64,000 nucleotides of DNA from Candidatus Latescibacterota bacterium (GCA_965215195.1 CBDCDC010000002.1:2944001-3008000), one strand, 5' to 3'; shown: positions 1 to 64,000, counted from the first letter of the stretch. Notes: generated from the sequence alone by a model not told the origin. Made by a program: numbers and translations.

Positions 1-721
1 TGGCACCCTTTTGCGCGGCCGCTCTGGCGATCTCTTCGGCCGGTAGGTTGGGTCCCAGAAACGTTGAGTTCCAGCCTTCGGCTGTGGCCACGACCGCAGC
101 GAGCAAGGCACCAATCTCGTGCAATTGCCCCGCTGGCGTACTCGCGACCACGTGGGGAGCGGCTTCCGATATTTGGAAACTGGCCCGCATATTGCCGATA
201 AAGCTGCGCACCACGGCCGAAGCCATGTGTTCGTCGGCCACCCGCAAAGTGCCCTCCTGCCACATCTGGCCGACGCGCTCCATCAGCGGCTGGATTACTT
301 CTTGAAAAAGATGCCGTTGGCTCAATGCTATGGAGGCGCGAACCAATTGCTCTTCGAGCAAGACCGCGTCCAGCGCTTGCACTGCGACTAAGGCTCGTTC
401 GAGGAATTCGCCGGCGTCTTTTTCCGCGCCCTCTCCAGCGGTCGGCCTCGGAGGCAACGGCGCCGCTGCTTGCTCGGCGCGGACCAGCTTCACCAGCTCG
501 GGCGTGGGGAGACGGGCGATGCGGCCAATGCTCTGTCCGGCTTGCACCGCCTGCTGCAACCACTGCAGGCGCGCGATGTCCTCGTCCGAATAAAGCCGTC
601 TGTTGGTCGCCGTCCGGGCGGGCACCACGGCTTGATAGCGCTTTTCCCAGACGCGGATGACATGGGCCGAAAGCCCGGTCCGCCGCACTACTACTTTGAT
701 ATAATGTCCCGGCGTCTCCAT
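1..721 (-). CDS. carH: MerR-family, adenosylcobalamin-binding photoregulator (CarH/LitR-like); 3' end runs off the window
   Basis: Not in the ORF track; translated by hand from ATG at 721. METPGHYIKVVVRRTGLSAHVIRVWEKRY...NRRLYSDEDI is a MerR HTH with the RxWExRY motif. MWQEGTLRVADEH is the Wx9EH motif. TPAGQLHEIG...FLGPNLP is the B12-binding HxxG motif. Confidence 0.88.
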   Translation of the reverse strand, partial: METPGHYIKVVVRRTGLSAHVIRVWEKRYQAVVPARTATNRRLYSDEDIARLQWLQQAVQAGQSIGRIARLPTPELVKLVRAEQAAAPLPPRPTAGEGAEKDAGEFLERALVAVQALDAVLLEEQLVRASIALSQRHLFQEVIQPLMERVGQMWQEGTLRVADEHMASAVVRSFIGNMRASFQISEAAPHVVASTPAGQLHEIGALLAAVVATAEGWNSTFLGPNLPAEEIARAAAQKGA

Positions 722-775
722 GGTACAGCAAACAAGCGATTTCTGCCCATCGCCACAATTTTCCGCGTACTCGTT

Positions 776-809
776 GCAAAAAAGCCGCAGCAAGCTGCGG
801 CTTTTTTGC
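776..809. terminator. Intrinsic terminator hairpin downstream of the fasciclin gene
   Basis: Perfect palindrome GCAAAAAAGCCGCAGC-AA-GCTGCGGCTTTTTTGC with A/T tracts on both sides. Confidence 0.85.
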
Positions 810-825
810 GCCGGAGTTTAGTGGC

Positions 826-1365
826 TTAGCGAGCCTGCTGCTTGACCATGCCCCAAGTACTGCTCTCGACAGCGGTAGCAATTGGAGGCAGGAGCACCGC
901 ATCAATGATGTGGATTACCCCATTACTGGCGGCCACGTCAGCTTGGACGACATTGGCATTGTTGATCAGCACGCCGCTGTCGCTAACGCTGATATTGATC
1001 GAAGCACCATTGAGGGTGGCAGCCGAATCCAGTCCCACTACGTCGGCGGCCAAGACCGAGCCGGAGACGACGTGATAGAGCAGGATCGAGATCAGCAGTT
1101 CCTTATTCTCGGGCAACAGCAGCGATTCGACGGTGCCCTCTGGCAAAGCGGCGAAGGCTTCGTCAGTGGGGGCAAAGACCGTGAAGGGGCCTTCCCCCTT
1201 GAGCACGTCGACTAGTTCCGCAGCCTGAACCGCGGCGACTAGCGTGTTAAAAGTGCCAGCCCCGATGGCAACACCGACGATATCCTCGTCGTCTTGGGCT
1301 TGAGCTGGGCCTGCCCAAAGCGAAAGTGCCAGCGCCATGAGCGTGGCAATACGGGCGATGTTCAT
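826..1365 (-). CDS. Secreted fasciclin (FAS1) domain protein with C-terminal TWG motif
   Basis: Signal peptide ending AQA. FAS1 motifs [19 protein letters not shown] and [15 protein letters not shown]. Tail [25 protein letters not shown] before the ATG at 1365. Confidence 0.92.
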
Positions 1366-1413
1366 GCGATTTCTCCTATCGTAAAGGTGTATGGAGCCGC
1401 TTCCGGCACCCAT

Positions 1414-1486
1414 TGTCTATTAAAGTGTAAGAATATGTCTATTATTTGTCAACATATATTTTAATTTTTTAGACAAAATTTTGACA
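1414..1486 (-). promoter_or_regulatory. Sigma70-type promoter for the fasciclin gene, overlapped by a probable CarH operator
   Basis: Minus strand: TTGACA (1452-1447), 17 bp, TACACT (1429-1424). Minus-strand T(A/T)GACA at 1414, 1436 and 1447; plus-strand copies at 1470 and 1481. Spacings are 11 or 22 bp. Confidence 0.7.
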
Positions 1487-1598
1487 ATCGTTAATCCGCG
1501 ATATGGTCGCAGAGGCTTTTGGTGCGGGCGATCAGCCTGCTACAACCTGGGAATAGAGGTCGGCGGTAGGATGAGTTTGCCGACGTTGGCTCTCGCTG

Positions 1599-3800
1599 CT
1601 AAAAAGCAAAGTTGAAGCCCAGCGTGGGAATTATGGGCAGTTGTTTGATCTTTTGCGGATCGACTGCGGGTTCGAGCGAATCGAGCTGCACAAACCACTC
1701 GTTGCGGCGGCTGTACACATTGAATATCTGCACGTAAAATTCGCTGTCGGCTCCCCACAACTCGAACGAGCGGCTGATGCTGGCGTCGAGGCGGTGATAG
1801 GGCAGTAGGCGGGCGCTGTTGCGCTGGGCAGGGGACGCAGAGCGTGGCGTAAATGCCTGCCCGGTGGCGTACGCCAAGTTCGCGCCGAGCCGCCATGCGC
1901 CCAGCTCGTAGGAGGCGACAAAAGACAGGTCGTGGCGGCGGTCGTGCTTGGGGGGAAAGGACTGGCCGGCATTGAGTTCGGGGAAGGTGCGCCGCGTCCA
2001 ACCGAGCGCGTAGCCGACCCAGCCGGTGAGTGGGCCGGTGCGCCGCTGTAAAAAGACCTCAACCCCGCTGGCCCAGCCCGTGCCGCCGCTTATGAACACC
2101 GCGTCTGAATGCGTGGCGTCGTTGTCATCAGGTAGTTCGGTATCCACGGTCACTAGGTTGGCGAGGTCCGCGTAATAGGCCTGCGCGGAAAGCAGGTAGC
2201 GCGGCGAAGGGGTCCACTCAATGCCGGTGACGGCCTGATAGGAGCGCCCCGGCTCGACAGTGCTGTCGAGCGGCACCCAGAAATCGCCGCCGCTGAAGGC
2301 TTCGGTGGTGATCAGTTGCAGGTGTTGGCGATACACCCCGCCCGCAGCTTTGACCCGTACTTTGTCGCTCAACCCTTGGCTCAGGGCTAGGCGCGGGGCG
2401 AAATGCCAGCGATCTCCTGTGCTGAAGTACGTCCCCCGCCCGCCTAGCTGCACCCGCGTGGTCGGCCCCGGCTGCCACTGGTCCTGCACGTAGCCTTCCA
2501 ACATCACCGACTCTTGGCGCAAGTCGAGCTGAGTCCGCTCGTTGAAAGACCGGGCAAAGTGAAATTCAAAGAGGGTGGCCAAGAAGCCCAGAGAAAGCGC
2601 GTGATCGCGGTTGGCGAAGTAATCCACGTCGCCTTTGAGCGACCAATCGCGGATGCTATTGGCGATGCGGACGGGCGCGTCGAGGAAACGGAGCGCGATG
2701 ATGCTTTCGGACGACGAGCCAGCGGCCATGAGGTGACCAAACAGGGCCGGCGCGAACACGCGCGTCCAGTGCGCTGTCAGGGCGCGGTTGCCCCAGCCCA
2801 GATCGACGAAAGACTCTTCGTCGTCTTCTAGGTTGAGCCTTAGGTCGTCTTGGCTGCAGTACGCGCTCACCGCAAAGGTGTCGTCGCCCCACCGCTGGTT
2901 GACTTTGCCGTTGAAGTCGTAGAAGTAGTAGTTCAAGGGGATGTCCACCCCACGGGAGCGAATGGCGCTGAGCACGGGTTCCAAGTAGGTGCGGCGGCCG
3001 GCCAGCATCCACGACCCTTGTCCGACGGGTCCCTCGGTGAGCAAGCGGCCTGAAATTAGACTCGCGCCGCCGCGCCCGCTAGTTCGCTTGCGGTTGCCCT
3101 CGCGGTTGCTCACGTTGAGCACCGCCCCGAGCGCGCGACCATACGCGGCCGGGTAGGCTCCCTTGTACAGATCGACCTCCTTAATGGCGTCTGGATTAAA
3201 GGTCGAGAAGAGGCCGAAGAGATGGGAAGGATTGTACAGGGGGATGTCGTCGAGGAGGATGGCCGTCTGCTCGGGAGCGCTGCCGCGCACGTACAAGCCG
3301 CTGCTGATATCCGAAACCGCTTGGATGCCCGGCAGCAGCTGTAAGCCGCGCAAGAGATCGGCCTCGCCGAGGGCGGGCATTTGCTGCACCGGCTTGGCGC
3401 GGAGGCTGATGCGCTCGGCCTCCACCGAGACCTGTGCCGGCTTGGGCACCAGCGCCAAGCTGAGCCGCACGGCCTCGTCGGCACCAAAGCGCAGGGTGTC
3501 CCACCGGGTCTGGTAGCTTGGGTGCGCCGCGCTCACCACGTGCGTACCAGCCGGTACTTGCACGACCGCGTAGTAGCCGCTGTTGTTGCTGACCGCCCCG
3601 AGTTGAAGTCCTTCGACCGAGACAGTGGCGCGGGTCAGGGCTTCGCCGTTGTCGGCATCGGTGACAAAGCCGCTCAGGGTTGCCGCCTGTGCTGTCCCTA
3701 CCGACAGCAGCCACGCCGCCAGCACTCGCCTACATTTTTTTTGCAAACTCACCTGTTTGTTGTCTCGCGTCGAGTGGCCCCCGCGCTGGGGACTAATCAC
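1599..3800 (-). CDS. TonB-dependent receptor with N-terminal carboxypeptidase-regulatory-like domain (start uncertain)
   Basis: LSGFVTDADNGEAL N-domain; plug motifs ADLLRGLQLLPGI, GLYVRG and LYKGAYPAAYG; C-terminal barrel strand PTLGFNFAF. Confidence 0.9.
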   Translation of the reverse strand: MISPQRGGHSTRDNKQVSLQKKCRRVLAAWLLSVGTAQAATLSGFVTDADNGEALTRATVSVEGLQLGAVSNNSGYYAVVQVPAGTHVVSAAHPSYQTRWDTLRFGADEAVRLSLALVPKPAQVSVEAERISLRAKPVQQMPALGEADLLRGLQLLPGIQAVSDISSGLYVRGSAPEQTAILLDDIPLYNPSHLFGLFSTFNPDAIKEVDLYKGAYPAAYGRALGAVLNVSNREGNRKRTSGRGGASLISGRLLTEGPVGQGSWMLAGRRTYLEPVLSAIRSRGVDIPLNYYFYDFNGKVNQRWGDDTFAVSAYCSQDDLRLNLEDDEESFVDLGWGNRALTAHWTRVFAPALFGHLMAAGSSSESIIALRFLDAPVRIANSIRDWSLKGDVDYFANRDHALSLGFLATLFEFHFARSFNERTQLDLRQESVMLEGYVQDQWQPGPTTRVQLGGRGTYFSTGDRWHFAPRLALSQGLSDKVRVKAAGGVYRQHLQLITTEAFSGGDFWVPLDSTVEPGRSYQAVTGIEWTPSPRYLLSAQAYYADLANLVTVDTELPDDNDATHSDAVFISGGTGWASGVEVFLQRRTGPLTGWVGYALGWTRRTFPELNAGQSFPPKHDRRHDLSFVASYELGAWRLGANLAYATGQAFTPRSASPAQRNSARLLPYHRLDASISRSFELWGADSEFYVQIFNVYSRRNEWFVQLDSLEPAVDPQKIKQLPIIPTLGFNFAF

Positions 3801-3968
3801 TACCCTAACTTAGAAGCCCTAACAAAACTGGATGTGGTGCCGAAACATATCGAGATATGGCGCGAGTTGCACCCTTGCAACGCGCCCAAATCGGCCGCGC
3901 CCTATGCCTGTCTCTTGGGACTTCGTATCTTCAGGGCCTTGCCACTACTACATACAAAGGACGGATCC

Positions 3969-5303
3969 ATGAGCACCGACCGCATTTTCCACCGCGTCAT
4001 TACCGACAACTGGCCGCAGATTTCCCACGGCAAAGACTGCTATCTCTACGCCGAAGACGGCCGCGCCTATCTCGATGCTTGCGCTGGCGTCCACGTGGTC
4101 TCCATCGGCCACGGCGTCCCGGAGATAGCTGCGGTCATGCAGGAGCAGGCCAACAAGGTCTGCTTTACCTACGCCCGCTTCCTCACCCAACCGCAAATCG
4201 ACCTCGCCGCCAAAATCGCCGCCATGGCTCCCGGCGACCTCAACCGGGTCTTCTTCGTCTCCGGCGGCTCCGAAGCTACGGAGGCCGCGCTCAAAATTGC
4301 CCGCAAGTACCACGTCGAGACCGGCAACCCGAAGAAGTACAAGGTCATCACTCGCTGGCAGAGCTGGCACGGCAACACCATCGGCGCGCTTTCCATGTCG
4401 GGCCGCTCCACTTGGCGCGAAGACTACGTGCCCTACCTGCTCGACTTCCCGCACATCGCCTTCCCCCACCCGGCTCACTGCCCGTACTGCCGTGACCGAC
4501 CCGCCTGTACGCTGGCCTGCGCCGAAGAGTTGGAAAGGGTTATCAAACAGGAGGGCAGCGAGTACATTGCCGCGTTCATCGCCGAGCCGATCTCGGGCAC
4601 TTCTTGCTGCGGCCTGATGCCGCCGCGCGATTACTTCCCCACCATCCGCGCGATCTGCGACCGCTACAACATCTTGCTGATCATCGACGAAGTAGTAACC
4701 GCCTACGGCCGCACGGGTCTCAACTTCGGCATTGAGCACTGGGACGCCATCCCAGACATCATAGCCACCGGCAAGGGCCTCGCCAGCGGGTACACGCCCA
4801 TTGCCGCCACCTTGGTCCGCGACGAGATCTACGACGGGATCTACAAAAAGCAAAATCACTACGTCCACGGGCACACCTACGGCGGCAATCCGCTCTCCTG
4901 CGCCGTTGCCCTCGCCGTGCAGGACTACATTGAGGACCACGACTTAGTCGCTCGCTGCGCCCAGATGGGCGACCTGATGCTGGAGAAGATGCAGCCCTTA
5001 ATGGACTCGCCCATAGTCAGCGCGGTGCGCGGCAAGGGCCTGCTCATCGGCGTGGAGTTTGCAAAGGCAAAGGCGACCCACACCCCCTTCGACCCGGCTC
5101 AGGGCGTGTCGGCCGCGGTGGTCAATCGCGCCTTTGCCAAAGGCGTGCTCATCATGCCCGGGTCGCCTGGGTTGATCGACGGCGTCAGTGGCGATCACAT
5201 TGCCATCAGCCCGCCCTTTACCATTAGCGAAGAGCAGGTCGAGGAGGTGGTGCAGGTGATCGCGGATGTGGTGGGAGAAATGGAGCGGGAGTTGGGATAC
5301 TGA
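3969..5303 (+). CDS. Class III PLP-dependent aminotransferase
   Basis: YLDACAG, SGGSEATE, FIAEPI, IIDEVVTAYGRTG, PDIIATGKGL (PLP lysine), HGHTYGGNP. Start taken at MSTDRIF. Confidence 0.93.
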   Translation: MSTDRIFHRVITDNWPQISHGKDCYLYAEDGRAYLDACAGVHVVSIGHGVPEIAAVMQEQANKVCFTYARFLTQPQIDLAAKIAAMAPGDLNRVFFVSGGSEATEAALKIARKYHVETGNPKKYKVITRWQSWHGNTIGALSMSGRSTWREDYVPYLLDFPHIAFPHPAHCPYCRDRPACTLACAEELERVIKQEGSEYIAAFIAEPISGTSCCGLMPPRDYFPTIRAICDRYNILLIIDEVVTAYGRTGLNFGIEHWDAIPDIIATGKGLASGYTPIAATLVRDEIYDGIYKKQNHYVHGHTYGGNPLSCAVALAVQDYIEDHDLVARCAQMGDLMLEKMQPLMDSPIVSAVRGKGLLIGVEFAKAKATHTPFDPAQGVSAAVVNRAFAKGVLIMPGSPGLIDGVSGDHIAISPPFTISEEQVEEVVQVIADVVGEMERELGY

Positions 5304-5349
5304 GATAGAGAGAATGTCGCGCATACATTCCCCATAGAGGAGGATTACC

Positions 5350-6432
5350 ATGAAACTCGGCACCTTTATGATGCCCTTGCATCCGCCGGAAAAAGACCGC
5401 ACTGAATGTTTTGCCGAGGACGTCGAGTTCGTCGTCCGCGCCGACCAGCTCGGCTTCACCGAGGCTTGGATCGGCCAGCATCACACGGTCGCGTGGGAGC
5501 CGATTCCGTCCAACGACCTCTTCATCGCCCACGTTCTGCCCCTGACGCAAAATATCCGCTTGGGCACGGGCGTCTCCATCATGCCGCAGCACCACCCGGT
5601 CAATGTCGCGGTGCGGCTGGCCTTTCTCGACCACCTATCCAAGGGCCGCTTCAACTGCGGCTTTGGCCAGGGTGGCGTCGCTACCGACTGGGGCCTTTTT
5701 GACCTGCCCGATCCCAAGACGCAAGGGCTGATGACCGTCGAGAGCATCGACATGGTTCTCAAGCTCTGGCAGGCCGAGGCCCCGTTTGATTTTGCCGGGG
5801 ATTTTTACCGCATCAAAATTGAGGATCCACAGCCAGAACTCGGCATCGGCCAACTGCTCAAGCCCTACCAGCAGCCGCACCCGCCCATTGGCATGAGCGT
5901 GATAAGAGGCGACTCCATGGCCGCGACCATGGCCGGCCAGCGGGGCTATCTGCCCATCAGCACCAATCTCGTCGCTGCTGCGACTTTGACCCAGCACTGG
6001 CAGACCTACAGCGCCGGGGCCACCGCGGCCGGTCTGCCCGCGCCCGAGCGCACCCGCTGGCGCATTTCGCGCAGCATCCTCGTGGCCGACGAAGAAGCGT
6101 GCGCTTGGGACTACGCCCTCGACGAAAAGAGTGCTTTCAACCGCGCCTTTGAATACCTGATTGCCGTACTCAGCGATGCCAAAATGCTCCACATTACAAA
6201 GCACGACCCGGACGTTCCCGACGAGCAGGTCACGCCCGAGTATTTGATCCGCAACCTGTGCATAATCGGCGACGTGCAGTCGTGCGCCGATCAGCTAGCG
6301 GGCTTGTGGGAGACGACCGGCGGCTTTGACACGCTGCTGATGATCGCCCACGACTGGGACGACCGGCCGCTATGGGAGCGCTCGATGGACCTGCTCGCCA
6401 ACGAGGTGGTGCCGCAATTGCCGTCGGTATAG
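5350..6432 (+). CDS. LLM-class (luciferase-like) flavin-dependent monooxygenase
   Basis: MKLGTFMMPLHP, ADQLGFTEAWIGQHH, IRLGTGV, LDHLSKGR, KPYQQPHPPI, SMDLLANEVVP. GGAGG RBS. Confidence 0.92.
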   Translation: MKLGTFMMPLHPPEKDRTECFAEDVEFVVRADQLGFTEAWIGQHHTVAWEPIPSNDLFIAHVLPLTQNIRLGTGVSIMPQHHPVNVAVRLAFLDHLSKGRFNCGFGQGGVATDWGLFDLPDPKTQGLMTVESIDMVLKLWQAEAPFDFAGDFYRIKIEDPQPELGIGQLLKPYQQPHPPIGMSVIRGDSMAATMAGQRGYLPISTNLVAAATLTQHWQTYSAGATAAGLPAPERTRWRISRSILVADEEACAWDYALDEKSAFNRAFEYLIAVLSDAKMLHITKHDPDVPDEQVTPEYLIRNLCIIGDVQSCADQLAGLWETTGGFDTLLMIAHDWDDRPLWERSMDLLANEVVPQLPSV

Positions 6433-6510
6433 GGAAGGCGATTTTGGACTGCCTTGGGGAGGCAAATTCCCCGTAAGCTCATAATTGCATAGAAGGCTTG
6501 AGGCGACAAT

Positions 6511-7104
6511 ATGCCCGAAACGATCCTCGACAGATGGGATATGACCCCAGAAGAGCTTACGAAGCTAGTAGAGGACAACCCTAGTCTCCGCGGCATGATT
6601 CTGGGGTACTTGGCAGAACTCAAGCTCGAAAAGCTCTGGCTGTCGGGCGACAGCGTTTCAGAAGTTATCAAGCACGATGACCACAATAAAAAAAAGAAGG
6701 GCGACCGAGTTATCCGGTACAAGGGCCAAGAGTTCATCTTTGAATCGAAGTCGCTACAGAGCGCGATGATCGAGAAGACCCAAGAAGGATGGAAGGGAAA
6801 GGCCCAAGTTGATGCAAGTGATCGCCGCGAGGTAGTGCTTCCAGACAACAGCCGCGTAACGACAACGTGTCTGCTAAAGGGGGAGTTCGATATTCTCGCG
6901 GTCAACGTGTTTGCGTTTGGAGAGAAGTGGCGGTTTGTCTTCGCCAAGAACTCTGATCTTCCCACGTCAAGTTATCGGAAGTATAGCCCATATCAACGCC
7001 AGCACCTTTTGGCGACCCTTGTAACCGTCCACTGGCCCCCGAGACCGCCATTCAGGGACGAGCCTTTCACGCTTATGAATGAGATCGTTCAGAAGCGCAT
7101 CTGA
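6511..7104 (+). CDS. Probable type II restriction endonuclease (PD-(D/E)xK fold)
   Basis: GYLAELK...[19 protein letters not shown] gives an E..D..ExK arrangement. Convergent on and overlapping a DNA methyltransferase. Lower GC than the flanks. Confidence 0.62.
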
Positions 7105-7847
7105 TCCGCGGTTTTTCCTTTGGGGACTTTTACGAATACAAGGAAATAGGAATGGTTCTTTCTTGCGTGGACCTGTTTGAGAACGCGGCTCATTCCAGGC
7201 TTGTTTGGGCGAACGACGACGAATAGGTCTTTGCAGAAGAATCCGAGCGCGGCGTAGGCGTTGATGATCTCAACGTGGGTCAGGTTCTGGCGGTTCGCAC
7301 TGACCTCATCTTGACACTTTACGATCAACACGCCGCGATCGCGCAGCACTCGATGGGCCTCGCGACCGCTGTCCTCATAGAGTTCTACAACCGCAGCGTG
7401 CCACTTCCCGCCGCCGCGCCTCGGTGCCTCATGTCCGTTGGAATAGTGATCTCGAAACGCGTTGTGCGTCCCCGCGCCTGCTTTGATCGCGTTTCCGCTG
7501 CGGAAGAACCCTTCCATGTAGGGCGGATCGAGGACGAGCGCATCGAATGACTCACTTTCGTACGGGAGATTGCGACAGTCTGTGCCGTCCGCGATATCTG
7601 AGGGATGCAAGTCGTATTTTGAAGTGTCGACGTTGCGCCAGAAGACACCCTTGCCAAATGTCACATCGGCAATTTTGGCACCTTCCTCAATGTGCAGCCT
7701 TAAAACAGCCGGGAACACATCCGCGTTATTTCCGACGTGAGCGGAGAAGACGAGGTTTGTAGTGGCGTTTCCATCTGGGCTTTTGCGGCCAGATGGCGTC
7801 CTGCTCTCGCTCGTGCCAAGGTCGAGTTCTGACTGAATCGCGTTCAT
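7089..7847 (-). CDS. Amino (N6-adenine/N4-cytosine) DNA methyltransferase
   Basis: SAM-binding ADVTFGKG followed by catalytic [10 protein letters not shown] and [13 protein letters not shown]. Confidence 0.85.
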
Positions 7848-7993
7848 ATACTTTTTCTCACTTCACTTTGTTGGGCAGGCCAATTCCCACAGTCTCCTAA
7901 TTGACACATTAGGTTGCGTTGGCAGTAGAAGGACTTAAAGGATGAATCCGAAGCTAGCGGAACCCAAAAACCCTGTCAACGCCTAAGAGGCTT

Positions 7994-8791
7994 CTATTGA
8001 CCTGTTAAAGCCCGCGCCTGTTGGCCCAATGCGATCAGATCCTCTGCAATGATCCGCAGCCGGGGCCTTGCTAGGAGCGCCGGATCGACATCGAAGGCGT
8101 GGGCTGCGTAGTGCTGCATGGACCGCAGCTTGGCCTCGCTGTCGGGCCAAGTGACGAACTTGAAGGCAATGTAGCGCCGCTCGGGGAATTTGCCGTAGGC
8201 CGCGTGGAAGAGGCTGTGGTGAAAAAAGACCACGTCCCCGGGCATGGTCTCCACCGCGCAAGACGGGATGTCCTCGCCCCTCGCCCCGAAGCTGTCGCCG
8301 ATGGTGCCGTCCTTGAAGTGATGAGCCTGCAAAGGCCACAACCACTCGTGGAAGGGCATGCGGTGCGAACCGGGAATCACCCGCAGTGCGCCCTGCTCTT
8401 TGGTGGTGGGCGTCAGGTAGAGCATCACCTTGAGCCGCCGATACGCAGTCTCTGCACTCCCCGGCCGATCCGCGTGCCAATTGTGCTCCCCCTTCTCGGT
8501 ATGCCCCTCCTTGTTGCCCTCCGAGCCCGACCACAGGAAATCGGGTCCTAAGAGGTCGGCTACCACCTCGAAAATGCGGTCGTCCTCGGCTAAGTCCAAA
8601 AGCCGGGGGTTTCGCTCGGCAAAAGGCGCAAGGCCCTGGTGTTGGCCGTCGTCGGGTTGGCCGCCCCGGTCCTCGCGCCACACTTGGTCGGCGGCTTGGG
8701 TAATCTCGGCCATCTCGTGCGGGGAAAAGGCTTGGCGCAGGCAGAAAAAGCCAAAGACGTCAAAGTGCTCTTTTTGTTTCGGCGTCAGCAT
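7994..8791 (-). CDS. Phytanoyl-CoA dioxygenase (PhyH) family protein
   Basis: FDVFGF...WHAD...LYL...GALRVIPGSH...PGDVVFFHHSLFH (HxD...H triad). Confidence 0.9.
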   Translation of the reverse strand: MLTPKQKEHFDVFGFFCLRQAFSPHEMAEITQAADQVWREDRGGQPDDGQHQGLAPFAERNPRLLDLAEDDRIFEVVADLLGPDFLWSGSEGNKEGHTEKGEHNWHADRPGSAETAYRRLKVMLYLTPTTKEQGALRVIPGSHRMPFHEWLWPLQAHHFKDGTIGDSFGARGEDIPSCAVETMPGDVVFFHHSLFHAAYGKFPERRYIAFKFVTWPDSEAKLRSMQHYAAHAFDVDPALLARPRLRIIAEDLIALGQQARALTGQ

Positions 8792-8936
8792 TGGCCGTCC
8801 TCCTCGTGTAGCGAATTATAGATCGGCAAAATAGAAAAGGGCCGCGCCGACACCAACCTTATAAAGACGCTCGACGCGGAAGATGAGTAGGGGCAGCGCG
8901 TGGACACAGCCCGACGCGGCCCTTAAATTTACCGCT

Positions 8937-9767
8937 ATGACTTCCACGCCTTGGACCCCAGTCGAAGCCCCGATCGAGCAAATCCTCGCCCAGTACCCCG
9001 AGCCGCTGATGGCCCTAGCGCACGGCGAGGTGCCGGCCTTTGTGCTGCGTCAGCACTACAATCCCGCCCATTGCCGGGCGCTGATGCGGCGCTTCTACGA
9101 GCGCAGCCTGCTCTACGACCCCCACGAGGTCGGCGATGGCCAAGCGCGTCGCGTGGATATTGGCACCAGTTTCGGTCACCATCACCGCGACCGCGACCAA
9201 TTCCACGCTCACTCCGCGGCGACGCTGGCGTTGTTTGACACCCTTTTCGATGGGTACGACGATCCGGTCCGCACTATGTACGATGCCCTCGCCCAGCTCG
9301 CGCCCGGCAAAGCGGTCAAGACTGCGTGCGAGCCGGACGGTCGCCTCTACGGCCCGGCCATCTTCCGCGTCTATCACCGGGAAAGCGGGCACGGCCCACA
9401 CTACGACTCGGTCGCCAAACGCACTCGGGCTTTTGAGTACCAGATTTCGCGTTTCAAACACCAGTTTGCTGGGGTACTCTGCTTTCAGAACAGCACCAAG
9501 GAAGGCGGCACCGGGGAGCCGTACCTGTACAACTGTCCCTTCCGCCCGGCACTCGCCGAGCATCTCGGACGCGAGCAATTTGCGGCCTACGTCGCCCGCG
9601 AGCGCATCGAGCGCGTCCAAGTTCAGCTCGAACCCGGCGACCTCTACTTTTTCTTTAGCGAAAACATCCACGAGGTGCCCGCGGTCGTCGGCGACCAGCC
9701 TCGGGCGGTGCTGGCCATTTTCTTTGCCATGTCCCCGGACGACAGCGAGATCTACGTCTGGTCTTGA
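8937..9767 (+). CDS. 2OG-Fe(II) oxygenase superfamily protein
   Basis: PHYDS (HxD), LEPGDLYFF...NIHEV...R. Start taken at MTSTPW. Confidence 0.75.
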   Translation: MTSTPWTPVEAPIEQILAQYPEPLMALAHGEVPAFVLRQHYNPAHCRALMRRFYERSLLYDPHEVGDGQARRVDIGTSFGHHHRDRDQFHAHSAATLALFDTLFDGYDDPVRTMYDALAQLAPGKAVKTACEPDGRLYGPAIFRVYHRESGHGPHYDSVAKRTRAFEYQISRFKHQFAGVLCFQNSTKEGGTGEPYLYNCPFRPALAEHLGREQFAAYVARERIERVQVQLEPGDLYFFFSENIHEVPAVVGDQPRAVLAIFFAMSPDDSEIYVWS

Positions 9768-9845
9768 GGGGCCGCTCTTAATTTTTATCGATAGCACAAA
9801 ACGCACCCGGCAAGCATTTTAAGGTCTTTTCGCCCTCCTTATGGT

Positions 9846-10175
9846 ATGCAGGCGATACAGTATCAAGTAGAGATCTACGAAGACCGGCGTGGTCGGCAGC
9901 CTTTCAGAACGTGGCTCCAGCGCCAAGATGCACGGATTCAGCAAAGAATAGAGCAGCGGATAGCGCGAGTAGCTCGCGGCAATCTAGGCGACTATGCCTC
10001 TGTAGGCAGTAGCGTATTTGAGCTACGCGAGCAACGCGGATATCGCATATATTTTGCCCGGATAGGTCGCACCGCGATTCTGCTGCTGTGTGGCGGCAAC
10101 AAAAACTCGCAGCCCAGCGACGTTGCCCGAGCTCAACAGCTTTGGCGCGAGTACCAAAAGGAGCGAATCCCATGA
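9846..10175 (+). CDS. higB: RelE/ParE-superfamily toxin (addiction-module killer, HigB-like)
   Basis: PFRTWL...RIARVARGNLGDYASVGSSVFELR...GYRIYF...ILLLCGGNKNSQPSDVARA. ATGA-coupled to the downstream antitoxin. Confidence 0.9.
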   Translation: MQAIQYQVEIYEDRRGRQPFRTWLQRQDARIQQRIEQRIARVARGNLGDYASVGSSVFELREQRGYRIYFARIGRTAILLLCGGNKNSQPSDVARAQQLWREYQKERIP

Positions 10176-10540
10176 GTCCTGCTACTCTCTTTTTTGAGGA
10201 CTACCTCATCCCTAAGCTCAAGGATGCAGAGTACGCTAAGGAATATCTAGAGACGGCCTTAGAGACCTATGCCGAAGACCGCGATGTCGATGCGCTTCTT
10301 AGTGCGATACAAGACGTGGTCTTTGCCCAAGGTACGTTTGAGCAAACCGAGATCTACGAAGAGCATTGCACCGGATGCTTCCTTAAGAAGGCCCGTCCTG
10401 TCCTCGCCCAGCTAGGCTATCGGTTGGAGCCGTTCTCCGTACACACGAAAGTCTCTATCGTACTCTCAGAGGAACCGACGCGCCCGGCAGTGAACGATGG
10501 CTCCTCTTATTCCATAGAGCATACGGCGGCACCCGCCTAA
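10172..10540 (+). CDS. Addiction-module antidote (HigA-like) with an atypical or absent HTH
   Basis: N-terminus LKDAEYAKEYLETALE...LLSAIQDVVFAQG and C-terminal LAQLGYRL are typical of the family. Translationally coupled to the toxin. Confidence 0.72.
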   Translation: MSPATLFFEDYLIPKLKDAEYAKEYLETALETYAEDRDVDALLSAIQDVVFAQGTFEQTEIYEEHCTGCFLKKARPVLAQLGYRLEPFSVHTKVSIVLSEEPTRPAVNDGSSYSIEHTAAPA

Positions 10541-10548
10541 TCCCCGCC

Positions 10549-11916
10549 CTAAAACACCCGCACCACCGTCCCGCGCTCGGCCGCTAGCCGTTTTGCTACC
10601 GCCTCCTTGGTCATTGGATTCTCCGGCCACTCCTCGGGTGCCACGTGCGACAGCCGCAACAACAGGCGCGCTAGCTGCCCGACGTATTCTTTTAACTCCC
10701 GCACGTTGAGCTTGTCGGCCGTGTCGGCTGGCTCGTGGTGGTAATCGGAATCGGCGTGGCGGCCGCTAAAGCGCCAGCGCCACAGATGCGCCGCGTCAAT
10801 GCCCGCGCGCAAAAAGGGAAAGTGGTCTGAAGTCGCGTCGAGTTGGGACATTACGTGACATTTTAATCCGTCGCCCATCGCATCGAGTTGCGTTTGCACC
10901 AAGTCGCGCAAATGCCCAAACGCCAGCACCACCCCCTTGATCGGCCCGGTCGATAGCTCGTCGAGATTGATCGCCAGCCGCGGCTTTGCGCCGCAGTGTT
11001 GCCGCACGTATTCGATTGACCCTTGGAACGTCTGCTCCTCGGCGCTGTACGTCGCAAAGCACAAGCTCATCCCGGGCTCAACTCCCAACGCTGATTTCAG
11101 CCCGGCCAGTACCCGCGCTGTCTCCAGCACTGCAATGGTCCCCGAGGCATTGTCGTTGCCCCCGGGTGCGCCGTACACCGTGTCGTGGTGCCCGCCCAAC
11201 ATCAGCCGCCCCCGAGGCCACCGCGCCCCGGCAATTGAGGCGACCACGTTGTGCGCCGATGCTCGGTAAAACCGGCTCTCAACGGTTAGCTTGAGCCGCT
11301 TGCCCGCGCTGGCCCACTTCTGCAACAGGGCCCCGTGTTCCCGCGAGGTCGCCACCGCCGGAATGGGCAACTCGGCGGTCTCCGGTTCGCGCCAATCTCC
11401 GCCGTTGTGGTACTCCACCCGCCGCCCGTCCTTTGGATCAATCGCCACCACCGCCACTGCGCCGGCCTTGAATAGGGCTTTGAGCCGCACATTGGGCGGA
11501 GAGGGCGCAGTAAAAGGTTCCAGCGCTAGGTGCATCACCGCGATGCTCCCTTGGAGCTGGCTGCGCACCCGGTCGATCTCGCGTTCCGTACCATAGCCGG
11601 CATTGACGATCGGGGCTTCGAGCTCGCACGGCGGACAGCGATTATAGGGCAAGAGGTCAATCTCCAGATCTCCCACCGTTGCCTCGGCCCGTTTGTACGC
11701 CCATGTATCCAGCGCAAACTCCTCCAGCGCCGCGTCGGCCAGTCCCGCCTGTGCAAACTGCTCCCGCAGGTACTCCACCGCTTGGCGCTCTCCCGCAGAA
11801 GAAGCCCAGCGCGGTCCGATCTGCTCGCACAATACCTCCACGTGCTCGCCGATCTGCGCACCGGTCCAAGCCTCGCCAAAAATCCAGCGGTCGATTTCCC
11901 GCCAATTCAGTTCCAT
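10549..11916 (-). CDS. M28-family aminopeptidase with PA domain
   Basis: NVVASI, LGGHHDT, GGNDNASG, YSAEE, INLD, SDHFPF, YHHEPADT. Confidence 0.9.
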   Translation of the reverse strand: MELNWREIDRWIFGEAWTGAQIGEHVEVLCEQIGPRWASSAGERQAVEYLREQFAQAGLADAALEEFALDTWAYKRAEATVGDLEIDLLPYNRCPPCELEAPIVNAGYGTEREIDRVRSQLQGSIAVMHLALEPFTAPSPPNVRLKALFKAGAVAVVAIDPKDGRRVEYHNGGDWREPETAELPIPAVATSREHGALLQKWASAGKRLKLTVESRFYRASAHNVVASIAGARWPRGRLMLGGHHDTVYGAPGGNDNASGTIAVLETARVLAGLKSALGVEPGMSLCFATYSAEEQTFQGSIEYVRQHCGAKPRLAINLDELSTGPIKGVVLAFGHLRDLVQTQLDAMGDGLKCHVMSQLDATSDHFPFLRAGIDAAHLWRWRFSGRHADSDYHHEPADTADKLNVRELKEYVGQLARLLLRLSHVAPEEWPENPMTKEAVAKRLAAERGTVVRVF

Positions 11917-11992
11917 CGCGTCCTCCTCTTTGCCAAGTCCTCATAGGATAGACAAATGTTGTTCCTCGACCAAAGGGGCGTTAGATTTCCCC

Positions 11993-12124
11993 CTTAGTAC
12001 ACGCCACCTAAAGTAGGTGCCCCTTACTTTGAGTACGCCTTTTCTGCGGTTTCCGCTGGGTGCGGGATCGAGGGCGTCCCGCCCTCGATCCTTGGCAGGC
12101 TGAGGGCTGGTGTCGTGTAGTAAG
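11993..12124 (+). mobile_element. 132-bp MITE, copy 1
   Basis: Imperfect TIRs CTTAGTACACGCCACC / GGTGTCGTGTAGTAAG. 9-bp direct repeat GATTTCCCC at 11984-11992 and 12125-12133. Near-identical copies at 20100 and 48260. Confidence 0.88.
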
Positions 12125-12169
12125 GATTTCCCCAAAGATGGACCTCCACAGTTTTGAAAGGTGCCGCCG

Positions 12170-14758
12170 ATGAATATCCACACGAAACTCCTCTCGCGCT
12201 TTGTGGTGGTCAGCGCAGTGCTGTGGTCGAATGGGGCCGGGGATTTGCTGGCTCAAGCAGGCCATCGGATCGACCGCAGTGCGAACCAAGTCGTCGTCGG
12301 ACCCGACCACTGGGAACACTGGGAATTTGCGCCCGGTACTATCCAGATTTCCCCACTCGGAGCGGTGCAGCCCAATCGCGTCCGCAAAAACACCAATGCC
12401 GCGCTGGCTATCGTCGATTTTCTGCGCTTTAACCCGCCAGATTACCTCTCCAAGAAAGAGCCTGAAGCCATCGTTCTCCTCGACGCCATTCAGGGTGGGT
12501 CCAACCGCGCCGGGGTCGTCGCCGCCCTAGATGGCGATTTGACCACGTACTGGGAGCCCGATCCGGTTGATGAGAATGTAGATCTGTCGTCTCAGTGGTG
12601 GTTTACCGTGGATTTGGGCCGCGTGGTTTTCATCGACAAAATCGCGCTAAAATTCGTCGCGGAGGGAATGGGCGATCCCTTTCTTTTGTTTGACGTACTG
12701 GTGTCGGACGGACAGAAGCCAGTACAGGCAATCGGCGGGTCGAGCCTCGAGTTTTTTCCGGTGCTCCAGACGCTAAAGCCCAACAAAAGCCAGCGAACCT
12801 TTGCGGTCGAACTCGATCCAGTGGGGCTCGACCAGCGCCGGGCGGTAGGGCGCTTTGTCCAAGTGGTGGTGCAGGCCAGCGATTTTGGCCGCGGCCGAGA
12901 AGTATCCCCAGAGCAGTACGACCAGCTAGCGGCCGAGGACCGAGGGATCATCGAATATAGCAAGCGCCAAGCCGACGGGCGGGAGATCGCGGTCAAACGG
13001 GAGGTGTACGAAGCCCTCGATCCCCAGCGGCAGGGGGCGGTGCGCTACTTTCGGCGCGAGCGGCCCCGGTTGGCCGAGCTCGAAGTGTGGACCCAAGGCG
13101 ACGACTTGGCCAGTGGGGCCTTGCGACGCCATGGCTCCATTTCTACTACGGTGCCCGGCAGCATCAATCCCCAACTGATGATCGACGGCAATGTGACCAG
13201 CGTAGAGGGGCTGTCCCTGTTCAACATTGAGAATCGGTTAGAGGACGAGTTGTTCATCGACTTGGGCTCGTTCTTCTGGATCCACAGCCACCGGATGAGT
13301 TTCACCGAGAGTACGCTGGGGAATCATCGGTTGGAATTTTCCGATGGCTCGCGGGAAGTAGATGGGGGCCTCAAGTGGACCACGGCCGTGCGGCGCGAGC
13401 AAGTAAAGCGGAGCATCGCCGGGGCCCTCAGCGTTGATGGCAATGACTTCGACCCGGTAAAGGGGCGCTTTTTTCGCTTGGTGTTTGAAGTAGAACATGT
13501 GCGCCTTCCCAACCGCAGCGCTAGCCGATTGAGCGAGATACAACTTTTTGGCGAGGGATTTTTGCCAGAGGTGCAGCTCGAATCGGACCTGATCCGGTTG
13601 GGCGGCAGCCGCAACTTGGTCGCCCTCGAATGGGACGCGCACACGCCCCTCGGCACCGAGGTCCTGCTTCAGACTCGCACCGGCGACACCTTGGGCGAGA
13701 TCGTGCACTACTTCAAAAAGGATGGGACCGAAATTTCCGAAACGGCCTACAACAAACTATTGAGCATTTTTCGCGGCGAGACCGTGTCCGAGGAAGTCGC
13801 TGGCGCAGACTGGGCGCCGTGGAGTGTGCCCTACGACGAGCCGGGAGGCAGTCCCATTACGTCGCCTTCGCCGCGGGAGTTTCTCAAGGTGCGGGCGACC
13901 CTGCGCTCGGCAGCGCCGGATGTGGCGGCGAGCTTGTCCGGGCTGCGGCTGCACTTTGCCGAGCCGGTGGCGCGGCGGCTCTTGGGGGAGGTAGTGCCCA
14001 GTCAGGTGGATCGGCTGGGCGTTGAGGTGCCTTTTTCAGTGTATGTGCGACCCGAGTTTGGCGCAGGGGATGGGGGGTTCGACGAGTTGCTGTTGGAAGC
14101 CCCGGCCGGCATGGAACTGACGTATGACGGGTTGTTGGGGAGCGCGGACGGGGAGGATTTTTCACCATGGGCGGCCGCGGTGCTAGATTCGACGGCGGAG
14201 CGGGTGCATTTGTCCTTTGCTCCGCTGGAGCCGGGGAGCGAAGTGGCGGTGCTGCGGACAGACTTTGCGGGGCGTCTGTTTTCTCGCGGTGGACCGCTAA
14301 AAGTGCAACTGCGTCGAGGAGAAGATGGGGAGGGGATCTGGCAGCGCGTCGATCCCGGGGAAGCGGTGGAGGCGGTCGGCAGCAATCGGCTGTTGGTGGT
14401 GGGCCAGCCGCAGAGCCGCTCGATTTTTGCGGATTTGGCGGTTGAGCCAGCCGTGTTGACGCCCAATGGGGATGGGGTCAACGACGAGGTGGCGTTGCGC
14501 TTTTCAGTGGTGTTGGTGGAGGGCCGTCAGCGGGTTGAGGCGACGATCTACGATTTGCAGGGCCGCTTGGTGCGCCAGCTAGCCGAGCAGCGGGATTTTG
14601 CCTCGGGGCTGTACGAAATGGGGTGGGACGGAAGGAATGAAAAGGGAGCGCTCGTGCCGCCGGGTTTGTACGTGCTGCATTTGCGACTGGATGCCAATAC
14701 GTCGGGGGCCAAGCTGCGTCAAGAGGAATTGGTCCGCACCTTGGCCGTAGCCTATTAG
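12170..14758 (+). CDS. Large secreted protein with discoidin-like segments and C-terminal FlgD-Ig/CHU_C-like domain (paralog A)
   Basis: Signal peptide; ALDGDLTTYW and WWFTVDLG; C-terminal LTPNGDGVND...IYDLQGRLVR...WDGRNEKGALVPPGLY. Confidence 0.8.
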   Translation: MNIHTKLLSRFVVVSAVLWSNGAGDLLAQAGHRIDRSANQVVVGPDHWEHWEFAPGTIQISPLGAVQPNRVRKNTNAALAIVDFLRFNPPDYLSKKEPEAIVLLDAIQGGSNRAGVVAALDGDLTTYWEPDPVDENVDLSSQWWFTVDLGRVVFIDKIALKFVAEGMGDPFLLFDVLVSDGQKPVQAIGGSSLEFFPVLQTLKPNKSQRTFAVELDPVGLDQRRAVGRFVQVVVQASDFGRGREVSPEQYDQLAAEDRGIIEYSKRQADGREIAVKREVYEALDPQRQGAVRYFRRERPRLAELEVWTQGDDLASGALRRHGSISTTVPGSINPQLMIDGNVTSVEGLSLFNIENRLEDELFIDLGSFFWIHSHRMSFTESTLGNHRLEFSDGSREVDGGLKWTTAVRREQVKRSIAGALSVDGNDFDPVKGRFFRLVFEVEHVRLPNRSASRLSEIQLFGEGFLPEVQLESDLIRLGGSRNLVALEWDAHTPLGTEVLLQTRTGDTLGEIVHYFKKDGTEISETAYNKLLSIFRGETVSEEVAGADWAPWSVPYDEPGGSPITSPSPREFLKVRATLRSAAPDVAASLSGLRLHFAEPVARRLLGEVVPSQVDRLGVEVPFSVYVRPEFGAGDGGFDELLLEAPAGMELTYDGLLGSADGEDFSPWAAAVLDSTAERVHLSFAPLEPGSEVAVLRTDFAGRLFSRGGPLKVQLRRGEDGEGIWQRVDPGEAVEAVGSNRLLVVGQPQSRSIFADLAVEPAVLTPNGDGVNDEVALRFSVVLVEGRQRVEATIYDLQGRLVRQLAEQRDFASGLYEMGWDGRNEKGALVPPGLYVLHLRLDANTSGAKLRQEELVRTLAVAY

Positions 14759-16281
14759 TGCTCGTCGCGTTCTAAAAGCTGCCGACCACGCGCTCGATGC
14801 TTTTGGCTCTCTGCGAGCAGGCCGAGTGCTGCGCAGGCATCGCCCAAGTAGAGGTGTCCGCGCCCATCTTCAGGCTCCAATTCGACAAAGCGTTGGTACG
14901 CGGTCCGGGCCGCAGCAAAGTCTCCGAGCTGGGCATGAGCTACCCCTAGGTTGAAGTGGGCTTTGGCGTATTGGGGAGCGAGGACCGCGGCTTGGGCGAA
15001 AAGTCGCGCGGCTTCCTTGAACTGGCGCTGCTGGGCGGCGATCAAGCCGAGCACATAGGGAGGCTCGACGAGGGAGGTGTCGAGTTGGACCGCCTTGGCA
15101 AAGGCTTGGGCCGCTCTTTTGAGCGATCCCGACTGGTAGTGAGCATGGCCCAGATGCACGTACAGAACGGGATTTTCTGGCTCTAGCTCGATGGCCCGCT
15201 GGAAATACCGGGCCGCCTGTTTGTGCCGGCCTTGCTCGGCGAGGAGGAGGCCGAGGCCGATATGGGCGTCTTTGTGATCGGGTTTGATTTCGACTGCGCG
15301 GCGAAACTCCAACAGAGCTTGATCGGTTTGGCCGGCCATCTGGTGCTTCAAGCCCATATTGTAGTGATCCCGCGCCGAGCCGATGGGGAGCGATTTGTGC
15401 GTCGGCGGGGAGATTTCAGAGTGCAGGCCCCGATGCTGCTGGCGCAGGCTTTCGGAACGCGCCATTTCCCGCTTGCCCTGTTCGCGGCGGCCGAGGCGGA
15501 GATAGACATTGCCGAGGTTGAGGCGGAGCTTGGGCGAGTCCGGGTTGAGTTCGGTGGCTTTGAGTAGTGCCTGCAAAGCCGCCTCATTATCGCCCATATC
15601 GCGCTGGGCCAGTCCCAAGAGAAAGTGCGCTTCGGCGTCCTGCGGGTCGAAGCGCACTGCTCTTTTGAAGGCCGCTATCGCCTCGGGCGGAAACCCCTTT
15701 TCCCGCTGGATTTTGCCCAATTTCTTGTAGGCCGGTGCCAAGGTGGAATCCGCCTGCAAGGCCGCAGTGTACGCTGCTTGGGCCTGATCTACTTCTTGGC
15801 GATAGCCGTGCAGTAAGCCCAAGTTGTAGTACGCGGTTGCTCGGCGGGGATCGAGCGCGGTCGCTTGCTCAAAGGCGGCCCGCGCCGCTTGGACGTCGCG
15901 GTGCTGGTTGGGGCTATACGCTCTCGAAGTGTATCGGGCCGTGTGGATGATGCCGAGGACTTCGTACAACTCGGCGCGCGTGTGGTTTTTTTGCGGGGCT
16001 AGATCAATGGCGTGTTCGATTGCGCGCAGGGCTTGGGGGAATTTGCCCAGTGCGAGGTAGGAGCGGGCGAGATAGTGGTGGACCTCGTAATCGTCGGCGC
16101 GGTCGGCCAGTGCCTTGTGAAAGGCGACGATGGCTTCGGAGTAGCGCTCCTGAGCGAAGGCGTACATCCCGGCGTTGACCAAGGGGTCGCGCTCCTCGGG
16201 GCCACAGGCGCAGGTGAAGAGGCAAAAGGCGGCCCCGAGCCAAGGCGAGATCCTTTTGAACGACAGGTGAAAGCGGGCCAT
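14755..16281 (-). CDS. Tetratricopeptide-repeat lipoprotein
   Basis: Lipobox-like FTCAC; many TPRs (AYYNLGLL, AHFLLGLA, AHFNLGVA). Confidence 0.9.
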   Translation of the reverse strand: MARFHLSFKRISPWLGAAFCLFTCACGPEERDPLVNAGMYAFAQERYSEAIVAFHKALADRADDYEVHHYLARSYLALGKFPQALRAIEHAIDLAPQKNHTRAELYEVLGIIHTARYTSRAYSPNQHRDVQAARAAFEQATALDPRRATAYYNLGLLHGYRQEVDQAQAAYTAALQADSTLAPAYKKLGKIQREKGFPPEAIAAFKRAVRFDPQDAEAHFLLGLAQRDMGDNEAALQALLKATELNPDSPKLRLNLGNVYLRLGRREQGKREMARSESLRQQHRGLHSEISPPTHKSLPIGSARDHYNMGLKHQMAGQTDQALLEFRRAVEIKPDHKDAHIGLGLLLAEQGRHKQAARYFQRAIELEPENPVLYVHLGHAHYQSGSLKRAAQAFAKAVQLDTSLVEPPYVLGLIAAQQRQFKEAARLFAQAAVLAPQYAKAHFNLGVAHAQLGDFAAARTAYQRFVELEPEDGRGHLYLGDACAALGLLAESQKHRARGRQLLERDEH

Positions 16282-16318
16282 TTAGGTGCAATTGCACGAG
16301 TGTTTGCGGTTGGATTGC

Positions 16319-16494
16319 CGGTGCTAGCAGATTGACCGCGGTCTAGTGCGTTCCTTGCGCTGAAGGGACCACCCATTCCGCGTAGGAGCGTCCCGATGAC
16401 CCCGGCCGAATTTATAATAGCCCTGTTCTGTCGTATCGACAATCAGATGTATGGTATGCCCAAACATCCCCAAGCCGCCTTATACCAAATTTGA
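16319..16494 (+). pseudogene. Diverged left-end remnant of the IS982-like element found intact at 62.7-63.6 kb
   Basis: Encodes MTPAEFIIALFCRIDNQMYGMPKHPQAALYQI*, versus MTTAEFIIALFCRIDHQMGDVPKHPQAALYP in the intact copy. The upstream GGTGCTAG...AGGAGCGTCCC also aligns with the IS left end. Confidence 0.85.
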
Positions 16495-17022
16495 AGCACT
16501 GATGTCCTAATTGTTCTGCCTGTTCCTCTGAGGGACAAGCGGCAGCTCCTGCCATCCATCCGCACTATCCACCGGTCCGCCCCCACCGCATCAACGGCAT
16601 CGTCAGACGCTACGCAAAAAATATCAGCGACACCGTTCAACTTCGCCGCAACCGACGGGTGTGTCCGTGCGATGATTAGTCGCACTAAAAGCGACGATTT
16701 GACGCACTTGTGCGATATATCCGCGCACTTTTAGTGCGTCAAGGGAGTCTCGCAAAGGGCTTGAGAGACGAGCGAGAAAATTTGTTTAATTTTTATAAAG
16801 TATTGTAAAACAGGTATTTAGGATGTATTAGATTAAAAAAATCGGCGCGATTATCGCCCGCCCGCCACGCATTGGCACGATGATTGCATATAATGCTTGC
16901 AAAGACGACATGTTGCACTGAAAGTTTGAGAGGGGCGGGTGGTATAGCCGACACTTGCCCCTTTCAAAAACTGTAGGCACACTAATCGCAAACAATGGCA
17001 GCAACGCCCAAAGGAGTCCCTC

Positions 17023-18591
17023 ATGATCGCCGTCGTGTTCAAAAAAGAGCTGCTCTCGCACCTGCTCAGTCGGCAATTTGCCATCTGCACCACCTTGGCC
17101 GTGCTGCTGATGAGCACCAACGGCTTGGTCCCTAGCCAAAGCTGGTCCTTAAAAAAGGCCAGTTACCAAGCCAAAAAGGCCATCGAAGTCCAAAAGCCAC
17201 GCGACATCACTTATTATGGTGTGCTGGCCGCCGATATCGACCGGTCGTCTCAGGACGGTGTCCGCAAGAACGAGTGGCGAGTCGCCCCCCGAGCCTTGCG
17301 GACACCGCGCCCCTTAGAGCTATTTGCCCAAGGCGACGAAGCCCGCCTAGGGCAAGCCGTGCCAGTGTTGCTCTTTGAAGTGCCCCACATCGTCGAGCAA
17401 GTCGATCCCTTCCATTCGGACAACCACTTTCTATCCCTCTTTAGTACCTACGACATGGTCTATGTCTTTCAACTCGTGTTGGGGCTGTTGGCCATCCTCA
17501 TGGCCAGCGAGACCATCTCCAGAGAAAAGGAAGACGGCACCCTGCGGCTGACTCTGACGACTAATGTCAGCCGCGCCCAACTCCTCGCTGGCAAGTTCTT
17601 GGGCGGGGTGACGACGCTAGCTATTCCCACAGCCTTGGGCTTTATCATCCTCATGATCATCCTCTTAGGCACGGACGGTGCAGACGTGGGCCTCTCCGAA
17701 TGGTGGGGCATGGGCGTCCTCTTCCTGCTCTCGCTTTTGTATCTGACGGTGCTCTATCTGATCGGGCTCGTCGTCTCGTGCGCCACGCACCGCTCGGCGA
17801 CTAGTTTGGTGTACGCGCTCTTTTTGTGGGCCTTGCTGGTCGTCATGCTGCCCAACAGCATCACCGCGCTGCTCAACGAGCGAGCCAACATGAGCGAGAA
17901 AAACGACCAAGCCGACGCTCGAGCGGCCCAAGTGTGGGACGAGTTAGACCAAGAACTGCAAGATCTGGTGCGCGCCCACGGCCAGCGGAGATACCCACCC
18001 ATTGACCTGATCGAGCGAGTCATGCTGGACGATAGAGATAGATCTATTGGACTGGGCGGGTTTTACAATGGCGGATCAAAGCCCGAACTATATATGAACG
18101 GCATCGCCGACACGCCCGGATTAGCCACCTTCCAAGACATCATCCACAGCGGCGAGCAGCTACGCCTGCAATACGCCCAACGTGCGTGGAACGCCCAAGC
18201 CCCCCTTGTCGAAACCTTCCTGCGTCGCTTAGAACGCCAAAACGCCCAACTCCAACGCCTCTTCCCAGCCGGTGCCTACGCCCAAGCCGCCAGTGCCGTC
18301 GCCGGCACCAGCCGAGAGGAATTCTACGGCTTCATTGAGCAGGTGCGCGACTATCGCCGCCAGATCCTCGACTACCTCAAAGACCGCGATGCTTTTGGTA
18401 GCCGCACGTACTTCAACGACGACTCAGGGTGGGAAGCTGACCTCAGCGACATGCCCCGCTTCCAAGAGCGACAGGGCACCTCCTATCAGCGTTTGCGCCA
18501 GAGCTTGCCAGCCCTCACCGTCCTGCTGCTGTATGCGGCCGGTCTGTTTGTCCTTGCCAATCGCCTGTTTGCCCGTTACGACGCTGCATAA
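17023..18591 (+). CDS. ABC-2 type transporter permease with large extracytoplasmic loops
   Basis: IAVVFKKEL start; ETISREKEDGTLRLTLTTNVSRAQLLAGKFLG; multiple TM helices; ends FARYD. Confidence 0.88.
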   Translation: MIAVVFKKELLSHLLSRQFAICTTLAVLLMSTNGLVPSQSWSLKKASYQAKKAIEVQKPRDITYYGVLAADIDRSSQDGVRKNEWRVAPRALRTPRPLELFAQGDEARLGQAVPVLLFEVPHIVEQVDPFHSDNHFLSLFSTYDMVYVFQLVLGLLAILMASETISREKEDGTLRLTLTTNVSRAQLLAGKFLGGVTTLAIPTALGFIILMIILLGTDGADVGLSEWWGMGVLFLLSLLYLTVLYLIGLVVSCATHRSATSLVYALFLWALLVVMLPNSITALLNERANMSEKNDQADARAAQVWDELDQELQDLVRAHGQRRYPPIDLIERVMLDDRDRSIGLGGFYNGGSKPELYMNGIADTPGLATFQDIIHSGEQLRLQYAQRAWNAQAPLVETFLRRLERQNAQLQRLFPAGAYAQAASAVAGTSREEFYGFIEQVRDYRRQILDYLKDRDAFGSRTYFNDDSGWEADLSDMPRFQERQGTSYQRLRQSLPALTVLLLYAAGLFVLANRLFARYDAA

Positions 18592-18603
18592 GGAGAAAAC
18601 GCC

Positions 18604-20064
18604 ATGTTGACCGCCATTGTAAAACGGGAGTGCCTTGATCATCTCTTTAGCTTGCGTTTCAGCCTCGCCTTAGTGCTGGTGACGGGGCTGATGGTGCTCA
18701 ACGCCCTCAGCTTTGCTGGCGGCACCTATCCGTACAAGCGCGACCGCTACCTCGAAAAGGTGCAAGCCCAGCAAGAGACCCTACGCGCCGACGCCGATAG
18801 GCTGTGGCAACTCGCTGTCAGGGGGCCGGGCGATCTTCACAAAAAGCCCAGTCAACTGATGTTTTGCGCGGCCGAGGCCGACCACGCCTTGCCCAACCGC
18901 GTCGGGGCGTACAACATAGTAAAGGTCACATACAAAATTAAAATCTATGGTATGTGGGTTCTCTCCTTCTTGGTCTCTCACTCCTTCCAAGATTCGCTGA
19001 GGCGCACTGCTCAGCAACTCTTGTCGGTCCAAGCCATTGACTGGGTTTTCATAATCGGCGTCTTCCTCAGCTTGGTGGCCCTGCTGTTTACCTTTGAAGC
19101 CATCGTCGGCGAAAAAGAGCGCGGCACCCTCAAACTGGTCATGGCCCAAAGCCTGCCGCGCCACACCTTGCTGCTGGGCAAGTTCTTGGGGGCCATGCTC
19201 GTTCTAACCTTGGTGATGGTCTTGGGCGTGGTCGTCAACTTGCTGCTCGTGCTATCGCTTTCCGAAGCGAATTTGGGCGCAGGCGAGACCGTGAAGTTGG
19301 TAGGAATGGTGGGATTAGCCCTGCTCTATTTGAGCATCTTTGTGTCACTAGGGCTGTGGGTATCCGCCCGCAGCAGCAGTGCCCGCGCCAGCTTGGTGAG
19401 CGTCCTCCTGCTGTGGACCTGCACTACCCTAATCTGGCCGCAAACCGTCGGCGTTTTGGCAGCCCGTCTGTTGGAAAACAAAAGTCAGAGTGAGGCACCG
19501 GTGACATATAAAAAGGACAAAGTGGTGATGGAATCGCCGACCTCGACTAAAATGCATCTTCTCGCGGTCAAGTTGACCAGACGCAATCTGAAAAATCCCG
19601 CAAAGGTACAGCTACTTGCCGAGGCCATCCGCACCGACCGCCACGCTGTCCAACAAGTCGAGGACGGCATACTGGCCGATCAACTCAACCAAGCTGAATT
19701 CGCCCGCAACCTCGTGCGCCTGTCGCCCATGGGCTGCTTCCAGTACAGCATGGAAGCCCTCGCTGGCACTGGACTAGCGCGCCACAAGAGTTTTATCGAA
19801 CAGGTACGCACCTACGCCCAGCTCTACGAGCAGACTATCATCGCCCTCGACCGCGCCGACCCCGAAAGCATGCACTTGTTTCCGGTCCCCCAAGCCATGT
19901 CCAAGCGCAAAGTCTCCGTTGAGAGCCTGCCCGTCTTCCGCGAAGACTTGTCGGTGGCCACCCTCATCGGCCAAGCCCGCGTCGATGTCATCAGCCTGTG
20001 CTTTTTGGCGGTCATCACGTATCTGCTCGCTTATAGGGCGTGGCTGCGCAGTAGCGTGCTCTAA
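18604..20064 (+). CDS. ABC-2 type transporter permease (paralog)
   Basis: LTAIVKREC start; EAIVGEKERGTLKLVMAQSLPRHTLLLGKFLG; LSPMGCF. AAGGAG RBS. Confidence 0.88.
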   Translation: MLTAIVKRECLDHLFSLRFSLALVLVTGLMVLNALSFAGGTYPYKRDRYLEKVQAQQETLRADADRLWQLAVRGPGDLHKKPSQLMFCAAEADHALPNRVGAYNIVKVTYKIKIYGMWVLSFLVSHSFQDSLRRTAQQLLSVQAIDWVFIIGVFLSLVALLFTFEAIVGEKERGTLKLVMAQSLPRHTLLLGKFLGAMLVLTLVMVLGVVVNLLLVLSLSEANLGAGETVKLVGMVGLALLYLSIFVSLGLWVSARSSSARASLVSVLLLWTCTTLIWPQTVGVLAARLLENKSQSEAPVTYKKDKVVMESPTSTKMHLLAVKLTRRNLKNPAKVQLLAEAIRTDRHAVQQVEDGILADQLNQAEFARNLVRLSPMGCFQYSMEALAGTGLARHKSFIEQVRTYAQLYEQTIIALDRADPESMHLFPVPQAMSKRKVSVESLPVFREDLSVATLIGQARVDVISLCFLAVITYLLAYRAWLRSSVL

Positions 20065-20382
20065 GAAGCGGTCTGCTTCACCGCGCCTTTAGGCGTGACC
20101 TTAGTACACGACCCTTACTTTGAGTACGCCTTTTCTGCGGTTTCCGCTGGGTGCGGGATCGAGGGCGTCCCGCCCTCGCCGAGGGCAAGATGCCCTCGAT
20201 CCTTGGCAGGCTGAGGGCTGGTGTCGTGTAGTAAGGGCGTGACAAACCCCCGGCGGACCGCGTTGAGTAGCGGTCCAGCGGCGCTCGGAGGGAGTGTTTT
20301 TCGCGGGCGAGACGCCCTCGATCCTAGACCTAGATTGTTTGCTGCACACAAGGGACGGTTCGCGGAATTTGCAGACCGCTTC
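20065..20382. mobile_element. IS5/IS1031-like MITE inserted at the permease stop codon; hosts MITE copy 2
   Basis: 12-bp perfect TIR GAAGCGGTCTGC (20065-20076) / GCAGACCGCTTC (20371-20382), flanked by TAA on both sides. Confidence 0.7.
20100..20235 (+). mobile_element. MITE copy 2 (136-bp variant)
   Basis: Same core as 11993-12124. Lacks the left CACCTA-AAG-TAGGTG hairpin and has an extra 20-nt REP-like unit. 8-bp direct repeat GGCGTGAC at 20092-20099 and 20236-20243. Confidence 0.88.
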
Positions 20383-20484
20383 TAAGAGGGCAACCACCAA
20401 GTGCGCTAAAATAGCGCAGAACTGTGTTATCTTAGCGCATCCATAGATCCGCTGTAAACGCAGCTACCATCTATCACAAGGAGA

Positions 20485-21288
20485 ATGCAGATGAAAACGC
20501 TCGCAGTTCGCACCCTATACTTGGCCTTTGCCGCAGCTTGGCTGTACTGCCCCGGCAAGGTCGTCGCCGAGACCAAAAGCCAATACGGCGGCTTTTCGTC
20601 CGACAGTCTTCAAGTCTTCTACGACTACATTCACGGCCAAGAGATGATGAAGGTTGAGGCTGGGGCCCAATTGCGGCAAGCCGTAGAGGCCGTGCCCATT
20701 GAGCTGGGTACGGCTATTGATCTAAAGCAAGAAGCGGGGCTACGCGACTGGCTCTACGACTTCTTGGTAGCCTTTTCAGTTTCGGGCAACGACAGTCTGG
20801 CCGCCACCTTCTATCTACGTGAAAGAATTAAGCACCCGGACCCCAAGATAAGGAGTGGCATTCCAGAATTATTTGAAAAGACCAAAGCCGCATATCAGCA
20901 AACACGCGCGGATCTAGACTGCGACTACTTTTTTGCCAACGTATCTTTCTTAGACAGCGAGTTCAGGGTGTTCGCCATGCAGGAACAGTACGATAGCTAT
21001 CAGTCCTACGCCCAAACTCGCGGTATGCTTCCCAAGGGCCAAACCACTATAACGCTCCCAACACGCGAAGAAATCGAAACGCACGTAGCGGGAGGGGCGC
21101 AGATGGTCTTCGCCGACATCATGTTCATCGTCGAAGAGCCAGAGGAGTTCGCTACATTTGAGACGCCAGGACGAACCCCATCCTTTTTCCGCCTCGCGTG
21201 GGACCCAGAACGGACCGTGTGGCGAATCGTAGAAGCCTTTTTCAGTGTTGGCGTACCACAAACGCAAATGCTTCTGTTGGGCATGTAA
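20485..21288 (+). CDS. Hypothetical exported protein
   Basis: AAGGAG RBS and N-terminal hydrophobic signal; no recognised domain. Confidence 0.7.
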   Translation: MQMKTLAVRTLYLAFAAAWLYCPGKVVAETKSQYGGFSSDSLQVFYDYIHGQEMMKVEAGAQLRQAVEAVPIELGTAIDLKQEAGLRDWLYDFLVAFSVSGNDSLAATFYLRERIKHPDPKIRSGIPELFEKTKAAYQQTRADLDCDYFFANVSFLDSEFRVFAMQEQYDSYQSYAQTRGMLPKGQTTITLPTREEIETHVAGGAQMVFADIMFIVEEPEEFATFETPGRTPSFFRLAWDPERTVWRIVEAFFSVGVPQTQMLLLGM

Positions 21289-21290
21289 GT

Positions 21291-22910
21291 GTGAGAAGAT
21301 GCGCAGGGTTGTCCATCTTGTGCGCTTGCGTCGTCGCGGCAGAGGCCCAAGTGCGCTACCGGGAAGTCGCGCAAGAAGCCGGGATTGACTTCGAGCACTA
21401 CAACGGTGCCCAAGGCGAATACTACTATGTCGAAACCTTTGGCGCGGGCGCGGCGTTCTTGGACGCCGATGGCGACGGCTGGCAGGACCTCTATCTAGTC
21501 AATGGTGCCCATCTTGCGGGACCCGCTCCCCCAATCCCGCCCATCAACCGCCTCTACCGCAACGCCGGCGATGGAACCTTTGCCGATCTCAGCGTCGGGT
21601 CCGGGTCCGGCGACCAGGGCTACGGCATGGGATGTGCCGCGGGCGACTTCGACAACGATGGGGATCAAGATCTCTACGCGACCAACTTTGGCCCCAATGT
21701 GCTGTTGTGCAACAACGGCGGGGGACGCTTTGCGGACGTCACTCAAGCGGCCGGTGTGGGCGACGGGCGCTGGGGCACTAGCACTGGATTTTTGGACTTC
21801 GACAACGACGGGGATTTGGACCTCTTTGTGGTCAACTATGTGCATTTCAGCTTGCAGGGCAATATCGAGTGCAAGCGGGGCGCGACGCGCTTTTACTGCG
21901 AGCCGAGCACCTACGCGCCCATTGGGGATGTGCTCTATCGCAACGATGGCAGCCGCTTTGTCGATGCGACCAAGAGGATGGGCATCCATGCGGTGGGACG
22001 GGGGCTGGGCGTGGCCTTTGCAGACAGCGACTTGGATGGCGACACGGATATTTACGTGGCCAACGACGGCACGCCGAATTTTCTCTACGAAAACCGAGGG
22101 GTGCGCTTTGTCGAGATCGGCCTGCGCGCCGGGGTGCAATACAACGAAGATGGGCACGCCGAAGCCGGTATGGGCGTCGACTTTGGCGATTTCGACAACG
22201 ACGGGTACGCGGATATTTTTGTAACCAATTACTCGCGCGAGACCAACACCCTCTACTGGAACGATGGCCGGGGGCGCTTTGCCGATTTTACCGCCCACCT
22301 CGGCTTGGGCCCCCCGAGTTATCTGCCCTTGGGGTTCGGGACCAAATTTATGGACTACGACAACGATGGCGACCTCGATTTATTTGTCGGCAATGGGCAC
22401 GTGGTGGATAATATCGCGCAACTTGACGCCGACCTCCGCTACGCCCAGCCCGACCTCATGTTGCGCAACCAAGACGGTGCCCATTTTGAAGAGGTCTCCG
22501 ATCAATTGGGCCCCGACTTTGTCGTCGAGCGTGCGGTTCGCGGCGCGGCTGCGGCCGATTGGGACAACGACGGCGATCTGGATCTACTGGCGACCACCGT
22601 GGCCGGCCGGCCGCGCCTGTTGCGCAACGACGGGGGCAATCGCCAGCACTGGATCGAACTCCTTTTGGTCGGTGCCAGTCAGCGGGATGCACTCGGTGCC
22701 CGCGTCACCGTTACTGCCGGCGGTGCGCGTCAGGTGCGGGAGCGCCAGTCCGGGGGGAGCTATCTGTCCAGCCACGATCCCCGCCTCCATTTTGGCCTTG
22801 GTCGGGCGACGAAAGCGGATGTAGCGATTCGCTGGCCCGATGGCCAAGTCCAGACGTTGGCCGCGATTGACGCCAATCAGATTGTCCGGGTAGTCCAACC
22901 TACTCGCTGA
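21291..22910 (+). CDS. CRTAC1-family protein (FG-GAP repeats + ASPIC/UnbV domain)
   Basis: GTG start giving signal peptide MRRCAGL...AEAQ; repeated DxDxDGDxDL; C-terminal SGGSYLSSHDPRLHFGLG...IRWPDG. Confidence 0.92.
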   Translation: MRRCAGLSILCACVVAAEAQVRYREVAQEAGIDFEHYNGAQGEYYYVETFGAGAAFLDADGDGWQDLYLVNGAHLAGPAPPIPPINRLYRNAGDGTFADLSVGSGSGDQGYGMGCAAGDFDNDGDQDLYATNFGPNVLLCNNGGGRFADVTQAAGVGDGRWGTSTGFLDFDNDGDLDLFVVNYVHFSLQGNIECKRGATRFYCEPSTYAPIGDVLYRNDGSRFVDATKRMGIHAVGRGLGVAFADSDLDGDTDIYVANDGTPNFLYENRGVRFVEIGLRAGVQYNEDGHAEAGMGVDFGDFDNDGYADIFVTNYSRETNTLYWNDGRGRFADFTAHLGLGPPSYLPLGFGTKFMDYDNDGDLDLFVGNGHVVDNIAQLDADLRYAQPDLMLRNQDGAHFEEVSDQLGPDFVVERAVRGAAAADWDNDGDLDLLATTVAGRPRLLRNDGGNRQHWIELLLVGASQRDALGARVTVTAGGARQVRERQSGGSYLSSHDPRLHFGLGRATKADVAIRWPDGQVQTLAAIDANQIVRVVQPTR

Positions 22911-22945
22911 GTTTGAGCTCCCCACTAGACCGCGAGGACCGCACA

Positions 22946-24292
22946 ATGCGTTATAGCGCCCTGCTCGCACCGCTGATGGGGGTGTTGTGTTGGGGTGTTG
23001 GCCCGCTAAAAGCGGCCGAGTCGAACAGACTAGCAGAAGGATTTGTCATCGAGTCGGCAGCCGACCTGCGCGCCTTGACGGCCCGGTCTATTGAAGGGCA
23101 TGTGCTCGTGCAGAGCGACGAACTGAAAGCGCTGCACGGGTTGGAGCGGCTCGAGTACATAGGAGGCGATCTAAGCATTGAGCACAGCGATTCGTTGGAA
23201 AGTTTGGCGGGCCTGCACCACGTAAAGCGGATTGGGGGCAGTCTGAGAATCCGGCGCAACCCCAAGCTCTTAGACTTGGAGGGATTGCGGTCTCTAGAGG
23301 AATTGGGAGGCAGCTTAATAATCGAGCGCAACAATGCCTTGGTCGGTCTGAGGGGGTTGCGCCGGGTTGGTCGCATGGGCGGGTCGCTCAGGATTCAATT
23401 CAATCGCCAACTCGTCCGCATTGAAGGGCTGGAGCGATTGGAGGCGATAGAGGGGCCGGTACTCGTCGTCGGCAATGGGGCGCTAGAAAGCCTCGTGGGC
23501 CTAAAGGGAATCAAACGCCTAACGGGCGGACTGGCCATAGAGCGCAATCGGGCGTTGCAAGCGTTGGGGGGACTGCGGCGGCTGGAGGACGTGGGCGGCT
23601 TTTTGCGGATCAAGAGCAATGGCGCCTTGGTCGAGCTAGCGGGCTTAGCGCAACTCGAGCGCGTCGCTGGGAATGTATTGGTAGTCGGCAATGCCCGTCT
23701 GGTGCGCTTGGCGGGCTTGAGTAGCCTGCGTCAGATCGGGGGCAGTCTGAGAATCGAGAAAAACGATGCACTGGTATCTTTGGCGGGCTTGGCCGGGTGC
23801 AAGAGAATCGGCGGCGATTTGCTGATTCAGGCCAATAGCGTCCTGCCCGATCTCGAAGGCTTGGCCAACTTGGCCCGCATTGAGGGACTCCTCTTGATCA
23901 TCGGCAATAGCGCGCTGCAAAGTCTGGCGGGTCTGCGCCGCCTAAAGTACGTGGGCGGCGATTTGCTGATCGTCGATAATGGGGCACTGGTCAGTTTGGC
24001 AGGGCTGCACCGCCTGAGCCGGATACGGGGGGTCCTATCCGTCTTTGGCAACAGTGCCCTGACCGATCTGGTTGGGCTGCGCCAACTCAGGACTATTGAA
24101 GGCCATTTGTTTGTCCAATTTAACGAGAAATTGCAGAGTTTGGCGGGCTTGGCAAGGCTAGAAAAAGTAGGCGGTCGGCTGGCGATTCGGGCCAATGGGA
24201 ACCTGCCGAGTGCCGCCGCCAAGGCCCTAGCCGAGCGTTTGATCGCCGGTGGGTTTGCGGGCGAGATCCAGATTGAAGCCAACCAACCCTAG
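22946..24292 (+). CDS. Secreted receptor-L-domain/LRR-like repeat protein
   Basis: Signal peptide, then about 15 tandem 25-aa repeats of LxGLxxLxxIGGxLxIxxNxxLxx. Confidence 0.85.
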   Translation: MRYSALLAPLMGVLCWGVGPLKAAESNRLAEGFVIESAADLRALTARSIEGHVLVQSDELKALHGLERLEYIGGDLSIEHSDSLESLAGLHHVKRIGGSLRIRRNPKLLDLEGLRSLEELGGSLIIERNNALVGLRGLRRVGRMGGSLRIQFNRQLVRIEGLERLEAIEGPVLVVGNGALESLVGLKGIKRLTGGLAIERNRALQALGGLRRLEDVGGFLRIKSNGALVELAGLAQLERVAGNVLVVGNARLVRLAGLSSLRQIGGSLRIEKNDALVSLAGLAGCKRIGGDLLIQANSVLPDLEGLANLARIEGLLLIIGNSALQSLAGLRRLKYVGGDLLIVDNGALVSLAGLHRLSRIRGVLSVFGNSALTDLVGLRQLRTIEGHLFVQFNEKLQSLAGLARLEKVGGRLAIRANGNLPSAAAKALAERLIAGGFAGEIQIEANQP

Positions 24293-24370
24293 CCTCTGAT
24301 TTTGGTTGCTGTGTCTTTTCGTATTTTATACAGTTACTTGCCTTGGCCCAGAAGAGTCGAGTCAGAAGAT

Positions 24371-26644
24371 ATGCCAACCACGCTACATTCCGAGGCAGGT
24401 CGCAAGAACCGCGGACGACGGATCGCGCTGAGGGCGCTTCTCCTGTTGTCAGTCCTCGGAGGAGCACCAGTTGGGGCCCAAGTGGAGGTCGTCCAACTAG
24501 GGGGCGAGGATGGGTTGTCTTGGGAGCGTGGCGGCGGGGAGATTCCAGCCTTGGTAATCCTCGACCCGGCCACGGTCGATCAGTCCAACGCGCCCGGCGG
24601 CGTCATCGACTTTGCTCCCTTTGAGCGCGCCCATTGGATCTTTCCGCAGCAGGCCGATACGACCGACAACATATTGATCGGCGTCAACTCTAAGGAGCGC
24701 GGCGGCAGCGTCATCACGCCCATCCCCTCGTTCCGCTTTCTCGAAGCCGACTTCCCCCAGATGTTCGACGACGACGGAAATACCGCCTTGGCGGTGCAAT
24801 CCTCGGGCACGGGAGGGACCGGGGCCTTTGGCCTGCTCATCGAATTCGATTTGGGGGCCATCTTTGGCGTCAATCGGTTCAAGTTTTTTCCGCGCAATGC
24901 CGATCCGGCCTTTCCGGCCCCGGATTTCCAATCCCAAGACGACTTTTTGAAGGGCTACGAAATTTTCATCAACGACGGCCAACCCGAATCGCGTCGCGAG
25001 GGCAGTCTGATCTGGGAAACGGTCGCCCTCGAGGGGCAGAACCAAGAGGCGGTGGTGGATGTGCGAATCCCCACCCGCTTCGTGCGCTTTTTGCGGCTCA
25101 AATCCCTGACGGCCGCGGACTTTGAGATCGCTGAGTTCCAAGTGTTCAGCGAGGGCTTTGTGCCGCAAGCCGTGTACATTTCCAACGTATTCGACTTTGG
25201 CGAGCGAGCACTTTTGGGCCGTTTGCGCTGGGTTGAGGAGCAGGTGGGCGATCCAACCCGCTCTAGGGTACAGGTCCGCACCCGCACCGGGGACGATCCC
25301 CAGCCGGTTGAGTTTACCCGGATCGGCAAACAATCCTCTGGCCGCGTTGAGCAGCGGGGCGATACGGTTTTTGACATCCCCATCGACGCGCCTTGGAAGA
25401 GAGCCGAAGACGTAGAAGACAGCCAACTCAACAGCCTGATCGCCAACGTCCTCGACAACGAAGAGATGGACGGGCGCGAGGCGCTTTTGACCTTTGGCCA
25501 GTTGCCGTTTGCACAGCGGTCCCAGATCACCCTCGACGAGGCGGACTACGGCAAGTTGGCGAGCGGCCAAAGATCGGTAATTCGCCAAGACCTCACCAAT
25601 TGGAGCCCTTGGTCGCCCCCCTATTCGCCCGAGGGCATTGTCGCCCCAGACCAACTTCAGGTGCAGGGAGCGGGGACGCTGATCGTCTCGCCTAGCCCGC
25701 GGCGCTACTTTCAAGTGATGGTCGAGTTCTTCAATGCCGAGGTCGATGCGGCTACAGGCATCGGCGGGGTGGCTTGGGATGTTTTTCGGCCCGTCTTCGC
25801 CGACTCTCTCATCGCCGAGATCTTGCCCCGCAGCGCCATTTTAGGCCAAGCCACCCGCTTCACGTATGGCGTTCTGGTCAAATCCACCCCCCAGAATGCG
25901 GGCTTTGACCGCTTTGAAATCAGCACGCCGCTGCGCACCGAGTCGATTGGCCAAGTGGCAATACGCCGGGCCGACGGCACGGCAGAGATGGCGGATTTTT
26001 CCGCCGCGTCCCTCGCGTCTCTGCCGGTTGAGCAGAATGGTTTTAGCGTGGTGGCCGTGCGCGACGACGGCTTTGTCGTGGCCTTTCCGCGGATTGCGGA
26101 GAATGGGGTGCTCTTGACCTTGGAGTTTGAAAATGCGGTCCTGCGCTTGGGGACTCGCTTTGCCGGCCGGGCGCTCAACGCCGATAACGACGAGGTGCTG
26201 GGCCAAGTGGTGTTGGCCGGTAATGCCGCGAATTTGAGCCGAGAGGGCATGGATGATCCCGACCGCAAGGGCGTGGGCACCCTCGATCTAAGAAACCTCT
26301 TTGTCGACGTGCCGATTACCGACGAACTGCTGGTGAATGTAGCGGCCGTCCCCAGCGTCTTTACCCCCAATGGCGACGGGATCAACGAGCGGGCGGCCAT
26401 TACCTACGATATCACCAACATAGCCCACCCGACCCGGGTGCAGCTCAGGATCTACGATTTGAGCGGCCGGCTGATCCGCGACCTGTACGAAGGCTTGGAT
26501 ATGAGCGGTCGATTCCCCCGTTTTTGGAATGGGCGCGACGATGGGGACAACCCAGTGCGGCCGGGCCACTATATCTTTTCTATTGCTTTGGATGCGGGGA
26601 CCGGAGAGGAGAAGCGGGTGGGGGTTGTCGGGGTAGCGTATTGA
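24371..26644 (+). CDS. Large secreted protein with C-terminal FlgD-Ig/CHU_C-like domain (paralog B)
   Basis: Signal peptide ending VGAQ; IEFDLG, RTRTGDD, WSPWSPPY, SPSPRRYFQ; FTPNGDGINE...IYDLSGRLIR...WNGRDD...PGHY. Confidence 0.8.
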   Translation: MPTTLHSEAGRKNRGRRIALRALLLLSVLGGAPVGAQVEVVQLGGEDGLSWERGGGEIPALVILDPATVDQSNAPGGVIDFAPFERAHWIFPQQADTTDNILIGVNSKERGGSVITPIPSFRFLEADFPQMFDDDGNTALAVQSSGTGGTGAFGLLIEFDLGAIFGVNRFKFFPRNADPAFPAPDFQSQDDFLKGYEIFINDGQPESRREGSLIWETVALEGQNQEAVVDVRIPTRFVRFLRLKSLTAADFEIAEFQVFSEGFVPQAVYISNVFDFGERALLGRLRWVEEQVGDPTRSRVQVRTRTGDDPQPVEFTRIGKQSSGRVEQRGDTVFDIPIDAPWKRAEDVEDSQLNSLIANVLDNEEMDGREALLTFGQLPFAQRSQITLDEADYGKLASGQRSVIRQDLTNWSPWSPPYSPEGIVAPDQLQVQGAGTLIVSPSPRRYFQVMVEFFNAEVDAATGIGGVAWDVFRPVFADSLIAEILPRSAILGQATRFTYGVLVKSTPQNAGFDRFEISTPLRTESIGQVAIRRADGTAEMADFSAASLASLPVEQNGFSVVAVRDDGFVVAFPRIAENGVLLTLEFENAVLRLGTRFAGRALNADNDEVLGQVVLAGNAANLSREGMDDPDRKGVGTLDLRNLFVDVPITDELLVNVAAVPSVFTPNGDGINERAAITYDITNIAHPTRVQLRIYDLSGRLIRDLYEGLDMSGRFPRFWNGRDDGDNPVRPGHYIFSIALDAGTGEEKRVGVVGVAY

Positions 26645-26705
26645 TATTGGGCGCGGGGATTGCCTCGCGCTGGATTTTACCACGCAGAATTGGGAGGGTG
26701 CGGCA

Positions 26706-29489
26706 TTGAATGTCCGCGGAGCAAATTTAACAATTGGGCTGGCACTGTTGCTCGCGTTCCAAACCGTGCTCCACGCCCAAAGCTACGGCACCCGCCTAGG
26801 GGTTCAGCGCGGCGGCGAAGTCAGTTTTGAGCCCCGGGGCCCCGGCGTGCTCTTCGGTGCTCTCGATCCCGCCGTACAGAAGTGGTACGTTCCCCAAGAA
26901 CTCTACTACGAGTTCAGGTGGCGCCAATGGGAGTACTCCAACTACGCCCGCGACCCGTATCAGCGCTATATCAACACCAACCTAGAGGGCGACTACTTCT
27001 ACGATTTTTTTGGCAACTACATCAATCGCGGCTGGCTGGTGTACGACTGGCGTCAAGACCAGCCCCAAGAGTTGGGTAGCGGCATCTTCAAGGGCCGTCA
27101 ATTCGAGCAATTCTTCAGCTCGGTGACCGTGAGTGGCGACTCCAAGGGCCAGTACTCCTACGCCATTACCGTGGGCAATGCGATCCGCACCACCCTCACG
27201 CCAATGACCTTTTCCAAGCCGAATTTCAACGGAGTCCAGATCGACTTTGCCTCGGACAAGTACGCCGCCACGGTGCTGGCCTCGCGGATCAACGATCCGG
27301 CCGTGGGCGTGACTGTCAATCCCAGACGGCAATCTAATTCGACCTCTCTACTCGGGGGCCGGGCCATCGCTCAGGTGGGCGACTTTATCACTTTGGGCGG
27401 GACCGTGGTCAACGCCCACAACGCCAATACCACTTTGGACATGTTCGAAGGCAATCTCTTGGCGGGGAACCTCACCTCGGGCCAGACGAGTACGCCGGTT
27501 ACGGCCATAGCCATCGTCCTCAGCGACGATAGCCCCGAGGACGAGGCGGGCGGCGCGGCCCTTTTCAGCCACGATATACGCATCAAGAGCCGCGACTTTG
27601 AGACCGGCCTAGAGACGGTCTCGACGTTGGACGAGGTGGTGCGCGAGGGAGCGGAGTGGCCGACCGTATTCGGCGGCTTTCCGCGCACGGGCTTTTTGGC
27701 CGCCGACGGCACCGAGCGGATCATTCTCAATTACGACTTTACGGACCCGGCGTATGTGGGGCCGGATTTAACTGCCATAGTTGAGGTGGAGTTCGACTAT
27801 GTGCTGGCCAACGACTTCAAGGTCGAGATGTGGTCCAATCTGCAGACTGGTACGCGCCCGGTGCCGCCGCCGCCGCTGACCAACCAAGTCATTGAAGAAG
27901 CCGAGCCAGTGCTCATCGGCATACGGCGGGCCGCCGGCAATATAAGGGATATATCCAATGCCCAGCGGGTTCTTTTTAACTACGGCTTGCCCTCGGCCAA
28001 CATGGTCGCCGGATTCACCATTGAAGGCAAGAACGTGTGGGGCTTTGATTTCTACGGCGAGTGGAACAACAACCTGCGCTACTTCCAGTACCCAAATGCC
28101 GCCCTCTTCAACGCCAACGAAGGGCACGAGGTCGCTGCCGAGAGCGGCCAAGCCGCCATCTTCAACCTGTCCAAAGAAGCCTATCCGTTTTTTACTTATG
28201 GCGAAGCCTATTCAGTGGATGCCGACTATTCGACCTCGGCTTTTGTCGCCCTGCCCGGCGGGGACGTTTTTTACGACGATCCCATACGCTCGGTCTACGA
28301 ATTTGTCGCCGACAACGACGACCAAGACCGCCAGCCCGACTGGGCCCGGGTAGGCTCGCAGTCAAACGACCGGGAGGTGTTTCCCGGCTGGGACGAAAAC
28401 CTCGACTTCATTTCGGATTTCAACCAGAACGACAACCGCTCGGTGCCCAATTCCATTCCCGACTACGAAGAGCCGTTTTTGCGCTACCACGTCGATCGGC
28501 CCGAACTCCTCTTTGGCATTGACCTCAACAACAACGGCTGGATCGATCGCTTTGAGGACGACGAGTTGGCCGACTATCCCTACAAGCCCGACCGGCGCGG
28601 GTACAATGCCTTTTTTGGCGTCCACCTCTTGCCCGAGGCGCGCTTGCTGGTGGGGCGGCTCAACGAGCGCATGCTCTCGGACGATAGGGACAATCAAACC
28701 GCGTATGCCATGTTCACCCTCGACAAGGACTACCCCGGTTTGGGGCGGGTGCGGGTCTTTGATATGCTCAAGCGAGTCGCGGACACCATCCCCGATGACC
28801 GGCGGGCCCCGCTGCCCTTCCTCGACGCGCCCACGCCGCCGCTGGTGTCGGATATGCTGGTCTTTCCCGATACCTGGATCAACACCGCGTGGCTGGGGGT
28901 GGACTACACAGCCATTGCCAACTTTGAGATGGTCAACAAACTCAAATACGAGCGCTACGACCCGGTCCAAGACGAGGCCCGCGACATCGATGGCCGGATA
29001 CTGGCCAGTTCGCCCTTCCTCTTGGGCCTGATCAACAAATTCGAATACAAGCTGCATCTAGGTCATTTTATTCTCCAGCCGAGGCTCAAAAGTGAGTACT
29101 TCCGCCAAGACGCCTTTGTGCAGGCCGAAGAAGACCTAAAACAATGGACTGGGATTGTCTCGCTTTTGGCCCAAGTGCCCCTACTCAACAGCAGCGTAGT
29201 TGACTTAGGCGTGGAGTTGGCCCAGTTCAACGATCTGGTGCAGCAGGAGGAGGATATGGTTGAGCAGGGCATGGCCGAAGAGACCGGGGACTTGCGCTCT
29301 GCGGTTTTTGCAGTACAGCTAACCAACAACTCAAACTATTTGGGGTACAAGCTGACGACGCAACTCGGCCTGCGCCTCGGCCGCACCTTCACCGAGGCCG
29401 TGCGGGAGGTAGAACCCCGGGTCTTCGACAAGCGCACCCAAGGCCGGACCGAGACCACCAGCTTTATCACCATTTACGCCGGATTGTAA
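26706..29489 (+). CDS. Conserved hypothetical secreted/outer-membrane protein with Ca-binding-like motifs (paralog 1)
   Basis: Signal peptide ending LHAQ; DNDDQDRQPD and DLNNNGWID motifs; alternating beta-strand pattern; collinear similarity to 29495-32356. Confidence 0.8.
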   Translation: MNVRGANLTIGLALLLAFQTVLHAQSYGTRLGVQRGGEVSFEPRGPGVLFGALDPAVQKWYVPQELYYEFRWRQWEYSNYARDPYQRYINTNLEGDYFYDFFGNYINRGWLVYDWRQDQPQELGSGIFKGRQFEQFFSSVTVSGDSKGQYSYAITVGNAIRTTLTPMTFSKPNFNGVQIDFASDKYAATVLASRINDPAVGVTVNPRRQSNSTSLLGGRAIAQVGDFITLGGTVVNAHNANTTLDMFEGNLLAGNLTSGQTSTPVTAIAIVLSDDSPEDEAGGAALFSHDIRIKSRDFETGLETVSTLDEVVREGAEWPTVFGGFPRTGFLAADGTERIILNYDFTDPAYVGPDLTAIVEVEFDYVLANDFKVEMWSNLQTGTRPVPPPPLTNQVIEEAEPVLIGIRRAAGNIRDISNAQRVLFNYGLPSANMVAGFTIEGKNVWGFDFYGEWNNNLRYFQYPNAALFNANEGHEVAAESGQAAIFNLSKEAYPFFTYGEAYSVDADYSTSAFVALPGGDVFYDDPIRSVYEFVADNDDQDRQPDWARVGSQSNDREVFPGWDENLDFISDFNQNDNRSVPNSIPDYEEPFLRYHVDRPELLFGIDLNNNGWIDRFEDDELADYPYKPDRRGYNAFFGVHLLPEARLLVGRLNERMLSDDRDNQTAYAMFTLDKDYPGLGRVRVFDMLKRVADTIPDDRRAPLPFLDAPTPPLVSDMLVFPDTWINTAWLGVDYTAIANFEMVNKLKYERYDPVQDEARDIDGRILASSPFLLGLINKFEYKLHLGHFILQPRLKSEYFRQDAFVQAEEDLKQWTGIVSLLAQVPLLNSSVVDLGVELAQFNDLVQQEEDMVEQGMAEETGDLRSAVFAVQLTNNSNYLGYKLTTQLGLRLGRTFTEAVREVEPRVFDKRTQGRTETTSFITIYAGL

Positions 29490-29494
29490 TAGGG

Positions 29495-32356
29495 ATGAGG
29501 GCGCGTTGCATCGCATTGGCGGCTCTGGCCGGGTTGAGTCTGTGGGGGGTAGCCGCAGCGCAAATCGACTATGGGGGTCGTCTGGGGGATCGGGTGGGAG
29601 ACCGCGTCATTTACCACGTGCCCGGCGTTTCTACCTATATAGAGGCGCTGGACCCGACCGTGCAGCGTTGGTACATGCCGGCCCCGCTCTTTGGCGAATT
29701 TGGCCGCAACCAGTGGGAGTACACCAACTACGCCCGCCAAGCCCACAGGCGCTATCTCAACCCCTCGGCAGAGGGGGATCTCTTCTACGATCCGTTCGGT
29801 CGCCTCATTACGCGGGGCTGGCTAGTGTACGACTGGCGCCAGACCAAACCACTGATCGCCGAGAGTTCCTCGGTCAGAAAAGGTGCCCAGTACGACAACT
29901 GGTTTAGCCGCTTGGTCCTATCCGGGGACACCAAGGGCCAGTATCGCTATTCGGTTATGGTCGGAGACGAGATCTGGACTACCCTAACGCCGATGACCTT
30001 CCGCAAGGCCGGGTTCAACGGGGTAGTAGTCGACTTTGCCGCAGACCGCTTTCGCGCCACTGGGCTTTTTTCGCGGATTTCGTTCCCGCTCCTTTCGGGG
30101 GGCACCGCGCGCTTCCAGTACGCTACCAACCTCACGGCCGGCCGGATCGAAGCCGATTTGACCGATTCTTTTACGTTGGGGATGAACTTCGTCAACAGCC
30201 ACAACAACACCGGCAGCAACGAGAGCTTCCAAGGGAATGTATTCAAGGGGGCCCTGACGGCCGGGCAACTGGCCCAGCGGGTTGACCGGCTCTTGGTGCG
30301 GCTCTCGGACGACTCGCCAGAAGATGGCGAGGGGGGTGCTGTCTTGGTTAGCGAGGAGGTCGAGATCCGCACTACCCTGAGCCGTCAGGAAATGGTTCGG
30401 GACCAGCTAATCCACGTGGAGCGAGATACCGTCATCTTCAGCAGCAGTATCGGTTTTAGACCGACCATTACAGGGGGGCGGCGAGACCGGGGGTTTCTAA
30501 CGGCCGATGGTGCGGACCAGATCGTTTTGCAATATCCCTTGGCCCCTAGGGAGATGGCGGAAGAACAGGGAACCTTGCGTGCGCTCTTCCAGCAACACCT
30601 AGATCTCACTCTATCTGAGGCCGAGGCCGCGATTAGCGCCATTCGGGACGTGCGCTTCCGCCTCGTGCTAGCCAACGACTACCGAGTCGAGGTCAGTTCC
30701 AATAGGCAGACGGACGAATTTGACGTGCCGCAATTTTTACCTGTGGCGCGGGCCGATGGCAATATCAAAAACCAGTTGAACCAGCGGGAGGTCGTCTTCG
30801 ACTATGGGCTGCCTACGGCTAACCAGCTCGTCGGTCTGACGGCCGAGGTGCGAGATTTTCACGGCTTGGATTTTTACGGAGAAATAAACCTCAATACCCA
30901 GTACCGAAAATACCCCAGCATAGGGCGCGATTCGCACCGTGCGATCAACGGCATGGCCGGGGACCGCCACGAGGTGGGCTGGTTGGTCAATTTGGCCTTC
31001 CGCGAGGGGCCTTGGCGCTTTATGGGCGAGGGGTTTGGCATGGAAGACGGGTACCGCACCAGCGTCCTGACGGTAAATCGCGACGGGGTGTCGGACTACG
31101 CTCCCGAGGCCGTCAACCTGCACTACGAGTTTGTAGATGACAACGACGACAACGACCGGCAACCCGACTGGCTGCGGGTGGGCGAGGGCAGCTTTGTCCC
31201 CACCGAGCGCCGCAGCGAAATCGAGGTCCGCGGCGTGGCCGATCCGGCGGTTTTCCCCGGTTATGACGAAAATCGCGACTTTATCTCGGACTTCAACCAG
31301 AATAGCACCATCGATCGGGTGAATTTTTTCCCGGACTACGACGAGCCTTTTTTGCGCTATGCCGCGGATCGCCCGCAGTTTCTCTTCGGCATTGATCTCA
31401 ACAACAATGGGTGGGTGGAGCGCTTTGAAAACGACCAAGAGCCGGACTATCCCTACAAGCGAGACCACTGGGGCTACAACCTCTTCGGCGGGCTCGCGGT
31501 GGCACCGGGTATCGAGCTGCGGGTGGGGCAGTTGCGGCAAATCCGCTTGGCGAGCGACCGCCGCAACCTGACCAGCTATGGGATGTTCGCCTTGGAGCAG
31601 AGCGGGTCGCGGTGGGGCCGCCTGCGGGTTTTCGACATGGTTAAGAAGGCCGAAGACGCGATCGCCGACCACTTGGTGCAATGGATCATCCCGAGGAGCG
31701 CATTCGGCGCGGCGGCCGAGTCGGCCGGCAGCAATGTGCCGGTATTAGACCCCTTGGCCGCGGCAGACACTTGGATCAACACTTTTTACGCCGACTATGA
31801 GTACGCCAGCCCGCGTTTGTGGCGGACCCTGCACCGCTTCAAGTGGGAGACTTGGCGGCAGCGCGACAGCGATGCACTAGGCCCCGAGGGGCGCAACGGG
31901 CGACGGACCTCGGGCTTTGTCGGGCTGATCAACAAGATAGAATACGTCTTTTACTGGCGGTCGCTGCGTTTCAGGCCCAAACTCAAGAGCGAATTCCTGC
32001 GCGAGGTGCCCTTTAGCCGAGCATTTGACACGCGGCGCTCTTGGGACGGCCTCTTCTTCTTTGTCGGCAGCGTTCCAGTGCTCGAGGCCACCGAGTTCGA
32101 GTTCGGCTTGGAGCAGCGCTCTTTCTCCGACCTCAAAGGGGGAGAAGACGAGTTGGCGGCAGGGCTTTTCACCGGGGATTTTCGCGGCTCGGTTTTGGCG
32201 TTGCAACTCACCAATATCAGCCAATACCTAGGCTATCAGCTAACCACTCAGGTGGGCATCCGCCTCGATCGCCGCTCGTTGGAGGTTGTTGGCCGGAGCC
32301 GCGAGATCGAGACTTCGGGCTTGAGTTTTCTGTCGATTATCGCCGGCTTAAAGTGA
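29495..32356 (+). CDS. Conserved hypothetical secreted/outer-membrane protein (paralog 2)
   Basis: Signal peptide ending AAAQ; shares RGWLVYDWRQ, TTLTPMTF, LSDDSPED, FISDFNQN and FGIDLNNNGW with paralog 1. Confidence 0.8.
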   Translation: MRARCIALAALAGLSLWGVAAAQIDYGGRLGDRVGDRVIYHVPGVSTYIEALDPTVQRWYMPAPLFGEFGRNQWEYTNYARQAHRRYLNPSAEGDLFYDPFGRLITRGWLVYDWRQTKPLIAESSSVRKGAQYDNWFSRLVLSGDTKGQYRYSVMVGDEIWTTLTPMTFRKAGFNGVVVDFAADRFRATGLFSRISFPLLSGGTARFQYATNLTAGRIEADLTDSFTLGMNFVNSHNNTGSNESFQGNVFKGALTAGQLAQRVDRLLVRLSDDSPEDGEGGAVLVSEEVEIRTTLSRQEMVRDQLIHVERDTVIFSSSIGFRPTITGGRRDRGFLTADGADQIVLQYPLAPREMAEEQGTLRALFQQHLDLTLSEAEAAISAIRDVRFRLVLANDYRVEVSSNRQTDEFDVPQFLPVARADGNIKNQLNQREVVFDYGLPTANQLVGLTAEVRDFHGLDFYGEINLNTQYRKYPSIGRDSHRAINGMAGDRHEVGWLVNLAFREGPWRFMGEGFGMEDGYRTSVLTVNRDGVSDYAPEAVNLHYEFVDDNDDNDRQPDWLRVGEGSFVPTERRSEIEVRGVADPAVFPGYDENRDFISDFNQNSTIDRVNFFPDYDEPFLRYAADRPQFLFGIDLNNNGWVERFENDQEPDYPYKRDHWGYNLFGGLAVAPGIELRVGQLRQIRLASDRRNLTSYGMFALEQSGSRWGRLRVFDMVKKAEDAIADHLVQWIIPRSAFGAAAESAGSNVPVLDPLAAADTWINTFYADYEYASPRLWRTLHRFKWETWRQRDSDALGPEGRNGRRTSGFVGLINKIEYVFYWRSLRFRPKLKSEFLREVPFSRAFDTRRSWDGLFFFVGSVPVLEATEFEFGLEQRSFSDLKGGEDELAAGLFTGDFRGSVLALQLTNISQYLGYQLTTQVGIRLDRRSLEVVGRSREIETSGLSFLSIIAGLK

Positions 32357-32460
32357 TTTTTGCTTGACCTCATACTCTATTTTTCTTATTTACAAACACC
32401 TGCTAAGTCGCTTTACTGTACGCCTTCAAAACCTCACACCTCTAAGAAGGAGGTTCCGCT

Positions 32461-33381
32461 GTGAAGAACGTATTATCCGCCTTATTTGCCACTGCGCTTT
32501 TGCTCGGCCTGAGCACCAAGGTCCAAGCCCACGATCCACCCGACTTCATCGGCGCGGTGTGGCAATGGCCCGAGACGCACCTTCCGGTCTTAGATGCCGA
32601 TCTGAGCGAATGGGATATCATTCCCGAGGAATTTTGGATCACTGAGCAGAGCGTCGTACAGAGCACGGCCCGGCCGTGGATCTACACCGGCGATTTGGAT
32701 GTCTCCTCAATTTCCTTCCGCTGGATTCCCACTTGGAACGAGGAAACCAACCGCATCTACTGGGCCTACGAGCGCTTCGACGACAAGTACCAGTTGGGCA
32801 ACGAGTCGGTCGAAACAACAGTAGATGCCGATCACTCGGGCGGCTCCTTCTGGGATCTGGAAGGCCAGAGCGACGAGGAGATCGCACGCCAGCGCGGCCG
32901 TCATGCGCAAATCAGCCACTATTGGTTCGACAATGGCCAAGCCCGGGAAGGCCAGTGGAACTGGTTTTGGATGACCCAAGCCGACTGGTACGACACGCCA
33001 CCGTACTCCGACCATTCGTATTGGTTTAGCGGCACGGCGCCCAATTCCTTTGAGGAGATGCGCCAACGGGCCGAGTGGTGGAGCGTCTATTGGGACGACT
33101 TCAACTGGGAAGATCCCCAAGGGAGCGTCCTGCACGACTTCCAGCAGGACGAGATCATCGGCCTTACCGGGCACGTCTTCGATACCGATGCCGAGCTATC
33201 CGACGATTGTAACTGCCATTCGCGCTGGGCCATCAGTCCCAACGTTGAGTCCTTTGGCGACGCCGATTTCTTGGCCGACTGGGTGCTTTTGGGCGTTGAC
33301 GAGTCCGCCTTTGAAGGTATCGCGCCCACAGCCGTCGAAGACAACACTTGGGGCCAGGTCAAGGCTTCGTTCGGCAAATAA
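32461..33381 (+). CDS. Secreted acidic, Trp-rich protein (possible CBM9/DOMON-like fold) with C-terminal TWG motif
   Basis: AAGGAGG RBS and GTG start; signal peptide ending VQA; PVLDADLSEW motif; tail TAVEDNTWGQVKASFGK. Confidence 0.8.
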   Translation: MKNVLSALFATALLLGLSTKVQAHDPPDFIGAVWQWPETHLPVLDADLSEWDIIPEEFWITEQSVVQSTARPWIYTGDLDVSSISFRWIPTWNEETNRIYWAYERFDDKYQLGNESVETTVDADHSGGSFWDLEGQSDEEIARQRGRHAQISHYWFDNGQAREGQWNWFWMTQADWYDTPPYSDHSYWFSGTAPNSFEEMRQRAEWWSVYWDDFNWEDPQGSVLHDFQQDEIIGLTGHVFDTDAELSDDCNCHSRWAISPNVESFGDADFLADWVLLGVDESAFEGIAPTAVEDNTWGQVKASFGK

Positions 33382-33410
33382 GCGGTTATTGCGCATCACA
33401 AGTGCTTTAT

Positions 33411-33446
33411 AAAAAAGGGGGAGGATTCGAATCCTCCCCTTTTTTT
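33411..33446 (+). terminator. Intrinsic terminator
   Basis: AAAAAAGGGGGAGGATTCGAATCCTCCCCTTTTTTT: hairpin plus T tract, about 30 bp after the stop at 33381. Confidence 0.85.
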
Positions 33447-33486
33447 ATTTTCTAGCTGGACCATCTACCGGTGTAGGAGGTAGATA

Positions 33487-35409
33487 ATGAGAGGGAATTT
33501 GCGGCGATTTTTGTCGGCTGCTCTATTGGGGGGCTTTTGCTCTGGGCTAGCTGAGGTCGAGGCGCTCACCATATATCGCATTGGCGGCGAGGAATTGCCG
33601 CCGCCGGAAGTGGAAGTGGACTTTGCATTTGTCCAGCTATCTTGGGCTGATGTCGAAGAAAAGCGGCTCGGTAGGATAGACCTCTTGGAGGTCGCGACCC
33701 ATTCTATTGAGCCTCAGCGCCTAGATCCCGCCGTCAATCTGACGCCCCTGATCCGGGAGCGGGGCGGCGGCATCCGCTCGAACAATTCCTACGGTTGGCA
33801 ATCGGAAGCCCTGTTGGACAACTTGATGGACGGCGATCTGACCACCGCCTATTTGGGCAGTGGCCGCAGCCAGTCGGCCGACTGCTCGCCGTGCAAGAAG
33901 GGCATCTGGTTTGAGTTGAACGGACTGTTTCCCATCCGGCGCATCAAAATTTCCACCACCGAGCGCTTTGCCCACCAGCGCTTCATCGAGGAGTTCGAGA
34001 TAGGCACCAACGATGGCGATGCGCGCAAAAAGGGAACCCGAGAAGGGCAATACCATTGGCGCGGGGCCTTTCTCGATTACGACATCGCGTTCAAGGTCGC
34101 AAACAATTTGGAACCCTTTCTCGATTTAGAACTGCCAGACCGCCCCATTGCCGAAATTCTTTTTAAGGCTCCAGTCGGCAATTGGGAAATCGCCGAATTC
34201 GAGATCTTCGGGGATGGCTTTGCCTCGCAGGCCAGCTATGTATCCAATGTCATTGATTTGGGCATGGCTTCTAGTCTAGGCGAGTTGATTTGGGCGGGTA
34301 GCCGGGATCTGGGAGCAATGGTCAATCTGAGTATGCGCAGCGGCGACGACGCGGATCCTAATTTCTACTGGCGCTTCACGTTCAGAGGCGATGAGCGCTC
34401 CCGCTTTGCAGCCAGCGGCGAACCACTCACGCTAGACCGCTATAAAAAATTGGAGGAAGGCGAGAAAGCCGGGATCAGCCCAGACAACGAAAGTTGGGAG
34501 TTCTGGACGCCGCCGCTTGAGTTCGATAGGGGGCATTCCGAATTAGTGGGTTCGCGGCCTCGGCGTTACTTGCAGTTCAAGGCAGATTTCTTCTCGGAGC
34601 GAGCCCTTGCGGCCGGACGCATGGAGTACTTGCAGTTTAATGTTTCCCAACCGCCGGTGGCCAGCCAAGTGCTGGCCGAGATCGCACCGCACCAAGTTGA
34701 GGTGGGCGAGGTCGTCCAATTCACCTACAAAATCCTGCCCAACTTGGAGCGGGATGATCTCGGCTTCGACAGCATTGAGATCGACACCCCCATAGAGGTC
34801 ACGAGCATTGACGCGGTGTACATCGGCGGCGAAGAACAGAATTTTACCATCGCGGAAAAGGACGCCAAGAGCTTTGTGGTACAGGTGCCGCGGATTGATC
34901 TCAACCGCACGGGCGAGTTGCTCGAAGTCGAATTTCAGGCCGAGGTCTTTCAGGTGGGCACGGTGTTTTCAGGCCGGGTCTTCGACAGCCAGCGTCCCCA
35001 TGAGGTGCGTCAGCGCATCACTGCGGGGAACGCCGACGATCTGGCCGAGAGCAATACCCTGAGTGTGGGGTTGGGTACGGTGGCCAATCCGGCGGTCAAG
35101 GCATTGTGGCTTTCGCCGCGGCTTTTCACCCCCAACGGCGATGGTGTCAACGATGTGCTACAAATTGAATACGATCTGGTAAACCTCAGCGGTGCGGTGC
35201 CCGTGGCGATTGACCTCTACGATCTGGCGGGAGTGAAGCGATGCGAGGTGGCCCATAGTACCGCGGCCAGTGGCCGGTTCTCAGCTACTTGGGAGGGCGT
35301 GGACGATGCGGGCAACCTGCTGGCCCCCGGACTCTATCTCTTGCGTCTCGAAGTTGATTCGGACAAGGCGAGGGACGTCGAGGTCGCTGTCGTCCGGCTG
35401 ATTTATTAA
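33487..35409 (+). CDS. Secreted protein with C-terminal FlgD-Ig/CHU_C-like domain (paralog C)
   Basis: AGGAGG RBS; LMDGDLTTAY, EIAEFEIFGDGF, SMRSGDD, WEFWTPP, SRPRRYLQ; FTPNGDGVND...LYDLAG...WEGVDDAGNLLAPGLY. Confidence 0.82.
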   Translation: MRGNLRRFLSAALLGGFCSGLAEVEALTIYRIGGEELPPPEVEVDFAFVQLSWADVEEKRLGRIDLLEVATHSIEPQRLDPAVNLTPLIRERGGGIRSNNSYGWQSEALLDNLMDGDLTTAYLGSGRSQSADCSPCKKGIWFELNGLFPIRRIKISTTERFAHQRFIEEFEIGTNDGDARKKGTREGQYHWRGAFLDYDIAFKVANNLEPFLDLELPDRPIAEILFKAPVGNWEIAEFEIFGDGFASQASYVSNVIDLGMASSLGELIWAGSRDLGAMVNLSMRSGDDADPNFYWRFTFRGDERSRFAASGEPLTLDRYKKLEEGEKAGISPDNESWEFWTPPLEFDRGHSELVGSRPRRYLQFKADFFSERALAAGRMEYLQFNVSQPPVASQVLAEIAPHQVEVGEVVQFTYKILPNLERDDLGFDSIEIDTPIEVTSIDAVYIGGEEQNFTIAEKDAKSFVVQVPRIDLNRTGELLEVEFQAEVFQVGTVFSGRVFDSQRPHEVRQRITAGNADDLAESNTLSVGLGTVANPAVKALWLSPRLFTPNGDGVNDVLQIEYDLVNLSGAVPVAIDLYDLAGVKRCEVAHSTAASGRFSATWEGVDDAGNLLAPGLYLLRLEVDSDKARDVEVAVVRLIY

Positions 35410-35562
35410 CGGATGTTACGCGCGATAGGGATCGGCCGCTGTTGCTTCGGCGACCCAACAGCGGTTGATCTCCTTATCCTATCGGTTCCATCTGCGCCAT
35501 CTGCGGATCGAGTTGTTCCCCCGATGTCAGTTATTAACCCTATAAACTATGGTTTTAGATTT

Positions 35563-37233
35563 ATGAAAAGTGAAATAGTACGCTCAGGCGTTCTCATCCT
35601 AGGGCTGTCGCTTCCCAGTGCGGCCCAAGACGATCTGGTGCTAGCTCATATAGGCGACCAACCCATCGCCGTCCGCGAATTTAGAGCCTATGCTGCGAAC
35701 ATTCCCCAAGCCTACCAGATGGGCAAGACCGGCACCGAGGCCGACCGGATATTGCTCAATGGACTGATCGACAAAAAACTATTGCTCGCCGAAGCGGAAC
35801 GAGCCGGCATTGGCGACGAACCGGAGTTTAAGCGCAAGCTCGAGCAGTTCGCCGAGGATCAGATCGTCCGGCTCTACAAAAGCAGCGAAATTGATCAGCA
35901 GGTCTCCATTGCCGAAGAGGAGTTGATGCAGCACTACCGGGATTCGCACCGGGATCGCGCGCTGCGCTATGCGGGCATTTTGGTAGCGACCCGAGACGAG
36001 GCCCTCGAACTGCTTGACGAACTAGAGGGTGGCGCTGATTTCCGCCAACTGGCCAAAGAGCACTCGCTCTACGAGGCGACGCGGGACCAAGGCGGGGATG
36101 TGGGGAAGTACTATACTATCGACGATACGGCTCCACCGCTCCGAAGTATCTTTTCCATGCAGGTCGGCGAGGTTTCCGAGCCGCTGCCGTGGGGCGGCGA
36201 CCCGCAGCGCTGGGTGATCGTCAAGGTTTTAGACGACGCGCCGGTGGCCTTGCGGGAGGTAGCCCAGTTCGTCCGGGAGGAAGTTTTCGCCCAAAAGCGG
36301 CTGCGGCGCACCCAAGCCCTGCGCGATTCGCTCAACGGCCAGTACGCGCCGCAAATTCACTACGACAAGATAGACCACGTGCTGATGCGTCTGGCACTAT
36401 CGCCCGCAGAGCGGGGGGCGTCGCCCGAGGGGGGCGAAGAGGTTTTGTGCCGCTATAAAGGGGGTACGCTTACGGTTGACGATCTCGTCTTGGGCGTACC
36501 GGAGAAGGAAGAGGGTTATTCGCGCAATTACGAGCGAAACTGGATCGTCGATTATCTACAGGATGTGGCCATCCCCAATCGGATATTTTTGGCAGAGACC
36601 CGCGGCAAGGGACTGGACAAACATCAGATGATCCTCGCGGCGGTGGCCAACAAGCGCGGCGATATGCTGGTGAGCGCGTTGAGAAAGCGCGAGGTTGAGG
36701 AGCGGCTGCCGCCGGTCACCGATGCAGAGGCGCGGGCCTTTTACGATCAAAATCCCGAGAAGTTTCAGGGCTTTGAGAACATTGTCGCGACCGAGATTCT
36801 GGTGGCCTTTAAGGAGCAGGCCCACAGTCTGCAAGCGGAGTTGGCCGGAGGTGCCGACGCGATGCAGTTGGCTAGGGACTATACGATTCGCAAGGAGCGG
36901 GCGCACCACGAGGGGCGGTTGGTCTTGAGTCCGGTGGGGCTGTACCAAGATCTCTACAAAGTAGCCAAGGATCTGCAGGTGGGAGATGTGGGGGGACCGG
37001 TAAAGGTGAGAGGGGGATATTCGGTGTTCAAGGTGGAGGAGAAGCAACCACCCCCGAAGAAGCCCTACCACATTTTTTCGCAGCGGCGGGCGCGGGCTTA
37101 TGTGCAAATTGCCCGGTCGCAAAAGGCGTACGTGGAGTACGTGCGCGGGTTGCACGAGAAGTACTCGGTCGAGATTTTCGAGGAGAATTTGTTGAAAATT
37201 CGAGAAGAGGAGGAAGCCGTGAAGGGGGGATGA
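35563..37233 (+). CDS. Periplasmic parvulin/PpiC-type peptidyl-prolyl isomerase chaperone (SurA/PrsA-like, two modules)
   Basis: LIDKKLLLAEA, GADFRQLAKEHS...GGDVG, QVGEVSEP; second module LQVGDVGGPVKVRGGYSVFKV. Confidence 0.88.
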   Translation: MKSEIVRSGVLILGLSLPSAAQDDLVLAHIGDQPIAVREFRAYAANIPQAYQMGKTGTEADRILLNGLIDKKLLLAEAERAGIGDEPEFKRKLEQFAEDQIVRLYKSSEIDQQVSIAEEELMQHYRDSHRDRALRYAGILVATRDEALELLDELEGGADFRQLAKEHSLYEATRDQGGDVGKYYTIDDTAPPLRSIFSMQVGEVSEPLPWGGDPQRWVIVKVLDDAPVALREVAQFVREEVFAQKRLRRTQALRDSLNGQYAPQIHYDKIDHVLMRLALSPAERGASPEGGEEVLCRYKGGTLTVDDLVLGVPEKEEGYSRNYERNWIVDYLQDVAIPNRIFLAETRGKGLDKHQMILAAVANKRGDMLVSALRKREVEERLPPVTDAEARAFYDQNPEKFQGFENIVATEILVAFKEQAHSLQAELAGGADAMQLARDYTIRKERAHHEGRLVLSPVGLYQDLYKVAKDLQVGDVGGPVKVRGGYSVFKVEEKQPPPKKPYHIFSQRRARAYVQIARSQKAYVEYVRGLHEKYSVEIFEENLLKIREEEEAVKGG

Positions 37234-38261
37234 GCATGACTAGTTGGAGATTGGGTTTGGGGGTATCGGTCTTGGGGGTCGCCTTTTGGGTCGGCTGTCA
37301 GGGGCCTGAAGAGCCGCTAGCTGTTGGTGGGACTGGGGCGATAGCTATTGGGTCTCAGGAGGAGTTAGAGGCTTGGGCGGGGGCGCAAAAGAGAGCCTTT
37401 GTGCTGCGGGGAGCGCTTTTATTGGAGGATGCGTACTTGAGCAGTATGGAGGCACTGCACAATCTGGTCGGCGTAGAGGGAGATTTAATCATTCGGCACA
37501 ATGGGACGCTGACGGACCTGAAGGGGCTGCACAATCTCAGCTACGTAGAGGGGAATTTCCACCTTATTGCCAATGGATTGATTGCACTAGAGGGGCTAGA
37601 ACAGCTAGAGCGCGTGGGGGGAAATTTCGAGATTAGCTGCAATTTTTTGCTGCGGGATTTGGATGGGCTTAAGGGTCTCAGGCGCGTCGGCGGTCATCTC
37701 TTTGTCGATGCCACGACCGAGCTGATGCACATTGATGGTCTGCGCGAGCTGACCCACGTGGGGGGCAACATCAAGATCAGGGACAACAAGGCCCTGCGGG
37801 ATCTAAAGGGGTTGGGCAGCCTCTCCGCGGTAGAGGACGAGTTGCTGCTCATATTCAATGGTGCGCTAAACGACCTGCGGGGTTTGGACGGGATTGCGAC
37901 TATTAAGGGCGGGTTGACCATTGATGGACATCCCGCTCTCAAGAGCTTGGAGGGGTTGAATGCGCTGGAGGAGGTCGGAGGTGCTTTGAGCATAAACAGC
38001 AACCAAGCCTTGCAAGCCCTAAATGGGCTGAACAACCTCAGGCAGGTGGGTAAAAGCCTCTACATTGGCGGCAACCCCCTCCTGAGCAACTTGGACGGGC
38101 TGGCCAAGTTGGACCAGATCGGCACTAGCGAGCGGGACTTGATGATTGTGGAATTGAACCCCTCGCTGCCCATGAGCGCTGGGTACGAACTAGCCGAGCG
38201 ACTCGGATTGGCCGCGCATCAGTTCATCGTCTTCGACAATTTGCCGGCTAGTGCGCCGTAA
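37230..38261 (+). CDS. Receptor-L-domain/LRR-like repeat lipoprotein
   Basis: Lipobox FWVGC; 25-aa repeats of LxGLxxLxxVGGxLxIxxNxxL. ATGA overlap with the PPIase gene. Confidence 0.85.
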   Translation: MSMTSWRLGLGVSVLGVAFWVGCQGPEEPLAVGGTGAIAIGSQEELEAWAGAQKRAFVLRGALLLEDAYLSSMEALHNLVGVEGDLIIRHNGTLTDLKGLHNLSYVEGNFHLIANGLIALEGLEQLERVGGNFEISCNFLLRDLDGLKGLRRVGGHLFVDATTELMHIDGLRELTHVGGNIKIRDNKALRDLKGLGSLSAVEDELLLIFNGALNDLRGLDGIATIKGGLTIDGHPALKSLEGLNALEEVGGALSINSNQALQALNGLNNLRQVGKSLYIGGNPLLSNLDGLAKLDQIGTSERDLMIVELNPSLPMSAGYELAERLGLAAHQFIVFDNLPASAP

Positions 38262-39957
38262 GCTGCACTCCATACTCGGCCGCTTCCACCCCGGCAGATC
38301 GGTCCTGTGCTCTCTACTCGCCATCTTTGTCTGCTATGTAGCCGCCCTCTGCGTCCTCGAAAAACGCGGCTTTTGGATTACCGATAATGCCAACAAGTTC
38401 CTCCAAGTCCAAGCCTTAGCCAACAGCCGCTACACGGACTTTTCCATCCCTTGGCCGGGGCAAATCGTCGACCCCGATTTCGCTTACAATCCCCTGCCCT
38501 ACTATTTCACGCGCGTCGAGTCCGGCAAACTCTATTCGATCTTCTCGCCGGTCTTCGCCCTTATCTCCGCCCTTTTCTTTAGCTATTTAGGCCATTGGGG
38601 TCTTTATCTGTTGCCGGCGCTGTCTTCGCTGGCCATGCTGGCCGGCTTGGCCCAACTGGCGCGTTTGGTCTCTCAGCGAATTGCGGTGGCGCACGTCGCC
38701 GTCCTCACGACTGGACTCTGTACGCCGGTATTCTTCTACAGTCTCGTCTTCTGGGAACACACTCCGGCGATTTGCTTGGGGATTTGGAGCGTGCGCTATC
38801 TGTCGCAGTTTCTCGCAGACGCCGTCTCCAAGCACCTATGCTTGGGCATGGTCGCGGCCGGATTATCGGTCTATTTCAGAGACGAGTTCTATTTGCTTTG
38901 CCTAGTACTGGCCCTGTGTACCGCCTTTTACGCCAGCGGAGGCAGATTGAAAATCCTCGTCGCGTCGGCCCTGCTCCTCTGCGTTTCCCTCCTGCCACTC
39001 TGGCTCTTCCAATGGCTGACCATCGGCCATCCCTTGGGATACCATTTGAATACGCACCTATCCACTGCAGCCGACTGGGTCCACCATCTCGAGGTGCGGC
39101 CGCGGGTATTCTACAACCTCTTCATAGCGTCCAATCCTATTCCCGCGCTCTCCCTCGTCCTCGCCCTTCCATTGGTCCTCGCCTTTGTCGTCAGCCCGCG
39201 CCTTGCTCCCGCGGTCTGGCAAAAGGCCGTGCCCATATATAGTGCCTTGGCCTTGATAAGCGCCGGTGTATCCCTCGGGGGCTACTTCTTCTACGCCAGC
39301 CCCATTGACTACATGCTCAAATCGTCCAATGCCCTCTTTGTCTCGGCCCCTTTTGTAGCCCTAGCCTTCTTGCGTTCCGCCGATTCTGACGCTTTTCCTT
39401 TTAGACGCTGGATTTGGCTGGTCGCCCTGAGCTTTGCCGCACTCTACGCTTTGGCCGCGCCCAAGGTGGGTTCCATGGGCATTCACTGGGGCAACCGCTA
39501 CCTCCTAATCCTCTACCCGCTCTTCGCGGTTTTAGCGGCCGAAAACTTGATTGACTGGCTAGGACGCCAGCGGGCCTACTTCAGCGTAGGCGTCCTCGCT
39601 GTGGGGCTCAGCTTTGCCGCCCAAGTGTATGGAGTTTCGCTTCTCGCGCAGAAGAAAGCCTTCTCCTATCGCCTCAACAGCGCGATGCGCCAGCGCAGCG
39701 AAGAGGTCGTCATCACCAACCTGCGCTGGGTTCCCCACGCCTTGTGCAGCGAATTTTACCAAAGGCCCTTCTTCTACGTCGCCACCCCCAGACACTACGA
39801 GCGCCTGTTGCAACGCCTTTCAGACCGGGGGTACAAGTCCTATATTTTTCTCGCCCAGCACCGCGGCGGCCCTCTACAACCCACTGTCGAAGTAGAAGAC
39901 GGCCCCTTGAATTACTTCGCTCTCCAGTTCTTTGCTGAAAAAATTCCCGCTCCTTAG
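38251..39957 (+). CDS. Polytopic membrane protein, probable GT-C fold glycosyltransferase
   Basis: About 12 TM helices; acidic first loop ITDNANKFLQ; FYSLVFWEHT, FRDE, HWGNRYLL. Confidence 0.65.
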   Translation: MRRKLHSILGRFHPGRSVLCSLLAIFVCYVAALCVLEKRGFWITDNANKFLQVQALANSRYTDFSIPWPGQIVDPDFAYNPLPYYFTRVESGKLYSIFSPVFALISALFFSYLGHWGLYLLPALSSLAMLAGLAQLARLVSQRIAVAHVAVLTTGLCTPVFFYSLVFWEHTPAICLGIWSVRYLSQFLADAVSKHLCLGMVAAGLSVYFRDEFYLLCLVLALCTAFYASGGRLKILVASALLLCVSLLPLWLFQWLTIGHPLGYHLNTHLSTAADWVHHLEVRPRVFYNLFIASNPIPALSLVLALPLVLAFVVSPRLAPAVWQKAVPIYSALALISAGVSLGGYFFYASPIDYMLKSSNALFVSAPFVALAFLRSADSDAFPFRRWIWLVALSFAALYALAAPKVGSMGIHWGNRYLLILYPLFAVLAAENLIDWLGRQRAYFSVGVLAVGLSFAAQVYGVSLLAQKKAFSYRLNSAMRQRSEEVVITNLRWVPHALCSEFYQRPFFYVATPRHYERLLQRLSDRGYKSYIFLAQHRGGPLQPTVEVEDGPLNYFALQFFAEKIPAP

Positions 39958-39992
39958 GCTATGGCGGTCACACGGCTCTCGCAGCAAAAGCG

Positions 39993-41636
39993 ATGTACGC
40001 GCTAGCAAACGGGGTCTTCATTCTCCTGTGTGCGGCCCTCCTATCAGCCCAACCCCTACCCACTCAGTTCACCGATCAAGCCGCCGCACTCGGCATCACT
40101 GCGCTGAACGTCTCGGGCAGCACCCAAGAATACATCGTTGAAACCGCTGTGGGGGGCACGGCCTTTTTCGACTACGACAGCGATGGCGACGTCGATCTGT
40201 ACGTGGCCAATGGCTCCCGCTTTGAAGGCTTTCCGCCGGGCCAAGAGCCGACCAATCACCTCTACCGCAACGAGGGGGATCGCTTTGTCGACATTACTGC
40301 CGCGGCCGGGGTGGGCGACACGAGTTGGTCCATGGGCTGTGCGGCCGCAGACTACGACAACGATGGCGATCTGGACTTGTACGTGACCAACTACGGCCGC
40401 AATACCTTCTACCAGAATCGGGGCGATGGCGCGTTTGAGGATGTTACTGAAAGAGCTGGCGTCGGGGACAAAAGATGGGGCGTTGGCTGCGCTTTCGGCG
40501 ATGCCGATCTAGACGGCTACGTCGATCTGTACGTGGCCAATTATATCGACTTTTCGCGGGACTATCCTTCCACCGTCCCCTGCGTGTGGAAGACCGTCGA
40601 TATTTTTTGCGGTCCTCGCGGCTTGCTTCCCGCCGGCGATGTATTTTACCACAACAGCGGCGACGGCACCTTGGCCGACCGCAGCGAGGAAGCCGGCATT
40701 GCCGGCGCAAAGTACTATGGGTATGGGGTCGTCTTTGGCGATTTCGACCGCAATGGCTGGCCCGACATTTTCGTGGCCAACGACTCGGCCCCCAACAATC
40801 TGTACCAGAACCAAGGCAACGGCACCTTTGTCGATGAGGGCCTCAGTGCGGGCGTGGCCTATAGCGGCGACGGCACCGAACAGGGCTGCATGGGCGCGGC
40901 GGTCGGCGATTACGACAACGACGGCTACTTTGACATTTTCGTCACCAATTTTGAAGGCGAGTACAACACCCTCTACAAAAATCAGGGCGGTGGATTTTTC
41001 CTCGACGTATCCTTCGTATCCCGCATTGCAGCGCGAGGCATTCCCGAGGTGGGGTGGGGTGCAGGGTTCTTCGACGTTGACAACGACGGCGACCAAGACC
41101 TCTTCGCGGCCAATGGCCACACCTATCCCCAAGCCGACTTGCCCCACACCAATAGCAGTTATGCCGCGCCAAACTTCCTCTACCAAAACTTGGGCGACGG
41201 CACCTTTGCCGAGGTTTCTGCACGCGCCGGCCCGGGTTTTGCCCTAGTTGAGGTGAGCCGCGGTGCCAGCTTTGCCGACTACGACCGCGATGGCGATATC
41301 GACCTCTTCGTCTTAAACCTCAACAGTACGCCCAACCTCCTGCGCAACGAGGGCGGCAACGCGGGCAACTACCTGCAAATCGCCACCGTAGGCACCCGCA
41401 GCAACCGCGACGGAATCGGCACCCGGATCGAAATAAGCGCCGAGGGTAAGCGCCAGACCGCCGAGGTGCGCAGCGGCACCAGCTTCCTATCCCACAGCGA
41501 CCTCAAAGTGCATTTTGGCTTGGGCACGGCCTCCAGCGTCGAAAGCGTCGTCCTCCACTGGCCCAGTGGCGCGGTCCAGACTCTGCGCGATGTGGCGGCT
41601 AATCAGGTGCTGACCGTGCGCGAGCCGGCCGATTAG
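39993..41636 (+). CDS. CRTAC1-family protein
   Basis: Signal peptide; DYDSDGDVDL-type repeats; GTRSNRDGIG...SGTSFLSHSD...HFGLG...HWPSG. Confidence 0.92.
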   Translation: MYALANGVFILLCAALLSAQPLPTQFTDQAAALGITALNVSGSTQEYIVETAVGGTAFFDYDSDGDVDLYVANGSRFEGFPPGQEPTNHLYRNEGDRFVDITAAAGVGDTSWSMGCAAADYDNDGDLDLYVTNYGRNTFYQNRGDGAFEDVTERAGVGDKRWGVGCAFGDADLDGYVDLYVANYIDFSRDYPSTVPCVWKTVDIFCGPRGLLPAGDVFYHNSGDGTLADRSEEAGIAGAKYYGYGVVFGDFDRNGWPDIFVANDSAPNNLYQNQGNGTFVDEGLSAGVAYSGDGTEQGCMGAAVGDYDNDGYFDIFVTNFEGEYNTLYKNQGGGFFLDVSFVSRIAARGIPEVGWGAGFFDVDNDGDQDLFAANGHTYPQADLPHTNSSYAAPNFLYQNLGDGTFAEVSARAGPGFALVEVSRGASFADYDRDGDIDLFVLNLNSTPNLLRNEGGNAGNYLQIATVGTRSNRDGIGTRIEISAEGKRQTAEVRSGTSFLSHSDLKVHFGLGTASSVESVVLHWPSGAVQTLRDVAANQVLTVREPAD

Positions 41637-41703
41637 GAACTGACGCTACGCAGCGTTCAGGCGTTGGTGCTCCTTGATTGCAGGGAATAACGATCGTTAT
41701 TCC

Positions 41704-43653
41704 CTACCACCGCGTCACCACCGCATCCCACCCTGCAATCAGATCTACTGCCATCCACGCGCCCGCGCTGCTGACTTGGCCCAACACCATGCCTAAAAAA
41801 AAGGGCCGCAGCCGGCGAAAGAGTGGGACCCCTCCGTACTTCAATACGATCCATTTCGCCAGCCAGCCCAATGCCATACTCGACCAAGCGAAGAACATCA
41901 CATAGGTCCCCCCCACCGGCAGGCCGATTGGGTGGATGGGCCACCACAAGAAGCGGTGGCGCAGGTACAACAACAAAAACATCAGCCCGGCCCCCAAGCC
42001 GGTGAACGCGCCCCGCGGCCCCCAGAAATTCCACTCGGCCACCGGATTGAGCTGATTCGCCGCTATGTCGTTAAACGTCCAGCGGCCCATAATGCTGTAA
42101 AACCAGTAGTGGAGATTGACCCCGCCGTAGGTGTAGGCGATGGAAAGTACCGTCCAAGCCGAGGCGACCAAACTCACGGCAATGGCTATGAGCAAAGCCC
42201 AAAAGAGCGGTGGTCGGCGCGTCCCGACGACCTCGGCCAGCCGGGTGCTGTTGGAAGCTGCCGCCATAACGGTCGTGCGAATGTCCCCGGCCCAGCCGTT
42301 GGCAAACCCGAGCACCATCAAGCCTCGCGGCCCAATGGGTGCCGTGCCCAGCGCGTTGAGCGCAAAGGCTGTCGGCGTCATCTGCGCCCGGCCATACCCC
42401 ATGCCCCCTTCGGCGACGATCCGCGTCAAACCGACGAATACCACAAAGGCGATAACGAGCAACAGCAGTGCCGCCCCCACGGGCAATCCCGCGCTTTTCA
42501 ACCAGAGGACCGCGTAGAGGAAGGCCCCTAGCAGGAGCCACACCGCCTTGCGGTAGGAGAGCATCTGCCCGCTGTCCGCTCCCGCTTCCCGCTTTTTCCA
42601 CGCCCCGGCGACGACTTCTTTGAGATGCCGCCGGGCAGTCCACAAGCTGGCCGCCACGAGGGCGATCAACGCTCCCATGGCTTGCTGGGCAGTAGCGATG
42701 GACCCTTCGGTGTGCATCAGCCGGATCTCTGGAATGCTGAATCCGATGGTGTTGAAAAGGCCCAACTGGAAGAAATTGAGCAAGTAGAAAAACCACAGAC
42801 TAAAGGAGACCTCCAGACTCAGGAAGTACGTCAGGCCCAAGACGATAAACCACAAGTTGAGCAAGACGCCCCGCATGTCGTGGAAGACGGTCAATTGGGT
42901 TGACAACTGGATGGGAGGAACAAAGGGATAGTACTTGTGCAGGGCATTGATCCCCAATAGGACGAAGGGAATGGCAAACCCCAACCACATCAGGGGTTCC
43001 TTCAGAAAGGGATTGACCGCCGAGGGTCTGTCGTCCTCGTGGATCATGTACAGCGGCAACTGCACGAGCGGAAAGATCAAGCGCTCGTTGCGGGCCCATT
43101 GTTCGTGGAGCAGGGCCGACAGGGCGATCATCATCAAGTAGAGTGCCGCCAAAAAAGAAGCCCACGCCAACAAGGGCCCCAACCACGCGCCCCAAGGAAC
43201 GGCCACGCCTTGGGGCAACCCTTCGTAGAAGTACTTGACCGCCAGCGGGTCTTGTGGCGCCAGCCACGGCTGGATGTAGGGGTGGAGTAGCTCGGCCCAG
43301 TTGTTTTCGGGCGTGGCATAGTAATAGACCCCGGCCAAGAAGGGGACCAATTGAGCCGTGACCCCGGTGGAGGGAATGGCCGAAGCCGCGACCATCATGG
43401 CGTAGATCACCACTAGTTCCCGGGCCGATAGGCTCCATTTGCGCCCGATCCACTTGAGCGGAATGTTGACCAACAGCAGGAGAAAGAGGAGGAAAATCGC
43501 GCTCAGGGCGATGAAGTCCCCGGTCCAATCGAGAGTACCCATCACCAGCAGGCCATAGGGAAAAACCGCGTTGATCACCGCGGCCAGCAAAGTGCCGACG
43601 AGCAGGGCGCGATACGGCATCCATCCTTTGTCCTTGGCGACGAATTGGCTCAT
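41704..43653 (-). CDS. DUF6785/DUF6784-type polytopic membrane protein (putative transporter)
   Basis: YYATPENNW, QWARNERLIFPLVQLP, TRIVAEGG, WWPIHPIG, LRPFFLG. Family assigned from motif recall. Confidence 0.75.
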   Translation of the reverse strand: MSQFVAKDKGWMPYRALLVGTLLAAVINAVFPYGLLVMGTLDWTGDFIALSAIFLLFLLLLVNIPLKWIGRKWSLSARELVVIYAMMVAASAIPSTGVTAQLVPFLAGVYYYATPENNWAELLHPYIQPWLAPQDPLAVKYFYEGLPQGVAVPWGAWLGPLLAWASFLAALYLMMIALSALLHEQWARNERLIFPLVQLPLYMIHEDDRPSAVNPFLKEPLMWLGFAIPFVLLGINALHKYYPFVPPIQLSTQLTVFHDMRGVLLNLWFIVLGLTYFLSLEVSFSLWFFYLLNFFQLGLFNTIGFSIPEIRLMHTEGSIATAQQAMGALIALVAASLWTARRHLKEVVAGAWKKREAGADSGQMLSYRKAVWLLLGAFLYAVLWLKSAGLPVGAALLLLVIAFVVFVGLTRIVAEGGMGYGRAQMTPTAFALNALGTAPIGPRGLMVLGFANGWAGDIRTTVMAAASNSTRLAEVVGTRRPPLFWALLIAIAVSLVASAWTVLSIAYTYGGVNLHYWFYSIMGRWTFNDIAANQLNPVAEWNFWGPRGAFTGLGAGLMFLLLYLRHRFLWWPIHPIGLPVGGTYVMFFAWSSMALGWLAKWIVLKYGGVPLFRRLRPFFLGMVLGQVSSAGAWMAVDLIAGWDAVVTRW

Positions 43654-43657
43654 ACCC

Positions 43658-46189
43658 CTATTCGCCTTGGGGCGAGCGCCGGCTGAGCTGCTCGGCTAGT
43701 AGGTTGAGGAAATAGACCGACGATCTGTCCGCGGGATTGGCCGTCAGCGCCCGCTGATAGGCCCTTGCCGCGGCCCGGTCGCGGTTTTGCAGCCGCATGA
43801 TGTCCCCCTCTAGCGCGTGTTCTCCAGCCTTGAAATAGACCGTTAGCTTTTTTCGTACCGTAGCAGAGGGGGCCGTCAGCAGCGACAGAGCCGAGGTGCG
43901 GTGTGGCGCCAAACTCTGCAACACCTCCCACGAGCCGCTGCTGTAGCCCCTCGGACTGACAAAGCTGATGTAGGGATGGTCGTCGGTGTTGAGCGGGCCT
44001 TCCCCCACGTAGCGCCGCAGGGCGATCTCGTCCAGCACTAGGCTGTTCAAGAGCGCAAATACATCTCCCATGTCAATGGTCTCTAAGCTGCGATGTACCC
44101 GCGGCGGTGCCATTTTCTCTTGGAGCACCTCCAAGTCAATCGCCTGCGGCTGCATGGTCCCCACCATGATCGAGTAGTTGTTCGAGCGCCACAAGGTGGC
44201 GTGGGGAAAGACGTGCTGAAAGGTCCGCACGATGGTCTTGTAGTCGTCTGGAGGCAGGCCGTGAAAGGGCAGCCACTGGGCCATGATCCCGTCGGCGCTC
44301 AGGTGCGCCCGGCACAACTCGTAAAATTCCTTTGTGTAGAGCACCCAGCTATCGGCACTCGTCGGATGGGTGGCGTCCCCGGTGATGATTTGGTAGGTGT
44401 CGCGGCTGGAGAGGAGAAAATTGCGGCCGTCGTCGATAACTACTTCGATATTCCACGCAGTCGGATTCTCGAGCACGTAGTGATTAAATTCGCCAAAGTG
44501 CGCCCGGGCCGCGTCTATCACCTCCGGCACCAACTCGACGCAAGTGATGCGTTGCGGCTCGTACTGGGCCGCTCCGCCCAAGGCAATACCGCCGCCCAAG
44601 GAGACGACCAACACCTCCTGCGGATCGGGATGCAGCAGCAGGGGCAAATGGCCCAACAGACGGAAAATTTGCAGCGAGCTGTAATCGGTGGGTACCTGTC
44701 CGCCTCCATTGAGCGCCATTTTGCGGAAACCATCGGTTTGTCGCTCGACCGTGATGACGCCTTCGGCCCCTTCTTGGTAAAATACCAGTTCCCGGTTGAC
44801 GGCCTCCGGCTCGGCAATGCGCCGCAGCACATCCGAGGGCACTAGGACCAGCAGGAGGGCCAAACCCGCCGCCCCGCTCCAGATCAGCCGCTTGCGCTTC
44901 TGGATAGCCAAGGCGATGGTTAGGCCAACCAAGCCATTCAAGGCCGCCAGCACTTTGACGCTCCACTCGGTCCCCAGCAGCGGAATCAGCACAAACCCGG
45001 TCGCAAAGGCCCCCCCGACCGCGCCCAAGCTGTTGACCGCGCCGATAGCCCCTATGCCGCGCCCCAGCCGCGCCAGTTGTCGCGTGTAGATTTGGCCGAC
45101 CAGCGGAAAGATGACCCCCATTGCCACGGTCGGCAGCAACATGATGGCAACGGCCGTGAAGAACACGCCGGTCCTCGACACCCACCACGAATCCGCCCGC
45201 TGGATCGGCTCCACAAGAGCGGATAAATGGGCAAAGGCCAACACGGACAGGGCACCGCACGCGCCGATCAAAAATTGGACCGAGACAAAAATCGAAAGCA
45301 AATCCGCTCGCCGCGTGAGTAGGAGACTGCCCAGCCATCCCCCCAAGGCCAGTCCACTCAAAAAGGCCACCAAGACAATGCTGAACTCGTAGTGTGAATT
45401 AAAGGAGAAACTTACCATCAAGAGCCGCATCCACGCCACTTCGTAGCCGAGGGCCGCAAAACCGGAGAGCGCAAAGCCGGCCAGTACGCCCCACAGGATG
45501 CGGTCGGAGTGCGCGGTCTTTTTTGCCGCCCCTGCGCCGATGGCGACGGCTCGTTGGCCCCCCCACAGCCAAGCCGCACCCGCCACCAAGAAATTCACCG
45601 CGGCGATGGCTTGCGTCGTCCCCTGCAAACCCAGCCCTTCCATCAGCCCGAAGGTCGCTGCCAACACCCCGGCGACCGCGCCCAGCGTGTTGACCGCATA
45701 GAGTTGTCCGACCCGACCGCCCAATCTGCCCAGCCGCCGCACCGCAAACTTGGCCACGACCGGCAGGGTCCCTCCCATCAGGGCCGTGGGGAGCAAGAGC
45801 AAGGCAAAGCAAAGGCCGAAGCGGATCAGGGAAAAGAGGTAGAAGTTCCCCTGTAACCCGGCCAAGGTGCCATAGGCATTGCCCAGATTCGCACTAAGAC
45901 TGGGAAAGAAAAGGGCAAAAAGACCGATGCCGGCCTCTAGCGCGGCAAAAACCCGCAGCGGGTGCTTGCAGCGGTCGATGTGCCGCCCCAAAACCCAACT
46001 GCCCAGCGCCAAGCCAGCCATGAAGGCGCTGAGCACGGTGCTGGTGGCCAGCAAGGTAGTGCCAAAGACCACGGTCAGCATCCGCGCCCACACGACTTGA
46101 TAGACTAAACTGCTGACCCCAGAAAAAAAGAACAGGACCAAGAGCGTCTTGTGTTCAGACTGCTCCAAGTCCCGACTGTATTCTTCCAC
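43658..46189 (-). CDS. Fused MFS-like / spermidine synthase-like protein with C-terminal TPR
   Basis: FFSGVSSLVYQVVW, PTALMGGTLP, LYAVNTLG; VLVVSLGGG, CVELVPEVI, DDGRNFL, LYTKEFY, QWLP, NTDDHP. Confidence 0.9.
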   Translation of the reverse strand: MEEYSRDLEQSEHKTLLVLFFFSGVSSLVYQVVWARMLTVVFGTTLLATSTVLSAFMAGLALGSWVLGRHIDRCKHPLRVFAALEAGIGLFALFFPSLSANLGNAYGTLAGLQGNFYLFSLIRFGLCFALLLLPTALMGGTLPVVAKFAVRRLGRLGGRVGQLYAVNTLGAVAGVLAATFGLMEGLGLQGTTQAIAAVNFLVAGAAWLWGGQRAVAIGAGAAKKTAHSDRILWGVLAGFALSGFAALGYEVAWMRLLMVSFSFNSHYEFSIVLVAFLSGLALGGWLGSLLLTRRADLLSIFVSVQFLIGACGALSVLAFAHLSALVEPIQRADSWWVSRTGVFFTAVAIMLLPTVAMGVIFPLVGQIYTRQLARLGRGIGAIGAVNSLGAVGGAFATGFVLIPLLGTEWSVKVLAALNGLVGLTIALAIQKRKRLIWSGAAGLALLLVLVPSDVLRRIAEPEAVNRELVFYQEGAEGVITVERQTDGFRKMALNGGGQVPTDYSSLQIFRLLGHLPLLLHPDPQEVLVVSLGGGIALGGAAQYEPQRITCVELVPEVIDAARAHFGEFNHYVLENPTAWNIEVVIDDGRNFLLSSRDTYQIITGDATHPTSADSWVLYTKEFYELCRAHLSADGIMAQWLPFHGLPPDDYKTIVRTFQHVFPHATLWRSNNYSIMVGTMQPQAIDLEVLQEKMAPPRVHRSLETIDMGDVFALLNSLVLDEIALRRYVGEGPLNTDDHPYISFVSPRGYSSGSWEVLQSLAPHRTSALSLLTAPSATVRKKLTVYFKAGEHALEGDIMRLQNRDRAAARAYQRALTANPADRSSVYFLNLLAEQLSRRSPQGE

Positions 46190-46278
46190 GCTGAATGCTC
46201 TGTGTTAGGCGACCGTTGTGGTTCGTGTTCCGCGGTCCGTGGCCATGGGACTAACCACTAACGTGAATCAGACCGCTT

Positions 46279-48231
46279 CTAAGGTTCCTCTAGGGTGAGT
46301 CGCTGGTTCGTCTGGATGGGGCCGTCCAAAGCCTGCACCTGACCCGAGGGCCAACGCACCGTTAGGCGATCCACCACTGCCGCCGCCCCCAAGCCAAAGT
46401 AGAGTCCACAAGCGCTCTGCGACAGATACCCGGATTGCCCATCCTGCACTTGGGTATACACCTGACCGTTAGCTTCCACCGCGACCACTGCTCCCAACCC
46501 ATCCCGATTCGACGCCTTCCCCACCAGTACCACCTCCACATAGCGCAATCCCGCCCGACGCTGACTCAGGTCGCTGAGCAAGACTTGGGGCACCCCATTG
46601 AACTCATTGGTCACAATGTCGAGATCGCCGTCGCCCTCCACGTCGAACAGGGCCGACGAGCGCGTCCCCAAAGCGCCGTACACCAGCAAGCCCCCCTCTT
46701 GGCCCTCGCAGTTTTTGTGCCCCGTATCCGCCTCGTCGCAGTCGAGGGCAAACCATGGCTGGGCGGTCCGCCCCTCGCGTCGCGGCTCCACTCCTAAGAC
46801 GAACTCGCTGTCGAGGAAGCCGCGCCCCCGGTCGTTGAGCAAGACGGTGTTGATCCCATAGCGAAAGGGATAATTCATACTCGACGCCACGAACACATCC
46901 TGCCAGCCATCGGCGTTGAGGTCGCCGCTGCTCACCCCCCACGGCCAGTAGTTTTCAGTACCGATTAGGTCGGAGATTTCCTCGAATTGCCCCTCGCCTA
47001 CTTGGCGGTAAAAGGCATTGCCGAAGATGCTCAGCCCCTCGCTCTGCAAAAAAGCGTCTGGATACTGGATGTACGACTTGAGCTTTTCGTCCCAAGGCCC
47101 CATCGGCTGGCTCATGTCGGAGTGCATATCCGAGACGAAGAGGTCCATCCGGCCGTCGTTGTCGTAGTCGAGGGCCTTGATCCCCATCGAACCCCACGGC
47201 GTTTTGGGGAATACCACGCGGCTCTTTTTGACAAAACCCCGCCCGGCCACATTCTCGTAGTAGGAGTCGTGTCCCTGCATATTGAGCACGTAGAGGTCCT
47301 GCCACCCATCCCCATTGAAGTCCAGCGGACTGGCGTCGCCCGACCAGCTCGAATCCAATAGCCCCACTTCGCGCGCGACCTCGGCGAAAACCCGCTGCCC
47401 CAAATTCTCGAACAGCGCACTCTGCTCGGCGCGCTCGGGCTTCAGATGCCCGGAGAAGGCATCCTTGAAACCCCGGTAGTACTGATAGGTCGGTCCCACC
47501 TCCAGTCGCGTCGGATCGACCGCCGCGGTCCTCTGTTCATCGTGGGTATAGACCCCCACATTGGTCACAAACAGATCCAGCAATCCATCGCTATTGTAGT
47601 CGAAGAACTCACCAGACGACGAGTGCGCCTGCCAGCCCGTGCCCGAATGCTCGGTTATATCCTCGAAGCGGCCGGTTCCGTCGTTGACTAAGAGCCGGTT
47701 GCCCAACCGCACGGCCGTGGCGTACAAATCGACGTCGCCGTCGTTGTCAATGTCGCCAAACGACGCGCTCACTCCGATCCGATCGGCCAACTCCAGACTA
47801 GGCGTGGTGTAGTCCTCAAAGCGTGCGCTGCCGCGATTGCGCCATAGCTGATTGCCTCCCACTTGGGTCGTAAAGTAGAGATCGTAGCGTCCATCGCCAT
47901 CTACGTCCCCCACCGCCAGCCCATTGCCGTGGTCGTAGTGGACCGGGATGTGGTCCTTGGCCGCATCCTCCACCACCCGATTGCGAAACGCAATGCCGCT
48001 AACTGCGAGCTGGTCGGTAAAGGAGAAGTCGCAAAAGACCTCGTAGGCTCGGGCCGCCTCCAATTGGGCTTGCTGGCGGCGCGCCAACCACGGCGGCTCG
48101 ACGATTGCGGCCGGATCGGGAAAGGGCTTGAGAATTTTGGCAGGGGGTTCAGCGTGGGCGATTTTTAAGGGAGTGAACGCAAGAATACACAGCGCAGAGA
48201 GGAAAGCCGCCTGACAGTTCGGCATGGTCAA
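46279..48231 (-). CDS. CRTAC1-family protein
   Basis: Signal peptide; GDVDGDGRYDL and GDIDNDGDVDL repeats; SNRDGLGA...SGYLSQS...FGLG...RWPSG. Confidence 0.9.
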   Translation of the reverse strand: MTMPNCQAAFLSALCILAFTPLKIAHAEPPAKILKPFPDPAAIVEPPWLARRQQAQLEAARAYEVFCDFSFTDQLAVSGIAFRNRVVEDAAKDHIPVHYDHGNGLAVGDVDGDGRYDLYFTTQVGGNQLWRNRGSARFEDYTTPSLELADRIGVSASFGDIDNDGDVDLYATAVRLGNRLLVNDGTGRFEDITEHSGTGWQAHSSSGEFFDYNSDGLLDLFVTNVGVYTHDEQRTAAVDPTRLEVGPTYQYYRGFKDAFSGHLKPERAEQSALFENLGQRVFAEVAREVGLLDSSWSGDASPLDFNGDGWQDLYVLNMQGHDSYYENVAGRGFVKKSRVVFPKTPWGSMGIKALDYDNDGRMDLFVSDMHSDMSQPMGPWDEKLKSYIQYPDAFLQSEGLSIFGNAFYRQVGEGQFEEISDLIGTENYWPWGVSSGDLNADGWQDVFVASSMNYPFRYGINTVLLNDRGRGFLDSEFVLGVEPRREGRTAQPWFALDCDEADTGHKNCEGQEGGLLVYGALGTRSSALFDVEGDGDLDIVTNEFNGVPQVLLSDLSQRRAGLRYVEVVLVGKASNRDGLGAVVAVEANGQVYTQVQDGQSGYLSQSACGLYFGLGAAAVVDRLTVRWPSGQVQALDGPIQTNQRLTLEEP

Positions 48232-48259
48232 TTCGTGGTTAGTGATTCGTGGTTAGGCG

Positions 48260-48391
48260 CTTACTACACGACACCAGCCCTCAGCCGGCCAAGGATCGAG
48301 GGCGTCCCGCCCTCGATCCCGGACCCAGCGGAAACCGCAGAAAAGGCGTACTCAAAGTAAGGGGCACCTACTTTAGGTGGCGTGTACTAAG
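48260..48391 (-). mobile_element. MITE copy 3 (132 bp, inverted)
   Basis: Reverse complement of copy 1 with about 2 substitutions. Flanks GGTTAGGCG / GGTTAGTGG form a degenerate 9-bp repeat. Confidence 0.88.
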
Positions 48392-48582
48392 GGTTAGTGG
48401 TTGGGCCCTGCACTGCACAAGACCGGGTTGGATACTGGCCACTAACCGCGGGCCGGGGGCGAATGGGCGGTAAAAAAATAGCATGTACCCACCATGTCAA
48501 GCGAGTGCGCCTTGCCGCCTCACCCTTGTGTTGGATATTATGGACTTCCGCAAAAAGCCAAAGTCCCAAGCCCCTGCAAACC

Positions 48583-51138
48583 ATGATGCACCCCCTCTTC
48601 CCCCTCCTCATATTGCTCCCGCTGTTGCCGCTGCCCGCGACAGCTCAATACGAAGTGACGATAGAAGGCAAAGCCTACCAACTCATCCTCGCCCGCGATC
48701 TCGTCGCAGCAATCCAGCGAGCCGCGGCCGACGCCGCACTCGAATACGACCGCTTGGTGGTGCAGGGGCCGCTCGAATTGACCGGCGACACCCTGCGCAC
48801 GGCACTCGCCTTTAAGGACGTGCGCTTTACCAGCCCCGTAGTCTTAGAACGCGCCGTTTTTCTGCAACCAATGCACTTTGTTCGCACTCACTTCCAACAG
48901 GGCATCTCCCTGCTCGAAACTCGCCTCGAAGGTGGATTTTCCTGCCGCGACTGCCGCATAGCGGGCAGGGCTAATTTCAAACGGACTTTGCTTGCCGACG
49001 CAGTGGATTTTTCGGCCACCCAGTTTTCCGGTGCGGCCTTTTTTCAGCAGACCAATTTTAGCGGAGAAACCACCTTTGAGCGCAGCCAATTTGCGGACGC
49101 GGCCTATTTCGACCAGACCGCGTTTGCCGGCTCTGCCCACTTTCAGGATGCGTCCTTTGCAAATCTGGCCTCCTTCAAAGAAGCGGCGTGGCAAGCGACT
49201 GTTTCATTTGCCGGCGCTCGCTTTGGCGAAGATGCCCTGTTCGCGCAAAGCCGCTTTGCGGAATCTACTGCGTTCACTGCGGCCTACTTCCGCGGCCCAG
49301 CCCATTTCGAGCGAGCCAATTTCTCGGCTGCGGCCTCCTTCGGCCGAGTTGTCTTTGGCGGCCCGGTCCGCTTTGTCGGTGCCCACTTTCGCGCCTCGGC
49401 TTCCTTTGGCGACAGCCGCTTCAAACGGGAAGCCACCTTTGCTGGCGCGACCTTTGCCCGGCCTTTCCGCCCCAATGCCCACTTTAGTAAGGCCCCGGAC
49501 TTAGCCGCTGTGACCGCTCCTCTCATAGATTTGGAGCCCAAGGCCGCAGCCCGCTCGGTTCCCCCCCCAGACACCGCCGACCCTAGCTGCGATCCCATCC
49601 AATTGGTCGATGTAACCCAAGCGGCTGGCCTCGACTTTGAGCACTACAACGGCTTTTCGGGCGAGTACTACTACGTCGAAACCTTTGGGTCCGGGGCGGC
49701 CTTCCTCGACGTCGACGGCGATGGCTGGCTCGATCTCTATCTGGTCAATGGCGCACCCCTAAGCGGCGAGCGCCCGGAGCCAATCCCGGTCAATCGCCTG
49801 TACCACAACACCGGCGCGGGCGGCTTCACCGATGTGACGGCCACCTCGGGGGCCGGGCACACCGGCTACGGCATGGGCTGTGCCGCGGCCGACTACGACG
49901 CCGACGGCGACGTGGATCTCTACGCGACCAACGTTGGTCCCAACCTCTTGCTGCGCAACGAGGGTGAGGGGCGCTTTGCCGACGCGACCGCAGCCGTGGG
50001 CGGGGGCGATGCCCGATGGGGCACTAGTTGCGGCTTTTTGGACTACGACCTTGACGGCGATTTGGATCTCTACGCGACCAACTATGTAGAATTTGACCCG
50101 CAAAAAAACATCGTCTGTGCCGAGGGCGGCATTCGCTCCTATTGCGAGCCAAAGTTCTACGAGCCGGTGGGCGATGTGCTCTACCGCAACGAAGACGGCC
50201 AATTCCGCGATGTGGCGTCCGAAGCGGGAATCATCCACAAGGGGCGCGGCTTGGGCGTGGCCTTTGCGGATTACGACCTCGATGGCGACACCGACGTGTA
50301 CGTGGCCAACGACGGCACCATGAACTTCCTCTACCAAAACCAAGGGAATGGCTTTGCCGAGGTCGGTCTCTACGCCGGAGGACGCTACAACGAGGACGGC
50401 TTGGCCGAAGCCGGCATGGGGGTGGAGTTCGGGGATTGGGATAACGACGGGTTCCAAGATGTTTTTGTGACCAATTTCGCCCAAGAGACCAATACCTTGT
50501 ACGGCAACGATGGCCAAGGGCAATTCCGCGACATTACCAATCGCGCCGGCCTAGCCGAGTGCAGCTACAAACCGCTGGGCTTTGGCACTAATTTCCTCGA
50601 CTACGACAACGACGGCGACCTAGACCTCTTTGTCGCCAACGGCCACGTCATGGACAAAATCGCTCAAGTACACCCCGACCACGCCTATCCGCAGCCCAAT
50701 CAGGTGCTTTGCAATCAGCGGGGGACCCGCTTTGTCGATGTCTCCGCCAAGCTCGGTCCCGCGCTTGCGGCCGCGGCCGTAAGCCGCGCTTCGGCCACGG
50801 CCGACTACGACAACGACGGCGACCTAGACCTGCTGGTGACCAATGTTGCCGCCGCCCCCAACCTCCTGCGCAACGACGGGGGCAACCGACAGCACTGGCT
50901 GACGATTCAGTTGGAAGCCCTCGGAACCCGCGTCGCCGTGACGGCCGGTGGGCAGCGCCAAGTCGAGGAGTGCCAGTCGGGCGGCAGTTATCTTTCGAGC
51001 AGCGACCCCCGCCTCCACTTTGGCCTCGGAGCGGCCACCCGGGCCACGGTCGAAATCCGCTGGCCCGACGGCGCGTTGCAGACCATAGAAGCGGTGGCGG
51101 CCGATCAGATTCTGCACCTAGTTCAACCGAATCCCTGA
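48583..51138 (+). CDS. Secreted pentapeptide-repeat / CRTAC1 fusion protein
   Basis: Signal peptide ending ATAQ; FxxAxFxxxAxF repeats; Pro-rich linker; complete FG-GAP + ASPIC/UnbV module. Confidence 0.85.
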   Translation: MMHPLFPLLILLPLLPLPATAQYEVTIEGKAYQLILARDLVAAIQRAAADAALEYDRLVVQGPLELTGDTLRTALAFKDVRFTSPVVLERAVFLQPMHFVRTHFQQGISLLETRLEGGFSCRDCRIAGRANFKRTLLADAVDFSATQFSGAAFFQQTNFSGETTFERSQFADAAYFDQTAFAGSAHFQDASFANLASFKEAAWQATVSFAGARFGEDALFAQSRFAESTAFTAAYFRGPAHFERANFSAAASFGRVVFGGPVRFVGAHFRASASFGDSRFKREATFAGATFARPFRPNAHFSKAPDLAAVTAPLIDLEPKAAARSVPPPDTADPSCDPIQLVDVTQAAGLDFEHYNGFSGEYYYVETFGSGAAFLDVDGDGWLDLYLVNGAPLSGERPEPIPVNRLYHNTGAGGFTDVTATSGAGHTGYGMGCAAADYDADGDVDLYATNVGPNLLLRNEGEGRFADATAAVGGGDARWGTSCGFLDYDLDGDLDLYATNYVEFDPQKNIVCAEGGIRSYCEPKFYEPVGDVLYRNEDGQFRDVASEAGIIHKGRGLGVAFADYDLDGDTDVYVANDGTMNFLYQNQGNGFAEVGLYAGGRYNEDGLAEAGMGVEFGDWDNDGFQDVFVTNFAQETNTLYGNDGQGQFRDITNRAGLAECSYKPLGFGTNFLDYDNDGDLDLFVANGHVMDKIAQVHPDHAYPQPNQVLCNQRGTRFVDVSAKLGPALAAAAVSRASATADYDNDGDLDLLVTNVAAAPNLLRNDGGNRQHWLTIQLEALGTRVAVTAGGQRQVEECQSGGSYLSSSDPRLHFGLGAATRATVEIRWPDGALQTIEAVAADQILHLVQPNP

Positions 51139-51156
51139 CCCCAACTTGCATTCGAG

Positions 51157-53160
51157 ATGCTGACTATGGAAAACCCCGAGAAAGGCCGTTTTGCCGTGCT
51201 GAAGAAGACCGCCCCCCTGCTCGTCTTTCTATTGCTAGGGGCGGCCTGTTCCCAAGACCCCGATGGCGACTCCTTAGAAAAGCACCTCCGCCTCACCCGC
51301 CAAAACCCCACTGCGCCCCCGGCGTACTACAACTTGGCCGTGGCCTATGTGCAAGCCGGCCGCTACGACGAGGCCCAGCGCAACTACGCCAAAGCCCTCG
51401 ACCTCGATCCAAACTACGCCCTTGCCCACGACGGTTTGGGGCTTTTGGCCCAGCGGCGCGGCGCCTTGGACGAGGCGGCCGCCCACTTTCAAAGAGCCAT
51501 TGACCTCGACTCCACCTTGGCTGCGGCGAGCAATAATCTGGGCAACGTCCACTATCAAAATGGCGACTTGGAACAAGCGGCCGCCGCGTATGAAGCAGCC
51601 GTGCGCCAAGCCCCAGAGCACCTCGCGTTCTCCGTCAATCTCGCCCGCGCCCTGCGCGATCGGGGAGAATTCGACCAAGCGGTGGCCGTCCTGTTGCGGG
51701 CCGTCGATCGCGACCCATTTTCGCGGGAAGTCCACGCGGCCTTGGGCCATCTCTACGCCGAAAATTTTCGCGTTGAAGCCGCGGTCGCCGCCTACGGCGA
51801 AGCCCTCCGCATCGCGCCCAGTGCCGACCTCCACATTCGCTTGGGGGATGTCTATGCCCGCGCTGAAAAATTGGATGAGGCGATCCGCGAGTACGCAAGC
51901 GCCATGGAATTGGACCGGGACAATGCCGAAGTTAGCTACAAGTTGGGGGCCATCTACGCCAGCTATCAGCGCATCCCCGAAGCCGTGGCCTTGGCCGAAA
52001 AAGCCGTCGCACTTGATTCGACCCAGACGGCGGCGTGGCAGCTCTTGGCGCGGCTGTACGCCAACCAAGGCCTGTACGACCAGGCCGAAAGGGCACTGCT
52101 GCAAGCTATTGAAACGGATCCCAACCTGATGGAAGCCCGCAGCGAACTGGGTGCCCTCTACATCCGCCAAACCCAGTACCAAAAGGCCGAAGCTGTCCTG
52201 AAAGAAGCCGTGGCCATGGATCCGCAGCACGGCGAATCTTGGCGTCAATTGGGCCTGCTCTATGGCGACTTGAAGCGCCCCGAGGAAGCGGCCAAGATGC
52301 TGCGCCAAGTTCTCGCAATTAATCCCTTGCACCCGGAAGCCCTCTACAACTTAGCCCATGTCCTCCGAGCTCTTGGCCGAGCGACTGAGGCCGAGCGCCT
52401 GCAAAACCGCTTTGAACAACTCGCCCGTCTCCACAACCACATCGACCAGCTACAGCACACCCTCGACGCCGCCCCGGCCAACGCCGAAGTCCGCTTGCGT
52501 CTGGCGCGTGCGTACCTCGCGCTCCGGCAGTGGAAAAAGGCCGAAGCCCAGTACCGCTTTCTGCTCTCCTCTGCGCCCACCCATTTGGAGGCGCGTCTCC
52601 AGCTAAGCGGCCTCTACGCCCAGCGCGGCAACTTCGCCAGCGCGCTGCGGGTGTGCCAAGAGGCCCTAGCACACAGCCCCCCGGACTCGGCCCTTTATAA
52701 AATTTACTTTACACTCGGTCATCTCTACCACGCACAGGGCCGCGTCGAGGAGGCCGAGGCTGCTTTAGAGCGTACCTTGGCGCTAGCGCCGGCCCATGCC
52801 CAAGCCTATAACAATCTGGGCAATGTTTACCTAGAAAAGAACGATCTCCAACAGGCGACAACAGCCTACCAAAAGGCACTTGAGGTAGCGCCCAACTTTG
52901 CCGAGGCCCACTACAATCTGGGCCGCCTCTACGCCCAACAGAAGGCCCGTGCCAAGGCCGTGCGCCAGTACCAAGCCGCCCTGCGGGCGGATTCTACCTA
53001 CGCCAGAGCGCATTATGCACTTGGCGTTCTCTACCAAGAGGCGGCGCAACCCGGCCGAGCCATTCGCGCGTACAAGCGTTTTCTCGCGCAGTGGCGGGGC
53101 GACCCCCGCCTAACCCAATCCGCCCAAGAGGCATTGGCGCGGCTTGCCGCTTCCCAGTAG
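51157..53160 (+). CDS. Tetratricopeptide-repeat lipoprotein
   Basis: Lipobox LLGAAC; many TPRs (AYYNLAVAY, AYNNLGNVY, AHYNLGRLY). Confidence 0.9.
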   Translation: MLTMENPEKGRFAVLKKTAPLLVFLLLGAACSQDPDGDSLEKHLRLTRQNPTAPPAYYNLAVAYVQAGRYDEAQRNYAKALDLDPNYALAHDGLGLLAQRRGALDEAAAHFQRAIDLDSTLAAASNNLGNVHYQNGDLEQAAAAYEAAVRQAPEHLAFSVNLARALRDRGEFDQAVAVLLRAVDRDPFSREVHAALGHLYAENFRVEAAVAAYGEALRIAPSADLHIRLGDVYARAEKLDEAIREYASAMELDRDNAEVSYKLGAIYASYQRIPEAVALAEKAVALDSTQTAAWQLLARLYANQGLYDQAERALLQAIETDPNLMEARSELGALYIRQTQYQKAEAVLKEAVAMDPQHGESWRQLGLLYGDLKRPEEAAKMLRQVLAINPLHPEALYNLAHVLRALGRATEAERLQNRFEQLARLHNHIDQLQHTLDAAPANAEVRLRLARAYLALRQWKKAEAQYRFLLSSAPTHLEARLQLSGLYAQRGNFASALRVCQEALAHSPPDSALYKIYFTLGHLYHAQGRVEEAEAALERTLALAPAHAQAYNNLGNVYLEKNDLQQATTAYQKALEVAPNFAEAHYNLGRLYAQQKARAKAVRQYQAALRADSTYARAHYALGVLYQEAAQPGRAIRAYKRFLAQWRGDPRLTQSAQEALARLAASQ

Positions 53161-53215
53161 ACTAGTCCGGTGGTAGCGCACCATGGAGGGAGACGGTATT
53201 CTCCACTCTTCCCCG

Positions 53216-53245
53216 TTGACGCTGTTCTATCGCGTTCAGTACTTT
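53216..53245 (+). promoter_or_regulatory. Candidate sigma70 promoter (repeated at 53522-53551)
   Basis: TTGACG-18 bp-TACTTT upstream of an AGAGGAG RBS. Confidence 0.5.
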
Positions 53246-53291
53246 CACTACACCGCCCAGAACTTTCACCACACTCCTAGAGGAGAATGCC

Positions 53292-53510
53292 ATGCCGACC
53301 CCCCCTTCGACTCCCGAAGAACGCCTAGCGAGGCTCGAAGGCGTTTACGATCATCTGGCGACCAAAGCCGATATTGCCCGAGTGGAGGGCAAAATGTCTG
53401 AACTTGAAGCAGCACTCAAAGCCGAATTGTACAGGGGCTTGAACCGCAACCTTTACATCACGATAGGAGCGGTCGCCGCCGCGGTGACGCTGATGAAATA
53501 TCTGCCATGA
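53292..53510 (+). CDS. Small coiled-coil protein with C-terminal hydrophobic anchor (DUF1640/CCDC90/Bdr-like)
   Basis: EERLARLEG, LATKADI motif, heptads, hydrophobic tail; strong RBS. Confidence 0.8.
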   Translation: MPTPPSTPEERLARLEGVYDHLATKADIARVEGKMSELEAALKAELYRGLNRNLYITIGAVAAAVTLMKYLP

Positions 53511-53597
53511 CGACCCCCCCGTTGACGCTGTTCTATCGCGTTCAGTACTTTCACTACACCGCCCAGAACTTTCACCACACCCCTAGAGGAGAATGCC

Positions 53598-53837
53598 ATG
53601 ACGACCCCCCCTTTGACTCCCGAAGAACGCTTGGCGAGGCTCGAAGGCGTTTACGATCATCTGGCGACTAAGGCCGATATTGCCCGAGTGGAGGGCAAAA
53701 TGTCTGAACTTGAAGCAGCACTCAAAGGCGATATTGCCGAACTCAAAGCCGAATTGTACAAGGGTTTGAACCGCAACCTTTACATCACGATAGGAGCGGT
53801 CGCCGCCGCAGTGACGCTGATGAAATATCTGCCATGA
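53598..53837 (+). CDS. Duplicate small coiled-coil protein, one heptad longer
   Basis: Near-identical to 53292-53510 plus GDIAELK. Confidence 0.8.
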   Translation: MTTPPLTPEERLARLEGVYDHLATKADIARVEGKMSELEAALKGDIAELKAELYKGLNRNLYITIGAVAAAVTLMKYLP

Positions 53838-53953
53838 CCGCCAGCCACTAATCGCGGGTCCCCGTCCAGACAGACGTCGGCCTTGGGGCGGACGATGGAA
53901 GCGATGAGGACGAAAGGAAAAATTCGGGAGAAATGCCTGAATGGTGCGTAACA

Positions 53954-56176
53954 TCACTTATGTAGATGGTGCTCGGCCCGTTTTGGCGCTCCAGCGTCGA
54001 ACTTAAAAGAGGGCAACGCTAAAATCTCCAGCCGGTCGCGTCCCTCAGTGACCCGGATGATCGCGTTCAGCGGCACCTCATCGAACACCTGCTCTGCGCC
54101 ACTTTGCGGCCAAAAAACCACCAGCCGCGCCGCTCGCTCGGCCGAACCCAACCCCACGTACTGACGCAGCGGATTGCCGCCAAAACTGCCGCCGCTACCC
54201 ACCCACCGGTACAGCGACCGCTCTTGGCCCTGCTCCACCACATCTACCCGTAGCCGCGTCCCGATTCCCGACCGATTCGACGCCACCCCCACCACCTCAA
54301 TTGCCAGCCAGCCGCGTCCAAACCCCGGATTCTCGTATAACACATCGGCGAACCCGTCGCCGCGATAGGCCCCGCCCATCTGCTCGAATAGGTCTAAATC
54401 GCCATCGTGGTCCACATCGGCAAATGCGACCCCATGGCCCTTTTGCAGATGCCCCAACCCGCTGGCAAAAGTAACATCGACAACGCGCTGACCCGCTTGG
54501 TTCCAATACAGCACATTGGGCATCAGCTCGGCGTAATCGGTATCGCCGGTGCCCAAGTAGAAATCCAAAAATCCATCGCTGTCCACATCGCCGAAATTGG
54601 CCCCCATAGGTTTGGTCGGCTGCGCGAGCTGGAGGTCTTGGGACACGTCCGCAAAGCCGCCTTGGCCATCGCCGCGATACAGCCGCGCCTGCTCCACGGC
54701 CACCGAGTGGCCCATGTACGCGGCCGCGATGTCGGCGACGGTGGCCGAGTACGCGGCGACGAACAGGTCGAGGTGACCGTCGTTGTCAAAGTCCCAGAAC
54801 CAGGCCGGGAAGCTGGCCCGAGGAGCGACGACGCCGGCGTCGGGAGCTACATCGGCGAAGGTGCCGTCGCCTTGGTTGCGGTAGAGTCGGTTGGGCTGCC
54901 CGAGGTTGGACACGTATAGATCGGGCCAGCGGTCCTGGTCGTAGTCGCCCCAGACGACCGCCTTGGCGTGGGCGTATTGATCAACGCCGGCGTCGGGTGC
55001 CAGATCGTTGAAGGTGCCGTCGCCTTGGTTTTGAAAGAGCTGGCTGGGGGCTACAAAGGTGTCGGTGGTTTCGTTGCCGATGTAGAGGTCGAGGTCGCCG
55101 TCGAGGTCGTAGTCGCCCCAGGCAGCGGTTTGGGTGGGGTAGTGGTCTTGCCCTAAGCCGGCGGCAAAGGTCGCGTCGAGAAAGGTGCCATCGCCCGCGT
55201 TCCGCAGCAGGGAATTGGGGTGCTGGCCGTGTTCGCCAAACCAAGCCCCGCGCAGGACCAGCAGGTCGAGGTGGCCGTCGTTGTCAAAGTCGGCTTGCAC
55301 CAAGTTGAGTCCACCCAACAGCCCGTTGAGGTTGGCCGCCTCGGTGCGGTCCGCAAAGGTGCCGTCCGCCTCGTTGCGAAAAAAGCGCAGTTGTCCGGCT
55401 AAGTCCGATGTCGAGACGAAGAAATCGAGGTATCCGTCGCCGTCGAAGTCGTCGGCCACGGCCCCGCCAGAGAGGCTGAAGGTGTCCAGTCCGAGGGCAG
55501 GTGCCACATTGACCCAGCGCGGAAACGCTGCTTGGGACTCAAAGGCTTTGGGGGGAATCCGGTGAGCGGGCGGCACGGCCTCGGGATACTGCCCCAAGGT
55601 CATATAGGCGATGTTGAGCAGCCAGCGGGCGCTCAGGTGCAGACGCTCCTCTGCGGCGGTGCGATCGAGCACGGCTTGGAAATAGGGGATGGCTTGGCGC
55701 GATCCTTCGGGAAGGGTGTGGACGCCGCCGGGGCGAATGGGCAGGATGCAGTGGTCGGCGTTGGGGTTGAGGACGCAGTTTTGGGTCTCCCCCAAGCGCA
55801 GCCACGCCAGCCCGAGGCGAAAGCGGATTTCATTGACGACCTCAGAGGGGACTGAGTGTTGGGCCGCGACCATCTCTTCGGCCGCGGCGAGATGGTCTAG
55901 GGCGCGGCGTTCCCGTCCCAAGAAAAGTTCGGCGATCCCGAGGCGAAAGTGGAGACGGATGCGATCTTGGGCGGGGGCTGCATCGGGCAGGGCCTGCAAC
56001 TGGTCTTCTAGCTGTCGCAGCCGACCTTCGCCCTGATAGGGATTGTCGTCGAGGTTTTGCTCGCGAATTTCCCGCAAGAGGGCCACCATTTTTCGATGGC
56101 TTTCCTCTTGCGGGAGCGAGGCGGCGTAGCCGTCCGAAATCGCCAAGAAGAATAAAAAGGGGAGTAAATAAGGCAT
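53954..56176 (-). CDS. CRTAC1-family protein with N-terminal helical (TPR-like) domain
   Basis: Signal peptide; LRLGETQNC...HCILPI...RWLLNIAYMTLG; FG-GAP repeats; SNRSGIG...GSGGSFGGNP...GLG. Confidence 0.9.
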   Translation of the reverse strand: MPYLLPFLFFLAISDGYAASLPQEESHRKMVALLREIREQNLDDNPYQGEGRLRQLEDQLQALPDAAPAQDRIRLHFRLGIAELFLGRERRALDHLAAAEEMVAAQHSVPSEVVNEIRFRLGLAWLRLGETQNCVLNPNADHCILPIRPGGVHTLPEGSRQAIPYFQAVLDRTAAEERLHLSARWLLNIAYMTLGQYPEAVPPAHRIPPKAFESQAAFPRWVNVAPALGLDTFSLSGGAVADDFDGDGYLDFFVSTSDLAGQLRFFRNEADGTFADRTEAANLNGLLGGLNLVQADFDNDGHLDLLVLRGAWFGEHGQHPNSLLRNAGDGTFLDATFAAGLGQDHYPTQTAAWGDYDLDGDLDLYIGNETTDTFVAPSQLFQNQGDGTFNDLAPDAGVDQYAHAKAVVWGDYDQDRWPDLYVSNLGQPNRLYRNQGDGTFADVAPDAGVVAPRASFPAWFWDFDNDGHLDLFVAAYSATVADIAAAYMGHSVAVEQARLYRGDGQGGFADVSQDLQLAQPTKPMGANFGDVDSDGFLDFYLGTGDTDYAELMPNVLYWNQAGQRVVDVTFASGLGHLQKGHGVAFADVDHDGDLDLFEQMGGAYRGDGFADVLYENPGFGRGWLAIEVVGVASNRSGIGTRLRVDVVEQGQERSLYRWVGSGGSFGGNPLRQYVGLGSAERAARLVVFWPQSGAEQVFDEVPLNAIIRVTEGRDRLEILALPSFKFDAGAPKRAEHHLHK

Positions 56177-56194
56177 GATCCGAGGGGAGTGAGC

Positions 56195-56251
56195 TCAGCC
56201 GAGCCGTCTTGCGTATTCGTCGTGCTTGCCAATCCACACCCAGATCAGCAT
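56195..56251 (-). pseudogene. C-terminal remnant of a small RelE/ParE-like toxin
   Basis: Reads MLIWVWIGKHDEYARRLG*, matching the WxWIGxHxEY end motif of such toxins. No homologous upstream sequence recognised. Confidence 0.45.
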
Positions 56252-56342
56252 AGCCTTAATTAACAATTTAGGCTTGCAACTAACTGATGTTGCACAGCAT
56301 TGAGGTGTTGGAGCTGCTCAATCCACTAGGTCGTGCGGCGAC

Positions 56343-58100
56343 TTACCGATCCCACGGAAATGCAAATGTCGGCCCGTTGGCATACCTGCTCATGCCGATC
56401 TCTAGGGTCTCCCCGGCCCCTGGCGCTAGCTCCACTGCAAAGGCCAAATCATCTATCGCGGTTTCTTTCCCCCCCACGCGCACGCTCGTAAACTGGTGCT
56501 CGGCATAGGCACCGCCTTGCACGATCACTTCGCGCCCGGCCACCGGGTCTGTGTTGACCAGCGTCAGCGTCATTGAGTCGGCCCCTAGCCGCTCCACCAG
56601 CGCACCCACGCCCTCGGGCATCCCCGCCCGCCCGGCCTGCGGATCGAAATAGCGCACCCGGCAGTGCAGGGGCGAGCCGTGGCGCGGCGTCAACCCGCCC
56701 AACATGAGCTGGGTCAGTCCGCCCGGGATGGCCGGGTTGAATGGGTTGGGATTGTCCGAAAGCCGGGTGTCTGGCGTAGTCGGGTCGCGGCGCACCTTGT
56801 CCATCTGCGCGCGCAGGCGGGCAAAGTCGGCCTGTAGCGCGGCTTCCGGGTAGGTGGAATCGCGTCCCTCCAAGAAGCCGAACCAGCCGCTGTCCGCGTT
56901 TAGCCGGCTCAGATCGGCCCGGTCCATCGACCAGTAGTACACCTCTTGCGCTCCCTGCGCGTAGTGGCCCGGCCGAAATTCGTACCAGCCCTCGTCCCCG
57001 TACATCTGCGGATACATCATCTGCCCGTCAATTTCTTTGCCATTGGCGTTGATTTTGTCGATCATCTGCCGCCACACAGCGACGAATTTCTGCTCGCCTG
57101 ACAGCAACAGGGCGTTGCCAAAACCCGAAATCCCCAACCCGTGCGTATTGCGGCTGGCCAGCTCCCCGGTCTGGGGCACCTCAACCGTAAAGGCCCAGCC
57201 GTAACACCCCCCGTACCACTTGCCGCCGCACTCACCGCCGATGGTCCCGTCAAGTCCGATATTGGTGGGAATGATCCCGTCGTTGGCTAGCGTCCGTTGC
57301 CGCCAAGCCTCGACGTATTCGAGCACCCAGTCCTTGTACTGGTCCTCGCCCGTCAGAGCGTACGCGTTCAGCCCCAAGGCCGTCGCCACCATGTTCTGCG
57401 GATGATCGCCGACGATGTCGGTGTAGTCTTTGAAGTGGGCCAGCATCTCCTCGAAGTTGCGTTCCCCGTGCAGGGGTATAAAGCGCTCCTGCACCTCGTC
57501 GAGTGGGTCGCCGGCCCAGTCGAGTGCGGTGGCCTTGCGCAGCAGCGGCCCGCGGCTGCCGTTGAACAGACTCTTGATGATTTTGCGTTCGGGGTCGTAG
57601 TTGGGTGCCTGTGGGTCGCAGCCCATGTAAAATCCGGCGTAGCGCCGCACCCGCTGCTCAAATGCCCGCTCGCGTGGGTTCATCAATCCGTGCAGGTTGA
57701 ACGTCGTCAGCCCTTCCCCGTTGTGGACCCAGTCGAACATCACGGGGAACTCTCGGTAGTACATCCCGTCGCGCGTAAAGGGCACCTCGGTGGTCTTGGC
57801 CTCGGTGTATTGCTTGAGATGCCCCTCCCAAGCCAACTGACACATGTCGTACAAATGGGGCCCGCCTCCCAGCACGTAGAGCACCGGCCAGTGGACCAGA
57901 TTCTCAATGGCGTCGTCCGGCCCGTCGTTGCCACCCCAACGCGGGATGCACTCTAAATACCCCCGCTCGTCGAAGTACTTGGCGAAAAATTCCGCGCATC
58001 CCCTAGTTTGCGCCCGAATCAGTTCCCACTCCAGCAGCGCCCAAGCGGGCGGCGGCATTGGCCGGTCAATGGCAATGGCGCGGGGATTTAGATAGCTCAT
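56343..58100 (-). CDS. Conserved hypothetical cytoplasmic protein (possible alpha/alpha-toroid enzyme)
   Basis: 585-aa ORF with AAGGAG RBS and native codon style; motifs RWGGNDGPDDAIEN and DWVHNGE. Function not recognised. Confidence 0.8.
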   Translation of the reverse strand: MSYLNPRAIAIDRPMPPPAWALLEWELIRAQTRGCAEFFAKYFDERGYLECIPRWGGNDGPDDAIENLVHWPVLYVLGGGPHLYDMCQLAWEGHLKQYTEAKTTEVPFTRDGMYYREFPVMFDWVHNGEGLTTFNLHGLMNPRERAFEQRVRRYAGFYMGCDPQAPNYDPERKIIKSLFNGSRGPLLRKATALDWAGDPLDEVQERFIPLHGERNFEEMLAHFKDYTDIVGDHPQNMVATALGLNAYALTGEDQYKDWVLEYVEAWRQRTLANDGIIPTNIGLDGTIGGECGGKWYGGCYGWAFTVEVPQTGELASRNTHGLGISGFGNALLLSGEQKFVAVWRQMIDKINANGKEIDGQMMYPQMYGDEGWYEFRPGHYAQGAQEVYYWSMDRADLSRLNADSGWFGFLEGRDSTYPEAALQADFARLRAQMDKVRRDPTTPDTRLSDNPNPFNPAIPGGLTQLMLGGLTPRHGSPLHCRVRYFDPQAGRAGMPEGVGALVERLGADSMTLTLVNTDPVAGREVIVQGGAYAEHQFTSVRVGGKETAIDDLAFAVELAPGAGETLEIGMSRYANGPTFAFPWDR

Positions 58101-58197
58101 GGAGCACTCCTTTTTGGCTTGCAGCCGATGATGCGAACCCCGTTTATATAAGAACCTGTCTCAGCGGCGGCAAGCCCTCTAAAGCGCGATCAAAACC

Positions 58198-58941
58198 ATG
58201 ACGCAACCGCCCTATCCCCAGCACCTCAACCCCAAGCTGACGCCCGCAATCGCCGAGGATGTGGCCTTCTTCCGCAAGTGGGGCTACCTCGTGGTCGAAG
58301 ACGCCATCACCGCGGCGCAGGTCGCCGCCCTGCGCACGGCCCTCGATGCGGCCTTTGCCCGCGGGAGCGGCGAGCAGTTTATCCACCAGCTCCTCGAAGA
58401 GGACGCGGCCTTTGCCTTCCTGCTCGACAATCCGCCCGTGCTGGAGAGGATGCAAGCGATTTTGGGCACCTGCGTCCAGCTCCACAGCGCCACCGCCCGC
58501 GTCACCGCGCCGGGGCAGGACGACCAGAACTGGCACCGCGACGTGCCCTGGCCGGTCGATCCCGATGGCACGCCCTACGGGGCGTTGCCCGGCCAGATCA
58601 ACTGCGGCTACTACTTGGACGAATTGGACGAGGACAACGGGGCCATCGTCATCGTCCCCGGCAGCCACCGCGCCCCCTTCCGCCCGCCGGCCGGCCATCC
58701 GCGCTTCCCCGAAGAGAAGTGGATCTTTGCCCGCCCGGGTCAGGCGGTGATGTTCGACGGCTGTCTTTATCACCGCGGCGCGGCCAACCGTTCGCCGGTG
58801 TGCCGCCGCGTCTGCCTGATGTGCTACCAGACCGCTTGGATGAAATCCCGCGAGCCTTTCGACGGCCCTTTCGCCCAGAAGGTCCGCGCCACGGGCACTG
58901 ACCAGCAGAAAATGCTGATGGGTGCCATCGAAAAATGGTAA
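58198..58941 (+). CDS. PhyH-family dioxygenase
   Basis: FFRKWGYLVVED, WHRD, YYLD...NGAIVIVPGSH, PGQAVMFDGCLYHRG. Confidence 0.9.
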   Translation: MTQPPYPQHLNPKLTPAIAEDVAFFRKWGYLVVEDAITAAQVAALRTALDAAFARGSGEQFIHQLLEEDAAFAFLLDNPPVLERMQAILGTCVQLHSATARVTAPGQDDQNWHRDVPWPVDPDGTPYGALPGQINCGYYLDELDEDNGAIVIVPGSHRAPFRPPAGHPRFPEEKWIFARPGQAVMFDGCLYHRGAANRSPVCRRVCLMCYQTAWMKSREPFDGPFAQKVRATGTDQQKMLMGAIEKW

Positions 58942-58955
58942 GGAGGAACCAACCC

Positions 58956-59813
58956 ATGTTGACCACCGCACAAATCGAACACTACCAAACCGAAGGGTAC
59001 GTTGCTGTCCCCGGCTTCCTCAGCGCCGAAGAGATCGCCGTCTTCCTGCGCGAGATGGACGCGGTCAGTGCCGGCAATACGCTCGCCAACCACGATGCCA
59101 CCCGCATGGAGATGGAGCCTAACCAGCCTCCCGACGGTACGCAGGTCCGCCGCCTGTACGAGCCTTGCAGCCACTACGAGGTCTTCCGGGCGTTCTCCGA
59201 GTCGGAGCGCCTCCTCGACGCGGTTGAGGCCCTGCTCGGCCCGGACTTGGTCTTCCACTACAGCAAGATCAACATGAAACCGGCCGGCGTTGGCTCACCC
59301 GTTGAGTGGCACCAAGACCTTTCCTACTATCCGCTGACCCATCGCGGCTCGGTGAGTATTCTCTTTTACCTCGACGACGCCACCGTTAAAAACGGCTGCT
59401 TGCAAGTCATCCCCCGCCGCCATCGCAGTGACCTGCTGTCGCACAGCACTGACGGCTTTTTTCAGGGCCGGGTTACGGAAGCGGTCGATCAATCGCTGGC
59501 CGTGCCGATCCCCGGCGCAGCGGGCGCAGTCATCTTCATGCATGCGATGACCCCTCATGCTTCCATCGCCAATGTCTCGGACAAGCCGCGCCGCACCCTG
59601 ATCCTCAGCTACCGCGTCGCCGATGCCTTCCCGATTTACACCGGCGAGATGACCTACAAGACCGAGGCCAATGCGCGTCTAGTGCGCGGTCGGATCCCGC
59701 ACACAGCGCGTTTCGATGGCCGCTCCTTTCCCATTCCGCTGTACAAGGACGCCATTTCCTCGCTCTACGATTTGCAGGAGCGCTCGCGCCAAGGGGAGAT
59801 GGTGGCCGGTTAG
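58956..59813 (+). CDS. PhyH-family dioxygenase
   Basis: YQTEGY, KINMKP, WHQD, NGCLQVIP, TPHAS. AAGGAGG RBS. Confidence 0.9.
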   Translation: MLTTAQIEHYQTEGYVAVPGFLSAEEIAVFLREMDAVSAGNTLANHDATRMEMEPNQPPDGTQVRRLYEPCSHYEVFRAFSESERLLDAVEALLGPDLVFHYSKINMKPAGVGSPVEWHQDLSYYPLTHRGSVSILFYLDDATVKNGCLQVIPRRHRSDLLSHSTDGFFQGRVTEAVDQSLAVPIPGAAGAVIFMHAMTPHASIANVSDKPRRTLILSYRVADAFPIYTGEMTYKTEANARLVRGRIPHTARFDGRSFPIPLYKDAISSLYDLQERSRQGEMVAG

Positions 59814-59933
59814 AAAATCGCGATTCGCGATTAAACTTTGGGGAACAATGCAGACGCAAGAGTGAGATTTTGCAGAAATTCAATATAATTCAACTTTGGC
59901 GAAAAACTTCGCCGCAACCAAATAGGAAAAGAC

Positions 59934-60587
59934 ATGCAGCGTTTTATTCTGCTCACGTGCCTGACGGCTTTTGTAATGACCTCGCCAGCGTTCGCCCAGC
60001 AAATGGAAGATGTCGTTCACTTAAAAAATGGCGGACTCATTCGCGGGATTATAATTGAGCAAATTCCGGGCGAATCGCTGAAGATAAAGACGCGAGACGG
60101 GAACGTGTTCGTCTATGCGATGGATGAGGTTGCCAAGATGTCCAAGGAACCTGTGATGGGGATGCGAGGGCATATTGGGGCTAAAAAGAAAAATCCTTGG
60201 ATAGCTTTTGGCCTATCGGCTCTAATTACTGGAGGTGGACAATTCTATAATGGACAGCACGGCAAAGGAGCGGCTCAATTAGGCGGAGTTATCCTAGGTA
60301 TCGGACTTATGAGCAGTGCTTTTGAGGATGATTATGAAAATAGATACGGTGCCCTAGTTGATCCTGATGATGATGATGGAAAAGGTGCCTTCGGGTTTTT
60401 GCTTTGTTTCGGCAGCTATATATGGTCAATAGTTGATGCGCCCATCTCTGCCAACAGCATCAATTGGCAAAGTCAGCGACCTTCGTACGGACATCTGATT
60501 GAGCTTGGCGGCAGCCGAGCTACGCTTGGTGTCGATCCGGTCGTTTCGCACAACAATCTGGGGACTAGACTGACGCTCCATTTTTAG
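59934..60587 (+). CDS. Hypothetical exported/membrane protein (DUF5683-like motif)
   Basis: Signal peptide; DVVHLKNGGLIRGIIIEQIP; KKNPWIAFGLSALITGGGQFYNG. Lower GC than flanks. Confidence 0.7.
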   Translation: MQRFILLTCLTAFVMTSPAFAQQMEDVVHLKNGGLIRGIIIEQIPGESLKIKTRDGNVFVYAMDEVAKMSKEPVMGMRGHIGAKKKNPWIAFGLSALITGGGQFYNGQHGKGAAQLGGVILGIGLMSSAFEDDYENRYGALVDPDDDDGKGAFGFLLCFGSYIWSIVDAPISANSINWQSQRPSYGHLIELGGSRATLGVDPVVSHNNLGTRLTLHF

Positions 60588-60670
60588 TTCGCTTTGGAAT
60601 CCTGTCCCGCCGTTGGCATGTTGGCATTTCACGTCGAGACCGGATAAATTATTCGCAGGAGAAATGCGAT

Positions 60671-60913
60671 ATGGACACGTCCCTCATTGACCTGACATTT
60701 GTTCCCGAGCTGTTGCGTTTGCCCTATTCACAAGTTTGGAGCGACTATGATGAAGGGGCCGACGTATTGTATCTGAGCTTTGAAAAACCTCAGTGCGCCA
60801 ATGACAGCGCGATGGAAGAGGACGGGAATATCTACCACTACCGCGACAGCCGCCTTGTCGGCATTACGCTCCCCAATGCTCGAACTCGCTTTCAACAGAA
60901 CTCCTCACAATAG
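60671..60913 (+). CDS. DUF2283-domain protein (putative antitoxin)
   Basis: DYDEGADVLYLSF...RLVGIT signature. Confidence 0.8.
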   Translation: MDTSLIDLTFVPELLRLPYSQVWSDYDEGADVLYLSFEKPQCANDSAMEEDGNIYHYRDSRLVGITLPNARTRFQQNSSQ

Positions 60914-60925
60914 GAGCAGCACGTC

Positions 60926-61069
60926 ATGCGCGAAAACAAGACCGTCCAGACGCCCTCCATGCGCGATTTTGACCGCATGATTGCCAAAGCTCGCCAACAG
61001 GCTAGGCAAGCCGGAATGAAACGGTCGGATGTTGCCGCCGCCGTTTCCCGGGTCCGAGCGGCAAAATGA
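60926..61069 (+). CDS. 47-aa ORF resembling the C-terminal half of an AbrB/MazE-type antitoxin
   Basis: Hand translation MRENKTVQTPSMRDFDRMIAKARQQARQAGMKRSDVAAAVSRVRAAK*; AGGAG RBS. Below the ORF-track cutoff. Confidence 0.55.
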   Translation: MRENKTVQTPSMRDFDRMIAKARQQARQAGMKRSDVAAAVSRVRAAK

Positions 61070-61086
61070 AAGAGGCAACAACATCG

Positions 61087-61929
61087 ATGTCCCCACAAGA
61101 CCCGAAAGAAAACTTCGACCAGCTCATCCGCGACGGCTACTGCTTGGTAGAAGACGTCCTTGACGCCGACATCCTCCACCGCCTGCGCCAAGTCACCGAC
61201 CAGCTCCTCGACGCCCAAAGCCAAGCAAACCGCACCCAACAGCGCTCCACCGGCAGCATGATCGATGTGGGTGTCCACCCCATCTTCGCCGAACTCGTGG
61301 CCTATCCGCCCGCTCACGCCGCGCTCGAAACCTTGGGCTTTCTGCGCCCTCGGTGGATGTCCGGCTACGTCATCAGCAAACCGCCCAACAGCCCGGCGCT
61401 CTTTTGGCATCAGGACTGGTGGGGCTGGGACGATCCTTCGAGCTATACGCCCCTGCCCCAGCAGCTTTTTTTGATGTACTATCTCGTCGATACCACGCCC
61501 CACAACGGCTGCCTGCGCCTGTTGCGCGGCTCGCACCTGAAGCGCCACCGCATGCACGACGAAGTGCCCAACGCGCACACCGACGAGCTCCGCTGCGTGG
61601 CCGATCCCGATCATCCGGCCTATCAGTCGATCCCCGAAGAAGTGGATGTACCTGTGGCGGCGGGCGATGTGGTCATCGGCGATTCGCGGCTATTGCACTC
61701 GGCCCACGCCAACAAATCGGCCCAGCGGCGCACCGTCATTACCCTGTGGTATTTCCCGTACTTCGACCTGCTCTCCGACGGCCTCCGCGCCGCCGTGGCC
61801 CGTCCCCGCGAATGGGTCGGCTGGGACGACGAAGATAGAGCACGGGTTGCCGATCTCTTGCCCGCCTATGAGGGCCCTGCGGCGCCCGTGCCTTGGAACC
61901 GGATGCCGGGCCGCGCTCTCACTCACTAA
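61087..61929 (+). CDS. PhyH-family dioxygenase
   Basis: RDGYCLVEDVL, FWHQD, NGCLRLLRGSH, AGDVVIGDSRLLHSA. Confidence 0.9.
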   Translation: MSPQDPKENFDQLIRDGYCLVEDVLDADILHRLRQVTDQLLDAQSQANRTQQRSTGSMIDVGVHPIFAELVAYPPAHAALETLGFLRPRWMSGYVISKPPNSPALFWHQDWWGWDDPSSYTPLPQQLFLMYYLVDTTPHNGCLRLLRGSHLKRHRMHDEVPNAHTDELRCVADPDHPAYQSIPEEVDVPVAAGDVVIGDSRLLHSAHANKSAQRRTVITLWYFPYFDLLSDGLRAAVARPREWVGWDDEDRARVADLLPAYEGPAAPVPWNRMPGRALTH

Positions 61930-62674
61930 ACGAGGAGCTTTGCTATGCACACCGACTCGATCTTGTTGGACGATAGCCGCATGCAGTCTTTCATCGCCGA
62001 CGGCTATACAGTAGTAGAAACGGATTTGCCCGCGGATTTTCACCAATCCGTCTATCGGCAAATAGAGGAGGTCTTGGCGGCCGAGGGCAATCCGGGCAAT
62101 AACCTATTGCCCCGCGTCCCGGACTTGCAGCAGGTGTTCGACCAACCCCAAGTGGCGGGTGCCCTGACCAGTATCTTGGGGCCGGGGTACTATTTGCATC
62201 CGCACCGGTTCTGCCATTTCAACAAGCCGGGTTCGGAGGGGCAAAGGCTGCACAAGGATAGCTGGAGTCGGCGGCACCACCGGCCGCGCTGGGCCATGGC
62301 CTTTTACTATCCGCAGGACACGCCGGCCGAGCGCGGACCCACTGGCGTTGTCCCCGGCAGCCACTACCACAATCGCCTCGACCGAGGGGCTGAGGAGCGG
62401 GAAATTGCGCTTGCGGGGGCGGCCGGGACGGTCGCCATTGTCCACTACGACTTGTGGCACCGGGCCACGCCCAATAGCAGCGGGCAGCATCGCTATATGG
62501 TCAAATTCCTCTTTGTCCGCCTCGAAGAGCCAGACGGGCCTAGTTGGGATGCGACCGGGGAGTCTTGGGCTGGGAACGGACGTGCCGCAGCACCCATCTG
62601 GCACAGTATGTGGGAATGGTACGGCGGCCGCTCCAAGGGCCTTGCCGCGGATAGCGGCGAGCGGTCGGCGCTAC

Positions 62675-63563
62675 TAACCAATGGTGCTAGTGGGCTACAA
62701 GCTAAATTCCGCGATGGACAACGGGACGAATCCATTTTCATCCGGTTGCAATCCATGCCACTGTGCCAGCAGGTTAAAGGCGGCCATGGCCGCGCTCAGA
62801 TGCGCTCTAAAGTAGGCCCAAGCTCGATGGGTCTGTCGCTTGAACCGGCCGATGCGGGTCAGCATCGAAAAGACGGTCTCGATGACCATCCGGTCGCCCC
62901 AGGTTTTGCGGGGACACACTTTCAGATTAGCCGGATCACCTTCTTTGGCATGAAAGCCTTGGTCGCTGAGGAGGATCATCTGCTCTTCGTAGCGACCAAT
63001 CATCGGGTGAAAGACCGAATCGTGGACATTGGCCGTGTTACAATCCCAATCGACGATCAAGCCCCACTGGTTGACGATCAAGCCCAGCTTGCCGCCGACG
63101 ATCCAGCGGTGATTGGACAACCCTTTCTGGCCGATAGGGTGAGCGGAGCGGCCTTCGCGTACTGGATGGATCAACTCGATGCCATAGCTATCGATCACGC
63201 CTAAGGGGGTGGGGTCCGCTCGAAAGCGATCGGTCCAGTCCGCATGGGCGACAAACAGGCGGAACAAGCGGGTGCGTTCGGGCAGGCGCGGGAAAAAGGC
63301 GCGCCAATCGCGCGCTACCCAGCGATAAAACGCCCGTTTGCCGTCCCCTTTGAGCGCATATAGAACCGCCAGGGTCACCGTTTCGCTGGGATATAAGGCG
63401 GCTTGGGGGTGTTTGGGCACATCGCCCATCTGGTGGTCGATTCGACAGAACAGGGCTATTATAAACTCGGCCGTGGTCATGGGACGCTCCTTCGCTGAAA
63501 GGGGGGATACCCTCAGCGTAGGAACTACCTTGACCACGGTCAACTCACTAGCACCATTGGTTA
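62675..63563 (-). mobile_element. Intact IS982-like insertion sequence (~0.89 kb)
   Basis: Perfect TIR TAACCAATGGTGCTAGTG / CACTAGCACCATTGGTTA with a CTAC duplication. Alternative parse: 16-bp TIR starting at ACC with a TACTA duplication. Confidence 0.9.
62695..63480 (-). CDS. DDE transposase, IS982-like
   Basis: GVIDSYGI (D1), LSDQGF (D2), RMVIETVFSML (E). AAGGAG RBS before the ATG at 63480. Confidence 0.88.
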   Translation of the reverse strand: MTTAEFIIALFCRIDHQMGDVPKHPQAALYPSETVTLAVLYALKGDGKRAFYRWVARDWRAFFPRLPERTRLFRLFVAHADWTDRFRADPTPLGVIDSYGIELIHPVREGRSAHPIGQKGLSNHRWIVGGKLGLIVNQWGLIVDWDCNTANVHDSVFHPMIGRYEEQMILLSDQGFHAKEGDPANLKVCPRKTWGDRMVIETVFSMLTRIGRFKRQTHRAWAYFRAHLSAAMAAFNLLAQWHGLQPDENGFVPLSIAEFSL

Positions 63564-64000
63564 CTACAAGCGCTAGTGGGCGATTCCGAGGCGGCCAGTC
63601 AAGCGGCGGCCTATGCCCTTGGTCGCGCTGGCGAGCCAGCCGTGGGGCCGCTCATCGACTGTTTGCGCCAGGGATCAGAACACGTGCGACGCAACGCCGG
63701 CTACGGTTTGGCCGCGGCCGGTCCGGCCGCAGTTGAGGCGCTGGTGCAAGCCTGCGCTGACGACGATCCGGCCGTGCGGCTAGCGGCCGTCGACAGTTTG
63801 GGCGATATGGGTCGGGCGGGTGCCCCGGCGGTGCCGGCATTGCAGCGGGTGCTGAACGATGCGTCGGACAAAGTGCGGGGCCACGCGGCCGAAGCCTTGG
63901 GCACCATGGGCGCATTGCCCGCAGCGGTGCTGGAGGAACTGGCTGGGGTTTTGGGCGACGACGACGAATGGGTGCGGCGCAATGCGGCCTTGGGCTTGGC

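Follow-up and report, generated by a model that had tools for sequence, protein, structure and literature searches.

A repeated, lineage-specific outer-membrane gene cassette with giant beta-barrels in a Candidatus Latescibacterota bacterium: a candidate capture-and-uptake device

In the Bacteroidota T9SS, the PorP/SprF proteins (as in the pairs SprB-SprF and PG1035-PorP) are small barrels of about 300 aa, encoded next to large surface proteins with a CHU_C-like C-terminal domain (CTD). SlpA of Deinococcus/Thermus is a 30-strand outer-membrane barrel (Pfam SlpA_C). The SusC/SusD loci (PULs) of Bacteroidota are cassettes amplified many times, in which a TonB-dependent outer-membrane barrel is combined with surface carbohydrate-binding-type proteins carrying lipoprotein signals. 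With regard to binding, the type B cargo of Bacteroidota attaches to the adjacent PorP-like barrels (PMC9143113, PMC12618676).

The locus described here lies in a window of 64,000 nucleotides (the whole stretch of DNA that was analysed) of a Candidatus Latescibacterota genome. ORF calling placed six genes, all on the + strand, between 24371 and 37233, in the order B, T1, T2, sm, C and PPIase (Table 1), which agrees with the positions and orientation given in a preliminary description of this DNA. The signal peptides it had claimed for all six were likewise seen, as judged by eye from the translations (for the PPIase, from the Met at 35563). The flanks, which it had listed as L-domain, GT-C and CRTAC1/TPR genes with ABC-2 permeases, are as stated: by Pfam and NCBIfam they contain Recep_L_domain proteins, a glycosyltransferase, FG-GAP/ASPIC proteins and ABC-2 permeases.

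Table 1. Positions of the cassette genes, their signals and neighbouring genes, counted from the first letter of the window
Feature	Coordinates	Strand	Description
Upstream locus-specific accessories	21198..24292	+	FG-GAP/ASPIC protein 21198-22910, Recep_L_domain protein 22913-24292 (Pfam)
B	24371..26644	+	Signal peptide, putative discoidin/CBM32-like body, FlgD_ig/CHU_C-type T9SS CTD in last ~97 aa
T1	26706..29489	+	927 aa, member of a family of predicted giant outer-membrane beta-barrels without Pfam/NCBIfam assignment
T2	29495..32356	+	953 aa, T1 paralog; ~30-strand barrel model
RBS and start of sm	32445..32461	+	Strong RBS, AAGGAGG 7 nt before GTG; preceded by 104-nt AT-rich spacer
sm	32461..33381	+	306 aa, secreted, predicted CBM9-like fold, C-terminal tag TAVE-x3-TWGQVKASFGK
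Intrinsic-terminator-like hairpin	33418..33449	+	GGGGAGGATTCGAATCCTCCCC then T run, directly 3' of sm
C	33487..35409	+	640 aa, second BC-family protein with FlgD_ig/CHU_C-type tail
PPIase	35563..37233	+	SurA-like, two parvulin domains; ORF open from 35413
Downstream locus-specific accessories	37230..41636	+	Recep_L_domain 37230-38261, LA_3751/3752-like glycosyltransferase 38251-39957, FG-GAP/ASPIC 39993-41636
DUF6785/DUF6784 polytopic inner-membrane protein	41704..43653	-	Pfam 451.7 and 92.3 bits, hydropathy profile

With PorP/SprF, this gene set shares the CHU_C-like CTD on large surface proteins, the adjacency of cargo and barrel genes (a gene of the BC family, to which B and C belong, lies directly 5' of a T gene in 30 of 40 cassettes), the presence of several cargo-barrel pairs per genome and a T9SS in the genome. 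However, the T proteins (the family of T1 and T2) are non-homologous to PorP/SprF by PF11751 and TIGR03519, have ~900 aa instead of ~300 and carry an invariant acidic insert; the number of cargo paralogs per T barrel ranges from one to five, with three the commonest, the cassette further encodes a tagged, CBM9-like protein and a SurA-like chaperone of its own, and about 40 sets are present per genome here. The likeness to SusC/SusD PULs lies in the many-fold amplification, in the combination of an outer-membrane barrel with surface carbohydrate-binding-type proteins, and in a setting beside inner-membrane transporters and sugar-catabolic genes with frequent FG-GAP/ASPIC neighbours. In contrast to PULs, the cassette has no TonB-dependent plug/receptor domain, no SusD and no glycoside hydrolases, its surface proteins bear T9SS-type tails or the TWG tag rather than lipoprotein signals, and it encodes its own chaperone. 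SlpA resembles T in being a very large barrel, in being among the best fold matches and in weak SlpA_C echoes among divergent T members, whereas T has neither SLH domain nor coiled-coil stalk, no SlpA_C score reaches the cut-off, and genomic context and copy number differ.

The genes form a genuine, lineage-specific outer-membrane module that is apparently undescribed, and no description of the cassette was found in the literature. In this genome, 53 T ORFs are distributed over 40 contiguous cassettes that together cover 412,213 bp (6.7% of the genome), with sm-BC-BC-BC-T-(T)-PPIase as the usual order and no enzymes in the cassettes (n = 40). The zone within 10 kb of a T gene makes up 14.9% of the genome and contains 99/124 BC, 21/26 sm and 30/39 PPIase genes. 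From other MAGs, 80 loci were fetched; T and BC are both present in 75 of these and all four families in 45. With 40 recurrences in the genome and 75 among the 80 loci from other genomes, the arrangement is far more than chance would give. The core order BC-T-T-sm-BC is found in all ten orthologous loci (L009-L018), although the contig of L013 begins inside T1 and does not reach the upstream BC. After this core, the PPIase and the run of Recep_L_domain, glycosyltransferase and FG-GAP genes are kept in 8/10 of them, and the upstream FG-GAP/ASPIC then Recep_L_domain order is the same in L010-L012, L015 and L017. T was present in every one of the 64 genomes from its own family but in none of the 48 from two sister families. 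In five of these T-less genomes, the BC profile matched through the tail only (among the matches listed, all but two at profile positions 522-634). The synteny of the component families, within the genome and across MAGs, bears out in part the lineage-specific apparatus that the preliminary description had proposed. Its suggestion that the apparatus glycosylates does not extend to the module, as the glycosyltransferase (183 bits against a cut-off of 200 for the LA_3751/3752-like model) is confined to this locus and its orthologs, with one copy in the genome and none in the other 39 cassettes.

B and C are paralogs with 28-30% identity over both halves, and their tails read ...VFTPNGDGINE... 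and ...LFTPNGDGVND..., respectively. On sequence grounds, the BC tail is a lineage-specific relative of the type B CTD. Using CHU_C (PF13585, cut-off 27 bits), B scored 33.1 and C 27.1, while TIGR04131 (cut-off 35) gave 24.1 and 14.9; in addition, B has a FlgD_ig match of 24.8 bits (Pfam). All 21 BC family members searched matched FlgD_ig and CHU_C, and six matched F5_F8_type_C (best E 0.0069). In the PDB, the BC profile matched FlgD, CBM32 and the PorU C-terminal domain, the BC N-terminus reaching CBM32 2j7m with an E of 0.002. B and C themselves had no match to F5/8 type C (PF00754) at E up to 0.01, and a third BC protein in the window (12161-14758) has F5_F8_type_C at 33.2 bits (cut-off 28.2). 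B and C appear discoidin/CBM32-like, a CBM assignment that is weak at the sequence level. A further 53 proteins of the genome bear a BC-type tail, of which only 10 are within 10 kb of T, against 99/124 for BC genes; with these proteins not linked to T, the tail alone does not need T.

T1 and T2, separated by 5 nt, share 40% identity along their entire length, and neither has a family in Pfam at E up to 0.01 or in NCBIfam up to 0.1. The AF2 model of T2 is a barrel of about 30 strands (pLDDT 68.3), in which two parts have pLDDT <50, namely the N-terminal region (~26-120), which is aromatic and conserved, and an acidic insert (~545-657). The insert contains the EF-hand-like loop DLNNNGWVERFE, and the family alignment has invariant columns at D634, N636, N637, N638, R643, F644 and E645 of T2. 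By these models, the pair belongs to an unassigned giant-barrel family with an invariant acidic, EF-hand-like insert. The calcium-type motif sits in the barrels and not in the tailed proteins, which had been presented as Ca-dependent adhesins. Fold searches returned only generic large barrels, with MtrB, SlpA, LptD and SprA among the best, and SlpA shared its score level with barrels unrelated to it, for example FimD and MtrB. By Pfam and NCBIfam, T has neither a plug nor a TonB box nor any known transporter domain, and an SLH domain or coiled coil was not found either. The TonB-dependent receptor model (plug PF07715, TonB_dep_Rec barrel) does not match T1 or T2 but detects 21 bona fide receptors at other genomic sites, and PF11751 and TIGR03519 have no match in either twin. 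The earlier statement that the twins resemble neither PorP nor TonB receptors therefore holds by Pfam and NCBIfam, and the two model as a very large beta-barrel. Apart from one of 555 aa, the T paralogs of the genome (n = 53) have 868-1076 aa. T1 orthologs in other MAGs are 94-96% identical, and for the 7/51 T genes with orthologs among the fetched loci, orthologs are 92-96% identical and the nearest in-genome paralog 52-79%.

The PPIase combines parvulin rotamase domains with a SurA_N-like N-terminus (Pfam, NCBIfam): Rotamase_2 (2e-21) and Rotamase (2.5e-17) match in two stretches each, and SurA_N_3 (0.0018) is below its cut-off. It resembles SurA/PrsA-type parvulin chaperones in these features and in its signal peptide, but differs from them in having 39 paralogs in one genome. 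As 30 of these lie beside a T barrel, there appears to be one chaperone per cassette and not one housekeeping SurA. For sm, which ends in ...TAVEDNTWGQVKASFGK, the model (pLDDT 76.6) matched CBM9 1i82_A (Foldseek E 6.4e-8, TMt 0.65) and 7nwn (E 1.6e-7), whereas in sequence searches 2/18 members matched CBM9_1 (PF06452; best E 0.0018) and the PDB gave none. The fold is thus predicted to be CBM9-like, weakly so at the sequence level. The TWG tag is kept in 55/58 sm-like ORFs of other loci, and 22 non-cassette proteins carry it too, so it is a general C-terminal tag and not specific to the twins.

The cassette probably serves an uncultured bacterial group as a device for capture and uptake at the cell surface. 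In its specific form, the reading we prefer, with somewhat less than even confidence, is a modular capture-and-entry cassette of the outer membrane, PUL-like in function but built from different parts, of which this locus represents one copy. All six proteins would be exported by Sec, and the SurA-like protein would escort the ~900-aa barrel to BAM. B and C would cross the outer membrane through the T9SS by means of their tails and remain on the surface, where they are probably attached to their own barrel; sm would reach the surface via its tag as an abundant binding subunit. These lectin-like proteins may capture a glycan or glycoconjugate, with an own ligand for each paralogous cassette, which would enter the periplasm through the calcium-stabilised barrel, from where an OPT-like DUF6785/6784 permease encoded nearby, or else an ABC sugar transporter, would bring it into the cell. 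An open 30-strand T barrel, as modelled, would need gating. The CBM-like folds of BC and sm fit the anchoring or ligand-capture option of the preliminary description. As to the inner membrane, the product of the DUF6785/6784 gene is a candidate OPT-like permease and a probable partner outside the core cassette; its Atlas similarity to peptide/OPT transporters (0.77-0.79) is a weak lead. Within 10 kb of a cassette are 22 of 42 DUF6785-like genes (naive binomial P 1e-9), seven of them within 500 bp and six of these downstream on the same strand, and only one is near the genome's 21 TonB-dependent receptors. A copy is found within 10 kb of only 20/40 cassettes, however. DUF6785 is equally expanded in the T-less sister families (48/48 genomes) and absent (0/13) from a family with weak T-like matches, so T and DUF6785 are not obligate partners. 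Genes for sugar catabolism are enriched next to the cassettes, whose surroundings also include parts of ABC sugar transporters as well as GFO/IDH/MocA and enolase-superfamily genes.

An own export system, with each T or the T1-T2 pair acting as an autonomous pore that translocates the neighbouring tailed proteins without a T9SS, is scarcely credible, despite the adjacency of the genes and a barrel model of sufficient size for a pore. The preliminary description had seen no T9SS core gene in the window. Elsewhere in the genome, SprA (499.4 and 97.3 bits, 605.8 summed; cut-off 200) and PorU (628.6 bits; cut-off 420) exceed the curated cut-offs, and a PorV-like gene (147.6 bits against 250) adjoins PorU, so translocon and sortase are in the same genome as B and C and the cassette is unlikely to be a secretion machine in its own right. 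The GldM-type motor, in contrast, was without a match, which could favour such a pore and would count against the preferred reading, but control genomes were silent as well, one search giving none in any of them and the other none above the cut-off. Moreover, the PorU C-terminal domain resembles the BC tails, the same tail is found on the 53 non-cassette proteins, and the cassette has no energy source and no plug.

The main rival to the preferred reading, and less likely than it, is that the cassette serves display only, with T as a lineage-specific PorP/SprF counterpart, a shuttle or anchor holding B and C as adhesins while nothing passes the barrel. In its favour, all 21 family members match the CHU_C type B model, BC is directly 5' of T in most cassettes, Bacteroidota type B cargo binds to adjacent PorP-like barrels, and the BC body and T co-occur phyletically. 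Whole-genome scans with PF11751 and TIGR03519 found nothing, which would leave that role open, with control genomes equally silent. However, T is ~3x the size of PorP/SprF, a ~30-strand barrel with an invariant calcium-type insert exceeds the needs of an anchor, the association with permeases of the inner membrane and with sugar-catabolic genes would be left unexplained, and the 53 other tailed proteins are unlinked to T. Very unlikely is a structural envelope role, in which T, as an abundant SlpA-like barrel, would build a surface layer or porin lattice with BC and sm, and paralogs would provide antigenic or phage-escape variation. Deinococcus SlpA is among the best fold matches, and SlpA_C (PF21620, cut-off 35 bits) is found below threshold in 3/22 distant members (16.8-22.8 bits) and one in-genome paralog (22.8). 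Yet T1 and T2 have no SlpA_C match, T has neither SLH domain nor coiled coil, the fold scores are tied with FimD and MtrB, the ortholog and paralog identities are not a fast-variation pattern, and forty dedicated chaperones would be hard to explain for a lattice. The sm contigs are deep in RNA libraries, which counts for such a lattice and is also an expression hint for the preferred reading: in three studies, T1, T2, sm and C are all covered by metatranscriptome contigs of relatives (~90-95% identical), with depths of 287-304 (X8) and up to 485 (X7) for sm against ~7-35 for T and C, although contig depth is a poor expression measure and RNA libraries may hold DNA.

As to gene boundaries and signals, the B ORF extends over 24302-26644, with TTG at 24302 as its longest start and ATG at 24371 as the start in the preliminary description. 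The PPIase probably starts at Met 35563, since the protein then has a signal peptide and, at 556 aa, the same length as four orthologs. The RBS and own terminator claimed for sm were both seen, as AAGGAGG and as a GC-rich hairpin of 9 bp (33418-33439) followed by a T run on the + strand. Being flanked by A and T runs, this hairpin could act in both directions.

The six genes of the locus, listed in the table, were checked on open reading frames, translations and Pfam/NCBIfam models, and the preliminary description, which had proposed an outer-membrane export/display system here, was right in every item of its account of them. B and C, both of the BC family of surface proteins, carry at their C-termini a ~95-aa domain with a TPNGDG motif. 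Pfam CHU_C scores 33.1 bits on this tail in B and 27.1 bits in C (cut-off 27), FlgD_ig falls slightly under its Pfam cut-off, and the score of the NCBIfam type B model is under its own. T1 and T2, the giant-barrel paralogs that define the T family, are spaced by 5 nt and are 40% identical end to end; neither matches any Pfam or NCBIfam model. They are followed by sm, a protein ending in a TWG-type motif (TAVE..TWG.VK, hereafter the tag), whose gene has AAGGAGG before a GTG start and, 3' of the stop codon, a GC-rich hairpin followed by a T run. The last gene encodes a SurA-like double-parvulin chaperone (PPIase). Signal peptides were called by eye from the translations.

Features of the locus, its surroundings and other cassettes of the same genome (window positions unless contig C1 or C2 is named)
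Feature	Position	Strand	Remarks
Six-gene set	24371-37233	+	six genes
B	24371-26644	+	paralog of C, 28-30% identity over both halves
T1	26706-29489	+	927 aa
T2	29495-32356	+	953 aa
sm	32461-33381	+	306 aa; C-terminal end TAVEDNTWGQVKASFGK
C	33487-35409	+	paralog of B, 28-30% identity over both halves
PPIase	likely start 35563	+	two parvulin domains, SurA_N-like N-terminus
DUF6785/DUF6784 protein	41704-43653	-	window copy
Third BC-type protein	12161-14758	+	865 aa
TPR protein	14755-16281	-	
Tagged fasciclin-domain protein	826-1413	-	195 aa
TonB-dependent receptor	1599-3800	-	CarboxypepD_reg and Plug domains
Membrane protein	43658-46189	-	843 aa, spermine/spermidine-synthase domain
PhyH-type dioxygenases	7994-9767, 58935-63204		four in the window
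WelO5-like halogenase-family protein	8883-9767		
FG-GAP/ASPIC (CRTAC1-like) proteins	21198-22910, 39993-41636, 46279-51138, 53954-56176		five in the window
Extra lipoprotein, examples	C2:1181515-1182273, C2:3690048-3690770, C2:4297377-4298150		
Cassettes with three T genes in tandem	C1:173462-186291, C2:2516533-2529020, C2:3767890-3780892		

The set of sm, BC, T and PPIase genes, here called a cassette, recurs throughout the genome that carries the window (6.13 Mb, two contigs). A six-frame search with T2 returned 65 matched stretches and phmmer 53 T ORFs, which group into 38 neighbourhoods or, if taken as contiguous units, into 40 cassettes spanning 412,213 bp (6.7% of the genome). The commonest order is sm, BC genes, T and PPIase; three BC genes are found in 22 of the 38 neighbourhoods, and one T gene in 26 of the 38, two in nine and three in three. 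The zone within 10 kb of a T gene amounts to 14.9% of the genome and holds 99 of the 124 BC genes, 21 of the 26 sm genes and 30 of the 39 PPIase paralogs, with only 10/53 of the non-BC proteins that bear the same tail. No enzyme genes were found inside the 40 cassettes. About ten have an additional lipoprotein of 240-270 aa with a lipobox-like N-terminus (…GC G/S…), which the window's cassette lacks and for which the one member checked gave no Pfam match. Divergent T genes stand in tandem triplets in three cassettes; they are 27-39% identical to other T proteins, one member has a sub-threshold SlpA_C match, and they may represent an older subfamily.

In species-representative genomes, 628 stretches were confirmed; the 80 loci kept from them are all from MAGs and nearly all titled Latescibacterota or Gemmatimonadota, with a few other labels. 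The recurrence that had been proposed as a check is present here as well: T is found in 79 of the 80 loci, T and BC together in 75, additionally sm or the tag in 55, and all four families in 45, the five loci with no T-BC pair being mostly short contigs. Ten loci at 90-93% identity to T2 retain the core order BC-T-T-sm-BC (in one of them, L013, the contig begins inside T1 and the upstream BC lies off it), and eight of the ten go on with PPIase, an L-domain protein, a glycosyltransferase and an FG-GAP protein, the same as the window. An apparent 1598-aa fused T in another locus (L050) was discarded as an upstream open frame overlapping T1. For 7 of 51 T genes of the window's genome, orthologs in the fetched loci are 92-96% identical and the nearest paralog in the same genome 52-79%, so the paralogs of these seven predate the species splits; since the loci were picked by likeness to T2, the statement covers those seven genes and not the other 44. 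T is present in 94 of 151 sampled genomes of the phylum, with 64/64 in the window's own family and 0/30 and 0/18 in two others belonging to its class; relatedness among the sampled genomes makes these counts non-independent. The BC profile, run on five complete genomes from the two T-less families, matches there via the tail only, which indicates that the BC body and T travel together and that the tail is general.

The BC profile matches FlgD, the PorU C-terminal domain and, at the N-terminus, a CBM32 module, and 6 of 21 BC members match F5_F8_type_C. The third BC-type protein of the window scores over the Pfam threshold for F5_F8_type_C and has a tail of the FlgD_ig/CHU_C type; no T barrel adjoins it, and a TPR protein follows on the opposite strand. 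A search for sprA and porU elsewhere in the genome found both above curated cut-offs, with a PorV-like gene beside PorU, and the stretch of the PorU model that covers its C-terminal domain is matched by about 50 ORFs. Based on these genes, the tails are best read as the T9SS signal of this lineage. Scans with the PorP/SprF models and the GldM models TIGR03517 and PF12081 gave no match in this genome; as the control genomes were silent on PorP/SprF and TIGR03517 and two matched PF12081 only below its cut-off, these scans do not demonstrate that the genes are missing.

The sm model (pLDDT 76.6) has CBM9 modules as fold matches (E 6.4e-8, TM 0.65 on the target), and its final 15 residues are disordered. 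Among 4,985 non-overlapping genes the TWG-type motif was seen 57 times, 53 of them within the last 25 residues. The 53 C-terminal carriers divide into 31 of the sm family, of which 27 are no farther than 10 kb from T, and 22 others, of which only two are that close; specific docking of the TWG tail on T was therefore dropped. One of the non-sm carriers is a fasciclin-domain protein of the window, which ends in the tag of sm and adjoins a TonB-dependent receptor. Such carriers show the tag to be a C-terminal signal of general use on unrelated folds, and its reader is unlikely to be T.

Clustering of the 628 genes within 10 kb of cassettes gave one strongly recurrent family besides the cassette families, a polytopic membrane protein of ~650-716 aa with Pfam DUF6785 and DUF6784. 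The genome has 42 copies of it, and 22 of these are no more than 10 kb away from a cassette (naive binomial P 1e-9), across 20 cassettes; seven are within 500 bp, six of these downstream on the same strand, and only one copy is near any of the 21 TonB-dependent receptors. In the atlas the family is nearest to peptide/OPT-type transporters (0.77-0.79), a likeness that we take only as a lead. Dependence of DUF6785 on T was considered and dropped, as the family is found, equally expanded, in 48/48 genomes of T-less sister families; it is found in 0/13 of a family with weak T-like matches, and an initial search put the number of candidates at 20-60 per genome throughout the class, families with no T included. 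In one T-less genome, the surroundings of some ten DUF6785 genes include sulfatases, heparinase II/III-like proteins and GFO/IDH/MocA proteins (two of each) and one TonB-dependent receptor, neighbours that fit a polymer-use role, with no single recurrent outer-membrane partner around those ten. Further recurrent flank genes of the cassettes are ABC sugar-transporter parts, GFO/IDH/MocA oxidoreductases, enolase-superfamily enzymes and PhyH dioxygenases. The window itself has PhyH-type dioxygenases and a WelO5-like protein. Its 843-aa membrane protein has a paralog with a weak MFS match and belongs to a family of six, four of which have a cassette within 10 kb. One of its FG-GAP/ASPIC proteins is fused to pentapeptide repeats, and of ~54 such proteins in the genome 25 lie within 10 kb of T.

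The T family comprises 966 cluster representatives at 50% identity, and its 724 relatives in a 90% cluster collection are named 'hypothetical protein' where the source gives a name. Of 22 distant members scanned, 19 have no Pfam family and three have a sub-threshold SlpA_C match, as does one divergent T paralog of the window's genome; none of the scanned members has a curated family above cut-off. Judged by the defining models, the T sequences are not members of PorP/SprF, the TonB-dependent receptors or SlpA_C. The T profile found a single chance match among PDB sequences (E 2), and the atlas places T among unnamed clusters only, the nearest named one being DUF6029 (0.89, under the trusted level). 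The AF2 model of T2 (pLDDT 68.3) is a ~30-strand barrel over residues 139-953, in which two of the best-conserved stretches, the aromatic N-terminal region and an acidic insert, are modelled with no confidence. The insert carries an invariant loop, D-x-N-N-N-G-W-x-x-R-F-E, a textbook EF-hand pattern. Fold searches with this model gave other large barrels only (Foldseek TMq at most 0.23), and naming the family from them was abandoned, the matches being generic with tied scores.

The cassette is akin to a surface cargo with its cognate outer-membrane barrel, or to a PUL-like cassette, with a barrel family outside the known ones. The best-supported mechanism, to which we would give a little less than an even chance, is a modular device for surface capture and entry. 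A dedicated SurA-like chaperone would bring the giant, putatively calcium-binding barrel to the outer membrane, the T9SS would set the discoidin-like BC proteins on the surface, probably upon their own barrel, and the tagged CBM9-like sm would contribute extra binding capacity; the ligand, once captured, would cross via the barrel and be imported into the cell by the permeases encoded nearby. The main rival, rather unlikely in our view and still to be taken seriously, is that T is an anchor or shuttle for its cargo only, comparable to PorP/SprF, which has this role for type B cargo in Bacteroidota (PMC9143113, PMC12618676). A BC gene lies immediately upstream of T in 30 of the 40 cassettes, and when T1 (residues 25-927) was modelled as a complex with the 97-aa C-terminal domain of B, from paired alignments A5 and A6, the two runs each scored 0.00 (mark 0.32) with the controls not folded, a result that speaks neither for nor against binding. 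A structural, SlpA-like T fits less well and seems improbable. VIA on the T2 model gives Z 12-13 for SlpA, together with FimD and MtrB, and the SlpA_C matches are sub-threshold. An autonomous secretion pore, in favour of which the barrel is large enough and against which the genome has SprA and PorU, also fits less well and is very improbable.

If the capture-and-entry reading is true, 6.7% of this genome, and a similar share of related MAGs, would encode an outer-membrane machine named in no database, the PUL concept would extend past TonB-dependent SusC/D, T9SS cargo would gain a nutrient-capture role outside Bacteroidota, DUF6785/DUF6784 would have a first functional context, and cassette repertoires would offer a readout of substrate preferences in uncultured Latescibacterota-type bacteria. 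Even with display alone, T9SS cargo would have in T a partner barrel of a new class. A more far-reaching version, which we regard as doubtful, is a third independent solution to polymer harvest across the Gram-negative outer membrane, in which T9SS-displayed lectin-like proteins and the TWG-tagged CBM9-like protein would feed a calcium-gated, TonB-free giant barrel and then an OPT-like DUF6785/6784 permease, with ~40 cassettes each tuned to one substrate, as the main nutrient uptake of a whole uncultured lineage, including sponge-associated populations. The non-subscription literature searched describes neither the barrel family nor the cassette, DUF6785 or the tag, and the main text of PMC12993501 on sponge Latescibacterota genomes makes no mention of a secretion system, outer membrane, T9SS or FlgD.

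Metatranscriptome contigs from three studies span T1, T2, sm and C; the RNA runs contain only 5-7% of the sampled words, and the source is relatives ~90-95% identical to the window rather than this strain. Contigs over sm reach k-mer depths of 287-304 and up to 485 (two runs, two studies) and those over T and C ~7-35, values to be read with caution, contig depth being a poor basis for ranking genes and DNA a possible component of RNA libraries. For the earlier proposal that sm, with its own RBS and terminator, is an abundant subunit, they are only a hint. A single contig spans the T2-sm junction. The PPIase start in the table is likely, as the protein then has a signal peptide and is 556 aa long, like four orthologs, and a relative's contig (run X7) in which 128 nt are missing between C and this probable start (35402-35531) agrees with the shorter form.
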